Below are positions 1-64,000 of a DNA stretch of 64,000 nt, in pieces; position 1 is the stretch's first letter, and each line of letters begins with the position of its first letter. The translations under genes and the position numbers were made by a program. The DNA comes from Eledone cirrhosa (lineage: Eukaryota): positions 243,288,001-243,352,000 of the forward strand of contig OZ024743.1 in NCBI GenBank assembly GCA_964016885.1. Reading direction: 5' to 3'. The notes under the pieces are model-generated. The model saw nothing but the letters and a program-made list of their open reading frames with translations, had not been told where the DNA came from and searched no databases.

Positions 1-3000
1 TAGTAGCACAGCTGTACCAACCAAAATGGTTTGGTATAATTGTAGTAGACACAGCTGTACCAACCAAAATGGTTTGGTATAATATTAGTAGCCACAGCTG
101 TACCAACTAAAATGCTTTGGTATAATTGTAGTAGACACAGCTGTACCAACCAAAATGGTTTGGTATAATTGTAGTAGACACAGCTGTACCAACCAAAATG
201 GTTTGGTATAATTGTAGTAGACACAGCTGTACCAACCAAAATTGTTTGGTATAATTGTAGTAGACACAGCTGTACGAACCAAAATGGTTTGGTATAATTG
301 TAGTAGACACAGCTGTACCAACCAAAATGGTTTAGTAATATTGTAGTATACACAGAACTGTACCAACCAAAATGGTTTGATATAATTGTAGTAGACACAG
401 ATATAAACCAACCATAGTGGTATAGTAATATTGTAGTAGACACAGCTGTACCAACCAAAATGGTTTAGTAATATTGTAGTAGACACAGAACTGTACCAAC
501 CAAAATGGTTTGGTATAATTGTAGTAGACACAGCTGTACCAACCAAAATGGTTTAGTAATATTGTAGTAGACACAGAACTGTACCAACCAAAATGGTTTG
601 ATATAATTGTAGTAGACACAGAGATAAACCAACCATAGTGGTATAGTAATATTGTAGTAGACACAGACATAAACCAACCAAAATGGTATAGTAATATTGT
701 AGTAGACACAAGGCACTGTATCAACCAAAATGGTTTAGTAATATTGTAGTAGACACAGAGATAAACCAACTAAAGCGGTATAGTAATATTGTAGTAGACA
801 CAGAGATAAACCAACCAAAGCGGTATAGTAATATTGTAGTAGACACAGCGATAAACCAACCAAAGTGGTATAGTAATATTGTAGTAGACACAAGGCACTG
901 TATCAACCAAAGCGGTATAGTAATATTGTAGTAGACACAGAGATAAACCAACCAAAATGATTTAGTAATATTGTAGTAGACACAGAGATAAACCAACCAA
1001 AGCGGTATAGTAATATTGTAGTAGACACAGACATAAACCAACCAAAGTGGTATAGTAATATTGTAGTAGACACAGACATAAACCAACCAAAGTGGTATCG
1101 TAATATTGTAGTAGACACAGACATAAACCAACCAAAGTGGTATAGTAATATTGTAGTAGACACAGACATAAACCAACCAAAATGGTATAGTAATATTGTA
1201 GTAGACACAGACATAAACCAACCAAAGCGGTATAGTAATATTGTAGTAGACACAGACATAAACCAACCAAAGCGGTATAGTAATATTGTAGTAGACACAG
1301 ACATAAACTAACCAAAGCGGTATAGTAATATTGTAGTAGACACAGAGATAAACCAACCAAAGCGGTATAGTAATATTGTAGTAGACACAGACATAAACCA
1401 ACCAAAGCGGTATAGTAATATTGTAGTAGACACAGAGATAAACCAACCAAAATGGTATAGTAATATTGTAGTAGACACAGAGATAAACCAACCAAAGCGG
1501 TATAGTAATATTGTAGTAGACACAGACATAAACCAACCAAAGCGGTATAGTAATATTGTAGTAGACACAAGGCACTGTATCAACCAAAATGGTATAGTAA
1601 TATTGTAGTAGACACAGAGATAAACCAACCAAAGCGGTATAGTAATATTGTAGTAGACGCAGACATAAACCAACCAAAGCGGTATAGTAATATTGTAGTA
1701 GACACAGAGATAAACCAACCAAAGCGGTATAGTAATTTTGTAGTAGACACAGACATAAACCAACCAAAGCGGTATAGTAATATTGTAGTAGACACAGAGA
1801 TAAACCAACCAAAGCGGTATAGTAATATTGTAGTAGACACAGACATAAACCAACCTAAGCGGTATAGTAATATTGTAGTAGACACAGACATAAACCAACC
1901 AAAGCGGTATAGTAATATTGTAGTAGACACAGACATAAACCAACCAAAGTGGTATAGTAATATTGTAGTAGACACAGACATAAACCAACCAAAGCGGTAT
2001 AGTAATATTGTAGTAGACACAGACATAAACCAACCAAAGTGGTTTAGTAATATTGTAGTAGACACAGACATAAACCAACCAAAGTGGTTTAGTAATATTG
2101 TAGTAGACACAGACATAAACCAACCAAAGCGGTATAGTAATATTGTAGTAGACACAGACATAAACCAACCAAAGCGGTATAGTAATATTGTAGTAGACAC
2201 AGAGATAAACCAACCAAAGCGGTATAGTAATATTGTAGTAGACACAGACATAAACCAACCGAAGCGGTATAGTAATATTGTAGTAGACACAGAGATAAAC
2301 CAACCAAAGCGGTATAGTAATATTGTAGTAGACACAGACATAAACCAACCTAAGTGGTATAGTAATATTGTAGTAGACACAGACGTAAACCAACCAAAAC
2401 GGTATAGTAATATTGTAGTAGACACAGACATAAACCAACCAAAACGGTATAGTAATATTGTAGTAGACACAGCGATAAACCAACCAAAATGGTATAGTAA
2501 TATTGTAGTAGACACAGAGATAAACCAACCAAAAACGGTATAGTAATATTGTAGTAGACACAGAGATAAACCAACCAAAAACGGTATAGTAATATTGTAG
2601 TAGACACAGACATAAACCAACCAAAGTGGTTTAGTAATATTGTAGTAGACATAGACATAAACCAACCAAAGCGGTATAGTAATATTGTAGTAGACACAGA
2701 GATAAACCAACCAAAAACGGTATAGTAATATTGTAGTAGACACAGACATAAACCAACCAAAGTGGTTTAGTAATATTGTAGTAGACATAGACATAAACCA
2801 ACCAAAGCGGTATAGTAATATTGTAGTAGACACAGACATAAACCAACCAAAGCGGTATAGTAATATTGTAGTAGACACAGAGATAAACCAACCAAAGCGG
2901 TATAGTAATATTGTAGTAGACACAGACATAAAACAACCAAAATGGTATAGTAATATTGTAGTAGACACAGACATAAACCAACCAAAGCGGTATAGTAATA

Positions 3001-6000
3001 TTGTAGTAGACACAGAGATAAACCAACCAAAGCGGTATAGTAATATTGTAGTAGACACAGACATAAACCAACCAAAAACGGTATAGTAATATTGTAGTAG
3101 ACACAGAGATAAACCAACCAAAAACGGTATAGTAATATTGTAGTAGACACAGAGATAAACCAACCAAAGTGGTTTAGTAATATTGTAGTAGACATAGACA
3201 TAAACCAACCAAAGCGGTATAGTAATATTGTAGTAGACACAGACATAAACCAACCAAAGCGGTATAGTAATATTGTAGTAGACACAGAGATAAACCAACC
3301 AAAGCGGTATAGTAATATTGTAGTAGACACAGACATAAACCAACCAAAGCGGTATAGTAATATTGTAGTAGACACAGACATAAACCAACCAAAGCGGTAT
3401 AGTAATATTGTAGTAGACACAGACATAAACCAACCAAAGTGGTATAGTAATATTGTAGTAGACACAGACATAAACCAACCAAAGTGGTATAGTAATATTG
3501 TAGTAGACACAGAGAGAAACCAACCAAAAGGGTATAGTAATATTGTAGTAGACACAGAGACAAACCAACCAAAGCTGTATAGTAATATTGTAGTAGACAC
3601 AGAGATACACCAACCAAAATGGTATAGTAATATTGTAGTAGACACAGACATAAACCAACCAAAGCGGTATAGTAATATTGTAGTAGACACAGACATAAAC
3701 CAACCAAAGTGGTATAGTAATATTGTAGTAGACACAGACATAAACCAACCAAAGCGGTATAGTAATATTGTAGTAGACACAGAGATAAACCAACCAAAAT
3801 GGTATAGTAATATTGTAGTAGACACAGACATAAACCAACCAAAAGGGTATAGTAATATTGTAGTAGACACAGACATAAACCAACCAAAGTGGTATAGTAA
3901 TATTGTAGTAGACACAGACATAAACCAACCAAAGCGGTATAGTAATATTGTAGTAGACACAGACATAAACCAACCAAAGCGATATAGTAATATTGTAGTA
4001 GACACAGACATAAACCAACCAAAGCGGTATAGTAATATTGTAGTAGACACAAGGCACTGTATCAACCAAAGCGGTATAGTAATATTGTAGTAGACACAGA
4101 CATAAACCAACCAAAGCGGTATAGTAATATTGTAGTAGACACAGACATAAACCAACCAAAATGGTATAGTAATATTGTAGTAGACACAGAGATAAACCAA
4201 CCAAAATGGTATAGTAATATTGTAGTAGACACAGAGATAAACCAACCAAAGCGTTATAGTAATATTGTAGTAGACACAGACATAAACCAACCAAAGCGGT
4301 ATAGTAATATTGTAGTAGACACAAGGCACTGTATCAACCAAAGCGGTATAGTAATATTGTAGTAGACACAGACATAAACCAACCAAAGCGGTATAGTAAT
4401 ATTGTAGTAGACACAGACATAAACCAACCAAAGTGGTATAGTAATATTGTAGTAGACACAGACATAAACCAACCAAAGCGGTATAGTAATATTGTAGTAG
4501 ACATAGACATAAAGCAACCAAACCGGTATAGTAATATTGTAGTAGACACAGACATAAACCAACCAAAGCGGTATAGTAATATTGTAGTAGACACAGACAT
4601 AAACCAACCAAAATGGTATAGTAATATTGTAGTAGACACAGACATAAACCAACCAAAGCGGTATAGTAATATTGTAGTAGACACAGAGATAAACCAACCA
4701 AAGCGGTATAGTAATATTGTAGTAGACACAGACATAAACCAACCAAAATGGTATAGTAATATTGTAGTAGACACAGACATAAACCAACCAAAGCGGTATA
4801 GTAATATTGTAGTAGACACAGACATAAACCAACCAAAGCGGTATAGTAATATTGTAGTAGACACAGAGATAAACCAACCAAAGCGGTATAGTAATATTGT
4901 AGTAGACACAGACATAAACCAACCAAAATGGTATAGTAATATTGTAGTAGACACAGACATAAACCAACCAAAGCGGTATAGTAATATTGTAGTAGACACA
5001 GAGATAAACCAACCAAAGCGGTATAGTAATATTGTAGTAGACACAGAGATAAACCAACCAAAATGGTATAGTAATATTGTAGTAGACACAGACATAAACC
5101 AACCAAATCGGTATAGTAATATTGTAGTAGACACAGAGATAAACCAACCAAAATGGTATAGTAATATTGTAGTAGACACAGACATAAACCAACCAAAGCG
5201 GTATAGTAATATTGTAGTAGACACAGACATAAACCAACCAAAGCGGTATAGTAATATTGTAGTAGACACAGACATAAACCAACCAAAATGGTTTAGTAAT
5301 ATTGTAGTAGACACAGACATAAACCAACCAAAGCGGTATAGTAATATTGTAGTAGACACAGAGATAAACCAACCAAAGCGGTATAGTAATATTGTAGTAG
5401 ACACAGAGATAAACCAACCAAAGCGGTATAGTAATATTGTAGTAGACACAGACATAAACCAACCAAAGCGGTATAGTAATATTGTAGTAGACACAGAGAT
5501 AAACCAACCAAAGCGGTATAGTAATATTGTAGTAGACACAGACATAAACCAACCAAAGTGGCATAATAATATTGTAGTAGACACAGACATAAACCAACCA
5601 AAGCGGTATAGTAATATTGTAGTAGACACAGACATAAACCAACCAAAGTGGCATAGTAATATTGTAGTAGACACAGACATAAACCAACCAAAGTGGTTTA
5701 GTAATATTGTAGTAGACACAGAGATAAACCAACCAAAGCGGTATAGTAATATTGTAGTAGACACAGACATAAACCAACCAAAGCGGTATAGTAATATTGT
5801 AGTAGACACAGACATAAACCAACCTAAGTGGTATAGTAATATTGTAGTAGACACAGACATAAACCAACCAAAGCGGTATAGTAATATTGTAGTAGACACA
5901 GACATAAACCAACCAAAGCGGTATAGTAATATTGTAGTAGACACAGACATAAACCAACCAAAGTGGTATAGTAATATTGTAGTAGACGCAGACATAAACC

Positions 6001-9000
6001 AACCAAAGCGGTATAGTAATATTGTAGTAGACACAGACATAAACCAACCAAAGCGGTATAGTAATATTGTAGTAGACACAGACATAAACCAACCAAAGCG
6101 GTATAGTAATATTGTAGTAGACACAGCGATAAACCAACCAAAATGGTATAGTAATATTGTAGTAGACACAGAGATAAACCAACCAAAAACGGTATAGTAA
6201 TATTGTAGTAGACACAGAGATAAACCAACCAAAAACGGTATAGTAATATTGTAGTAGACACAGACATAAACCAACCAAAGTGGTTTAGTAATATTGTAGT
6301 AGACATAGACATAAACCAACCAAAGCGGTATAGTAATATTGTAGTAGACACAGAGATAAACCAACCAAAAACGGTATAGTAATATTGTAGTAGACACAGA
6401 CATAAACCAACCAAAGTGGTTTAGTAATATTGTAGTAGACATAGACATAAACCAACCAAAGCGGTATAGTAATATTGTAGTAGACACAGAGATAAACCAA
6501 CCAAAGCGGTATAGTAATATTGTAGTAGACACAGACATAAAACAACCAAAATGGTATAGTAATATTGTAGTAGACACAGACATAAACCAACCAAATTGGT
6601 ATAGTAATATTGTAGTAGACACAGAGATAAACCAACCAAAGCGGTATAGTAATATTGTAGTAGACACAGACATAAACCAACCAAAAACGGTATAGTAATA
6701 TTGTAGTAGACACAGAGATAAACCAACCAAAAACGGTATAGTAATATTGTAGTAGACACAGACATAAACCAACCAAAGTGGTTTAGTAATATTGTAGTAG
6801 ACATAGACATAAACCAACCAAAGCAGTATAGTAATATTGTAGTAGACACAGACATAAACCAACCAAAGCGGTATAGTAATATTGTAGTAGACACAAGGCA
6901 CTGTATCAACCAAAGCGGTATAGTAATATTGTAGTAGACACAGACATAAACCAACCAAAGCGGTATAGTAATATTGTAGTAGACACAGAGATAAACCAAC
7001 CAAAGCGGTATAGTAATATTGTAGTAGACACAGAGAGAAACCAACCAAAAGGGTATAGTAATATTGTAGTAGACACAGAGACAAACCAACCAAAGCTGTA
7101 TAGTAATATTGTAGTAGACACAGAGATAAACCAACCAAAATGGTATAGTAATATTGTAGTAGACACAGACATAAACCAACCAAAGCGATATAGTAATATT
7201 GTAGTAGACACAGACATAAACCAACCAAAGCGGTATAGTAATATTGTAGTAGACACAAGGCACTGTATCAACCAAAGCGGTATAGTAATATTGTAGTAGA
7301 CACAGACATAAACCAACCAAAGCGGTATAGTAATATTGTAGTAGACACAGACATAAACCAACCAAAATGGTATAGTAATATTGTAGTAGACACAGAGATA
7401 AACCAACCAAAATGGTATAGTAATATTGTAGTAGACACAGAGATAAACCAACCAAAGCGTTATAGTAATATTGTAGTAGACACAGACATAAACCAACCAA
7501 AGCGGTATAGTAATATTGTAGTAGACACAAGGCACTGTATCAACCAAAGCGGTATAGTAATATTGTAGTAGACACAGACATAAACCAACCAAAGCGGTAT
7601 AGTAATATTGTAGTAGACACAGACATAAACCAACCAAAGTGGTATAGTAATATTGTAGTAGACACAGACATAAACCAACCAAAGCGGTATAGTAATATTG
7701 TAGTAGACATAGACATAAAGCAACCAAAGCGGTATAGTAATATTGTAGTAGACACAGACATAAACCAACCAAAGCGGTATAGTAATATTGTAGTAGACAC
7801 AGACATAAACCAACCAAAATGGTATAGTAATATTGTAGTAGACACAGACATAAACCAACCAAAGCGGTATAGTAATATTGTAGTAGACACAGAGATAAAC
7901 CAACCAAAGCGGTATAGTAATATTGTAGTAGACACAGACATAAACCAACCAAAATGGTATAGTAATATTGTAGTAGACACAGACATAAACCAACCAAAGC
8001 GGTATAGTAATATTGTAGTAGACACAGACATAAACCAACCAAAGCGGTATAGTAATATTGTAGTAGACACAGAGATAAACCAACCAAAGCGGTATAGTAA
8101 TATTGTAGTAGACACAGACATAAAACAACCAAAATGGTTTAGTAATATTGTAGTAGACACAGACATAAACCAACCAAAGCGGTATAGTAATATTGTAGTA
8201 GACACAGAGATAAACCAACCAAAGCGGTATAGTAATATTGTAGTAGACACAGACATAAACCAACCAAAAACGGTATAGTAATATTGTAGTAGACACAGAG
8301 ATAAACCAACCAAAAACGGTATAGTAATATTGTAGTAGACACAGAGATAAACCAACCAAAGTGGTTTAGTAATATTGTAGTAGACATAGACATAAACCAA
8401 CCAAAGCGGTATAGTAATATTGTAGTAGACACAGACATAAACCAACCAAAGCGGTATAGTAATATTGTAGTAGACACAGAGATAAACCAACCAAAGCGGT
8501 ATAGTAATATTGTAGTAGACACAGACATAAACCAACCAAAGCGGTATAGTAATATTGTAGTAGACACAGACATAAACCAACCAAAGCGGTATAGTAATAT
8601 TGTAGTAGACACAGACATAAACCAACCAAAGTGGTATAGTAATATTGTAGTAGACACAGACATAAACCAACCAAAGTGGTATAGTAATATTGTAGTAGAC
8701 ACAGAGAGAAACCAACCAAAAGGGTATAGTAATATTGTAGTAGACACAGAGACAAACCAACCAAAGCTGTATAGTAATATTGTAGTAGACACAGAGATAC
8801 ACCAACCAAAATGGTATAGTAATATTGTAGTAGACACAGACATAAACCAACCAAAGCGGTATAGTAATATTGTAGTAGACACAGACATAAACCAACCAAA
8901 GTGGTATAGTAATATTGTAGTAGACACAGACATAAACCAACCAAAGCGGTATAGTAATATTGTAGTAGACACAGAGATAAACCAACCAAAATGGTATAGT

Positions 9001-12000
9001 AATATTGTAGTAGACACAGACATAAACCAACCAAAAGGGTATAGTAATATTGTAGTAGACACAGACATAAACCAACCAAAGTGGTATAGTAATATTGTAG
9101 TAGACACAGACATAAACCAACCAAAGCGGTATAGTAATATTGTAGTAGACACAGACATAAACCAACCAAAGCGATATAGTAATATTGTAGTAGACACAGA
9201 CATAAACCAACCAAAGCGGTATAGTAATATTGTAGTAGACACAAGGCACTGTATCAACCAAAGCGGTATAGTAATATTGTAGTAGACACAGACATAAACC
9301 AACCAAAGCGGTATAGTAATATTGTAGTAGACACAGACATAAACCAACGAAAATGGTATAGTAATATTGTAGTAGACACAGAGATAAACCAACCAAAATG
9401 GTATAGTAATATTGTAGTAGACACAGAGATAAACCAACCAAAGCGTTATAGTAATATTGTAGTAGACACAGACATAAACCAACCAAAGCGGTATAGTAAT
9501 ATTGTAGTAGACACAAGGCACTGTATCAACCAAAGCGGTATAGTAATATTGTAGTAGACACAGACATAAACCAACCAAAGCGGTATAGTAATATTGTAGT
9601 AGACACAGACATAAACCAACCAAAGTGGTATAGTAATATTGTAGTAGACACAGACATAAACCAACCAAAGCGGTATAGTAATATTGTAGTAGACATAGAC
9701 ATAAAGCAACCAAACCGGTATAGTAATATTGTAGTAGACACAGACATAAACCAACCAAAGCGGTATAGTAATATTGTAGTAGACACAGACATAAACCAAC
9801 CAAAATGGTATAGTAATATTGTAGTAGACACAGACATAAACCAACCAAAGCGGTATAGTAATATTGTAGTAGACACAGAGATAAACCAACCAAAGCGGTA
9901 TAGTAATATTGTAGTAGACACAGACATAAACCAACCAAAATGGTATAGTAATATTGTAGTAGACACAGACATAAACCAACCAAAGCGGTATAGTAATATT
10001 GTAGTAGACACAGACATAAACCAACCAAAGCGGTATAGTAATATTGTAGTAGACACAGAGATAAACCAACCAAAGCGGTATAGTAATATTGTAGTAGACA
10101 CAGACATAAACCAACCAAAATGGTATAGTAATATTGTAGTAGACACAGACATAAACCAACCAAAGCGGTATAGTAATATTGTAGTAGACACAGAGATAAA
10201 CCAACCAAAGCGGTATAGTAATATTGTAGTAGACACAGAGATAAACCAACCAAAATGGTATAGTAATATTGTAGTAGACACAGACATAAACCAACCAAAT
10301 CGGTATAGTAATATTGTAGTAGACACAGAGATAAACCAACCAAAATGGTATAGTAATATTGTAGTAGACACAGACATAAACCAACCAAAGCGGTATAGTA
10401 ATATTGTAGTAGACACAGACATAAACCAACCAAAGCGGTATAGTAATATTGTAGTAGACACAGACATAAACCAACCAAAATGGTTTAGTAATATTGTAGT
10501 AGACACAGACATAAACCAACCAAAGCGGTATAGTAATATTGTAGTAGACACAGAGATAAACCAACCAAAGCGGTATAGTAATATTGTAGTAGACACAGAG
10601 ATAAACCAACCAAAGCGGTATAGTAATATTGTAATAGACACAGACATAAACCAACCAAAGCGGTATAGTAATATTGTAGTAGACACAGAGATAAACCAAC
10701 CAAAGCGGTATAGTAATATTGTAGTAGACACAGACATAAACCAACCAAAGTGGCATAATAATATTGTAGTAGACACAGACATAAACCAACCAAAGCGGTA
10801 TAGTAATATTGTAGTAGACACAGACATAAACCAACCAAAGTGGCATAGTAATATTGTAGTAGACACAGACATAAACCAACCAAAGTGGTTTAGTAATATT
10901 GTAGTAGACACAGAGATAAACCAACCAAAGCGGTATAGTAATATTGTAGTAGACACAGACATAAACCAACCAAAGCGGTATAGTAATATTGTAGTAGACA
11001 CAGACATAAACCAACCTAAGTGGTATAGTAATATTGTAGTAGACACAGACATAAACCAACCAAAGCGGTATAGTAATATTGTAGTAGACACAGACATAAA
11101 CCAACCAAAGCGGTATAGTAATATTGTAGTAGACACAGACATAAACCAACCAAAGTGGTATAGTAATATTGTAGTAGACGCAGACATAAACCAACCAAAG
11201 CGGTATAGTAATATTGTAGTAGACACAGACATAAACCAACCAAAGCGGTATAGTAATATTGTAGTAGACACAGACATAAACCAACCAAAGCGGTATAGTA
11301 ATATTGTAGTAGACACAGCGATAAACCAACCAAAATGGTATAGTAATATTGTAGTAGACACAGAGATAAACCAACCAAAAACGGTATAGTAATATTGTAG
11401 TAGACACAGAGATAAACCAACCAAAAACGGTATAGTAATATTGTAGTAGACACAGACATAAACCAACCAAAGTGGTTTAGTAATATTGTAGTAGACATAG
11501 ACATAAACCAACCAAAGCGGTATAGTAATATTGTAGTAGACACAGAGATAAACCAACCAAAAACGGTATAGTAATATTGTAGTAGACACAGACATAAACC
11601 AACCAAAGTGGTTTAGTAATATTGTAGTAGACATAGACATAAACCAACCAAAGCGGTATAGTAATATTGTAGTAGACACAGACATAAACCAACCAAAGCG
11701 GTATAGTAATATTGTAGTAGACACAGAGATAAACCAACCAAAGCGGTATAGTAATATTGTAGTAGACACAGACATAAAACAACCAAAATGGTATAGTAAT
11801 ATTGTAGTAGACACAGACATAAACCAACCAAATTGGTATAGTAATATTGTAGTAGACACAGAGATAAACCAACCAAAGCGGTATAGTAATATTGTAGTAG
11901 ACACAGACATAAACCAACCAAAAACGGTATAGTAATATTGTAGTAGACACAGAGATAAACCAACCAAAAACGGTATAGTAATATTGTAGTAGACACAGAC

Positions 12001-15000
12001 ATAAACCAACCAAAGTGGTTTAGTAATATTGTAGTAGACATAGACATAAACCAACCAAAGCAGTATAGTAATATTGTAGTAGACACAGACATAAACCAAC
12101 CAAAGCGGTATAGTAATATTGTAGTAGACACAGAGATAAACCAACCAAAGCGGTATAGTAATATTGTAGTAGACACAGAGAGAAACCAACCAAAAGGGTA
12201 TAGTAATATTGTAGTAGACACAGAGACAAACCAACCAAAGCTGTATAGTAATATTGTAGTAGACACAGAGATAAACCAACCAAAATGGTATAGTAATATT
12301 GTAGTAGACACAGACATAAACCAACCAAAGCGATATAGTAATATTGTAGTAGACACAGACATAAACCAACCAAAGCGGTATAGTAATATTGTAGTAGACA
12401 CAAGGCACTGTATCAACCAAAGCGGTATAGTAATATTGTAGTAGACACAGACATAAACCAACCAAAGCGGTATAGTAATATTGTAGTAGACACAGACATA
12501 AACCAACCAAAATGGTATAGTAATATTGTAGTAGACACAGAGATAAACCAACCAAAATGGTATAGTAATATTGTAGTAGACACAGAGATAAACCAACCAA
12601 AGCGTTATAGTAATATTGTAGTAGACACAGACATAAACCAACCAAAGCGGTATAGTAATATTGTAGTAGACACAAGGCACTGTATCAACCAAAGCGGTAT
12701 AGTAATATTGTAGTAGACACAGACATAAACCAACCAAAGCGGTATAGTAATATTGTAGTAGACACAGACATAAACCAACCAAAGTGGTATAGTAATATTG
12801 TAGTAGACACAGACATAAACCAACCAAAGCGGTATAGTAATATTGTAGTAGACATAGACATAAAGCAACCAAAGCGGTATAGTAATATTGTAGTAGACAC
12901 AGACATAAACCAACCAAAGCGGTATAGTAATATTGTAGTAGACACAGACATAAACCAACCAAAATGGTATAGTAATATTGTAGTAGACACAGACATAAAC
13001 CAACCAAAGCGGTATAGTAATATTGTAGTAGACACAGAGATAAACCAACCAAAGCGGTATAGTAATATTGTAGTAGACACAGACATAAACCAACCAAAAT
13101 GGTATAGTAATATTGTAGTAGACACAGACATAAACCAACCAAAGCGGTATAGTAATATTGTAGTAGACACAGACATAAACCAACCAAAGCGGTATAGTAA
13201 TATTGTAGTAGACACAGAGATAAACCAACCAAAGCGGTATAGTAATATTGTAGTAGACACAGACATAAACCAACCAAAATGGTATAGTAATATTGTAGTA
13301 GACACAGAGATAAACCAACCAAAGCGTTATAGTAATATTGTAGTAGACACAGAGATAAACCAACCAAAATAGTATAGTAATATTGTAGTAGACACAGACA
13401 TAAACCAACCAAAGCGGTATAGTAATATTGTAGTAGACACAGAGATAAACCAACCAAAGCGGTATAGTAATATTGTAGTAGACACAGAGATAAACCAACC
13501 AAAATGGTATAGTAATATTGTAGTAGACACAGACATAAACCAACCAAAGCGGTATAGTAATATTGTAGTAGACACAGAGATAAACCAACCAAAATGGTAT
13601 AGTAATATTGTAGTAGACACAGACATAAACCAACCAAAGCGGTATAGTAATATTGTAGTAGACACAGACATAAACCAACCAAAGCGGTATAGTAATATTG
13701 TAGTAGACACAGACATAAACCAACCAAAATGGTTTAGTAATATTGTAGTAGACACAGACATAAACCAACCAAAGCGGTATAGTAATATTGTAGTAGACAC
13801 AGAGATAAACCAACCAAAGTGGTATAGTAATATTGTAGTAGACACAGACATAAACCAACCAAAGTGGTATAGTAATATTGTAGTAGACACAGACATAAAC
13901 CAACCAAAGCGGTATAGTAATATTGTAGTAGACACAGACATAAACCAACCAAAGTGGTTTAGTAATATTGTAGTAGACACAGACATAAACCAACCAAAGT
14001 GGTTTAGTAATATTGTAGTAGACACAGACATAAACCAACCAAAGCGGTATAGTAATATTGTAGTAGACACAGACATAAACCAACCAAAGCGGTATAGTAA
14101 TATTGTAGTAGACACAGAGATAAACCAACCAAAGCGGTATAGTAATATTGTAGTAGACACAGAGATAAACCAACCAAAGCGGTATAGTAATATTGTAGTA
14201 GACACAGACATAAACCAACCAAAGCGGTATAGTAATATTGTAGTAGACACAGAGATAAACCAACCAAAGCGGTATAGTAATATTGTAGTAGACACAGACA
14301 TAAACCAACCAAAGTGGCATAGTAATATTGTAGTAGACACAGACATAAACCAACCAAAGCGGTATAGTAATATTGTAGTAGACACAGACATAAACCAACC
14401 AAAGTGGCATAGTAATATTGTAGTAGACACAGACATAAACCAACCAAAGTGGTTTAGTAATATTGTAGTAGACACAGAGATAAACCAACCAAAGCGGTAT
14501 AGTAATATTGTAGTAGACACAGACATAAACCAACCAAAGCGGTATAGTAATATTGTAGTAGACACAGACATAAACCAACCTAAGTGGTATAGTAATATTG
14601 TAGTAGACACAGACATAAACCAACCAAAGCGGTATAGTAATATTGTAGTAGACACAGACATAAACCAACCAAAGCGGTATAGTAATATTGTAGTAGACAC
14701 AGACATAAACCAACCAAAGTGGTATAGTAATATTGTAGTAGACGCAGACATAAACCAACCAAAGCGGTATAGTAATATTGTAGTAGACACAGACATAAAC
14801 CAACCAAAGCGGTATAGTAATATTGTAGTAGACACAGACATAAACCAACCAAAGCGGTATAGTAATATTGTAGTAGACACAGCGATAAACCAACCAAAAT
14901 GGTATAGTAATATTGTAGTAGACACAGAGATAAACCAACCAAAAACGGTATAGTAATATTGTAGTAGACACAGAGATAAACCAACCAAAAACGGTATAGT

Positions 15001-18000
15001 AATATTGTAGTAGACACAGACATAAACCAACCAAAGTGGTTTAGTAATATTGTAGTAGACATAGACATAAACCAACCAAAGCGGTATAGTAATATTGTAG
15101 TAGACACAGAGATAAACCAACCAAAAATGGTATAGTAATATTGTAGTAGACACAGACATAAACCAACCAAAGTGGTTTAGTAATATTGTAGTAGACATAG
15201 ACATAAACCAACCAAAGCGGTATAGTAATATTGTAGTAGACACAGACATAAACCAACCAAAGCGGTATAGTAATATTGTAGTAGACACAGAGATAAACCA
15301 ACCAAAGCGGTATAGTAATATTGTAGTAGACACAGAGAGAAACCAACCAAAAGGGTATAGTAATATTGTAGTAGACACAGAGACAAACCAACCAAAGCTG
15401 TATAGTAATATTGTAGTAGACACAGAGATAAACCAACCAAAATGGTATAGTAATATTGTAGTAGACACAGACATAAACCAACCAAAGCGGTATAGTAATA
15501 TTGTAGTAGACACAGACATAAACCAACCAAAGTGGTATAGTAATATTGTAGTAGACACAGACATAAACCAACCAAAGCGGTATAGTAATATTGTAGTAGA
15601 CACAGAGATAAACCAACCAAAATGGTATAGTAATATTGTAGTAGACACAGACATAAACCAACCAAAATGGTATAGTAATATTGTAGTAGACACAGACATA
15701 AACCAACCAAAGTGGTATAGTAATATTGTAGTAGACACAGACATAAACCAACCAAAGCGGTATAGTAATATTGTAGTAGACACAGACATAAACCAACCAA
15801 AGCGATATAGTAATATTGTAGTAGACACAGACATAAACCAACCAAAGCGGTATAGTAATATTGTAGTAGACACAAGGCACTGTATCAACCAAAGCGGTAT
15901 AGTAATATTGTAGTAGACACAGACATAAACCAACCAAAGCGGTATAGTAATATTGTAGTAGACACAGACATAAACCAACCAAAATGGTATAGTAATATTG
16001 TAGTAGACACAGAGATAAACCAACCAAAGCGGTATAGTAATATTGTAGTAGACACAGACATAAACCAACCAAAGCGATATAGTAATATTGTAGTAGACAC
16101 AGACATAAACCAACCAAAGCGGTATAGTAATATTGTAGTAGACACAAGGCACTGTATCAACCAAAGCGGTATAGTAATATTGTAGTAGACACAGACATAA
16201 ACCAACCAAAGCGGTATAGTAATATTGTAGTAGACACAGACATAAACCAACCAAAGTGGTATAGTAATATTGTAGTAGACACAGACATAAACCAACCAAA
16301 GCGGTATAGTAATATTGTAGTAGACATAGACATAAAGCAACCAAAGCGGTATAGTAATATTGTAGTAGACACAGACATAAACCAACCAAAGCGGTATAGT
16401 AATATTGTAGTAGACACAGACATAAACCAACCAAAATGGTATAGTAATATTGTAGTAGACACAGACATAAACCAACCAAAGCGGTATAGTAATATTGTAA
16501 TAGACACAGAGATAAACCAACCAAAGCGGTATAGTAATATTGTAGTAGACACAGACATAAACCAACCAAAATGGTATAGTAATATTGTAGTAGACACAGA
16601 CATAAACCAACCAAAGCGGTATAGTAATATTGTAGTAGACACAGACATAAACCAACCAAAATGGTATAGTAATATTGTAGTAGACACAGAGATAAACCAA
16701 CCAAAGCGTTATAGTAATATTGTAGTAGACACAGAGATAAACCAACCAAAATGGTATAGTAATATTGTAGTAGACACAGACATAAACCAACCAAAGCGGT
16801 ATAGTAATATTGTAGTAGACACAGAGATAAACCAACCAAAATGGTATAGTAATATTGTAGTAGACACAGACATAAACCAACCAAAGCGGTATAGTAATAT
16901 TGTAGTAGACACAGAGATAAACCAACCAAAATGGTATAGTAATATTGTAGTAGACACAGACATAAACCAACCAAAGCGGTATAGTAATATTGTAGTAGAC
17001 ACAGACATAAACCAACCAAAGCGGTATAGTAATATTGTAGTAGACACAGACATAAACCAACCAAAATGGTTTAGTAATATTGTAGTAGACACAGACATAA
17101 ACCAACCAAAGCGGTATAGTAATATTGTAGTAGACACAGACATAAACCAACCAAAGCGGTATAGTAATATTGTAGTAGACACAGAGATAAACCAACCAAA
17201 GCGGTATAGTAATATTGTAGTAGACACAGAGATAAACCAACCAAAGCGGTATAGTAATATTGTAGTAGACACAGACATAAACCAACCAAAGTGGTATAGT
17301 AATATTGTAGTAGACACAGACATAAACCAACCAAAGTGGTATAGTAATATTTTAGTAGACACAGAGATAAACCAACCAAAGCGGTATAGTAATATTGTAG
17401 TAGACACAGACATAAACCAACCAAAGCGGTATAGTAATATTGTAGTAGACACAAGGCACTGTATCAACCAAAATGGTATAGTAATATTGTAGTAGACACA
17501 GACATAAACCAACCAAAGTGGTATAGTAATATTGTAGTAGACACAGACATAAACCAACCAAAGTGGTATAGTAATATTGTAGTAGACACAGAGATAAACC
17601 AACCAAAATGGTATAGTAATATTGTAGTAGACACAGAGATAAACCAACCAAAATGGTATAGTAATATTGTAGTAGACACAGAGATAAACCAACCAAAGCG
17701 TTATAGTAATATTGTAGTAGACACAAGGCACTGTATCAACCAAAATGGTATAGTAATATTGTAGTAGACACAGACATAAACCAACCAAAGCGGTATAGTA
17801 ATATTGTAGTAGACACAAGGCACTGTATCAACCAAAATGGTATAGTAATATTGTAGTAGACACAGACATAAACCAACCAAAGTGGTTTAGTAATATTGTA
17901 GTAGACACAGAGATAAACCAACCAAAGTGGTATAGTAATATTGTAGTAGACACAGACATAAACCAACCAAAGCGGTATAGTAATATTGTAGTAGACACAG

Positions 18001-18920
18001 ACATAAACCAACCAAAGCGGTATAGTAATATTGTAGTAGACACAAGGCACTGTATCAACCAAAGCGGTATAGTAATATTGTAGTAGACACAGACATAAAC
18101 CAACCAAAACGGTATAGTAATATTGTAGTAGACACAGACATAAACCAACCAAAGCGGTATAGTAATATTGTAGTAGACACAGACATAAACCAACCAAAAT
18201 GGTATAGTAATATTGTAGTAGACACAGACATAAACCAACCAAAGCGGTATAGTAATATTGTAGTAGACACAGACATAAACCAACCAAAGCGGTATAGTAA
18301 TATTGTAGTAGACACAAGGCACTGTATCAACCAAAGCGGTATAGTAATATTGTAGTAGACACAGACATAAACCAACCAAAACGGTATAGTAATATTGTAG
18401 TAGACACAGACATAAACCAACCAAAGCGGTATAGTAATATTGTAGTAGACACAGACATAAACCAACCAAAGCGGTATAGTAATATTGTAGTAGACACAGA
18501 CATAAACCAACCAAAACGGTATAGTAATATTGTAGTAGACACAGAGATAAACCAACCAAAATGGTATAGTAATATTGTAGTAGACACAGAGATAAACCAA
18601 CCAAAATGGTATAGTAATATTGTAGTAGACACAGACATAAACCAACCAAAGTGGTATAGTAATATTGTAGTAGACACAGACATAAACCAACCAAAGTGGT
18701 ATAGTAATATTGTAGTAGACACAAGGCACTGTATCAACCAAAATGGTTTAGTAATATTGTAGTAACCACAGCTGTACCAACCGAAATGGTTTGGTACAAT
18801 TGTGTTAGTCAAGGCACTATATCAACTGAAATGGTTTGGTACAATTATAGTAGACAAGGTGCTACATAACGAAAATGGTTTGGTTTAATTGTACTAGACA
18901 AAGTGCTGTATCAACCAAGA
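1..18920. repeat. Tandem satellite array, 45-bp core monomer (roughly 420 units), intronic in the CYB5RL-like gene
   Basis: Core consensus TATAGTAATATTGTAGTAGACACAGACATAAACCAACCAAAGCGG, with 46-bp (AAAAACGG) and 47-bp (CAAGGCACTGTATC) variants. 43-44-bp edge monomers GCTGTACCAACCAAAATGGTTTGGTATAATTGTAGTAGACACA at ~1-620 and ~18770-18920. The array reaches the left window edge. Confidence 0.99.
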
Positions 18921-19184
18921 TCTTGCAGACAAAATTTCTTATCAGCCATTGTAATTTTTTAATATAACACAAAATTAATCAATAATAAACAAACTGTAAA
19001 TGAATTTTTTTATTTTTTTTATTTCCAAAACTATTTTTGTATTATAATTAAAATGTTAAACTATTGATTTCTCATATATTGATAGAAAACCACACATTTT
19101 ATAGGCAAAGAGTATTTCTAATTGAATCAATAGCCATCACATTTAGTTTTTGTTATTGTTGTTTGGTTTTACTGTTTAGTCAAA

Positions 19185-19440
19185 GAGAGAAAGGCAGTAC
19201 CTCTGACCCTTTCCAAGGCCTCTAAGATTGGTGAGAGGGAAAGGCAGTACCTCTGGCCCCTTTCAGAGCCTCTAAAATTGGGTGACAGAGAAAGGCAGTG
19301 CCTCTGACTTTTTCCAGGACCACCAAGATCGGTGAGAGAGGCAGTAATTATGACCCTTTCTGGGGCCTCCATGACTGGTGAGAGGGAGAAACAGTAACTA
19401 TGACTCTTTACTTTTTCAGAGTCTTCAAGACTGGTGGAAG
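19185..19440. repeat. Degenerate ~50-bp minisatellite (about 5 units)
   Basis: Recurring GAGAGGGAAAGGCAGTACCTCTGACCCTTTCC...AAGATTGGT units. Confidence 0.75.
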
Positions 19441-19630
19441 GAACTAGAGCCCTGGTCCTCAATGCTTACAACAGAATAAACTCATCTAAAGGCATCCAAG
19501 AGCTCAGAGAACCAGAACATATACCATAAACTCAACTAAAGGCACCCAAGATCTATACCACAAAGCATCTTTTCTGGTACTCTAACAATTCTCTTATTCT
19601 ACTGCACCTGACTGATACTTAAAGGTTTAA

Positions 19631-19851
19631 CCCGCTAGCATTTACATTACTCTCTGTATACTATTGTATATTTGTGGTAAAGGCTCTATCTTACATAATT
19701 ATCTCACATAATATCGAATCTATGAGATTTTGATGTTATTTATTTTGAGAACAATACCTTAACATAAGTATGAGCAGCCAGTTATGGCCAGTTTGAACAG
19801 AAAGAGGTCAGAGAATTCTGGCCGGATACAGCCAGTTTAAATACTAAAGGG
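19631..19851. mobile_element. piggyBac-type MITE, copy 1
   Basis: TTAA|CCCGCTAGCATTTA ... TAAATACTAAAGGG|TTAG; body matches four other copies. Confidence 0.8.
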
Positions 19852-20223
19852 TTAGAATAAGTGCTTCACTGCAATATTACTAACTCTTTAAAAAACTCAA
19901 TTCAGCAAGCTATAAATATGTGCATTAGTGTGGTATAACTCTTAAAGTAGGAAAAGTGATGTAACAGAGATCATGTAGTAATGGTGGTGAGTAGTCAAGA
20001 TTATCTAGTAAAGATCATATGGCAGAGGTTGTGTAGAAAACATCATGGAGCATACATCGTAAAGGTGACAATGATTCTGTAGCAAATGTAACAAAAGTGG
20101 TGTAGATGACAATAATTGTTTCTACTTTTGGCACAAGGCCAGCAATTATCCAGTACATTACTGGTACTTTATTTTATCGACCCCGAAATGTAGATGACAA
20201 TAATGATGAAATATTTAACTTAC

Positions 20224-20311
20224 CTTGATGAGAAGATCAAAATAACCAGGTGTTTCCATATCATTAATTGGTGTATAGTGACGAAATATCTCTTCACCTT
20301 GTACAGAAGCC
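20224..20311 (-). CDS. CYB5RL: CYB5RL-like coding exon (FAD-binding domain, RxYTP motif)
   Basis: ttttaag|G GCT...ATC AAG|gtaagt; 88 nt encoding (R)ASVQGEEIFRHYTPINDMETPGYFDLLIK. RxYTP...G.F.L.IK is the cytochrome b5 reductase FAD-binding signature. The phase-2 start matches the upstream exon. Confidence 0.92.
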
Positions 20312-20964
20312 CTTAAAATAATATTTCAGAAGTAAGTAAAAGTTCCCCATAAACTAGAGTAACAACAAACATGCATTTTAAGGTAATCCCAGCTAAAATA
20401 AAGGTTAACCTTGCAAGCTCCACGAGAAGCTTCTCTATTTTGCCCTATTCTCTGCAACCCTCTCATCAACCTCCTTGCTTTTATTTCCTCTGTGTATATC
20501 AAGTTTAGAATAGTACACTATATCTCTGCATGTCAGAAGAGAGGACTAAAAGAGTTGGCACCAGGAAGGGCATCTGGCTGTAAAACATTGCCTCAAAAAG
20601 TACTTTATGATGAATGTAATAACTATAGAATAGAATATTGTATTTTTTTATAATTGATAATAAATTTTAGTATTCAACATATGGCCCCTTGGATCATAGT
20701 TCCAGTCTTAATAATAGACAAATCAGTGTTCAATATCAATGTTATTACTCAGGGAATGATGTTAAAAATAATGAAGAAAAAAGCACACCAAACTCTGTAA
20801 CATTTGCTTCTATAATTTTCTGAAATATCTAAGTTATATTTGCATTGAATCACAGACATAACATTTTAACATACTTGGTACCAACCCGTCCATAACTGGC
20901 TCTGGTTATATGAAACAAAATCATCAATTTTAAAGGATTCCTATTTAAATTACAATCTTCTTTG

Positions 20965-21335
20965 CCCTCTTATTTCTGAGAGGGTCATGGGGACAGAGTC
21001 CTCAAACACTCTTTCCAGCAGGTCTTGTCAGAAGCAAATGTCTCTAACTGATCTGGCTGGATTCTCAAGCGAGACCAGCTGAGCTCATGGATGTTATCCA
21101 ACCATCTTGCTCAGAGTCTACTCCTATGTCTCCTGCCAGTTGGTTTTGCCCATAAAACCTGTCCAACAATTCTTTTGTGAGACATTCTAACCACATGCCT
21201 ATAGTATTGGAGCTGTGATCTCTCAATTTGGAGAAATAGTGGCTCTACCTGGAGTGACTCTCTGATCTCCAAGCTACACACTCAATTGACTAACATTACT
21301 CCAAAGACCATTTGGAGGAACCCCATTTCTGCCAC
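20965..21335 (-). mobile_element. Decayed 3' end of a second RTE-like LINE family
   Basis: Minus strand reads like ...Y.HVVRMSH.RIVGQVLWAKPTGRR..; homologous to 38440-38705 (+). Confidence 0.65.
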
Positions 21336-21854
21336 ATGTATTTGCAATCGTATTCTTTCAGTCATTACCCAAGATTCATGACCATGGGTAATTTTGGAAA
21401 TATACATGTGTTATTGGAGCAAATATTTTGTAGTAGCAGGATGGTGTCTAGTCAGAAACTGCTTACACCAACTCAAACAATTGTTGTAAATAATCTTATC
21501 CCTGATATTTCATACACTGTCCATTCTCTTCCCTTAAATTATTTTACTTTTCTCTTGCTGTTAGTACTGAAATGATTTCTATCTTTTTTTTTTATTATTC
21601 TTGGTAAAATTGCTTTGAGTTGGAGTTTGTTTTGGTCGTTATAACTATTATTATTATTGAATTTTACAACATTAAGATTGTATTAAACCGGTCAATATGA
21701 CTCTTTATCAGGCTATTGAAATCTTAAAGAGACCTTCTAGCTCTTGTTCATCAGTTAGTTGACAGTACTTTTCAGATTATATGAACAGTACCTAGAAGCA
21801 CAGTGTATTTATTTCATACACAATATCAAGCATTTCATTATTATTGTAATTGGT

Positions 21855-22080
21855 AGGGAGGCGGATTGGCAGCATCGCTTTGCAGCAGAGAGTTATGGCC
21901 CTTTACGTTCTGAGTTCAAATCTCACTGAGGTTAGTTTTGCCTTTCATCCTTACAGGCTCAATAAAATAAACTGGGGTGGATTTAATTGACTTTATCCCA
22001 AATTTTCTGGCCTTGTGCATAAATAAGAAACCGTTATTACCCTGGTCGTGGCCTTGTGCCAAAAGTAGAAACAATTATTA
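21855..22080 (+). mobile_element. SINE with Deu/Nin-like central box
   Basis: B-box-like GAGTTCAAATC, then GCCTTTCATCC...AATAAAATAA and tail CTGGCCTTGTGCCAAAAGTAGAAAC. Related pieces at ~20115(-), 23340(+), 38825(+), 47880(-), 55640(+), 61290(-). Confidence 0.7.
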
Positions 22081-22918
22081 TCCTGGTTTATAAAAGAGGT
22101 ACACTTTGTTCCCACATGTCATAAGAGGTAACTAAAAGGAATGGCATGAAGAAAATCATTTGGCTATAAAACACTGCCTCAAAAAATCCTGACTAACCCA
22201 TGCCAGCATAGAAAACTGCCATAAAGTTGATGGTTATTATTATTGTTATATATCTAAAATTCCCCGCTTGTGCATGTTTGAGCCACCAGTTGCATAGTCC
22301 AAACTAAACATTGACTGCACTAAACTCCTTCTAAATTATAATGGTAGTTATTTTCTTCCTTCTCAAACAAACATATATCAAACAAGCATATATCTACATT
22401 GTAAGAAGGAACTTTGAAGAAAAGCTCTTTATTATATTTTGGAAAAACAAAAAAGTTCAAATCCCGCCAAGCTCAACTTTGCTTTTCATTCTTCCAGGGA
22501 TGATAAAATTAAGTATCAGTTAAGTGTGGCTTAGTGCTTAGAGAGTTGGATTTACAGTCTCTTGATTGTGAGTTTGATTCCCAGACCAAGCAATGTGTTA
22601 TTTCTTGAGTAGACACTTTATTTCACATTGTTCCTTTTGCCAAGAGTTGCAATGGAATGACCAATGGAAACATTGTTTCCTTGGTCTCATCTGATGAGAT
22701 CCACCCCACTTTGTAAATGAATGAAGTCTGGGACCTTGTCAATTCAATTCAAACTGCTAGGATCAATATAATCAACATTCCCCCTCTCCTCGAAATTGCT
22801 GGTCCTGTGCCTAAATTAGAAACCATTAAATTTTGAAAAAAAAAAATCATTAATGAAACAAATATTTGTTTGTTTGGTAATATTTTATGTAAAAGATAAG
22901 AAATGAAAAACAATGTAC

Positions 22919-23052
22919 CTGAGAGTAACATGCTGCCCTAGATTGATATTAAGGGAATGCTCAGTAGGTGCCCAGAAACGGTAGCAGAAACTGTCCTTTG
23001 TCACCTGTTGAATGTTCTTCAGAACAAATGGTTTGTATGTAACTGGCGAAAG
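22919..23052 (-). CDS. CYB5RL: CYB5RL-like coding exon (start of FAD-binding domain, GQH motif)
   Basis: Polypyrimidine tract then ttccag|CTT...CTC AG|gtacat; 134 nt encoding LSPVTYKPFVLKNIQQVTKDSFCYRFWAPTEHSLNINLGQHVTL(R); phase 0 in, phase 2 out. Confidence 0.92.
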
Positions 23053-23700
23053 CTGGAAATTGAAGAAAAGAAAAAATTAAGTGACTACGGAGAAAGATAT
23101 TCATTTATTATACTATACTCCAGCATATATCTACAGATTTTAGTCAAAACTGTAATAGATAGATGTAAACACATTGTCTTTATATACAATATCTTTGTGG
23201 ATATAAAGGGGAGACAAATCAAACTAATTTCAATCCTGCGTTGGGATTTTCAGAGACTGATGTTCATGTTTAAGTGTCTACACAGAAACTGTTTATAAAC
23301 CTAAAATTACTTAAATCATTAGTTACTGCAGGTTTAGACAGTGGATTGGCAGAGTTATTAGAATGTCGGATAGAATGTTGTGTGGCATTTGTTCCAGCTC
23401 TGTGTTCTGAGTTTAAAACCTGCTGAGGTCAACTTTACCTTTCATCCTTTTGAGGTAGATAAAAACCAAAGTACCAGTCCAGGACTGGGGTTGATTCTGC
23501 CTCTATATCTCTTTCTCACTTCATCTCTCACACTCTCTTTTTGGTTCCATCTTGGCTATGTTCAGACCTGGAGAGGGACAGGTTCTTCCAGGTTTAAAGT
23601 GCCCAAGACTTGTCACTACAGTGTCCCAACTCCATCAGGATTGAAACTAGTTTGATTTGTCTCCCTTTTCTGTCCTTGAATCAGACATCTACATTTTATA

Positions 23701-23872
23701 TACCATATCTCCCAGCACCAAAGACTCTTCGTCCTCGAAGACGCACCCTAATTTTGACAACCAAAAATTTGAAAAAAAATAATAAACAACCTTCGGTCTC
23801 CAGAATGCATGGTAGATTTTAGAGACTTATTTTAGGAAAAAAGTAGCGTCTTCGACACCGGAAAATATGGTA
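23701..23872. mobile_element. Small Tc1/mariner/pogo-type MITE remnant
   Basis: TA|CCATATCTCCC ... CCGGAAAATATGG|TA terminal inverted repeats. Confidence 0.6.
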
Positions 23873-24163
23873 ATCTCTCTCATTGTACCAACTGAGATGA
23901 CCTTCAACTCTTGATTACTGAAACATCATACTAAACTACATTATAATTAGAAATCAGGACATTCATTATTTTCTATCCTATAACCCATAAATGTAAAATT
24001 CATTACCCATCTCTTACCATTATGTTATAAGGTTAATAATATGCACCATATTTCATGTTTTCGACTATTCCTTAGAAACTGCAAACCAGCTTACACTGAC
24101 TAACTATTACACCAAAATCCTATGTAAATATTTAAATTTTAGTTAGCCTTAATATTCTATTAA

Positions 24164-24379
24164 CCCTTTAGCATTTACATTACTCTATATTTACTATTGT
24201 ATTTTCACAGTAAAGGCTTTATCTTACATAATTATCTCACATAATATCAAATCTACTAGATTTTTTGTTATTTTGAGAACTATACCTTAATGTAGATATG
24301 AGCAGTCAGTTATAGTCGGTTTGAACAGAAAGAGGTGAGAGAATCCCGGCCAGATACAACCGGTTTAAATGTTAAAGGG
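24164..24379. mobile_element. piggyBac-type MITE, copy 2
   Basis: TTAA|CCCTTTAGCATTTA ... TAAATGTTAAAGGG|TTAA. Confidence 0.85.
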
Positions 24380-25929
24380 TTAACATCTCTCTAAATTAAC
24401 ATCCTCCCCAGTAAATCAAAATAACTTTCTTTATAAATTCTGCCACAGCTCAACAAAACCTCTCCTCTATACATATAACTCCACTAGTACATGTAACTTA
24501 CCACAATCTTGCAAAACCTCTCCTCTATTCATACTAACTCCATTAGTATATAACTGCCCATAGACCAACAAAACCTCCTCCTATTCATATTACCTCCCCT
24601 TCCATACCTCGCCTCTTTTCTACTAGTATATATCTGACCACATTTCAAAGATTTACAAGCTAATTTTTTATTATTAGCACTTATTAGTTGAGACAAACAA
24701 CTCATTATTATAATACACGCAATAAACTTGATAATTTTTTCTTCTATTCATACATACACACATAAGTTGAGACCATCCTAATATAATTGCATTACATCCA
24801 AAAATATTTAATGACATACATATTATTTCATAATTGACTCAACATTTAAATAACTTACCTTTAAATTATCACTTTATAATTATATTAGAACTAACTTATA
24901 CTTTTACATTATACTTACAAATACAATTTTAGGTTTCTAATTTAACATCCCTTCAGCAATTCTATATCAATTCTCCTAATTATCACTTATAATATGAATG
25001 GTTTTCTTTATCCAGTAAACATTAATAGCAATATAGATATAATTGCAATATACTAATATAGATATAATTACACTCACAACCATTACCTTATTTACTTCCG
25101 TTATTTTAAATTATGTTTTTACAATAATGCATTTCTCTGGTTACTGTATCTTTGTAATATTGAAAGTATACATCTTACGCATATATTTCTTATAATAGAG
25201 TCATTAGAATGATGGTATCTGGTCTGATTCTGTGCAGTCTGAGTCCAAATCCCACCTTCAGTTTTGTCAGTTGTGACTAGCCAACAGAATCAGCAATGGA
25301 ATGACCAATGGAAACATTGTTTCCTTGGTCCAATCTGACAATCAGCCCCTTTCCTTTTCTCTATTTCATAAAAAGACAAACTTACTTCATCATGATAGCT
25401 CATCATATTTTTAGTATGTCTTCATGTACTTAATATTATACTCCCTATGTATGGCTGGTGCACCCAGTACACTCTGTAAAGTGGTAGCACAAGTCCCATG
25501 CTAAATTGCACCCTGTACACTTTATATAGTGGTAGTACTGGAGCCATGATTAAATGTACCCAGTAGTCATTGTAAAGTGGTTAGCATTAGGAAGAGCATC
25601 CAGTCATAGAAGGCATGCCAAAATATGGAATGCACAAGGAAAACATTGTTTCATTGACTTATCTAGTCTCAGATGGTGATATATCATCCAACCCATGCTA
25701 ACCTAAAAAGTGGACATGAAATGATAGTGATAAAATGATGATCATACATCATTATCATCATCGTTTAATGTCCATTTTCCATGCTAGCATATACATATTT
25801 TAAAATTCCACTTACACACAACTTAGTAAATTGACACCACCACTGCCACATCATCATCATTTAATGTTGGTTTTCCCTACTAGCAAGGGTTCAACTTAAC
25901 ACACAGATAGGGGAATGTAGCATTCCATA

Positions 25930-26195
25930 ATCATCATCATCATCATCATTTTACGTCCACTTTTCCCTGCTTGCAAGGGTGGGACGGGAACTGATTCTGG
26001 CTTGATTTCTACAGCTGGATGCCCTTCCTAACACCAACCTCATTTACAGTGAGTGCTGGGTGCTTTTTTGCCGTGGCACCTCCACGACCACTTTACAGTG
26101 GAATGATATGGACCCCAGTCCCTATCATCTCATTTCTACAGCTGAGTAAACTGGAGCAATGTGAAATAAAGTGTCTTGCTCAAGGAAACAACACA
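25930..26195 (-). mobile_element. 5'-truncated SINE with RTE-derived 3' tail
   Basis: Reverse complement of the SINE at 51332-51675; (CAT)n on + equals a (GAT)n tail. Confidence 0.8.
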
Positions 26196-26339
26196 ACACA
26201 AATCAAAATTGGTAAACAGGGTTTAGAAAAGATTTCCACATAGACTTGCATCATATTTTTTTCTGAATCAGGTTACAGTAATTTTAATTCTTTTAACCTG
26301 ACTCATACTATTAATATGTCCTCCATTATCTATCTATCT

Positions 26340-27730
26340 ACGACAAGCAGACAGATTCGCTGAGCATCTCCAGGACATCTGGCTCAGCAACCAGTCTCTG
26401 GATACTTAACATTTCTGTCCGCCAAACACTCCTCCCACCACCTCACAGTTTTTGGCCTCGTTGCTTACTCCAAATTTTTTTTTCTCTCCAAACTTTTAGT
26501 GGACACGGCCTAAATGCCCCACCCCTTTTCCTTTAGCATGCTCTTTCCCCACACACACCTACCATCCACTCTCACACCCACTCACATGTATACTTAGGCA
26601 AACTAACACTCGTAGATATGAAAAAAACGCACCAACACAATTAATTACACTAATATGTCTATAGATAGACATTTTAATTTACTAACGTTACTAATTAACT
26701 AATTAATTATACTAACAGACTACTCTCATACCAACATATATACTCCACTCCCAACATCCTCCACTATGCATACAAAGACATGCCAACATGATTATAGAGA
26801 AATGTACAACAGAATTTTCCTAACATTACTAATTAACTAACTAATCATATACATAACTAACCACATTACAGCATTAATGCTACACTCCTTTACTACCAGT
26901 ATACACACACCATCACAAAATAGGCACAACAGATCTCCCTCACAGTGACTTTGTAACACTACACCACCTCCTCATTCACCACACCTTCACTCCATACTAC
27001 TTCTGTTCTTTGTGTGCCACACTCATCCAACCCTCCTCTGGCCACTTCCTGAAATAGCCCAGCTTTGACCACTGCACACTATTCTTTCCCACAAGCTGTG
27101 ACTTGAAGCCCTGGATTTTACAACACACTGATACAATCATACAAGCTTATGCACACACATTCATATACATACACTAATAACTACCTAAACTCACCCAAAC
27201 ACACTAATATGTACACACATGCACACATAAAAGTACATTAAAAATTCACAGACAAACACACACAAACGTGTACACACAGACACACAAAAATATATAAAAA
27301 ATTCTGACATTCACATATGTATACACACGCGTACACACCCATACAAACATACACACACAAAGTCATACACTCATACCCAAACCAGTACATAAAAAATTCA
27401 TAGACACACGCAGATACACACACTTCTATTAATGATACACAAAAACACTAACGTACACCTATGAAATGCACACACATGTGTAACAACACCCATGACACAC
27501 CTGGACTCTCCACCTCGCCCCCCACCTCCGCCACACACTGTACTATTCACCTACCCTTCCCAGGCTTCTTAATTTTTTTCCCCAAAACTGCTCTCACTCT
27601 CTCTGAACTTTTCTATTTCTTGGAGAAGGACTGATGTCTGATACATTGAAACATTCATTTACTTCTTCCCAAGCATGAATCTAATAAGACTTTGTTTTTG
27701 CATGCCTGTGTTTGTCTTGTTTATTTTTAA
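26340..27730 (+). mobile_element. Decayed 3' portion of a Penelope-like element (GIY-YIG C-terminus, long UTR, hammerhead-like motif)
   Basis: ADRFAEHLQDI...HF remnant at ~26358; GGCCACTTCCTGAAATAGCCCAGCTTTGACC shared in inverted orientation with ~50250; degenerate hammerhead-like motif at 27616-27651. Confidence 0.55.
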
Positions 27731-28632
27731 ACTTATACACACACACACGCACACACACACATATATAATCATCATCATCGTTTAACGTCTATCTTCCACG
27801 CTATCATGGGTTTAAATATATATACCTAGCTAAAAGTAAGCCACTCTACTTGGCATTTGTCGACCTTGAGAAAGCCTTTGACAGAGTTCCACGTGCAGTA
27901 ATCTGGTGGGCTCTTAGAAAACTAGGAGTAGATGAATGGCTTGTGAAAGCGGTACAAGCCATGTATAGGGGAGCAGTCAGCAAAGTTAGGATTGGCAATG
28001 AGTATAGCGAGGAATTTAGCGTACAGGTTGGGGTCCACCAGGGCTCTGTTCTTAGCCCTCTCCTGTTCATCATAGTCCTGCAGGCAATAACGGAGGAGTT
28101 TAAGACCGGATGCCCATGGGAACTCCTGTATGCTGATGACCTCGCACTCATAGCTGAATCTATGTTTTTGCATGCCTGTGTTTGTCTTGTTTATTTTTAA
28201 ACTTATACACACACACACGCACACACACACATATATAATCATCATCATCGTTTAACGTCTATCTTCCACGCTATCATGGGTTTAAATATATATACCTAGC
28301 TAAAAGTAAGCCACTCTACTTGGCATTTGTCGACCTTGAGAAAGCCTTTGACAGAGTTCCACGTGCAGTAATCTGGTGGGCTCTTAGAAAACTAGGAGTA
28401 GATGAATGGCTTGTGAAAGCGGTACAAGCCATGTATAGGGGAGCAGTCAGCAAAGTTAGGATTGGCAATGAGTATAGCGAGGAATTTAGCGTACAGGTTG
28501 GGGTCCACCAGGGCTCTGTTCTTAGCCCTCTCCTGTTCATCATAGTCCTGCAGGCAATAACGGAGGAGTTTAAGACCGGATGCCCATGGGAACTCCTGTA
28601 TGCTGATGACCTCGCACTCATAGCTGAATCTA
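27693..28632 (+). repeat. Apparently exact 470-bp tandem duplication spanning the 5' junction of an RTE
   Basis: 27693-28162 matches 28163-28632; ORFs at 27850 and 28320 are offset by 470; TG microhomology at the junction. Confidence 0.95.
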
Positions 28633-29859
28633 TGGTAGAACTAGAGAATAAATTCCAAACCTGGAAGCAGGGACTAGAGAGAAAGGGCCTCAAAGTCAAC
28701 ATGACAAAGACTAAGGTCCTTGTAAGTAGACGAGAAAACAGAACCCAGATCCCCTCAGGGAAATGGCCTTGCTCAGTATGTAGGAAAGGTGTAGGTAGGA
28801 ACTCCATTCTCTGCCCCAAATGCAAACAATGGGTACACAAGAGATGTAGCGGGATCTCAGGAAGCTTAATTAAGAATGTAGGATTCACATGCAGCAGCTG
28901 TGCTGAAACAGCAAGCAAACAGCCACAGGAAACAAGTACCACCAATCTCTGGGAGGGCCCTGTAGAAACAGTAGACAGCTTCTGCTACCTAGGTGACCGA
29001 ATTAGCAACGGAGGTGGGTGCTCAGAAAGTACAATAACTAGGGTAAGAACGGGATGGAAGAAGTTTAGGGAACTACTACCACTGCTAGCTGCAAAAGGCT
29101 TCTCCCTCAGAATGAAAGGCAGACTGTATGATGCGTGTATCCGAACAGCGATGTTGCATGGTAGTGAGACCTGGGCGCTGAAGGTGGAAGACTTACGTAG
29201 ATTAGAGAGAAACGAAGCCTGCATGCTCCGATGGATGTGTAACAGTAATATACGTGAACGACAAAGCATAAAGGAATTGAGAGAGAGACTGAGCATAAGA
29301 GGAATCAAATGCTGCGTGCAGGAGAGGCGGTTACGCTGGTATGGACATGTGATGCGTATGAAGGATGACAGCTGCATAAAAAGGTGCAGAGCACTAGAAG
29401 TTGATGGAAACCGCGGAGTGGGGAGACCCAAGATGACTTGGGATGAGGTGATAAAAGCCGACCTTACCCAACTACACCTCTCAAAGTCAATGACACACGA
29501 CCGTGACTTCTGGCGTCACGCAGTAATACAGGGTACCCGACCTCCCATGGGTACATGCTGAAGCATATAAACAATATGCCCCCCCCCCCCACCGCAAGGT
29601 GGCCGTGGAGGTGCCACGGCAAAAAAGCACCCAGCCCACACTGTAAAGTGGACGTGTAGGCGCCACGAAAAAGCACCCAGCACTCACTGTAAATGAGGTT
29701 GGTGTTAGGAAGGGCATCCAGCTGTAGAAATCAAGCCAGATCAGTTCCTGTATGAGCAAGGCATGGTCAGCCGACCAGACACTGCCCACAACAGGACAAC
29801 CCGTCTAACCCATGCTAGCGTGGAAGAACGGACGTAAAACGGTGATGATGATGATGATG
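28293..29859 (+). mobile_element. 5'-truncated RTE-clade LINE (RT C-terminal half, 3' UTR, (GAT)n tail)
   Basis: Open frame 28320-29561 with FVDLEKAFD, GVHQGSVLSP, YADD and LRWYGHV motifs; ends in GATGATGATG. Confidence 0.95.
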
Positions 29860-32349
29860 GGTCCTCGATATACGGTAGTTCTTTATCCGGTAAATTCACA
29901 GATACTGTTTTGGGTAATTACTACCATCGATTCTTTTTACGGTAAAAACATTCAGATACGGTTTTTGGTCGTGTTTTGTTTACATTGTACTGTAGCGCCA
30001 CCTGTAGTAAGCAATAAATTCCCCCTTGAATTCGTGGAAACTGACTGCTATTCGAATTCTAGGAAAATTGTGTTACTACTGCTATCGTACTAACTGACCT
30101 TACCGAGAAACTGGCCAATCACAAGCGAGTTCAGATATCGGTCGATGACGTCATAACTCTTAACTGATCACTTCAGTTTGGCAAACTAGCGTATCCTCTC
30201 AGTGAGAGAATTTTTGCCGAACTGAAGTGATCAGTTAAGAGTTATGATGTCATTCAAAGTAAGAGAAAACCCGACGGTGTGTTTTTGGAGCATAATTATC
30301 ACGGCATATCTTATAACCCCATATCTCATGGCCCAAAATCATCCTGCGAATATTGCTGATGCAGATGGAAAGGCCAAATGCATGAGGAAGAGCCTGACTT
30401 TGGAGATAAAGCTGGACATTTTGAAAAGGAAGGAACAGGGGCAAGGTACGTCCGCCATAAGTCGTAACTTAGGCCTAGCCCAGTCTACAGTCTGGACTGT
30501 TTTAAAAATTAGTGAGGCTGTCAAAAAAGCTGGGGAGAATGCTACGAGTCTACAGAGTAAATTGTTGACCAAACATCGTGAGCCAATTATGGATAGGATG
30601 GAAAGGTTGTTCAAAATTTGGATCGACGACCAAAATCGTCAAAATATGCCTCTGTCTTTAAATGTAATCAGTGAGAAAGCATTGTTCATTATTGACAGGC
30701 TCAAGACTGAAATAGGGGTGGAGGACTTTGTATTCAAGGCAAGCAAAGGCTAATTTATTAAGTTCAAATGACGTTCGAGTCTTCACAACATAAAAGTTAC
30801 AGGAGAGGCTGCCAGTTCCAACAAAGAGAGTGCTGAAAAATTCGAGGCTGAGTTAGAGAAATGCATTGCAGAGAAGGGGTACAGCATAAAACAGGTTATT
30901 AATTATGATGAAATAGGACTTTATTGGAAAAAGATGACCAGTAATACTTATATTGACAAGGAGGAGAAAAGTGCGAAGGGGTTCAAACCCTCAAAGGACC
31001 GGTGTTACTCTGTTACTTGGAGGGAATGCACAAAGAGATTTAATGGCTAAAGCCACTCGTTATCTACCATTCTGAAACTCCAAGAGCACTCAAGGGGTTA
31101 CTTAAGCAATACCTACCAGTGATATGGAAGTCTAATAAGAAGGTATGGCTGATCACTTCAATTCACCACGATTTTTTTACCTCATATCTGTCACCAACCC
31201 TTAAGGAATATGCATTAACTAACAACATTGCCAACCATTTTCTGCTATTAGTGGGCAATGCCCCCAGCCACCCATGGGCAATGGAAGACTGGTCAGAAAA
31301 TATTGAGGTTTTGTTTCTCCCCCCAAACACCACAGCTCTCATTCAGCCGATGGATCAAACAGTCATCAAAACATTTAAGGCATACAACCAGCGGAGAACC
31401 ATGCAGCAGCTGATAAAGGGCACAGATGGGCCTGACAACCCCACAATCAGGCAATGGTGGAAATTGTACAACATAGACAACATCAAGGCATCTTGGGAAG
31501 AAGTGAAGCAGTCTACCATGAACTTGGCCTGAAAGAAATTATGGCCAGCATGTGTGAATGACTTCCAAGGCTTTGCTGAGGACATTGGTGCGATAAAAAA
31601 AGATATTGTAAATCTCTGCCATAGAGCTGGCTTCGATGGTGTTAATGATGATGATGTGCAAGACCTTTTGGAAAGCCACGCTGAACCACTCTCCAATGAT
31701 GAACTCATAGAACTAGACATTGCGATACAGGAGACAGAAAAAGAAGAAGAGGAGGAAGAAGAACCTGTGCGTGGCTTGGACATAAAAACTCTAAGAGAAT
31801 GTCTCGGGAGTATCGAAACAATCTTAGAAATCCTGAAAAAGCGTGACCCCAACCCTGCTAGGAGCAGCAAAGTGGCTCAAGACGCCTAGAAAAGCGTCAA
31901 GATTTACCAAGAAATGTATGAAGCCAAAATAAACACCGCCAAACAGTCCTCCATCTACTCTTTCTTCAAGCCAGTCACACCTGCCAACCGTGCTACAGCT
32001 GGCCCTTCAACATCCACTGAAATCAATGAGTTTGTTGGTTTTGAGCCTCTCACATCACCCTCATCCTCCCCTGCCAACTCAGCCCAAGATGAGTAAGGGC
32101 TGAAAACCATACTGTCCCTTAGCCTTGGGAGGGACAGATGAAGAGGCACATCATATGATGGACTACGCGGCATGTGTAAGGTACAGTAAATAAAAAAAAA
32201 ACATTATTTCTTTTCTGTAGGAATGACTTTTTCAATGTGCTGGAACGCATCCCTATCTATTTCATGTTATAATGGGTTCTTTATACGGTAATTCGATATA
32301 CGGTAAGGGTTTCAGGAATGCATATATACCGTATATCGAGGACTCACTG
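29858..32349 (+). mobile_element. Tigger/pogo DNA transposon (disrupted)
   Basis: Right TIR CCGTATATCGAGGACTCACTG|TA; left TIR TGGGTCCTCGATATACGG lacks its first bases; transposase remnants inside. Confidence 0.9.
30328..32096 (+). pseudogene. Tigger/CENP-B-like DDE transposase pseudogene
   Basis: HTH region RKSLTLEIKLDIL...; FKASKG; NYDEIGLYWK; FLPPNTTALIQPMDQ motif; several stops and frameshifts (ORF pieces 30244, 31119, 31554, 31914). Confidence 0.9.
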
Positions 32350-33163
32350 TATATATACACACATTTCAAACACAAGTCAACTTAACACCTTTTATTTCAA
32401 TTATTCATCAGTGATTTTCATTCTAATTTATAGTGTATGAGCAAGACATGATCACATAACCTGTCTAATATCAAAATGTGACAACCTGTCCAACCCAGGC
32501 CAATGTGGAAAACGACCATCAATGGTGATGTTGCTGATGATGATGATAGCTAAAATCTACAATCTTTTAGAATTATATATTTTAGACAAACTTAGTATGA
32601 AATTTACAACATTAGACAACAGTATTTATAGAGGTGATGGGTTAGCTATGTCCAATAGCATCAATTTACATACACTAAATACATTAATGAAAGAAATCAT
32701 CCACACTTTCAATACCTTTGAGTTAAAAATAACTATAGCTACTAACTTAATTGGAGTTCACTTCCTTTCTGATACCTTAGGTTTAGCCACTTGTATAAAT
32801 CTTTATAAAGCCTAACGAAAAATTCATCTGAATTAACACAGGATCATGTCACTCATTCATATCAAAACCTCATCAATAATATTAGTAGGATTTCCAATAT
32901 GTCCTCAAATAAAAAAGAAACTCTTTCATAAGACATCCACTAACTACAATAATGGGCTTTACTAGCTAATAGATTCAATGATAAAAATTAACTCCTGGCT
33001 TAAATCTTATGTACCAACCCACTCTGCAAAATAAGAAAAGCTAGCATGATATATCTCTAGCCACTTAATATCAAATCTTATATTACAAATGCCTTTCTAA
33101 TCTTAATAGACACTTTTCAATCAACTATAAATAAAGAAAGCTATTTAACAGACATAATCTTAA

Positions 33164-33536
33164 CTCTTATTTACATTACTCTATATAAACTACAGGTAAA
33201 ATTCTATTATAACGAATTTTTCAGTATAACAAAACTTTTTTTTAATCCCCGAGGTAATAACAAACAAATGCTCAATTTGTTTTGGTCAATCTCATTATAA
33301 AGAATTTTTCGTTACAACAAATTTTTTTTATACCCCATGAATTTTGTTATAACGAAATTTCACTGTATTGTATTTTCACAGTAAAGGCTTTATCTTACGA
33401 AATTTTGACATTATTTATTTTGAGAATAATACCATAATATAGGTATGAGTGGCCAGTTTGAACAGAAAGAGATGAGAGAGTTCTGGCTGGATATCATCAT
33501 CATCATCGTTTAATGGCCGGTTTAAATGCTAAAGGG
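33164..33536. mobile_element. piggyBac-type MITE, copy 3, carrying a nested Tc1/pogo MITE
   Basis: Same body as the other copies; ends AAAGGG|TTAA; interrupted at a TA site. Confidence 0.8.
33193..33365. mobile_element. Tc1/pogo-type MITE
   Basis: TA|CAGGTAAAATTC...GAAATTTCACTG|TA. The TA duplication is evident from the empty site in sister MITEs. A second copy lies at 49636-49823. Confidence 0.85.
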
Positions 33537-33764
33537 TTAAATAAAGCTACAGCTATACTCTAATCACAAAGAACATAATATCACACACACACAAAAGAAC
33601 TTAAGGTTATATCTTATATAGAAACACCAATATATGCCCACTAAATATGACTTGGGATGTAGAAGCTACAATTTATTAAACAGAAGTTACTTCCATAAAA
33701 TCAAACTACAATGTAGCATATAAACAATCATTGGCATGTCTGAAGAGAGGCTCAAGCAGATATT

Positions 33765-34690
33765 CATCATCATCATCATCGTTTAACGTCCACCTTCCAT
33801 GCTAGCATGGGTCTGGACGGGAATTGTCCCATTTGAGGCAAGATTGGTTGTCTTGCTCAGGACTGTCTGGCGGGTTTTCTACGGCTGGATGCCCTTCCTA
33901 ACACCAACCACGTTTACAGTGTGGACTGGGAGGTTTTTACCGTGTTACCTATACGGCCACATTACAGCGTGGAGTGTGTTTTTTTGTCATGACACCTACA
34001 CGACCTCATTTGTTTCGGACTGGATGTTGTGGTACCAACATAACTTCACATTTAAGGGGGTGGTGTGGATGGGGTGGGGGTAGTGGGACGGGGTGTATTT
34101 TGTTAGAGGTGCCTACTGACTGTAGGTTTCGCTTTGTACTTAGGCAAGGCGGGTCTTCTGTATAACTGTGTAGCGCCAAAGATCTTGGTCCAGTGACATT
34201 GTCTTGGAGAGGTGTAAGTGTGTGAGGTCGGAATTTATCAAGTCGTCCCAGGTTTTTCTGGGTCTGCCTACTCCGTGGCTACCGTCTATTTTTATCGCCC
34301 TGCACTTTTTTATACAGCTGTCGTCTTTCATGCGCATCACGTGACCGTACCAACGTAGTCTTCTCTCGAGTAAACAACATCTGATCCCTCTTATTCCTAA
34401 TTTCTCCCTTAGTTCGTTTATGCTTTGCCGTTCACGTATATTACTATTACACATCCAGCGGAGCATGCAAGCTTCGTTTCTCTCCAGTCTGCGTATATCC
34501 TCTGCACACAATGCCATGTCTCACTGCCATGTAACATTGCTGTTCGTATGCAGGCATCATACAGCCTGCCTTTCATTTTTAGAGAGAAACCTTTAACGGC
34601 CAATAGTGGTATAAGCTCTCTGAACTTTTTCCATCCCGTTCTGACTCTAGCTACTGTACTTTCAGAGCACCCTCCCCCACTGCTGCTACA
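33765..34690 (-). mobile_element. 5'-truncated RTE LINE 3' fragment
   Basis: ORFs 34140-34517 and 34418-34603 match the C-terminus of the full-length RTE; (CAT)n tail at 33765. Confidence 0.92.
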
Positions 34691-35356
34691 ATGATACTTT
34701 CTTTTTTAAATTCATTGAGAAGAAATATGACAAAACTAGTAGATGGCATCTAATAATTAACACAAAAGACTTCCAATTACACCACCAAATGAAAAATAGA
34801 AAGAATGGACATAAAAGGTGTGATTTACTTCAATACAAGATCTGAAACTTTCAGGACCTGTAAACATTGTGAGAAATATCTGTGAGAAATATCTGTTATG
34901 TAAATGGGGCTCACACGACTTTTACCCGGCTAATATCACACACACGCACATGTTAACATATACACTAGTCTGGCATGAGGGGGTGGGGTGAGGTGGAGAC
35001 TAAGGTGTGCCATGGTTGCTGTTACATGTGGGTGCATTTCCTCTCACTTACTTTTTAATTTCTTTTTTCTATATTTTTTTAGCTATTTTTTATATTATTC
35101 ACAATAATTATTGAGATTTCCTTGTAATGTTAAAAGGAAATAACTCATTTTTACCATCTAAGAGTTAGGCATCCCAATGAATACAGCAATGACACATTTT
35201 TCCAAAATTCATGCTAGAAAAATTGAAATAATCACCTCTAGTCCAGAACATTCTAATGGCCGTAAGAATCATCATCATCATTTTACGTCCACGGGGAACA
35301 TTAACTTATGCAGATTATAAATAAATATAAAGTGAGAAAAAATTATTTTTGGTACT

Positions 35357-35395
<39 letters not shown>

Positions 35396-35889
35396 GTACC
35401 ATCACCATTTTTCATTCACTTTTCCATGTATGTATCTGTATAATGTATGTATCACCCCAAGGATGATACATATATATGTATCAGCACAAGGCAAGACTGA
35501 AGCATATATATATTATACACCAGCCAAACCCCACCCACCCCAATACATCTCCCATGAGGACAAGCAGAAGTATACATCTAGTGAAGCCTCCAGACCACAC
35601 TGTAAAGTGGTCGTGATGCTGACATGACAAAAAGTACCCAGCCCACCCACACTATAAAATGGTTGTGATGGTCACACAGCAAAAAGCGTCCAGTCCACAC
35701 TGTGAAGTGGTTGTGTAGTTGTCACGACAAAAAGCACCCAGTACTCACTGTAAATGAGGTTAGCATTAAGAAGGGCATCCAGCTGTAGAAACTAAGTCAA
35801 AATCAGTTCTGTATGAGCATGACATGGTCAACTTACCTGGCATTGCTCACAACAGGATAACTCGTCTAACATGAAGATCACCAGCACTA

Positions 35890-36032
35890 TGTGTGAGTGT
35901 GTGAGAGTGTGTGTGTGTGTGTGTGTGTGTGTGAGTGTGTGTGTGTGTCTGTGTGTGTGTGTGTAGTGTGTGTGTGTGTAGTGTGTGTGTAGTGTGTGTG
36001 TGTGTGTGTGTGTGTGTGTCTGTGTGTGTGTG

Positions 36033-36086
<54 letters not shown>

Positions 36087-36135
36087 GCGTGTGTGTGTGT
36101 GTGTATGTGTGTGTGTGTGTGTGTGCGTGTGCGTG
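35890..36135. repeat. (GT)n microsatellite
   Basis: Direct observation. Confidence 0.95.
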
Positions 36136-36681
36136 TATATTTATGTAAGCACTGCCAATAATTTAAAGCAAAATATATTAAAGTAATATTTTTCTTCTAA
36201 TTTTATTAACTTTCTTTTAATCACAAAATGATCTCTGAACCTACCTGCATTACCAACTAGTCTATATTTTAGACAGTTTGATTAAAAAAAAAAGATTAAT
36301 GAAGATACACATCTGAATGGATAATTAACTTTGTCTGCATTCCTTATATCAATGTGATTATTCATAAATATTTTTAAAATTTTAATGTTTATTTATTTAT
36401 CCTTATTCTATCACTGATAAATAGTGTACACAACACAAAGTATAGCTCACAGCATTGTTTTAACATTTTCTCTTGTCTGTCACTTAGATTTGCTTATATA
36501 GAGAATTTTTAATTTTGCTGTGTAAGCAATATGTGGTAAGGAGTTCAGCCCACAACCTTGTGGTTTCAGGTTTAATCCCACTACACTGCTCCATCTACTA
36601 TTACCCCAGGTTGACCAATGCCTTGAAATTGGAAGATGGAACCTGTAGAATCCTGCCCACCCCACACACACATATATATAT

Positions 36682-36896
36682 ATAGTGGTAGAACACTGGA
36701 AGGTAATATCCATAGTGGTAGAGCACTCAGTCCATGGGACGAGTTAGGTAGAGGTTGTTACACAACAGTTAGTTCACCATACCGAGAACAATTGTTTCAC
36801 CTTAGCGGATCCCCAGCAGATCCCCAGCTGAGGATCCGCTAAGATGAAACAATTGTTCTCGGTATGGTGAACTAACTGTTGTGTAACCACTTCTAC
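36682..36896. mobile_element. (TA)n-embedded palindromic mini-element A with hammerhead-like motifs
   Basis: ~66-bp head shared with element B, then an inverted repeat 36748-36896. The right arm reads CTGAGGA-TCCGCTAAGAT-GAAA-CAATTG-TT. Confidence 0.75.
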
Positions 36897-37007
36897 ATAT
36901 ATATATATATATGAATGGGCATTCAATTCATGAACATCACTGTTTGTTCATTCCCTTTCACTTCAAATTTGGATTACCTCCTTGATTGTAACCTTATTAT
37001 GTAATAC

Positions 37008-37085
37008 GCTGTCTGAAGAGAGCATGGCACTGGGTTCTACGCCGAATCGCGTAGCCAATGTCGTCCTCGAAATATGTATCACAGC
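37008..37085 (+). ncRNA. Type I hammerhead ribozyme motif (PLE-type) in a short (TA)n-flanked insert 36913-37130
   Basis: Stem I GCTGT/ACAGC; CTGAAGA (37013-37019); stem II closed by GAG/CTC; GAAA (37069-37072); short stem III TATGTA; AUC site, predicted cut after 37080; AATAAA just downstream. Confidence 0.75.
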
Positions 37086-37161
37086 ATTATCAATAAAGGA
37101 CTTTATCATCTAAACTTTGTATTTCCTTATTATATATATATATATATATATGTGTATATAT

Positions 37162-37420
37162 ATAGTGGTAAAACACTGGAAAGTTATATCCGTAGTAAGT
37201 AGAGCACTCAGTCCATAGGACGAGTCAGGTATAAAGTTAGTTCCACAACAAATTAGCAAACCATACTTGGGGATACACATTTCACCCAACTGATTCTCAA
37301 CTTGAGTGGAGTTGTACTGAAAACGTTTTTAGCACAACCTCACTTGAGTTGAGAATCCATTGGGTGAAACACACATCCTCAAGTATGGTTTACTAATTTG
37401 TTGTGGAACTAACTTTTTAT
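37162..37420. mobile_element. (TA)n-embedded palindromic mini-element B with U3-A8 hammerhead motifs
   Basis: Same head as element A; palindrome 37231-37420 centred on AAAACGTTTT. Right arm reads ACTTGAG-TTGAGAA-TCCATTGGGT-GAAA-CACACATC-CTCAAGT (37342-37384). Confidence 0.75.
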
Positions 37421-37468
37421 ATATATATTCGAAATTAAGGTTTTTAAATATCTCACAAGGGGTAAAAT

Positions 37469-38184
37469 TATAGGAAAAAATAAGTTGAAAATGCAATTGG
37501 AGTCTTTAAGAAGGTTTATTTACAATCATTTATAACTTTACTGGTTTCACAAGTTTCATGACTTTCAAAAGTTAAGAGAAATGGAGAAATGTGTGGCTAT
37601 GCTGACATCTAACTGATGTTGGGAATTTCTTTCAGTTTTATGTGGCTTATATTGATATCACACAAACACCCACATAAATAAACAAAATTCCAGTACTTTT
37701 GAAGTTTTGGGATTGCCACAAGGTCAATATTAACTGCCATTGACTATTCAATGCAACAGGCATGAATTGTTACTGTCCATATTCACACCAGCTTTTTGGT
37801 GCAAAACTACCACCAAACTCAGGGCCTAATCACGTGATCACCCTGATCCTTTAAACTTGAGTCACTTTTCTGGAAAAACCTGAAAGAACCATGACACTCT
37901 CAAATTTTGGTGTGAAATTACCAAAATATTTGGTGCCTAATCATGTGATCTTCCTCAACCTATCAAAATGTACTTCAAACAATCTTAGCCACAGTTTTTG
38001 TATAAATCTGAAAGAAATTCCCAAGATCAATTAAATGTGAGTTACAAGTCGGCATAGCAACACATCTCTCCATCTCTCTTAACTTTTGAAAGTCATGAAA
38101 CTTGTAAAACTGGTAAAGTTATAAATTATTGTAAATAAATCTTCTTGAAAACTTCAGCTACATTTTCAACTTCTTTTTCCTATA
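37469..38184. mobile_element. Foldback element C with ~180-bp terminal inverted repeats, each containing a degenerate hammerhead-like motif
   Basis: 37469-~37647 is the reverse complement of ~37987-38184. Motif TAACTT-TTGAAAG-TCATGAAACTTGT-(G/A)AAAC-NN-GTA-AAGTTA at 38080-38121 (+) and 37533-37574 (-). Confidence 0.7.
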
Positions 38185-38247
38185 TATATGTGTGTGTGTG
38201 TAAAAGGTAAACAGAAATAACAACACAATCGGTACAGTATATGGAAG

Positions 38248-38287
<40 letters not shown>

Positions 38288-38439
38288 TCAAATATAAGCT
38301 GAGGAATATTGACCCAAAACAGGGTTTGGATTTTTACCTATTTCTCAAACATAGAATAGGGAAATCGGTTTATATTTGAATATACAGTGAAATATATTAT
38401 CATTGTACCATTTCATTTTTTGCCCAAATTAAGAAATTA

Positions 38440-38705
38440 CAACTTCGATACTATGGACATGTGGTTAGAATGTCTCAGGAAAGAATCGCTGGACAGATTT
38501 TATGGGCAAATCCAACTGGCAGGAGACCCAGGGTTAGATCCCGAGCAAAATGGTTGGATAACATCCATGAGCTTGGCTGATCATGCTTGGGGATCCAGCT
38601 AGATCAGTTGGAGACAGTTGCTTCTGACAGGACCCACTGGAGGGAGTGTGTGAGGACTCTGCACCAATGACCTTCTCAGGAATAAGTGGCGAAGAAGAGA
38701 AGAAC
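38440..38705 (+). mobile_element. Decayed 3' end of the second RTE-like family, (GAA)-rich tail
   Basis: Reads LRYYGHVVRMSQERIAGQILWANPTGRRPR...WLDNI; ends GAAGAAGAGAAGAA. Confidence 0.7.
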
Positions 38706-39129
38706 TATTAATGTATAACTTCTTGAAACCCTTTCTTTCTCTTCTTCCATTTCTCCATCTTTTACCCTCTCTCAGTTTTGTTCAATATAATATGTGGTTA
38801 TCTAGGGCATGTGTATTATTATGGCAGTATTGGTAGAGGGTCGGACGCCATGCTTTGCAGCAAAGAGTTATGGCCCTTTATGATGTGAGTTCAAATCCCG
38901 CCGAGGTTAACTTTGCTTTTCATCCTTACGGGGTCAATAAAATAAAGTACCAGTAATACACTGGGATAATTGCTGGCCTTGTGCCAAAAGTAGAAACAGT
39001 AGAAATTATTTTACTAAACAAATTTACACTTCAATTCTAATTCAAAATCTTGGCGGATCTCTTTGAAGAGCTAAGCTATGGAGAGAATGAAACAAGCCAG
39101 TTAAGCAAAACCTTACTATATATATATAT

Positions 39130-39160
<31 letters not shown>

Positions 39161-39518
39161 GGAAAATGTATGACCCCGACGGCAGAGCTCAAGCCGTCAT
39201 ACATTTTCCTATTACCCACTCTACTACCCTTAGTATTGAGTACTCTGGTATGTCCATCTGGTTCCTTACCACACCTCCTTCGTTTTATATTTTTTTCTTT
39301 TTTTTTTTTTTCGATCGACTTCCGTCAAATCGGACCGAGGAAACAATGTTTCCGTTGGTCTTTCTAATTGCTAATACTATATATCGGTCGCAACTCCAGG
39401 TAGAAGGAGCAACGTGAAATAAAGTGTCTTGCTCAAGGACATAACGCATCGCCCGGTCCAGGAATCGAACTCACAACCTCACAATTGCGAATCTAATTCT
39501 CTAACAACTCAGCCACGC

Positions 39519-39520
<2 letters not shown>
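39161..39520 (-). mobile_element. tRNA-headed SINE inserted in (TA)n, with terminal hairpin
   Basis: Minus-strand A box GTGGCTGAGTTG, B box GAGTTCGATTCC, and CCTTGAGCAAGACACTT box; related heads at ~22524(+), ~48845(-), 51332(+). Confidence 0.75.
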
Positions 39521-39578
<58 letters not shown>

Positions 39579-39849
39579 GAGGTTATATTTAATTTGTTGG
39601 AATACAACAAGCTAAAATATTTTTATAACTGATATAAAGCACTCAACAAATTATTGGAGTAAATATTAACAAATGGAAACTATAATTATTGGAGTAAATA
39701 TTAACAAATGGAAACTATATTTATAAAACCATATTTATTTCATTATACATATTTCAAGGGCCACCAAGGCAAAAATGGGATTCTTTAAGGTCTCTTCTTC
39801 TCTAAAGGACATACTTTTACCTAGGAATAAAGATGGAATTCTTTAAGAT

Positions 39850-41700
39850 CTCTTCTTCTCTAAACGACATACCTTTACCTAGGAATAAAGACTTTATAAA
39901 AAAAACTAATAGAAAAATCGGACTCATTTATAAGAAGACTCAGGTGGCGAGCATTTCATTTCGATAAATCTGATGCAAAAGAGAATATTTCCAATCTCGA
40001 TAGAATCTTCAAATCCAAAAAGAATCCACCTTCCAACAAACTACTAATGGATTTTGAAAATGAGATCATCTCTATTATACAAAGCATTAGTTAGATTGAT
40101 TGCACCATCTAAATCAGACCTTGGCATACTTAGCAAGAATATTTTAGACAGAATCATACCACAAATTAAGGAATTATCTTATTTAAAATTATGGAAAGGG
40201 ACTAATGAAGCTATCGACTGGTTTAAGGACATTAAATATAACTATAATAATAAATTTATTCAATTGGCTATTGCTAATTATTACTTATCCATCACTCCTA
40301 ATCTACTTAATAAAGCCCTCACATATGCATTTAAACATACAGACTTAACTAGTAATGAAATGCACATTATCTTAACTGCACGGAAAACATTAATTAAATT
40401 TAACAACCACCTCTGGACTAGAGCAGACAGAGATAGTAATTTCAATATCACTATGGGGTCATCCGATTCCGCACAAATAACGGATCTTGTGGGGCTTTTT
40501 ATTAATATACATAGGAAAATACCGAAGATGACCGGAGGTTTATATCGCGACGATATGCTACTACTTATAGAAAATAATAATAACTGTGAAATAAATAGGA
40601 AAAGAAAAGAAATTATACAATTTTTTAATTACCTTAATCTTATAGAAATAGAGAATAATTATAAAATAGTTAACTTTCTAGATGTAACTTTAAACCTTAA
40701 CACAGGTCTTTATTATCCATTTCACAAAATAAATGAGAACTTAAACTACGTTAACTTTAATTCCAATCACCCCAGATCCGTTAAAAACACTATAGTGCAC
40801 TATAGTGCAGCAACGTATTTCTAGAATTTCAGCTAATAGGAATATTTTTGAAGATAAGTGCAATATTATAATGAAGCGTTAGGTAGAGCTGGATATAGTA
40901 ATAAAATTAAATACATTGATAATAATGATGTGCCAACTAACCATAACTTTAAAAACTATAATAGAAAACCTTACAATAACTCGAAAAACAAAAAAAGAAA
41001 TAGAACTAGGAATATATTATGGTTTGCTCCCCCTTTCTCATTAAGTATTAAAACTCCTATTGCTAAATTATTCTTTAAAGCTCTAGATAAATGCTTTCCT
41101 AGAACTCAATATTTAATAGACATACTATAAAATTATCGTATTCCACCACTAGTAATTTAGCACAGAATATTAATAGAATTAATAATAGAAACTTAAAACC
41201 TAACCAGAATACCATTAATAACCCTAGCAATATCCAATATGATAGTACGGCTCCTAGTAACTTAAATTTAGATAAATGTAACTGTAGAAATAAATCTAAC
41301 TGTCCTCTAAATAATAATTGTTTAGTTAAAAATATAGTATACAATTGTAATGTAAAAACTAATATAAATTCCTTTAATTATGTAGGCTCTACCTCCACAG
41401 ATTTTAAGTCCCGTTTTAATAACCATAAATGCTCTTTTACGAATATAGGTAAAGAATCTTCAACTTCTCTATCTAATTTACTATGAGACCTAAAATCAAA
41501 GAACATTAACTATTCTTTACTTTGGAATATTATCTCCAACGCTCCTTCATTCAATGCTTCATCTGAAAATTGTGCTCTTTGTATAGAGGAAATATTCTTT
41601 ATATTAAAAAGTAAGAATTCTGTTAATTTAAGGAATAATTTATTCAGTTCTTGTAAACATCGGTTAAATTCAACGTTTAAATATATATATAAAATGTAAT
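39850..41700 (+). pseudogene. Penelope RT/GIY-YIG ORF, internally deleted and frameshifted
   Basis: FIRRLRWRAFHF N-terminal motif, ORFs 40054-40824 and 40858-41130, and a GIY-YIG frame ~41280-41700 with an internal stop. Confidence 0.85.
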
Positions 41701-43091
41701 ACATAACTCATCTCTTTTACATTATTACATAATATCCTCTATTATTATTATTACACCTATCGATAAATCATTAGATTCCTTTTATATGACTGCTTGTAAC
41801 TCTCTTAAAGAAAAGAAAATTTGTTCTTGAAAATTTTTCTTGATAAACATACTGAAGGATTTTTTGAAAATTCCTCTAACAAGTATAGGAAAATTATAAT
41901 TCATATTTTATATTGTGTATTTTATATTCTTATATTCTTTAAAATTATAATTCATATTTTATATTGTGTATTTTATATTTCTATATTCTTATATTTTTCA
42001 AATGCTTAATATATATATATCCAAATGTTTATATATATATGATAAACAGTGATTTTTATGTATATGTGGTATAACCTAAAATTTATACTTTAAATATATT
42101 TTATAAATATATTCTTATGAAAGAGTTTGTTTTTTTTGTGCTTTATGCTTTAAATATATTCCTATGAAAATTTTAAATGTTATAATTTCTATATGTTGTG
42201 ACGTTATGGCAAGTAAATTTATGTTTTAACTGTTATAACTTTATAACAGGTAAATTTATGAATTTCTAAATTTATGACTTAGTATAAAATAACATAAGAT
42301 TCATATTCTAATTACATTCTTATGATAGAAAATTTAACTTTTTAACTTCTTAACCTTATAGCATTTAATCATTAGAGTCATCTGAGTTATTAATAAATCA
42401 CTAGTAATTTCCTTTACGCTGTACAGCTATTATAATACAAATAAGGGGTTATTCTTCTGTAAACTCTCGGAATTTCCATGGGTTTAGAATTATTTGGATA
42501 CTTTTAACCTACAATTTTTTTAATAATTAATGATAATATATATTTTATTATAATAATAATAATATATATGTTTTTTATAATAATAATATATTTTTTAATA
42601 ATATATAATAGTTTTTAATTTTTTAATTTTTTTTAATAATCTAACATACACATTTAAAGTAATGATTAAACTATTAAATTATTAATTAAACATTTAATCA
42701 AATTTATTAATTAAACCTTAGAAGTTTTTCAACCTATCATTATAATGAATTCTGCTATTATTCATCCACGCTATATTCGTTTCTTCGCTTCTTCTCTCCT
42801 CTCACGTAAACAAAATTATGCTATTATTGTCCTTATAACTATTATTCTCTCTCACTTGAATATAGTCACGTTTACTCTCTCCTACTGGCAAAAAATATAT
42901 ATAAACAATTCCTTTTCTCTTTCCCCTCTTCCAACGGTTTAATTTAAATATACTGTTATTTAAACCTTTCCGACACTAATTTGCATACTAAATCAACAAT
43001 AAATCTAACATCTCCACTATCCAGGAAGCTCCAACCGTTAAGGTTGCATTTTTTCAGGGTCAATATTTATTTATAAAACTAATCTGTAATA

Positions 43092-43157
43092 TATTTTATC
43101 TGATGAAAGTGCACCATAATCTGCCTTGGTGGCCCTTGAAATATGTATAATGAAATA
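43092..43157 (+). ncRNA. Type I hammerhead ribozyme motif in the Penelope pLTR
   Basis: Stem I TATTTTAT/ATGAAATA; CTGATGA 43100-43106; stem II AAGTGCACCA/TGGTGGCCCTT; GAAA 43138-43141; TATGTA; AUA site, predicted cut after 43149. Confidence 0.8.
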
Positions 43158-43603
43158 AATATGGTTTTATAAATATAGTTTCCATTTGTTAATATATTGT
43201 ATATATATATATATATATATCATCATCATCATCATCATCAACGTTTAACGTCCGTGTTCCACGCTTGCATGGGTTTGGACGGGGGTAGTCCCACTTGAGG
43301 CAAGAGTGATTGTCTTGCTCGCATAGGACTGTCTGGCAGGTTTTCTACAGTTGGATGCCCTTCCTAACACCAACCACATTTACAGTGTGGGTCTGGGAGG
43401 TTTTTACCGTGTTGCCTACACGGCCACATTACAGCGTGGACTGTGTGTTTTTTTGTCGTGACACCTACACGATCTCATTTGTTTCGGCCTGGATGGCGCG
43501 GCACCAACATAACTTTACATAGAACGGGGTGGTGTGGATGGGGGGGGGGGGGGGTGTATTTTGTTAGAGATGCCTACTGGCTGGAGTAGGTTTTACTATA
43601 TAT

Positions 43604-46600
43604 TTAGGTAAGGCGGGTCTTCTCTGTTACTGAGTACCGCCAAAGGTCTCGGTCCAGTGACATTGTCTTGGAGAGGTGTAAGTGTGTGATGTCGGAGTTT
43701 ATCAGCTCGTCCCAGGTTTTTCTAGGTCTGCCTATTCCGTGACTACCGTCTATCTTTATTGCCCTGCACTTTGTTATACAGCTATCGACTTTCATGCGCA
43801 TCACGTGTCCATACCAACGTAGCCTTCTCTCGAGTAAACAACATCTGATCCCTCTTATCTCTAATTTTTTCCTTAGTTCGTTTATGCTTTGCCGTTCACG
43901 TATATTACTGTTACACATCCAGCGGAGCATGCAAGCTTCGTTCCTCTCTAGTCTGCGTATATCCTCTGCACACAATGCCCAGGTCTCACTGCCATGCAGC
44001 ATTGCTGTTCGTATGCAGGCATCGTACAACCTGCCTTTCATTTTTAGTGAGAACCCTTTAAAGAACCCTTTAAGCTCTCTGAACTTTTTCCAACCAGTTC
44101 TGACTCTAGCTACAGTACTTTCAGAGCACCCTCCCCCACTGCTGATTTTATCGCCCAGGTAACGGAAGCTGTCCACTATTTCTATAGAACCCTCTGCGCA
44201 ATTGAAAGAGCTAGTATTTTGTGGGCACTTGCTGCTACTTATTGCACCAGAGCACCGGCCACATGTAAAATCTATGTTCTTAGTTAGCTTACCTGTGATC
44301 CCACTACATCTTTTATGCACCCATACTTTGCATTTAGGACATAAAATGGAGTTTCTACCTACGCCTTTCCTACACACCGAGCACGACCATTTCCCAGAAG
44401 GGATCGCCGCCTTGTTTTCTTTCCTACAAACTAGTACTTTGGTCTTAGCCAGGTTAATTTTAAGTCCTTTTGACTCTAGGCCGTGCTTCCATGTTTGGAA
44501 TTTCTTCTCTAGCTCGGCCATTGATTCCGCTATGAGTATCAGGTCATCTGCGTATAGGAGTTCCCATGGGCAGCCTGTCTTGAACTCCTCTGTTATAGCC
44601 TGAAGGGCAATAATAAATAGTAGTGGGCTGAGAACAGAGCCCTGATGGACGCCAACTTTTACGCTAAACTCTTCACTATATTCGTTGTTAATTCTAACCT
44701 TGCTGACTGTTTCTTTATACATGGCTTGTATAGCCCTCACAAGCCATTCGTCAACGCCTAGTTTTCTAAGAGCCCACCAGATAATGGAGCGGGGGACTCT
44801 GTCGAAGGCTTTCTCCAAGTCGACAAAAGCTAAGTAGAGGGGTTTACCTTTAGCTAGGTACTTCTCCTGTAGTTGTCGTACTATGAAAAGAGCGTCTGTG
44901 GTACTTTTGCCTGACACAAACCCGAACTGCATTTCATCTAGGTCAATTCTCTCTCTGATTAGTTGCGCTATTACTTTTTCCGTGACCTTCATCACCTGGT
45001 CGATTAATTTAATGCCTCTATAGTTACTCCTATCTAGGGCGTCTCCTTTACCCTTATAACAGTTAATGATGATGCTGCTATGCCAGTCCTTCGGAACAAC
45101 ACCATTCTGTACGACTTGGTTAACTATGCGGGTGACCATGGTGTGTCCCACCGTGCCAGATGCCTTCAGCATCTCAGCAACTATTTCCGAAGGCCCAGCC
45201 GCCTTACCCGTCTTCATATCCTTGATTGCCTTACTTATTATACTCCCCTCGACTAACACTGCTGGTCCCTCTATTGGGTCGATATGGGGGAGACTGTCTT
45301 TCTCCCATTTATTCTCCTCATTTAGTAGCCTTTCATAGTGACACTTCCAAGCTACCTTCTTATCAGCGTCGGTGATGGCAAGTGTGCCATCGTCGTTTAG
45401 TACACACTTCTCCCCGACAATATCACGGTTTTCCTTGACGCATTGCCTAGCAATCCTGAACACCTCATGTTTTTGGTCATCGCGTTGTAGAACATGCTTG
45501 AACTTTCTTTCCTCAGCTTCCCTTCTTGCTAAGTACACTTGTCTCCTAGCTTCCCTCCTGGCCACTTGATAGTCCTCTCTACTTCCCCCATCCCGCCATA
45601 CTTTCCAAGCCTACTTTTTGGCCTTAATTGACCCCTCCACCTTACTGTTCCACCACCATGTTACTCTCCTCCTGCCTACAGGCCTGCTCCAGCCACAGAC
45701 TTCGTCTGTCGCCAACAGCAGGTTTGCTTTCAGAAATTCCCACTCTCCCTCTATATTGTCCGACTCTAAATGTTCTTCCTTACTGTCGAAAGCATCAAGT
45801 AATATGCTTTGAAATTTATTCCTGGCTGTGGGGTCCTTTAGCTTCCATATTTTTCTCCTGAGGATAGTCCTCTTCTGCTGTCGAGTACGTCTCGTCCTGA
45901 CTATGAGGTCGCTAGTTATCAGTCTATGTTGGGAGGTGCATTCTTCATGGGGGAGGGATTTAGTGTTTACAACAGACACTCTGTCACGTCTTCTGGTAAG
46001 GATATAATCTACCTGGCTTGTGTGTTCCCCGGATCTATAGGTGATCAGGTGATTGTCACGTTTTTTGAAGTTAGTGTTACAGATAGTTAGGTTATTTGCA
46101 TCACAGAATTCCAGGATTCTGGAGCCTTCCTCATTTCTAGTACCAAACCCATAGCCTCCATGGATTTCGTCGTAGCCGTCACAATGTTGTCCAACGTGAC
46201 CATTTAGGTCGCCTGCGATAATTATATAGTCACTGTCGGATATTTGGGAGGTAGTTAGCATCAGTGTCTCATAGAATCTGTCTTTTATAGTGCCGGGCAG
46301 TCCGGATTGGGGTGCGTACGCAGATATTACTGTCACCGTAGTTCTATTGAGGACAAGTCGTATTTTAATTATTCTGTCGTTCACTCTATTTACGTCTATT
46401 ATCTTATCTGCCCACTTTTCTGCTACCATGATTCCTACTCCACCCAGCCCATCGTCGTTTCCCACCCAGAAAAGCTTATAACATCGTTTTTTACCCTCAA
46501 TGAACCTAGCAGACCCACCCCTCCACCTGGTCTCTTGAATACAACAAACATCGACCTCCTTACGTTCAAGCATTTCTACAACCTCGTTAGCGCGACCCTT

Positions 46601-46835
46601 TAGGGTGCCTACATTTATGGTACCAACTCTGAAGTTTTGGATTGCGTTTGGGGGTTGGGGGCGGTGGGGGGGCGGGGGGCGATGGGGTTATGTTAGCCGT
46701 CCGCGGTCGAAACAATGAGGAGTGCTCGCATTCTCGTCCAAGAGGTGAATTTGTCTTTATCTTTGGCATTGTCGCTGAGCGTCCAGATTTTTCTCTCTCT
46801 CTCCTCCACTCTCCAGGATTCCGCAGTCCATCCAT
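43604..46835 (-). pseudogene. RTE ORF (APE endonuclease + RT + Cys/His finger), nearly intact
   Basis: VGTINV, CIQETRW, GDLNGH, VDYIL and SQHRL (APE); YADD (RT). Lesions seen: a frameshift in the G-rich run near 46650, an in-frame TAG at 45611-45613, and a small duplication-replacement near 44051-44073. Confidence 0.92.
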
Positions 46836-46875
46836 CCATCATATATCGAAAGGCAACCAGGCAAGCGATAGTATA

Positions 46876-46975
46876 GGCCTCTGGCTTCTGATTGGTCCGC
46901 GTAATAATACTGGTGATGCGTGGGGGCTCTGTTTTATGATTGGTCCACGTAATAGCAATGGTGGTGCGTTGGGGG
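46876..46975 (-). promoter_or_regulatory. Tandem CCAAT-containing repeats in the RTE 5' UTR (candidate internal promoter)
   Basis: Two ~50-bp units each with GATTGGTCC(G/A)CGTAAT (CCAAT on the element strand), upstream of the ORF. Confidence 0.35.
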
Positions 46976-47476
46976 TGGGGGGAGGGGTGTTGGGTAGCTA
47001 GCTAGAAGGTAATGATTGAATGGGGTCCTTGCATTTAACAAGCGATTAACAAAAATACAAAATTTGTTCTGTTGAATACGACCAAAAACTTTCGTATTTA
47101 ACAATTAATAGAAACAGAAAATGTAGTTTGTTTTAGCGATATATTGGCTATTTGGACTTGATACGAAATATGGATTGTTTTGAAAATACGCTAGAATTAG
47201 AATTAAAATACGCTAGAATTAGGATTTGTGGAGGGAGAGAAATGAAATCTGTACATTACGTTACATGAATATCGTGGGGTAGAGACAGCAAGCAATGAAA
47301 TTTGGTGAAGTGGATTCCTATCATATATATATAGAGAGAGAGGGGGGGGGCGCATGATGGTTGTGTGTGTTAGGCGTTTGACCGCCCCATGCCTTCGAAG
47401 AAGGAAGAAGGAAAGGATTTTGTTTTTTTGTTTTGAAGATACGCTAGAATTAGGGATTGAGGTTTGAAAATACGTT

Positions 47477-47520
<44 letters not shown>

Positions 47521-49014
47521 ATATTATCGTTGTACTATTCCATTTTTACTTTCAATCAACTATTAATTAACTTACCAAATTAACATTGAATTAATCTAGC
47601 GAACTATGCCATAGCCCAGCCCCCACCCCTTTTCTTCTACCACCTTCCAGTATGGCATCTGCCCCTGTAATATGCTCATCTACAAGAGCAGTAACTCCAA
47701 ATAAAATAAGACTGCATGGAGCAGATATGGCCTTATTAAGCCATTGAGAAAGCAACCCGTCTAAGAGGGCTGTGGCTCCGAATAAAATACAACTGCACAG
47801 AGTAGATGTGGGCTCCATAAGCCATGGAGAAAGTAACACTTCTGTCCAATAAGACAACCTCTCTAGTTCTGATGGCATAAATAATTGTTTCTACTTTTGG
47901 CACAAGGCCAGCAATTACCCAATGCATTACTGGTACTTTATTCTATCGACCCTGGAAGGATGAAAGGCAAAGTTAACCTCGGCGGGATTTGAACTCAGAT
48001 CTCTGATGGCATAAATAATGCACCCACGCCATGCTATAAAGTGGTTGGTGATAGGAAGAGCATCCAGCCAGTAAAACGTTGCCAAAACTATGCAAAGTAC
48101 AACATGTAAAATTATACAAAATCTTTGTTTTTTATGTTTGTCAAAGATTCGAAGCAACTTCTATTCCACCAACTTATTGCAAATATCTGATTCTATGTAT
48201 TTCTCAAACTTTTGGAACATCATTTCCAAATGAGTTATTGATAACATTTTAAAACTTTATTTTAAACAAAACAAGATGTATTTGTTGTTGTTTTTTTTTT
48301 TGTTTTTTTTCTTTTCGCTAATGCTACATACCCAAACATTGTTTATATCAGTTTTCATTAATACATAAAATAATGGAGGTTGGATGAGGTTTGTTTTGTC
48401 GAGGATTCTTTTGCATTCTATCAGGTAAAACTCAACTTCCCAAATACAGCAGTTATCAATTCAACAAACCTCACATCACAAACATAAATCCTTCTTGTTT
48501 CATAGTCAAACAAAAGAATTCAGATTTAGAGACATATGTTCATCTTTATCAAACACCAGGTAGGCCTATGGCCTGTCAGTCCAAGAGTGCCTTGAGAACA
48601 AGGCCTTCTGTTTGTTTTGTTGTTAATAGGTTTATTTTCCTTTGCCGGCTTGTGACTAACACTACCGATGTCATCCAAGGGAAAAGCAAAGGCTGATACA
48701 GCTAGGCACAAGTGACATCTGCAGCTAAGTGAACTGGAGCAATGTGAAATAAAATGTCTTGCTCAAGGACACAATGCATCACCCTGCCCAGGAATTAAAT
48801 TCACAACCTCACAATTATGAATCCAACCCTCTAATCACTAAGCCACATGCCTTCTCATACATATGTTCATAACAACAAAAATATTTTGTCACTGTTGACA
48901 GCAAATAAAATGTTAAGTACAATATAAACCATAATATATATATTGAGCAGACAAATCAGTAAATCACATAACCAAACTTAAAGAACAAGTAACAACTTTG
49001 TTTTGACTCTTTAA

Positions 49015-49222
49015 CCCTTTAGCATTTACATTACTCTATATTTACTAGTGTATTTTCACAGAAAAGGTTTTACCTCACATAATATCGAATCTATGGGATT
49101 TTGATATCATTTATTTTGAGAACAATACCTTAACATTGATATGAGTAGCTGGTTACAGCTGGTTTGAACAGAAAGAAGTGAGAGGATTCTGGCCGGATAC
49201 AACCGGTTTAAATGCTAAAGGG
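49015..49222. mobile_element. piggyBac-type MITE, copy 4
   Basis: TTAA|CCCTTTAGCATTTA ... TAAATGCTAAAGGG|TTAA. Confidence 0.88.
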
Positions 49223-49635
49223 TTAAACCTCACTAAGATTAACTTTGCTTTTCATCCCTTTATGTGGGTGATGAAACAAAATACCAGTGGATTGATGGAA
49301 CTATTAGATAAGGTGCCTTGTGGTATTTGTTCTGGCTCATGTTCTGAGTTGTAGGGTTGTAAACTTAATCTGTCGTCTGGCATCACCACCGTCGCCTGGT
49401 CCTCCATGGAGTTGGGGGGGGGGGGCTAATAGAGTTCAGACCAACTTCAGTTTTAGGAGATCTTCTAAAAAATGTAAAGTTCCTAAGTGATACCCTCCCC
49501 ACCCTGAGTATGTAGTAAAAAATGGAAAAAGAATGATGGAGGTAATGTCGATTTAGAGAGAGAAGTGTTGTAACAAACACAACAGAATCAACAAACACTT
49601 GTTAACGGATAAATGATGTCAATGATAATGATATA

Positions 49636-49823
49636 CAGTGAAATTCCGTTATAACAAAATTCACAGGGTATAAAAAAATATTCGTTGTAATGAAAAATTC
49701 TTTACAAAGAGATCGACCAAAACACATTGAGTGTTTGTTTGTTATTACCTCGGGGATTGAAAAAAATGTTGTTATACTGAAAAATTTGTTATAATGGTAT
49801 TCATTATAATGGAATTTTACCTG
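49636..49823. mobile_element. Tc1/pogo-type MITE, second copy (opposite orientation)
   Basis: TA|CAGTGAAATTCCGTTATAAC ... GGAATTTTACCTG|TA. Confidence 0.85.
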
Positions 49824-49828
49824 TATAA

Positions 49829-49870
<42 letters not shown>

Positions 49871-49879
49871 AGAGAGATC

Positions 49880-50640
49880 AAGAATAAATAAGACCAACAC
49901 AGTGATGCAAAAACACAAAGTCTTATTAAATGCACGCTTGGGAAGAAGTAAATGAGGGTTTCAACATATCGGACATAAGTCCTTCTTCAGGATATAGCAA
50001 GTTTGGGGAGAGAGAGAGAGAAAGTTGGAACATCGGAGTTTGGAAGGTTAAAAAAACAAAAAACTTTTAAGATGGTTGGGGAGTAAGCTAGTAGTCTGGC
50101 ATGTGGGTGGTGGTGGCTAGGGTAGAAAATCCAGGTATGTCATGGGTCCTGTTACATGTGTGTAGATGGAGTGCATTTCTTTGGTGTGCATTATTACTTT
50201 TGCGTTTGTGTGTGTAGTCTTGGGAGTTGCAGCTGTATGCGGGGTAGCGGTCAAAGCTGGGCTATTTCTGGAAGTGGCCAGAGGAGGGGTGGGCGGAGTA
50301 GCTATGTGTGTGGAAGTAGTAAGGGATGAAGGTGTGGTGACAAAGACTGGGTAGGGATACAATTTCAGTGAGATGGTGAGCTGTTTTGTCTATTTTGTTG
50401 TGGTAGTGTCTGTGTGTGTATTGGTAGTAAAGTAGTGTAGTGTGGATGTTTTAGTAGGCCATGCAGTATGTTTAGTTGTGTTAGTATGATTAGTTAGTTA
50501 ATTAGTAGCACTAAGTGGATGGGGGTATTGGGAGTAGTGAATGTGTGAGAGTGGTCAGTTAGTATAATTGATTAGTTAATAGAATTAAATGTGTATCATG
50601 GTCATGTTGGTGTGTGTGTGTGTGTGTCTTTTATCATACA
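49880..50640 (-). mobile_element. 3' portion of the same PLE-like family as 26340-27730
   Basis: Shared blocks in reverse complement, including CTGAAGAAGGACTTATGTCCGATA at 49959-49994. Confidence 0.6.
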
Positions 50641-51266
50641 CCAGCAGCAGTACCCAGCGTTGCCTGGGTAGGTAAAATAATATCTGCTTTGATGAAAAGG
50701 TGTTGATCTTAGCGACTGCTTCTCGATGACTCATCTATGGCCACACACAGGCCATGCGGGGGAGGGTGGTGATGACCTCTATCACTGTAAGACGCGGATG
50801 ACTGAGGACGGGGCGTGCTGGGGAAGGGAGTTTCTAATTCGAATGAAATCGGTTGAAAAATGTGGGAGCTAGAGCCGAAAAGGCAGAAATTTGAGCGAAA
50901 AGTTGGTATTTTCGAATATTTAAGCAGCTGCCACGCCCTTCCTGAACAAAAAATCCAAAATATAAAACCATTACAAGATGTGCAATGATAAATTCTATTT
51001 TGCTTTAAAATTTGAATAAAATCGGTGGCAAAATGTGGGAGCTAGATCCAAAAATCTTATTTTTCGATACCTAAAAAAGGTGACCCACCTATCGATTTTT
51101 ATCTGCAGAATGATCCCGGAATAAAAAAAACGATACGCTGATATATAGAAAACACTCCCCGGTGACTAATCTATGAGCCTGTAAAGTTTCATGAAAATCG
51201 GTCGTAAGATGTAGGCCCCTATAGGTAATACACAGACACACATACTTAATTTTATATATATACAGA
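50641..51266 (-). mobile_element. Non-autonomous Helitron
   Basis: Minus strand A|TCTGTATATATATAAAA ... subterminal hairpin TACCCAGGCAACGCTGGGTA ... CTGG|T, i.e. TC...CTRR termini inserted between A and T. Confidence 0.85.
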
Positions 51267-51331
51267 TATGTATGTGTCTATGTGTATGTATATATATATA
51301 TGTGTGTGTGTATGTATATATATAAATATAT

Positions 51332-51675
51332 GGAGGCACATGGCTTAGTGGTTAGAGCATTGGCCTTGCAATCGAAAGGTTGTGAGTTCAATTCTCAGGC
51401 CGGGTGATGTGTTGTTTCCTTGAGCAAGACACTTTATTTCACATTGCTCCAGTTTACTCAGCTGTAGAAATGAGATGATAAGACTGGGTTCCCTATCATT
51501 CCACTGCAAAGTGGTCATAGAGGTGCCACGGCAAAAAAAAAAGCACCCAGCACTCACTGTAAATGAGGTTGGTGTTAGGAAGGGCATCCAGCTGTAGAAA
51601 TCAAGCCAGAATCAGTTCCCGTCCCACCCTTGCAAGCAGGGAAAAGTGGACGTAAAATGATGGTGATGATGATGA
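51332..51675 (+). mobile_element. Complete tRNA-headed SINE with RTE-derived 3' tail
   Basis: A box TGGCTTAGTGG, B box GAGTTCAATTC, CCTTGAGCAAGACACTT box, then sequence matching the RTE 3' UTR and a (GAT)n tail; lies in (TA)n. Confidence 0.85.
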
Positions 51676-51696
51676 TATATATATATATATATATGG

Positions 51697-52615
51697 GATG
51701 ATTTGATAAATTCCAACCTTACACACTTGCACCTCTCTAATACAATGTCACTGGATCGAGATCTTTGGCGCTACGTAGTAATACAGAAGATCCGCCTTGC
51801 CTATGTATAAAGTGAAACCTACAGTCAGTAGGCACCTCTTAACCAAATAAATATACACCCCAATCCACTACCCCTACTCCATCCTCCCACCAACACCACC
51901 CTTTCTCTGTAAAGTTGGTACCACAACATCCAGTCCAAATAAATGAGATAATGAGATCGAGATCATGTAGGTGTCACGACAAAAAAACACACAGTCCACG
52001 CTGTAATGTGGCCGTGTAGGTAACACAGTAAAAAGTTCCGAGTCCACACTGTAAATGTGGTTGGTGTTAAGAAGGGCATCCAGCCGTAGAAAACCTGCCA
52101 GACAGTCCTATATGACCGAGACACGGTCACCCGACCAACCTTGCCTCAAATTGGGACCACTCCTGTTTAACCCATGCTAGCGTGGAAGATGGACGTTAAA
52201 CAATGACGATGATGATGATATATATATATATATAATCATCATCGTTTAACGTTCATCTTCCACGCTTGCATGGGTTTGGACAGGAGTTTTCTCACTTGAG
52301 GCAAGATTGGTTGTCTTGCTCGCATAGGACTGTCTGGCGGGTTTTCTACGGCTGGATGCCCTTCCTAACACCAACCATGTTTACAGTGTGGACTGGGAGG
52401 TTTTTACCGTGTTACGTACACGGCCACATTACAGCGTGGACTGTGTGTTTTTTTTGTCGTACACCTACACGACCTCATTTGTTTCGGACTGGATGTTGTG
52501 GTACCAACATAACTTTACATTGAAAGGGGTGGTGTGGATGGAGTGGGGGTAGTTGGACGGGGTGTATTTTGTTAGAGGTGCCCACTGACTGTAGTAGGTT
52601 TCACTTTGTACTTCA
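51697..52615. mobile_element. Two RTE 3'-end fragments, tail-to-tail
   Basis: 51697-52218 (+) ends in (GAT)n; 52236-52615 (-) begins with (CAT)n; separated by a short TA run. Confidence 0.88.
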
Positions 52616-52643
52616 CCTGTATATATATATATATATATATATA

Positions 52644-52727
52644 CAGGGTGTCCCCAAAAAATGTATACATACTTTAATTAGAATGCTGTTGAAATATGTA
52701 TACATTTTTTTGGGGGGGGACATTCTG
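52644..52727. mobile_element. 84-bp Tc1/mariner-type mini-MITE
   Basis: TA|CAGGGTGTCCCCAAAAAATGTATACATA ... TATGTATACATTTTTTTGGGGGGGGACATTCTG|TA. Confidence 0.75.
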
Positions 52728-52853
52728 TAAATACATATATGTATGTGTGTATGTATATATATATATATCCCACAACAACAACAACAGCAGCAACAACAAT
52801 AGCAATAACAAATTGACCAACACAGAAATAAAATTATATATCAAAATAATTAC

Positions 52854-53042
52854 CAAAGATTCTACATTGTGGCTCTGTGAAGACAGTCTATATTGTTTCT
52901 GTTGTTGTTCCCAAGCTTTTAGCTTTTGTTCATAGATATCAAAAACACAGACCTTGCATCCACTGCCACAACATTCACTTTCGGATGGTTTCTCAGGCTT
53001 AGATTCCACTGAATATTTCACATTTTCCAAGTTAGAAGACAT
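52854..53042 (-). CDS. CYB5RL: CYB5RL-like first coding exon (oxidoreductase-like N-terminal domain)
   Basis: ATG at 53042 with an in-frame TAA upstream; 63 aa with KP..P...ECCGSGC..CVFDIY motif; phase-0 donor TTG|gtaatt. A likely acceptor at 53229/53230 implies a 5' UTR portion 53043-53228. Confidence 0.9.
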
Positions 53043-53779
53043 TAAACTTTAACAGAATTTGTTCATAATGTCGTCATCATCATCAGTTTGATGTTCATTT
53101 TTTCTCCGCGTTAACAAAAATAATCTTTCCATGTATCTTGATTCACAGTAAATAATGGTGCCACAGTTACTGCTTTACATGTAAATCTTTTCTGAGATCT
53201 TCATGGTGTTTCATGGTGTTAAACAAATCTAATTAAAACAAAAAAAGATAAGGTAATTATATATTTATATACATATATATATGTAATAAATATATATTAA
53301 TATATATACATAAAATGGAGGCAATATCGGTAGAGCATATGACAAACTCTTTCATGCTGGTGCCATGATAAAATGCACTGGGTATGCCTTTAGGATTGGC
53401 ATTTAACTATAAAAACTATACTAAATATGGAACATATTAACAAGATGAGGTCTCCCTGATCAGTTTGATCTTAGACTGAGTCAACCCGTCCAACCTATGC
53501 CAGCATGGAAAGTGGACATAAAATGATGATGATGACATATCACCATCATCCTTATTTTATATCCGTTTTCCATGCTGGCATGAGTTGGATGAGTCATTAC
53601 ATTGTGAGATAAAACGGGTCAGATGACCACTAGATGACCACCGTCTCAGCAACCATCCCTGATGGTCAAACTGCTTCTTCCCCCCGCCTCCCTATATTAT
53701 TGATAATCTTTTCAGCTATATAGTTCAAACAAGAATATGTATTTAGGCTTGTAAATTAGTTGCAAAATTATAATTGTGA

Positions 53780-54065
53780 GATAGAGAAATGTCTTTAGTA
53801 ACACGACTTTAGTAATACACCTCTTTTGTAACACACTTTTGTAGCACATGACTTTTGTAACATATGACTTTAGTAATACAACCTTAATAACACATGAATT
53901 TTGTAATACATCACTTTTGTAATACATGACTTTAGTAACACATGGCTTTTGTAATACATAACCTTCGTAACATGACTTTTATAACACACGACTTTAGTAA
54001 TACATGATTTTAGTAATACACCTCTTTTGTAACACTCTTTTGTGACACATGACTTCTGTAACATA
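53780..54065. repeat. Degenerate ~16-18-bp minisatellite
   Basis: Repeated ACATGACTTTTGTAA(T/C)AC variants. Confidence 0.85.
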
Positions 54066-54419
54066 TTAGAACAAGGTGTCCCCACTCCATTGCCTTCTCA
54101 CCACCACCTCGCCTTACAGATCTCTACCTTATTACTTCTGTGTAGATTCTTAAGCTTGCAATAAACTATAAGTAGGACATAAGTTATCTCCCTTCTCTTA
54201 ACTTTTGTTCCTTTTTTCCCCTCCCATTTTTGCTCTTTCTACAGCTCTATATACATATCAGTGTGACGGACAGACAGATGGAGAAACGGGTCTTCTTTTA
54301 TAATGTAGATGACTTTAGTACATAACAATTGGAATTTCAACCAAAGTGAACCACATCTAATTTCAGTGTTATATGAATCACACATGATCTGTATACATGT
54401 ATATATATATATATATACA

Positions 54420-55600
54420 TGTATATAAAACTGAAATTGTGTGTGTGTGTCCTAATTTTTGCAAAGTCTATACAAATCCACATTTCTATTCTGATTGACT
54501 TCAAACTTGCATTATATTATTCCTTGTGGTCTAAAGATATTAACTGCAGCTTTTATTTTTCACTTTTCTGTTGTTAAAGGGGTGCTAGACGCCGGTTATC
54601 GATCTCTCTCTCTTTCTTAGTCTGTCTTTTTAGATAGATACATAGCTATAGTGTCGCGCCCTTATAATATCTGTCTGTATGTCTGCATTACGGCATTATG
54701 ACAAATATTGTTCTCATTGCTGACGTATTATCTTCGCTATTTTCTGTTCATTGCCAGGGAACGTCTTCACAAACCAAAGTATCACCTGTTTTCCTTCGGT
54801 TGCAACGTTTTGCGAAATATTTACTTCTGCGTTCACAGATTGGTTTTTTTAGTTTCAGAAGATCCCGTTAAGGGTGAAAGCAGCGATTCTTTGCTTTGAT
54901 CTGTTATTTTAATATATATATATAATTATATATTCGTGTACAGATATTTTTGCATACACAAAATATAAACAAACGTATTTATTTCACGAAAGCACAGACG
55001 GCTTATCGTCATTATTACTGCCGATAAGCCACCCAAAAAGTCCCACTACTTTTGGCACAAGGCCAGCAATGACATAGTCAATGGTTCGGAAATCACATGC
55101 ATCACTGACGAGTTTACTCCATACTCTACCAGTTAGTCTTAGTGTACTTCGTCCTGCTTTTAGGTCATGCATCGAAGGAAGAGATACTCCATTGGCCGAA
55201 ACACTGCGAAAACGGCAAGAAAAAGAACAAGGCGGGCAAACGAGTCGTCAGTGGAATCTGCTATTTGATGGTTGCAAGATGCTGAACGTACTGCCATCAG
55301 AAGAGCACTTGAAACAGACAACCAACGAACCATTTGCCGAACCGTGTCAGCTTTGCAATGTCTATCAACAAATCCCAGGGTCAGACCCTATTTGTTGCTG
55401 GTCTTCTTTTGGAAGAGTCATGTTTTTCATATGGGCAACTATACGTTGGCTGCTCTAGAGTGGGAAGCAAGACAAATCTCTTTGCATATGCCCGACACGG
55501 AAGAACAAGGAATATTGTGTACAAGGAGGTGCTACAATCATTGTTTAGGTAGACGAGGCAGAAGGGGATATACACAATTGTTTGACTTTATACATTCTAA
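54420..55600 (+). mobile_element. Internally deleted Helitron remnant with PIF1-helicase C-terminus
   Basis: 55334-55552 encodes FAMSINKSQGQTL...FSYGQLYVGCSRV...RNIVYKEVL (PIF1/Helitron helicase motifs). A TATATAAAA...GTGTGTGTCC 5' block is Helitron-like. Boundaries are approximate. Confidence 0.7.
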
Positions 55601-56264
55601 ATAGTGTCTTATATATTTATTCTCAGTCTTGTAGAAAGGAGGCAAATTGGCAAAGTCGTTAGAAAGTCAGATAGAATGCTTTGAGGTATTCGTTCTGGCT
55701 CTCGGAGTTCAAATCCCACTAAAGTCAACTTTGCCTTTCATCCATTCAAGGTAGATATAAAAAAAGTATCAGTCTAGTACTGGGGTAGATTTTTCCTCCT
55801 TTCTTTCACTTTCTATCCTTCTCTGGAAGAAATCTGCTGTATTGTAGACATAGGCACAATGTGGAATAATATAGTCAGATTTTAAATACTGCAAAATATT
55901 TCTGTTTCAATATACCAGTTTTCACTTTTTGCTAATGTAAACACACACGTGCAATGTGTGTGTGTGTGTGTGTGTGAGCATGCAACAAAAATTTCTGCAC
56001 AGTTTCCATTGATCAAATTTCATACAAAATAGTCAGCTAAAAGCTATGGTAAAAAACATTTGTACAAGATACAACACATTCAAATAAAACCTGAAACCTC
56101 ACAGTTGTGAAGCAGATATCTTAACCACAGATCCATACCTGTACCTACCTATAACATTTGCCACAATAGCAAATGGAGGGATAACATAAGAATTTATCTT
56201 TAGTAACTTCTTTCTGTGGAAACTAATACTAACAGGTTACATACTAACTGCCACTAGTACATCA

Positions 56265-56640
56265 GTCTCCAGATATGAGTGACTCTGCAGTTATGAGTAA
56301 CTCTCCAGATATGAGTTTAGTCTCCAGATAAGAGTGATTCTCCAAATAGGAGCTTAGTCTCCAGATATGAGTGACTCTCCTGATATGAGTGACTCTCCAC
56401 ATTAGAGTTTAGTCTCCAGATCTGAGTTTAGTCTCTAAATCTGAGTGACCTTCAAAATCTGAGTGACTCTTCAGATATGAGTTTAGTCTCCAAATTTGAG
56501 AGACCCTCCAAATTCGTGTGACCCTGCAAATCTGTGTGACCCTCCAGATCTGAGTGACTCTTCAGATATTAGTCTAGTCTCCAAATCTGAATGACCCTCC
56601 AAATCTGAATGACCCTCCAAATCAGAGTGTCTCTACAAAT
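56265..56640. repeat. 18-20-bp minisatellite
   Basis: CTCCAGATATGAGTGACT / CTCCAGATATGAGTTTAGT units. Confidence 0.88.
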
Positions 56641-57089
56641 TGATTAAGCAGACTATTGACTATATCATCAATATTTCATTTTCAGCAGCCATCATTGTAG
56701 CAGTAGCAAATTAATGATTATCAACTTGATTGAAATCATTTATTAACGTTCATACAGACTAATACTCACTTTAAATTTAATTAAATACGATAAGCAATCA
56801 TTAAGATTCTAAAAATATCATTAGACTGTTGGTAGGTGGTTAAAAGCCAAGCATGGAGTATTGATACACACATAGAAAATTATATATGTCTACCATATGA
56901 ATCATTGGCCGCGTGATGTTTTTCTTAATACTAACAACTCAACCATATCATTAATCTATATTTACTCAATTAGGTTGGTAGACTGATGGGTGTTGTTCAG
57001 AATCACAAGTTCAATACTTCTCAAAGGAGTCTGTGTAGTTAGCATGTTAGCTCTTTTACTTAGCATATTTAGTATGCAAGTAGGAGTCT

Positions 57090-57600
57090 AGCCGAGCTCT
57101 CTTCTTAGCCCTCTCCTATTTATTATCATCCTTTAGGCTAGAACAGAGGAGTTTAAAACTGGCTGCTCATGGAAACTCTCATATGTCGATGATCTAACCT
57201 TCATAGCCAAATCTATAGCAGATTTGGAGAGGAAATTCCAAGCTTGGAGGCATAGCTTGGAAGACAACTTGGTAGAGGCTAAGGTCCTGGTAAGTAGAGG
57301 GGGGGGGGAACATGGCTTGGATCCCGTCAGAGATGTGGCCTTGCTTGGTGTGCAGGAAAGGAGTGGGTGGTGTGGTTCCATCATGTGTCACAAGTGCAGG
57401 CTGTGGGTGCACAAGAGATGTGGTGGGATCTCGAGCAGGCTAGCAGGGAGCATAGGTTTCGTGTGTGGTTGATACACAGGGGCAATGGGCAGTGGGAGCT
57501 TGCAGGAGACAAGGCCTTTTGAATGCTCAGAGGGCTCTGTTGGAATAGTTGATGGCTTCTGTTGCCTGGTGATACCTGGGCAAAGGTGAGATTGTAGTGT
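57090..57600 (+). mobile_element. Old decayed RTE RT fragment
   Basis: LSPLLFII..., EEFKTGCSWKLSYVDD and CHKCRLWVHKRC remnants. Confidence 0.8.
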
Positions 57601-58744
57601 TTTGGACATGTGGTGTTTATGGAGGATAACAGCTGGGGGAGGGGGCTGATTGGAGTCAATGGAAGTTGTGTGTAAAGATGGCTGAGGAGGGTTTGGAATT
57701 AGGTGATGGTAGCTGACTATGCCCAGTTGAACTTCACAGGGGAGTTGACATGGGGTTGAGATCTCTGGCATCATGCTGTGCTGCAGAGAATCCACCTTCC
57801 CATCTGCACAAAATGAAATGAAACAAACATGTAAGGGACAACAAAAATTCATGTAGTCTGCACCAATCTTCTTTTCACACCTCTCCAGTCTTAATACCCC
57901 ACCTCACCAGCTAAATATCCCATGTACCTCATTCATATCAAACTTGCTTACTTGTCCCTGCCTCCAAATACTCACCCTTAATACACCTCATCTACCCAAC
58001 CCATGCATACAAGCATGAAAGCTGGACATGCTCTACATCTGATCCCACAATGCTGTTGACATGACAGAAAGCACAGGAGCACCCTGTTACCTTATAAGGT
58101 AGTTGTGCTATTTTTTGTAAAACAAAAAGTGCCCAGTTCTACCCTGTAAGGTGGTCATGATGGTGACATATCAAAAAGCACTCAGTCCACACTGTAACAT
58201 GGTTGGTGTTAGGAAAGACATAAACTACAGAAACCAGGCTAGCCAAAATACAGATCCATATGAGCAAAACATGGTCTTATCTGCTAATGTGACAACCCGT
58301 CTAACTTATACTAACATGGGAAAATAGATATTAATTGGTGGTGATGATTTCTAATGAAAGACACAGTCTATAGTTTTTAAATAACTTTGAAAATAATCAA
58401 CAATTTGAGAGATTTAATATAACTTTCTCATAATTAAATTGGTGTTTAGAACATAAAGCTTCTTACATAAAATTAATATGGAAGGGTTTTAGATAAATAT
58501 AAACACTCTAATATAAACAACTTTGTATTGTAGAACTAGGGGTGGTTTTAGGTGTTTTGGTATCAAAAGAGTTAAACCCTCAGCTGAAGTGGCAATTGTT
58601 TCTATCTCTCCACTACTGTTACACTACATCCCACTCTCCACCATCTGTAACACTTTATTTTTATCAGGACCTTCGACACTAGTGGAAAGGAAAGAGAAAG
58701 TTAACTTCAAACTAGAGACCTAAGCCAAATCCTCAGCACATAGT

Positions 58745-59000
58745 GGATTTTGCAAGGTGGTGGTGTTAAACTGACTGATGGATTCATTTTACCACACAAT
58801 GATCAAGCGATGGCATTAAACTGAATGACGGACTAAGTTTACCCAACAAGAATCATGTGGTGGTGGTGGTGGTAAACTAAGCAATGAATTAAGTTTACCA
58901 CCCAAGGATCAGGTAATAGTGATAAACTGAGCAATTGATTAAGTTTAACAATATAAGGATCATGTGGTGCTAGCAAACTGAGCAATGGATTAAGTTTACC
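58745..59000. repeat. ~50-55-bp minisatellite with internal hairpin
   Basis: About 5 units of GGTGGT..TAAACTGAGCAATGGATTAAGTTTACC..AGGATCA. Confidence 0.7.
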
Positions 59001-59284
59001 GGACAATATGAGAGCTCACTAACCAACAGTTTTAACATCACAGTATTTATTTCATAAATAGAAAATAGAAATGATATTTAAAAATACAAAGCAAAAAACA
59101 AACAAAAAATGAATAAATAAACTAAATACAAGAAAGAAATTAAACATTTTTCCAAATATTATTATTAAAATATTCAGTGTTTACTATACCAGGACAATAC
59201 GTGATAAAACTTATAGAAAAACAAACAAAACATCATGCCATAAAAAATATGATATAGAGAAATTGGTATTCTGAAGGATGCTGG

Positions 59285-59308
59285 CTTGTGTGTGTGTGTA
59301 AATGTGGA

Positions 59309-59352
<44 letters not shown>

Positions 59353-59881
59353 AGTGAATATGTGTATATGTGTGAGTGCTTGTGTGAGTGTGAGTGTATG
59401 TGTGTGTGAGTGAGTGAGTGTATATGTGAGTGTGTATGTGTGTGTATGTGTGTGTTTGTGTGTGAGTGCATATGTGTGTGCGTGTGTGTGAGTGTATATG
59501 TGAGTGTGTGAGTGTATATGTGAGTGTGTGTGTGTGTGTTGCTGTTGTTGTTATCTCTCTCTTCCATCGTGTTATGATGATTTTTGTGATTTGGTTCGTC
59601 AGAAACAATTTGTAGAGCCACACAGAGAAATCAATAGTAACAATGTTTGTTAAAATCATTCAATGAAATTATTGTAGACATCACCTAGTTAAACTAGTGG
59701 AACTGAGTACAACATCAACATCATGTCTCTCATTCTCTGGTGCTGGTAGTGGTGAGGGTTGAGGTGGGGTGGGATAGGATGAGGGCGGGGTGGGACTGGT
59801 GGGGGTGTATGAGGAGGCGTGGCTGGTGATTATATGTATATAAACACACACATACATATATGAATACATACACACACACAC

Positions 59882-59922
<41 letters not shown>

Positions 59923-60520
59923 CATATATATATATTCAAACATATATACATATATAGAAGCATATAGATATACATATATAGAAACATAGATATACATGTA
60001 TATATATATATATATATACACACAGACATACATACATACATAAATACATGTGTTGGTGGTATGTAAACATATATATATCAAGAGAGAGGGGGAGATTGCA
60101 GGAGGTATAGAAATATGAAAAGAGGGAGGGAGAGAGAAGGGTGGAGGTGCAGAGGTATGAGGGAGAGGGGGAGTGAATAATTGGGATGGGAGAGGGAAGT
60201 GTAAAAATATTGTTAATACTAGAAATATACATAAACCTGATTGTAACAGAAAATATAGACATTTAATAAGAATACTATTATAATCATGAGTGTATGTGTA
60301 TACATGTGTGAGTGTGTCTCTGTGTGTATATATGTATATATGTCCATTAGTTTAAACTTAACATAAAAATAGAAATAAATTTTTTTTCGAAAATAAGAAA
60401 AATAAGAGAGAGAAAGAAAGAAAGAAAAAGAAAGAAAGAAAAAGGAAGAAAAAGAAAGAAAAAGAAAGAAAAAGGAAGAAAAAGAAAGAAAAAGAAAGAA
60501 AAAGAAAGAAAATGAATACG
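59285..60520. repeat. Cluster of (GT)n/(GTGA)n, (TA)n and (AAAG/AAAAG)n microsatellites
   Basis: Direct observation at 59285-59540, 59835-60050 and 60410-60512. Confidence 0.9.
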
Positions 60521-60532
60521 GACTCGAGCTAA

Positions 60533-60568
60533 TTAAATACTGCCTTCTATAATGTCCACCTCATCTGT
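60533..60568 (-). CDS. Candidate terminal coding exon of an upstream minus-strand gene
   Basis: ttgtctgcag|ACA GAT GAG GTG GAC ATT ATA GAA GGC AGT ATT TAA (TDEVDIIEGSI*), followed by UTR-like sequence with AATAAA at ~59046-59051 (-). Confidence 0.35.
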   Translation of the reverse strand, partial: TDEVDIIEGSI

Positions 60569-61555
60569 CTGCAGACAATTTGAAAAGATTAACTATGGTA
60601 AACATACATATGTTGGTGGTTTTAATTGATTTTATTATTATTATTATTATTTTGTTGTTTTTGTTTTTCATTACATTTGGCTGATTAGATTTCTCCATTA
60701 AATTACTAAGTATGAAGGAAGAGAAATACCAAAAATTCTAGCAATGTCACCACATTATTGTTACTTGACCATATTATGTTAAATAAACACTTCTATTCTG
60801 AAAGTTGGTGCATATAGTTCTGTCTCAATCAGGGCCGGTACTAACTAGGGTAGCCACCTAGGGCACTAAACATTTGCATCTAATCTCAGTATATGACTAG
60901 CAAGCCAAGGAACTTCGCAAGGAAAATTGGTAGCATTTACACAGTCACCTGAAATAGCAGTAAAATCTTCCGAAATTCATACCCTACCGCTTTTTTTAAA
61001 AAAAGTTACATTGGATAATGTTGTTCCAGAAACACTATGTCTGAATAAGATCATGATTAAACTGTATTTAACTGACTGACCATATGTTTACTCAATCATG
61101 GAAGTAGTATGGCAAAATAATTAAGACGTTTGCTTCACAATCAAGCTTCCAGGTTTAATCCTAGTGTGACATCTTTGGCAGTGTCTTGTGAATTAAATTC
61201 TTTCTTTTTTTTTCTGACTCAACTCCTGTTGGGCATTTTTTTTAAAACTGGTGGAGCCCATCTCATCTCCAGGTTTAAACACAACTAATTTCTTCCAGAA
61301 AAGGAGAGAGAGGGGAAGTGAGAAAGAGACATAGAAAAAGAGTCAACTCCAGTACTATACTGGTACTTTTTTTATTGATCACAAAAGAATGAAAGGCAAT
61401 GTTGACCTCATGGAGATTTGAACTCAGATTGCAGAGAGCTGAAACAAATATCGTAAAGCATTCTATCTGAGATTGTAATGACTGCCAGATTGCTGCCTTG
61501 TGAATGAAATTAGATAAATAGAAACTGTGGAAAAGCATTGGATAGATGGTATCAG

Positions 61556-61620
61556 TAATGTAGTCCTCAGGCAGAATAAACATGACACAGTCATGTTTAT
61601 TCTGCCTGAGGACTATATTA
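61556..61620. repeat. Near-perfect 31-bp inverted repeat with 3-nt loop
   Basis: TAATGTAGTCCTCAGGCAGAATAAACATGAC-ACA-GTCATGTTTATTCTGCCTGAGGACTATATTA. Confidence 0.95.
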
Positions 61621-62237
61621 ACTCTTAACATACTGTACCACATGAAACCCCATTTGCTAGACATTCTTGAAAAGTATAAAACATCATTATGACTGCATTA
61701 CTTTAAAAATTGAAACCTTTACTTTAGTATAATGCAAATTTTTACAACATTCTATCAACTAGTAAAGATACTATAAACATTTGAATTAACAAACCTTTTT
61801 TTTTAAAGTCCCAGGTACACAACATGTCCATGAAATACTAAGTCACCTTTATACTAAGTCACTTAGTAGGTATTTCAGTTGATCATCAGAGTACATGTAT
61901 CTGTAATAATTCAATTAATCCTGAATGGAAACCAACAGAAACCAATTTATTTATTTGAACAAAGCTTCAGCTCAACAACAGATTTAATGAGGGGGCAATT
62001 GCCCCAGGCCCCCTGCAGTGAGGGTTGGGGCCCACCAGTGACAGCTGTAGCAATTTATTTGTGCCCTCAGCTGGGCTTTTTAGTTTTAGGATGGTTAGAA
62101 TTTTCGAATTTAATACCTGTATGTATAACTTTTCAATTCCAATTACTTGTACCAAGCTAAATTTGATATGTAAAATTGGGAGGTTTGCTGTGTATTCTAA
62201 TTTTTTGTGTATGACCCATGACCAAAAGTGATCTTAC

Positions 62238-62270
62238 CTTCAGCCATCCAGCAAAGCAACAACATTTTCC
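62238..62270 (-). CDS. Candidate 33-nt microexon of the same upstream gene
   Basis: tttgttag|GGA AAA TGT TGT TGC TTT GCT GGA TGG CTG AAG|gtaaga (GKCCCFAGWLK); phase 0, compatible with the 60568 exon. Confidence 0.35.
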
Positions 62271-62317
62271 CTAACAAATCTTCTGCTTGTGATTAAAATA
62301 AGAACCTTATATTTTAA

Positions 62318-62538
62318 CCCTTTAGCATTTACATTATTCTATATTTACTACTGTATTTTCACAGCAAAGGCTTTATCTTACATAATTATTGCATATAATA
62401 TCGAATCAACGAGATTTTAATGTTATCTATTTTGAGAACAATACCTTAACATCAGTATTAGCAGCCATTCACAGCCTGTTTGAACAGAAAGAGGTGAGAG
62501 ACTTCTGACCGGATACGGCCAGTTTAAATGCTAAAGGG
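62318..62538. mobile_element. piggyBac-type MITE, copy 5
   Basis: TTAA|CCCTTTAGCATTTA ... TAAATGCTAAAGGG|TTAA. Confidence 0.88.
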
Positions 62539-63308
62539 TTAATTGTGAAATGGAAAGGATACTAGAACATACTGTCCTAAAATTAAGATGGGATGGCTTC
62601 AGACAGAACACTCACCAAATCCTTGAAGTTTCACCTCCAAATGGATATGCCTACCATCTTATATTTACAAATTGAGTATCTGCCATCATATATTTATTTA
62701 CAATTTACTTGGAGTGGTAATAATTGATTTCTAATTGAGACACAAGGCCAACACACTACCTGCATCAGTTGTTAGCTGTCGGGACACTGCATCCTTCAAA
62801 ACTTACATGCTTTCTGAAATTCACCAACATTACACCTGATATTCCCCTTTTATACACATGCACACATGTGTGTATCATGACTCATACACTGTTCACTTTC
62901 CTGACATTTGTACATTATTCTATGTACTATACATACACCTTTGTGTGATCATGAATTAATTGTTCACAAAAAAAAAGTAATTTGCTTTAATAAATTATTT
63001 TAATAATTAACTTTATAAAAGTATAATGATGTAAAAAATCTACCAGATGACAATTCAAAATGGGGAGGAATTAAGGAAACCTGGGAGTGCAAAGGGTGGA
63101 ATGTGACCTGGGTCTCTCAGAACCTCTGGTCAAGATACAAAACAGTGAAATAGGATTTGATGATTTTTAAGTAAAAGAGGGAAAAGCAAAAATGATCTAT
63201 TTAAACTCCAATGAGCTTTTAAGGACTGGCCTTAGCCCTTTTGTTACCATATTTCTAAAGAAAGACACTGCCTCCTATGGTTTTCAAATAATCAAGAATA
63301 TGGAATAT

Positions 63309-63595
63309 AAAGTTATGTTGGTGCCACGCCATCCAGGCCGAAACAAATGAGATCATGTAGGTGTCACGACAAAAAAACACACAGTCCACGCTGTAATGTG
63401 GCCGTGTAGGCAACACGGTAAAAACCTCCCAGACCCACACTGTAAATGTGGTTGGTGTTAGGAAGGGCATCCAACTGTAGAAAACCTGCCAGACAGTCCT
63501 ATGCGAGCAAGACAATCACTCTTGCCTCAAGTGGGACTACCCCCGTCCAAACCCATGCAAGCGTGGAACACGGACGTTAAACGTTGATGATGATG
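63309..63595 (+). mobile_element. RTE 3' UTR-only insertion, nearly identical to the full-length copy
   Basis: Reverse complement of ~43230-43517; spurious ORFs 43310 and 63255 translate almost identically. Confidence 0.92.
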
Positions 63596-64000
63596 GGATC
63601 TAGCGTCATATATTTCTGGATATTAAGCTGGTGTTTTGAGAATTGTATAAAGATCCTTACAGGAAATTATGATGGAAAGTTTTTAGATAGATATAAACAC
63701 TTTAAAACAAACTGTTTTGTATCATAAAAGCAGGGTCAGTTTTAGGCAGTTTGATATCAAAAGGGTTGAATTATGGAATTCAGGCAAGATTGCTAATACT
63801 GTACTGATTTCTAACAACAAAGTAAACTGAGGTATACAGAAATAAGCTCACTACTCAAATACATAACAAGATATATGCAGTGTATCTCAACTAAAATTCT
63901 ATGAGATAGTAATTCAGTACTATAACCACACAACCATTTTTAGTTGTATTGTACAAGCAAGTAGATGACTTTCTTCTGAATTCAGTCTAGAAACAATAAT

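Follow-up and report, generated by a model that had tools for sequence, protein, structure and literature searches.

Short palindromic insertions with hammerhead motifs in Eledone cirrhosa: probable truncated and inverted copies of Hydra-clade Penelope-like elements

Two palindromic elements in TA repeats

The window, that is the whole stretch of 64,000 nucleotides analysed here, contains two short elements, A and B, each lying within (TA)n at the place where the initial annotation had located it. Their common architecture, in which a shared head precedes a palindrome, TA repeats flank the element, and each arm is laid out as a hammerhead, is real as judged by sequence reading and repeat search. 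The repeat search delimited inverted arms of 73 nt each in A (36745-36817 and 36827-36899, 93% complementary) and of 95 nt each in B (37230-37324 and 37325-37419, 83% complementary), and resolved the common head into two direct-repeat blocks, one of 42 nt at 90% identity and one of 33 nt at 94%. The (TA)n target flank of A occupies positions 36671-36684, and further TA flanks lie at approximately 36897-36912, 37131-37164, and 37419-37428. A 16-mer of the head, searched with up to three mismatches, has three matches in the window against 0.36 expected; the third head-like match, at 58175, has no element downstream and so is not part of one. No tandem array was found at the site of A and B, the arms being inverted.

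Element A is best read from its minus strand. Its head (36682-36748, minus strand, 67 nt) lies 3' of the pseudo-LTR arm in the sense of the element, contains a conserved predicted hairpin, and corresponds to the Penelope "tail". The tail-bearing arm (36749-36817, minus strand) is a pseudo-LTR with the hammerhead layout, the core of which has decayed to CTGGGGA (36810-36816). The junction between the arms (36818-36827) consists of a G and ATCCCCAG ahead of the core, and is ambiguous: it can be read as a putative cap G plus the start site, or as a local 10-nt duplication. The inverted tailless arm (36828-36896, plus strand) carries the core CTGAGGA at 36828-36834 and stem III, ACAATTGT, at 36849-36856, terminates at the border between arm and tail, and is 98.6% identical over 70 nt to the coding copy L126. 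Thus, the core CTGAGGA assigned to A as a whole holds for the plus-strand arm, and the minus-strand arm has lost A6. Even in the plus-strand arm, one pair of stem II (CC/GA) and one pair of stem I are broken.

The head of B (37162-37229, minus strand, 68 nt) is the tail of an older sister family, with about 81% identity to A-family coding copies across a 105-nt tail region. Both arms of B have the core TTGAGAA, as had been described: at 37294-37300 in the tail-bearing arm (37230-37324, minus strand), in which stems I to III are decayed, and at 37349-37355 in the inverted tailless arm (37325-37419, plus strand). A perfect 7-bp stem I (ACTTGAG at 37342 with CTCAAGT at 37378) was found in the latter arm, and the same description does not extend to the other one. 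The octamer guessed to be the ancestral stem III of B, ACGCGCGT, turned out to be the commonest one in the family (6 of 34 arms), and it is decayed in both arms in the window. All four hammerheads of the window are damaged or decayed. A scan of the window against Rfam gave no hammerhead match down to an E value of 10, just hairpin miRNA models below their cut-offs.

Several other repeats are present in the window. At 40048-40824 (plus strand) there is a reverse transcriptase (RT) fragment from a Hydra-like family that is more distant; over 232 aa, the fragment shares 40% identity with the ORF of the coding parent described below. LINE-like open frames, an AP endonuclease-like one of 358 aa followed by an RT-like one of 668 aa, occupy 43604-46687 on the minus strand, and a second RT piece of 440 aa lies at 28239-29561 on the plus strand; both may be RTE-like. 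A tandem array of 416 copies of a 45-nt unit (94% match, strong AT skew, unit length a multiple of three) covers 16-18771. Positions 27693-28634 hold a perfect 470-nt tandem duplication, which may be recent or an assembly artefact.

Coding parents and the ribozyme of the two families

The arms and head belong to elements that encode a protein. The reverse complement of A (positions 80-215) matches, at 95.6% over 136 nt, the 3' end of the coding copy L126/L098, the 5' end of which is occupied by an inverted tailless arm of 70 nt. Several copies of B without a fold-back continue into common sequence, the hammerhead-sense strand of which is a broken ORF with a CxCx5C motif, and longer copies of the B family run on into an endonuclease-type ORF. 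A protein search with a 170-aa piece of this B-derived ORF gave 46,732 first-look candidates, of which 150 were scored, and many of the 30 loci fetched terminate in the head and arm of A, with 90-96% identity. Between the B piece and the ORF of A, identity is 60%; no intact ORF of the B family was found, its pieces being broken. Twenty longer stretches that were fetched have open frames of up to 628 aa. Hence, a retroelement origin and a link to Penelope-like elements (PLEs), both proposed in the initial annotation, are borne out, since the arms are the 3' end of RT-coding elements.

The organization of the parent is apparent from copies with tandem or partial-tandem pseudo-LTRs. One copy (L135) is a head-to-tail tandem with 2,577 nt between its two cores, i.e., a unit of about 2.58 kb with one ORF, and two more (L123 and L124) consist of an inverted piece, a 5' pseudo-LTR, and the ORF. 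In all three, the head runs on into a 5' UTR, and the first ATG comes 288 nt after the core. The 3' end of the parent comprises the hammerhead, arm, and tail, and the tandem copies have all three again 5' of the ORF. These copies identify the head as the Penelope tail and the arm as the pseudo-LTR. The tail has a predicted hairpin with a loop that varies among copies selected for the stem, and this hairpin may be the binding site of the protein. At another locus (L139), a second, divergent Hydra-like ORF stands in tandem beside an A-family copy.

Homologues of the parent ORF number 946 among 8,000 scored candidates and are mostly unnamed proteins of about 700 aa. In Foldseek, the structure model of the ORF (pLDDT 93.3) retrieved TERT at ranks 1 to 8 (top E value 4.5e-10), and a fold comparison with TERT gave a Z score of 17.2 and an rmsd of 4.1 with 276 residues aligned. 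The motif GxYRDD is kept in all 119 aligned proteins. By this model, the parent has a telomerase-like RT in a single ORF. Sequence searches of Pfam and PDB with the parent ORF or its profile gave nothing significant, and a match to GIY-YIG was obtained in one homologue only (P0001). Toward the C-terminus, Y503, Y521, G523, and E591 are conserved and the model has a strand-strand-helix order, which marks a candidate GIY-YIG endonuclease domain; the supplement of PMC8557442 aligns this stretch as EN for its Hydra elements. GIY-YIG structures were absent from the fold matches listed, which the RT domain filled (rows span residues 35-405).

The features of the Hydra clade, as listed by Craig et al. 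(2021; PMC8557442), are a unit shorter than 3 kb, RWK, DKT, a CxCx5C linker, CxxC and CxH replacing CCHH, hammerheads, and (TA)n targets. The unit of L135 is below 3 kb. RWK is found in 72 of 118 homologues and RWR in 16 of 118, and the parent itself has RWR; in the DKT motif, D, K, and T are kept in 117, 118, and 111 of 119 aligned proteins, respectively. The three linker cysteines are present in 119/119 and CxxC in 118, and CPH follows LN in the parent copies. The targeting of a microsatellite, which had been suggested from A and B, is a property of the family: at the sites surveyed below, TA adjoins the tail in 77 of 88 cases and the tailless end in 48 of 55, against a background of 4-10% (98/2,499 and 421/4,072 windows). 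From the motifs and from a comparison by eye with published sequences, the parents of A and B appear to belong to the Hydra clade. They resemble Hydra-1_Obim and Penelope-n_HM, as given in the same source, in motifs, in an inverted 5'-truncated copy, and in (TA)n targets, and the start of the parent ORF is by eye much like the Hydra-1_Obim protein in its supplement. The hammerhead likewise lies near the 3' end, with stem II flanked by one additional T on each side and, in many cases, with U at the cut site, as in Hydra-clade hammerheads (PMC8557442). In contrast, its sequence differs from those of all the compared Hydra rows of File S2, and its stem II is just 2 bp, unlike that of the Hydra clade. 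The tail is 66-69 nt long, whereas 30-40 nt is the length given for PLEs in PMC8557442. The accessible part of PMC13282606 mentions PLEs, not Hydra or hammerheads.

The initial annotation had stressed a swap of the 3-8 pair between A and B, and this swap is upheld at the family level. To count positions 3 and 8, arms were anchored on downstream sequence, and both positions were excluded from the filter; 48 of the 132 A arms and 26 of the 60 B arms collected were dropped as truncated or not colinear. C3-G8 is present in 76 of the 84 remaining A arms, and U3-A8 in 33 of the 34 remaining B arms. By column counts over the same arms, the pseudo-LTR of both families has the core and stems of the hammerhead layout, with a stem II of 2 bp and a palindromic stem III, which is ACAATTGT in 70 of 84 A arms; at position 17, A has U and B has C. 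The swap amounts to a single change that separates the two families and does not represent covariation seen repeatedly. Two divergent copies of B-like type, L333 and L340, which stand outside the filtered counts, have U3-G8 cores. These copies (L333, 1392-1481, and L340, approximately 1420-1480, both plus strand) form a B-like subfamily in which the core is TTGAAGA and stem II is longer; it may represent a step between C3-G8 and U3-A8. The pattern of core and stems supports, as far as sequence goes, selection on the ribozyme in the active parents. The claim of a ribozyme under selection therefore probably holds for the coding parents, and the stubs need no such selection, the arms in the window being decayed.

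U3-A8 itself has a precedent. It is known in the Cercyon elements of Schistosoma (PMC4209133), whereas the compared Hydra rows of File S2 (PMC8557442) all have C3-G8 and family B here has U3-A8. With the minimal hammerheads of metazoan PLEs (Cervera and De la Pena, 2014; PMC4209133), those of A and B share type I, a bulged base before stem II, and a palindromic stem III; the stem II of those hammerheads is longer than here, measuring 7-8 bp in S. mansoni. Pairs of hammerheads on opposite strands, 100-700 bp apart, are also known in PLEs, and in the accessible part of that paper they are not tied to a tail or to a transcript start. Thus, opposite-strand hammerhead pairs, U3-A8, tails, inversions, and TA targeting have all been published already for PLEs.

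Genomic copies and their variable centres

A search of the own genome (3.0 Gb) with A gave 1,054 first-look candidates and that with B gave 2,687, 40 being scored in each case. That copies exist elsewhere, as would be expected of a family, is evident from an exact 20-mer over the junction of head and arm of A, which occurs 3,107 times (control 0); a degenerate 23-mer for the older B family occurs 67 times. Among the best A matches, head and arms are near-constant, and the centre of the palindrome varies by copy. By eye, 47 of 50 centres are distinct in the 50 listed out of 238 short palindromes with both cores intact, one centre recurring three times and another twice. Arm lengths run continuously from 13 to over 1,500 nt, up to copies that bear the ORF. 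The variable lengths and the distinct centres together indicate that each palindrome was most likely made at insertion.

For a survey, 91 of the 3,107 tail-bearing sites were taken in order along contig C1, the first 30 loci covering only 1,509 nt downstream. An inverted tailless arm is present at 55 of these sites, 36 of which are short palindromes like A and 19 of which have at least one long arm; at the other 36 sites no inverted arm was seen (23 long and 13 short). Three of the 91 sites run on into the 5' UTR, and two of the loci (L159/L160) look like one duplicated insertion. The tail is found on the short inverted copy at L101, L113, L115, and L117, and on the ORF-bearing arm at L098 and L099. 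Elsewhere, insertions of three or four parent pieces in mixed orientation (L162, L178, L181, L205, and L230) suggest template jumps during insertion. A different TA-associated repeat, often palindromic, adjoins several copies, as in the flanks of L071, L060, L074, and L115.

It had been proposed that A and B represent a distinct, non-coding and non-autonomous family with a rod-like layout that presents a ribozyme on either strand; in this view, head and palindrome would be transcribed as a rod-like RNA and copied in trans by the Penelope protein. Non-autonomous derivatives of PLEs are known (PMC8557442; bioRxiv 10.64898/2026.07.22.740005), short palindromes are the commonest single class in the survey (36/91), and the few recurrent centres noted above could be taken as descent from a master. 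The most recurrent one accounts for 13 of 28 loci listed after selection by pattern. But relative to the tail this centre is found one way round at 5 loci and the other way at 8, so that one master copy cannot give it, and the fixed internal structure expected of a master-derived, SINE-like family is contradicted by the differing centres and by arm lengths that are continuous up to ORF-bearing copies. Moreover, the arms are 92-99% identical to the coding parents and have no private features, i.e., they are the 3' end of autonomous RT-coding elements. We consider such a family improbable, and the rod-like RNA is unsupported, the centres being copy-specific and the arms coming from coding parents.

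Two other classes of short elements can be compared here. The non-LTR retrozymes (bioRxiv 10.64898/2026.07.22.740005) are, like A and B, short and non-coding with a type I hammerhead, and derive from pseudo-LTRs of PLEs. They are built of head-to-tail tandem units, each with a hammerhead, whereas single inverted pairs with copy-specific centres are found here. Inverted repeats with TA flanks also recall a DNA-transposon MITE or a fold-back element inserted at TA, the alternative that the initial annotation had named against itself. In A and B, the head lies outside the inverted repeat and on one side only, centres and lengths vary, and the arms, contiguous with the RT ORF in many copies, constitute the 3' end of an element that encodes an RT, which rules out this alternative for practical purposes.

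Insertion ends and the formation of the palindromes

We therefore regard A and B, with a probability of about 0.86, as severely 5'-truncated, inverted insertions of two related protein-coding PLE families of the Hydra clade, each likely formed at insertion from two cDNAs. The ends of the copies bear on how this may happen. Tailless arms end at +67 to +71, counted from the first base of the core, in 45 of 55 cases, and tails end about 66 nt beyond. This distance points to two fixed start points. At the opposite side, the ends gather a little upstream of the core, those of tail arms lying between -12 and +11 in 32 of 91 cases and those of tailless arms in 24 of 55. Cleavage by the hammerhead had been considered as what sets these 5' ends, and was ruled out, since ends at +30 to +33, by the predicted cut, were seen in only 1 of 91 tail arms and 1 of 55 tailless arms. 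The pile-up of ends is broad, from -30 to +60, so that a reading by start site and cap covers part of the ends only.

The base at -9 deserves attention. In the main subfamily, it is C in 1,777 copies, G in 194, and A or T in 221. Loss at -9 amounts to 18.9%, as compared with 8.0% at -8 and 9.2% at -10. G accounts for 8.9% of the bases at -9, and counts by eye over the first 100 rows put it at roughly 1% and 3% in the adjacent positions. Long arms seldom have G at -9 (2 of 91). When 30 loci with G were inspected, 29 were true ends, and four pairs among the 30 are the two arms of one insertion. By a loose test, neither the other arm nor the flank accounts for 18 of 30 G's and 6 of 30 A/T's, and 11 of 30 G's can be read as continuing the opposite arm or the flank. 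The untemplated G that many short arms carry at their ends is likely to reflect the RNA cap. The step of ends at -8 together with the excess of G leads us to propose, at roughly even odds, a capped transcript start at -8 with run-off of the RT. Among the papers listed by a literature search outside subscription journals, none concerned a cap signature or twin priming in PLEs.

A palindrome could also come from the same parents if one cDNA stalled at the folded hammerhead and snapped back on itself. The spread of ends over the ribozyme region agrees with stalling, and snap-back fits equally well the many centres that form nearly symmetric hairpins or short palindromes, for example AGCT or AATT. 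On the other hand, where a short tail-bearing arm is joined to a long ORF-bearing tailless arm, the latter cannot have been templated by a short cDNA, and stalling does not predict a step at -8 with excess G. Since the tail can be on the short arm or on the ORF-bearing one, two separately primed cDNAs are favoured over snap-back of one, which we hold to be unlikely, though less so than a separate non-autonomous family.

The formation from two cDNAs may be pictured as follows. The protein of the element would cut both strands of the TA repeat, and two RTs would start at two sites about 66 nt apart, one at the end of the tail and one at the end of the arm. RTs that start in the 5' pseudo-LTR of the transcript would come to the end of the RNA within some 80-145 nt and run off, in many cases with a base added opposite the cap. 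Head-to-head joining of the two short cDNA ends would then give tail, arm, and inverted arm, as in A and B. The hammerhead probably works as a dimer or with help of the protein, and would be mostly uncut in the RNA that is copied. The resulting stubs would be dead on arrival. In its specific form, that the short palindromes are the record of a Penelope "strong-stop" synthesis, in which a dimer primes both strands at two sites 66 nt apart, runs off at the cap 8 nt upstream of the core, and has its cDNAs joined, this proposal draws on sequence patterns, and we give it an even chance.

Parts of this scheme have counterparts in other systems. In the account of Frangieh et al. (2024; PMC11167929), Poseidon PAc of Anolis has, as shown in vitro and as proposed here, two RT start sites that bracket the tail, in a stem-loop downstream of the hammerhead; both strands of an AT-rich target are cut and extended, cleavage by the ribozyme is dispensable for insertion, and a dimer is predicted. 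PAc belongs to a different clade, and its start sites lie within the ORF, about 30-40 nt apart by the definition of the tail, whereas those of the present family lie in the 5' UTR, about 66 nt apart, with strict (TA)n targeting. Twin priming of L1 (PMC11702581) is similar in that a second RT primed from the other DNA end causes an inversion, and full-length 5' junctions of L1 carry an extra G derived from the cap. The second primer of L1 lands at variable internal sites, whereas the second start here is fixed at the border between arm and tail.

Because truncated, inverted Penelope insertions have been described before, A and B are not to be counted as a new ribozyme-bearing element. The origin of the inverted ends and tails of PLEs is named an open question in PMC8557442, and the present family offers over 3,000 young copies with countable ends. 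Two features of the counts bear directly on this question: ends at -8 with an additional G are in excess, and hardly any ends fall at the cut site. The stubs, if read through, are predicted to give long hairpin RNA. The sister families with C3-G8 and U3-A8 and different palindromic stems III make a natural pair for the question of whether cleavage depends on a dimer or on help of the protein. If the strong-stop reading is true, thousands of copies would map the start site and two priming sites in the Hydra clade, for which there has been no biochemistry so far, and would also show that cleavage by the ribozyme is dispensable.
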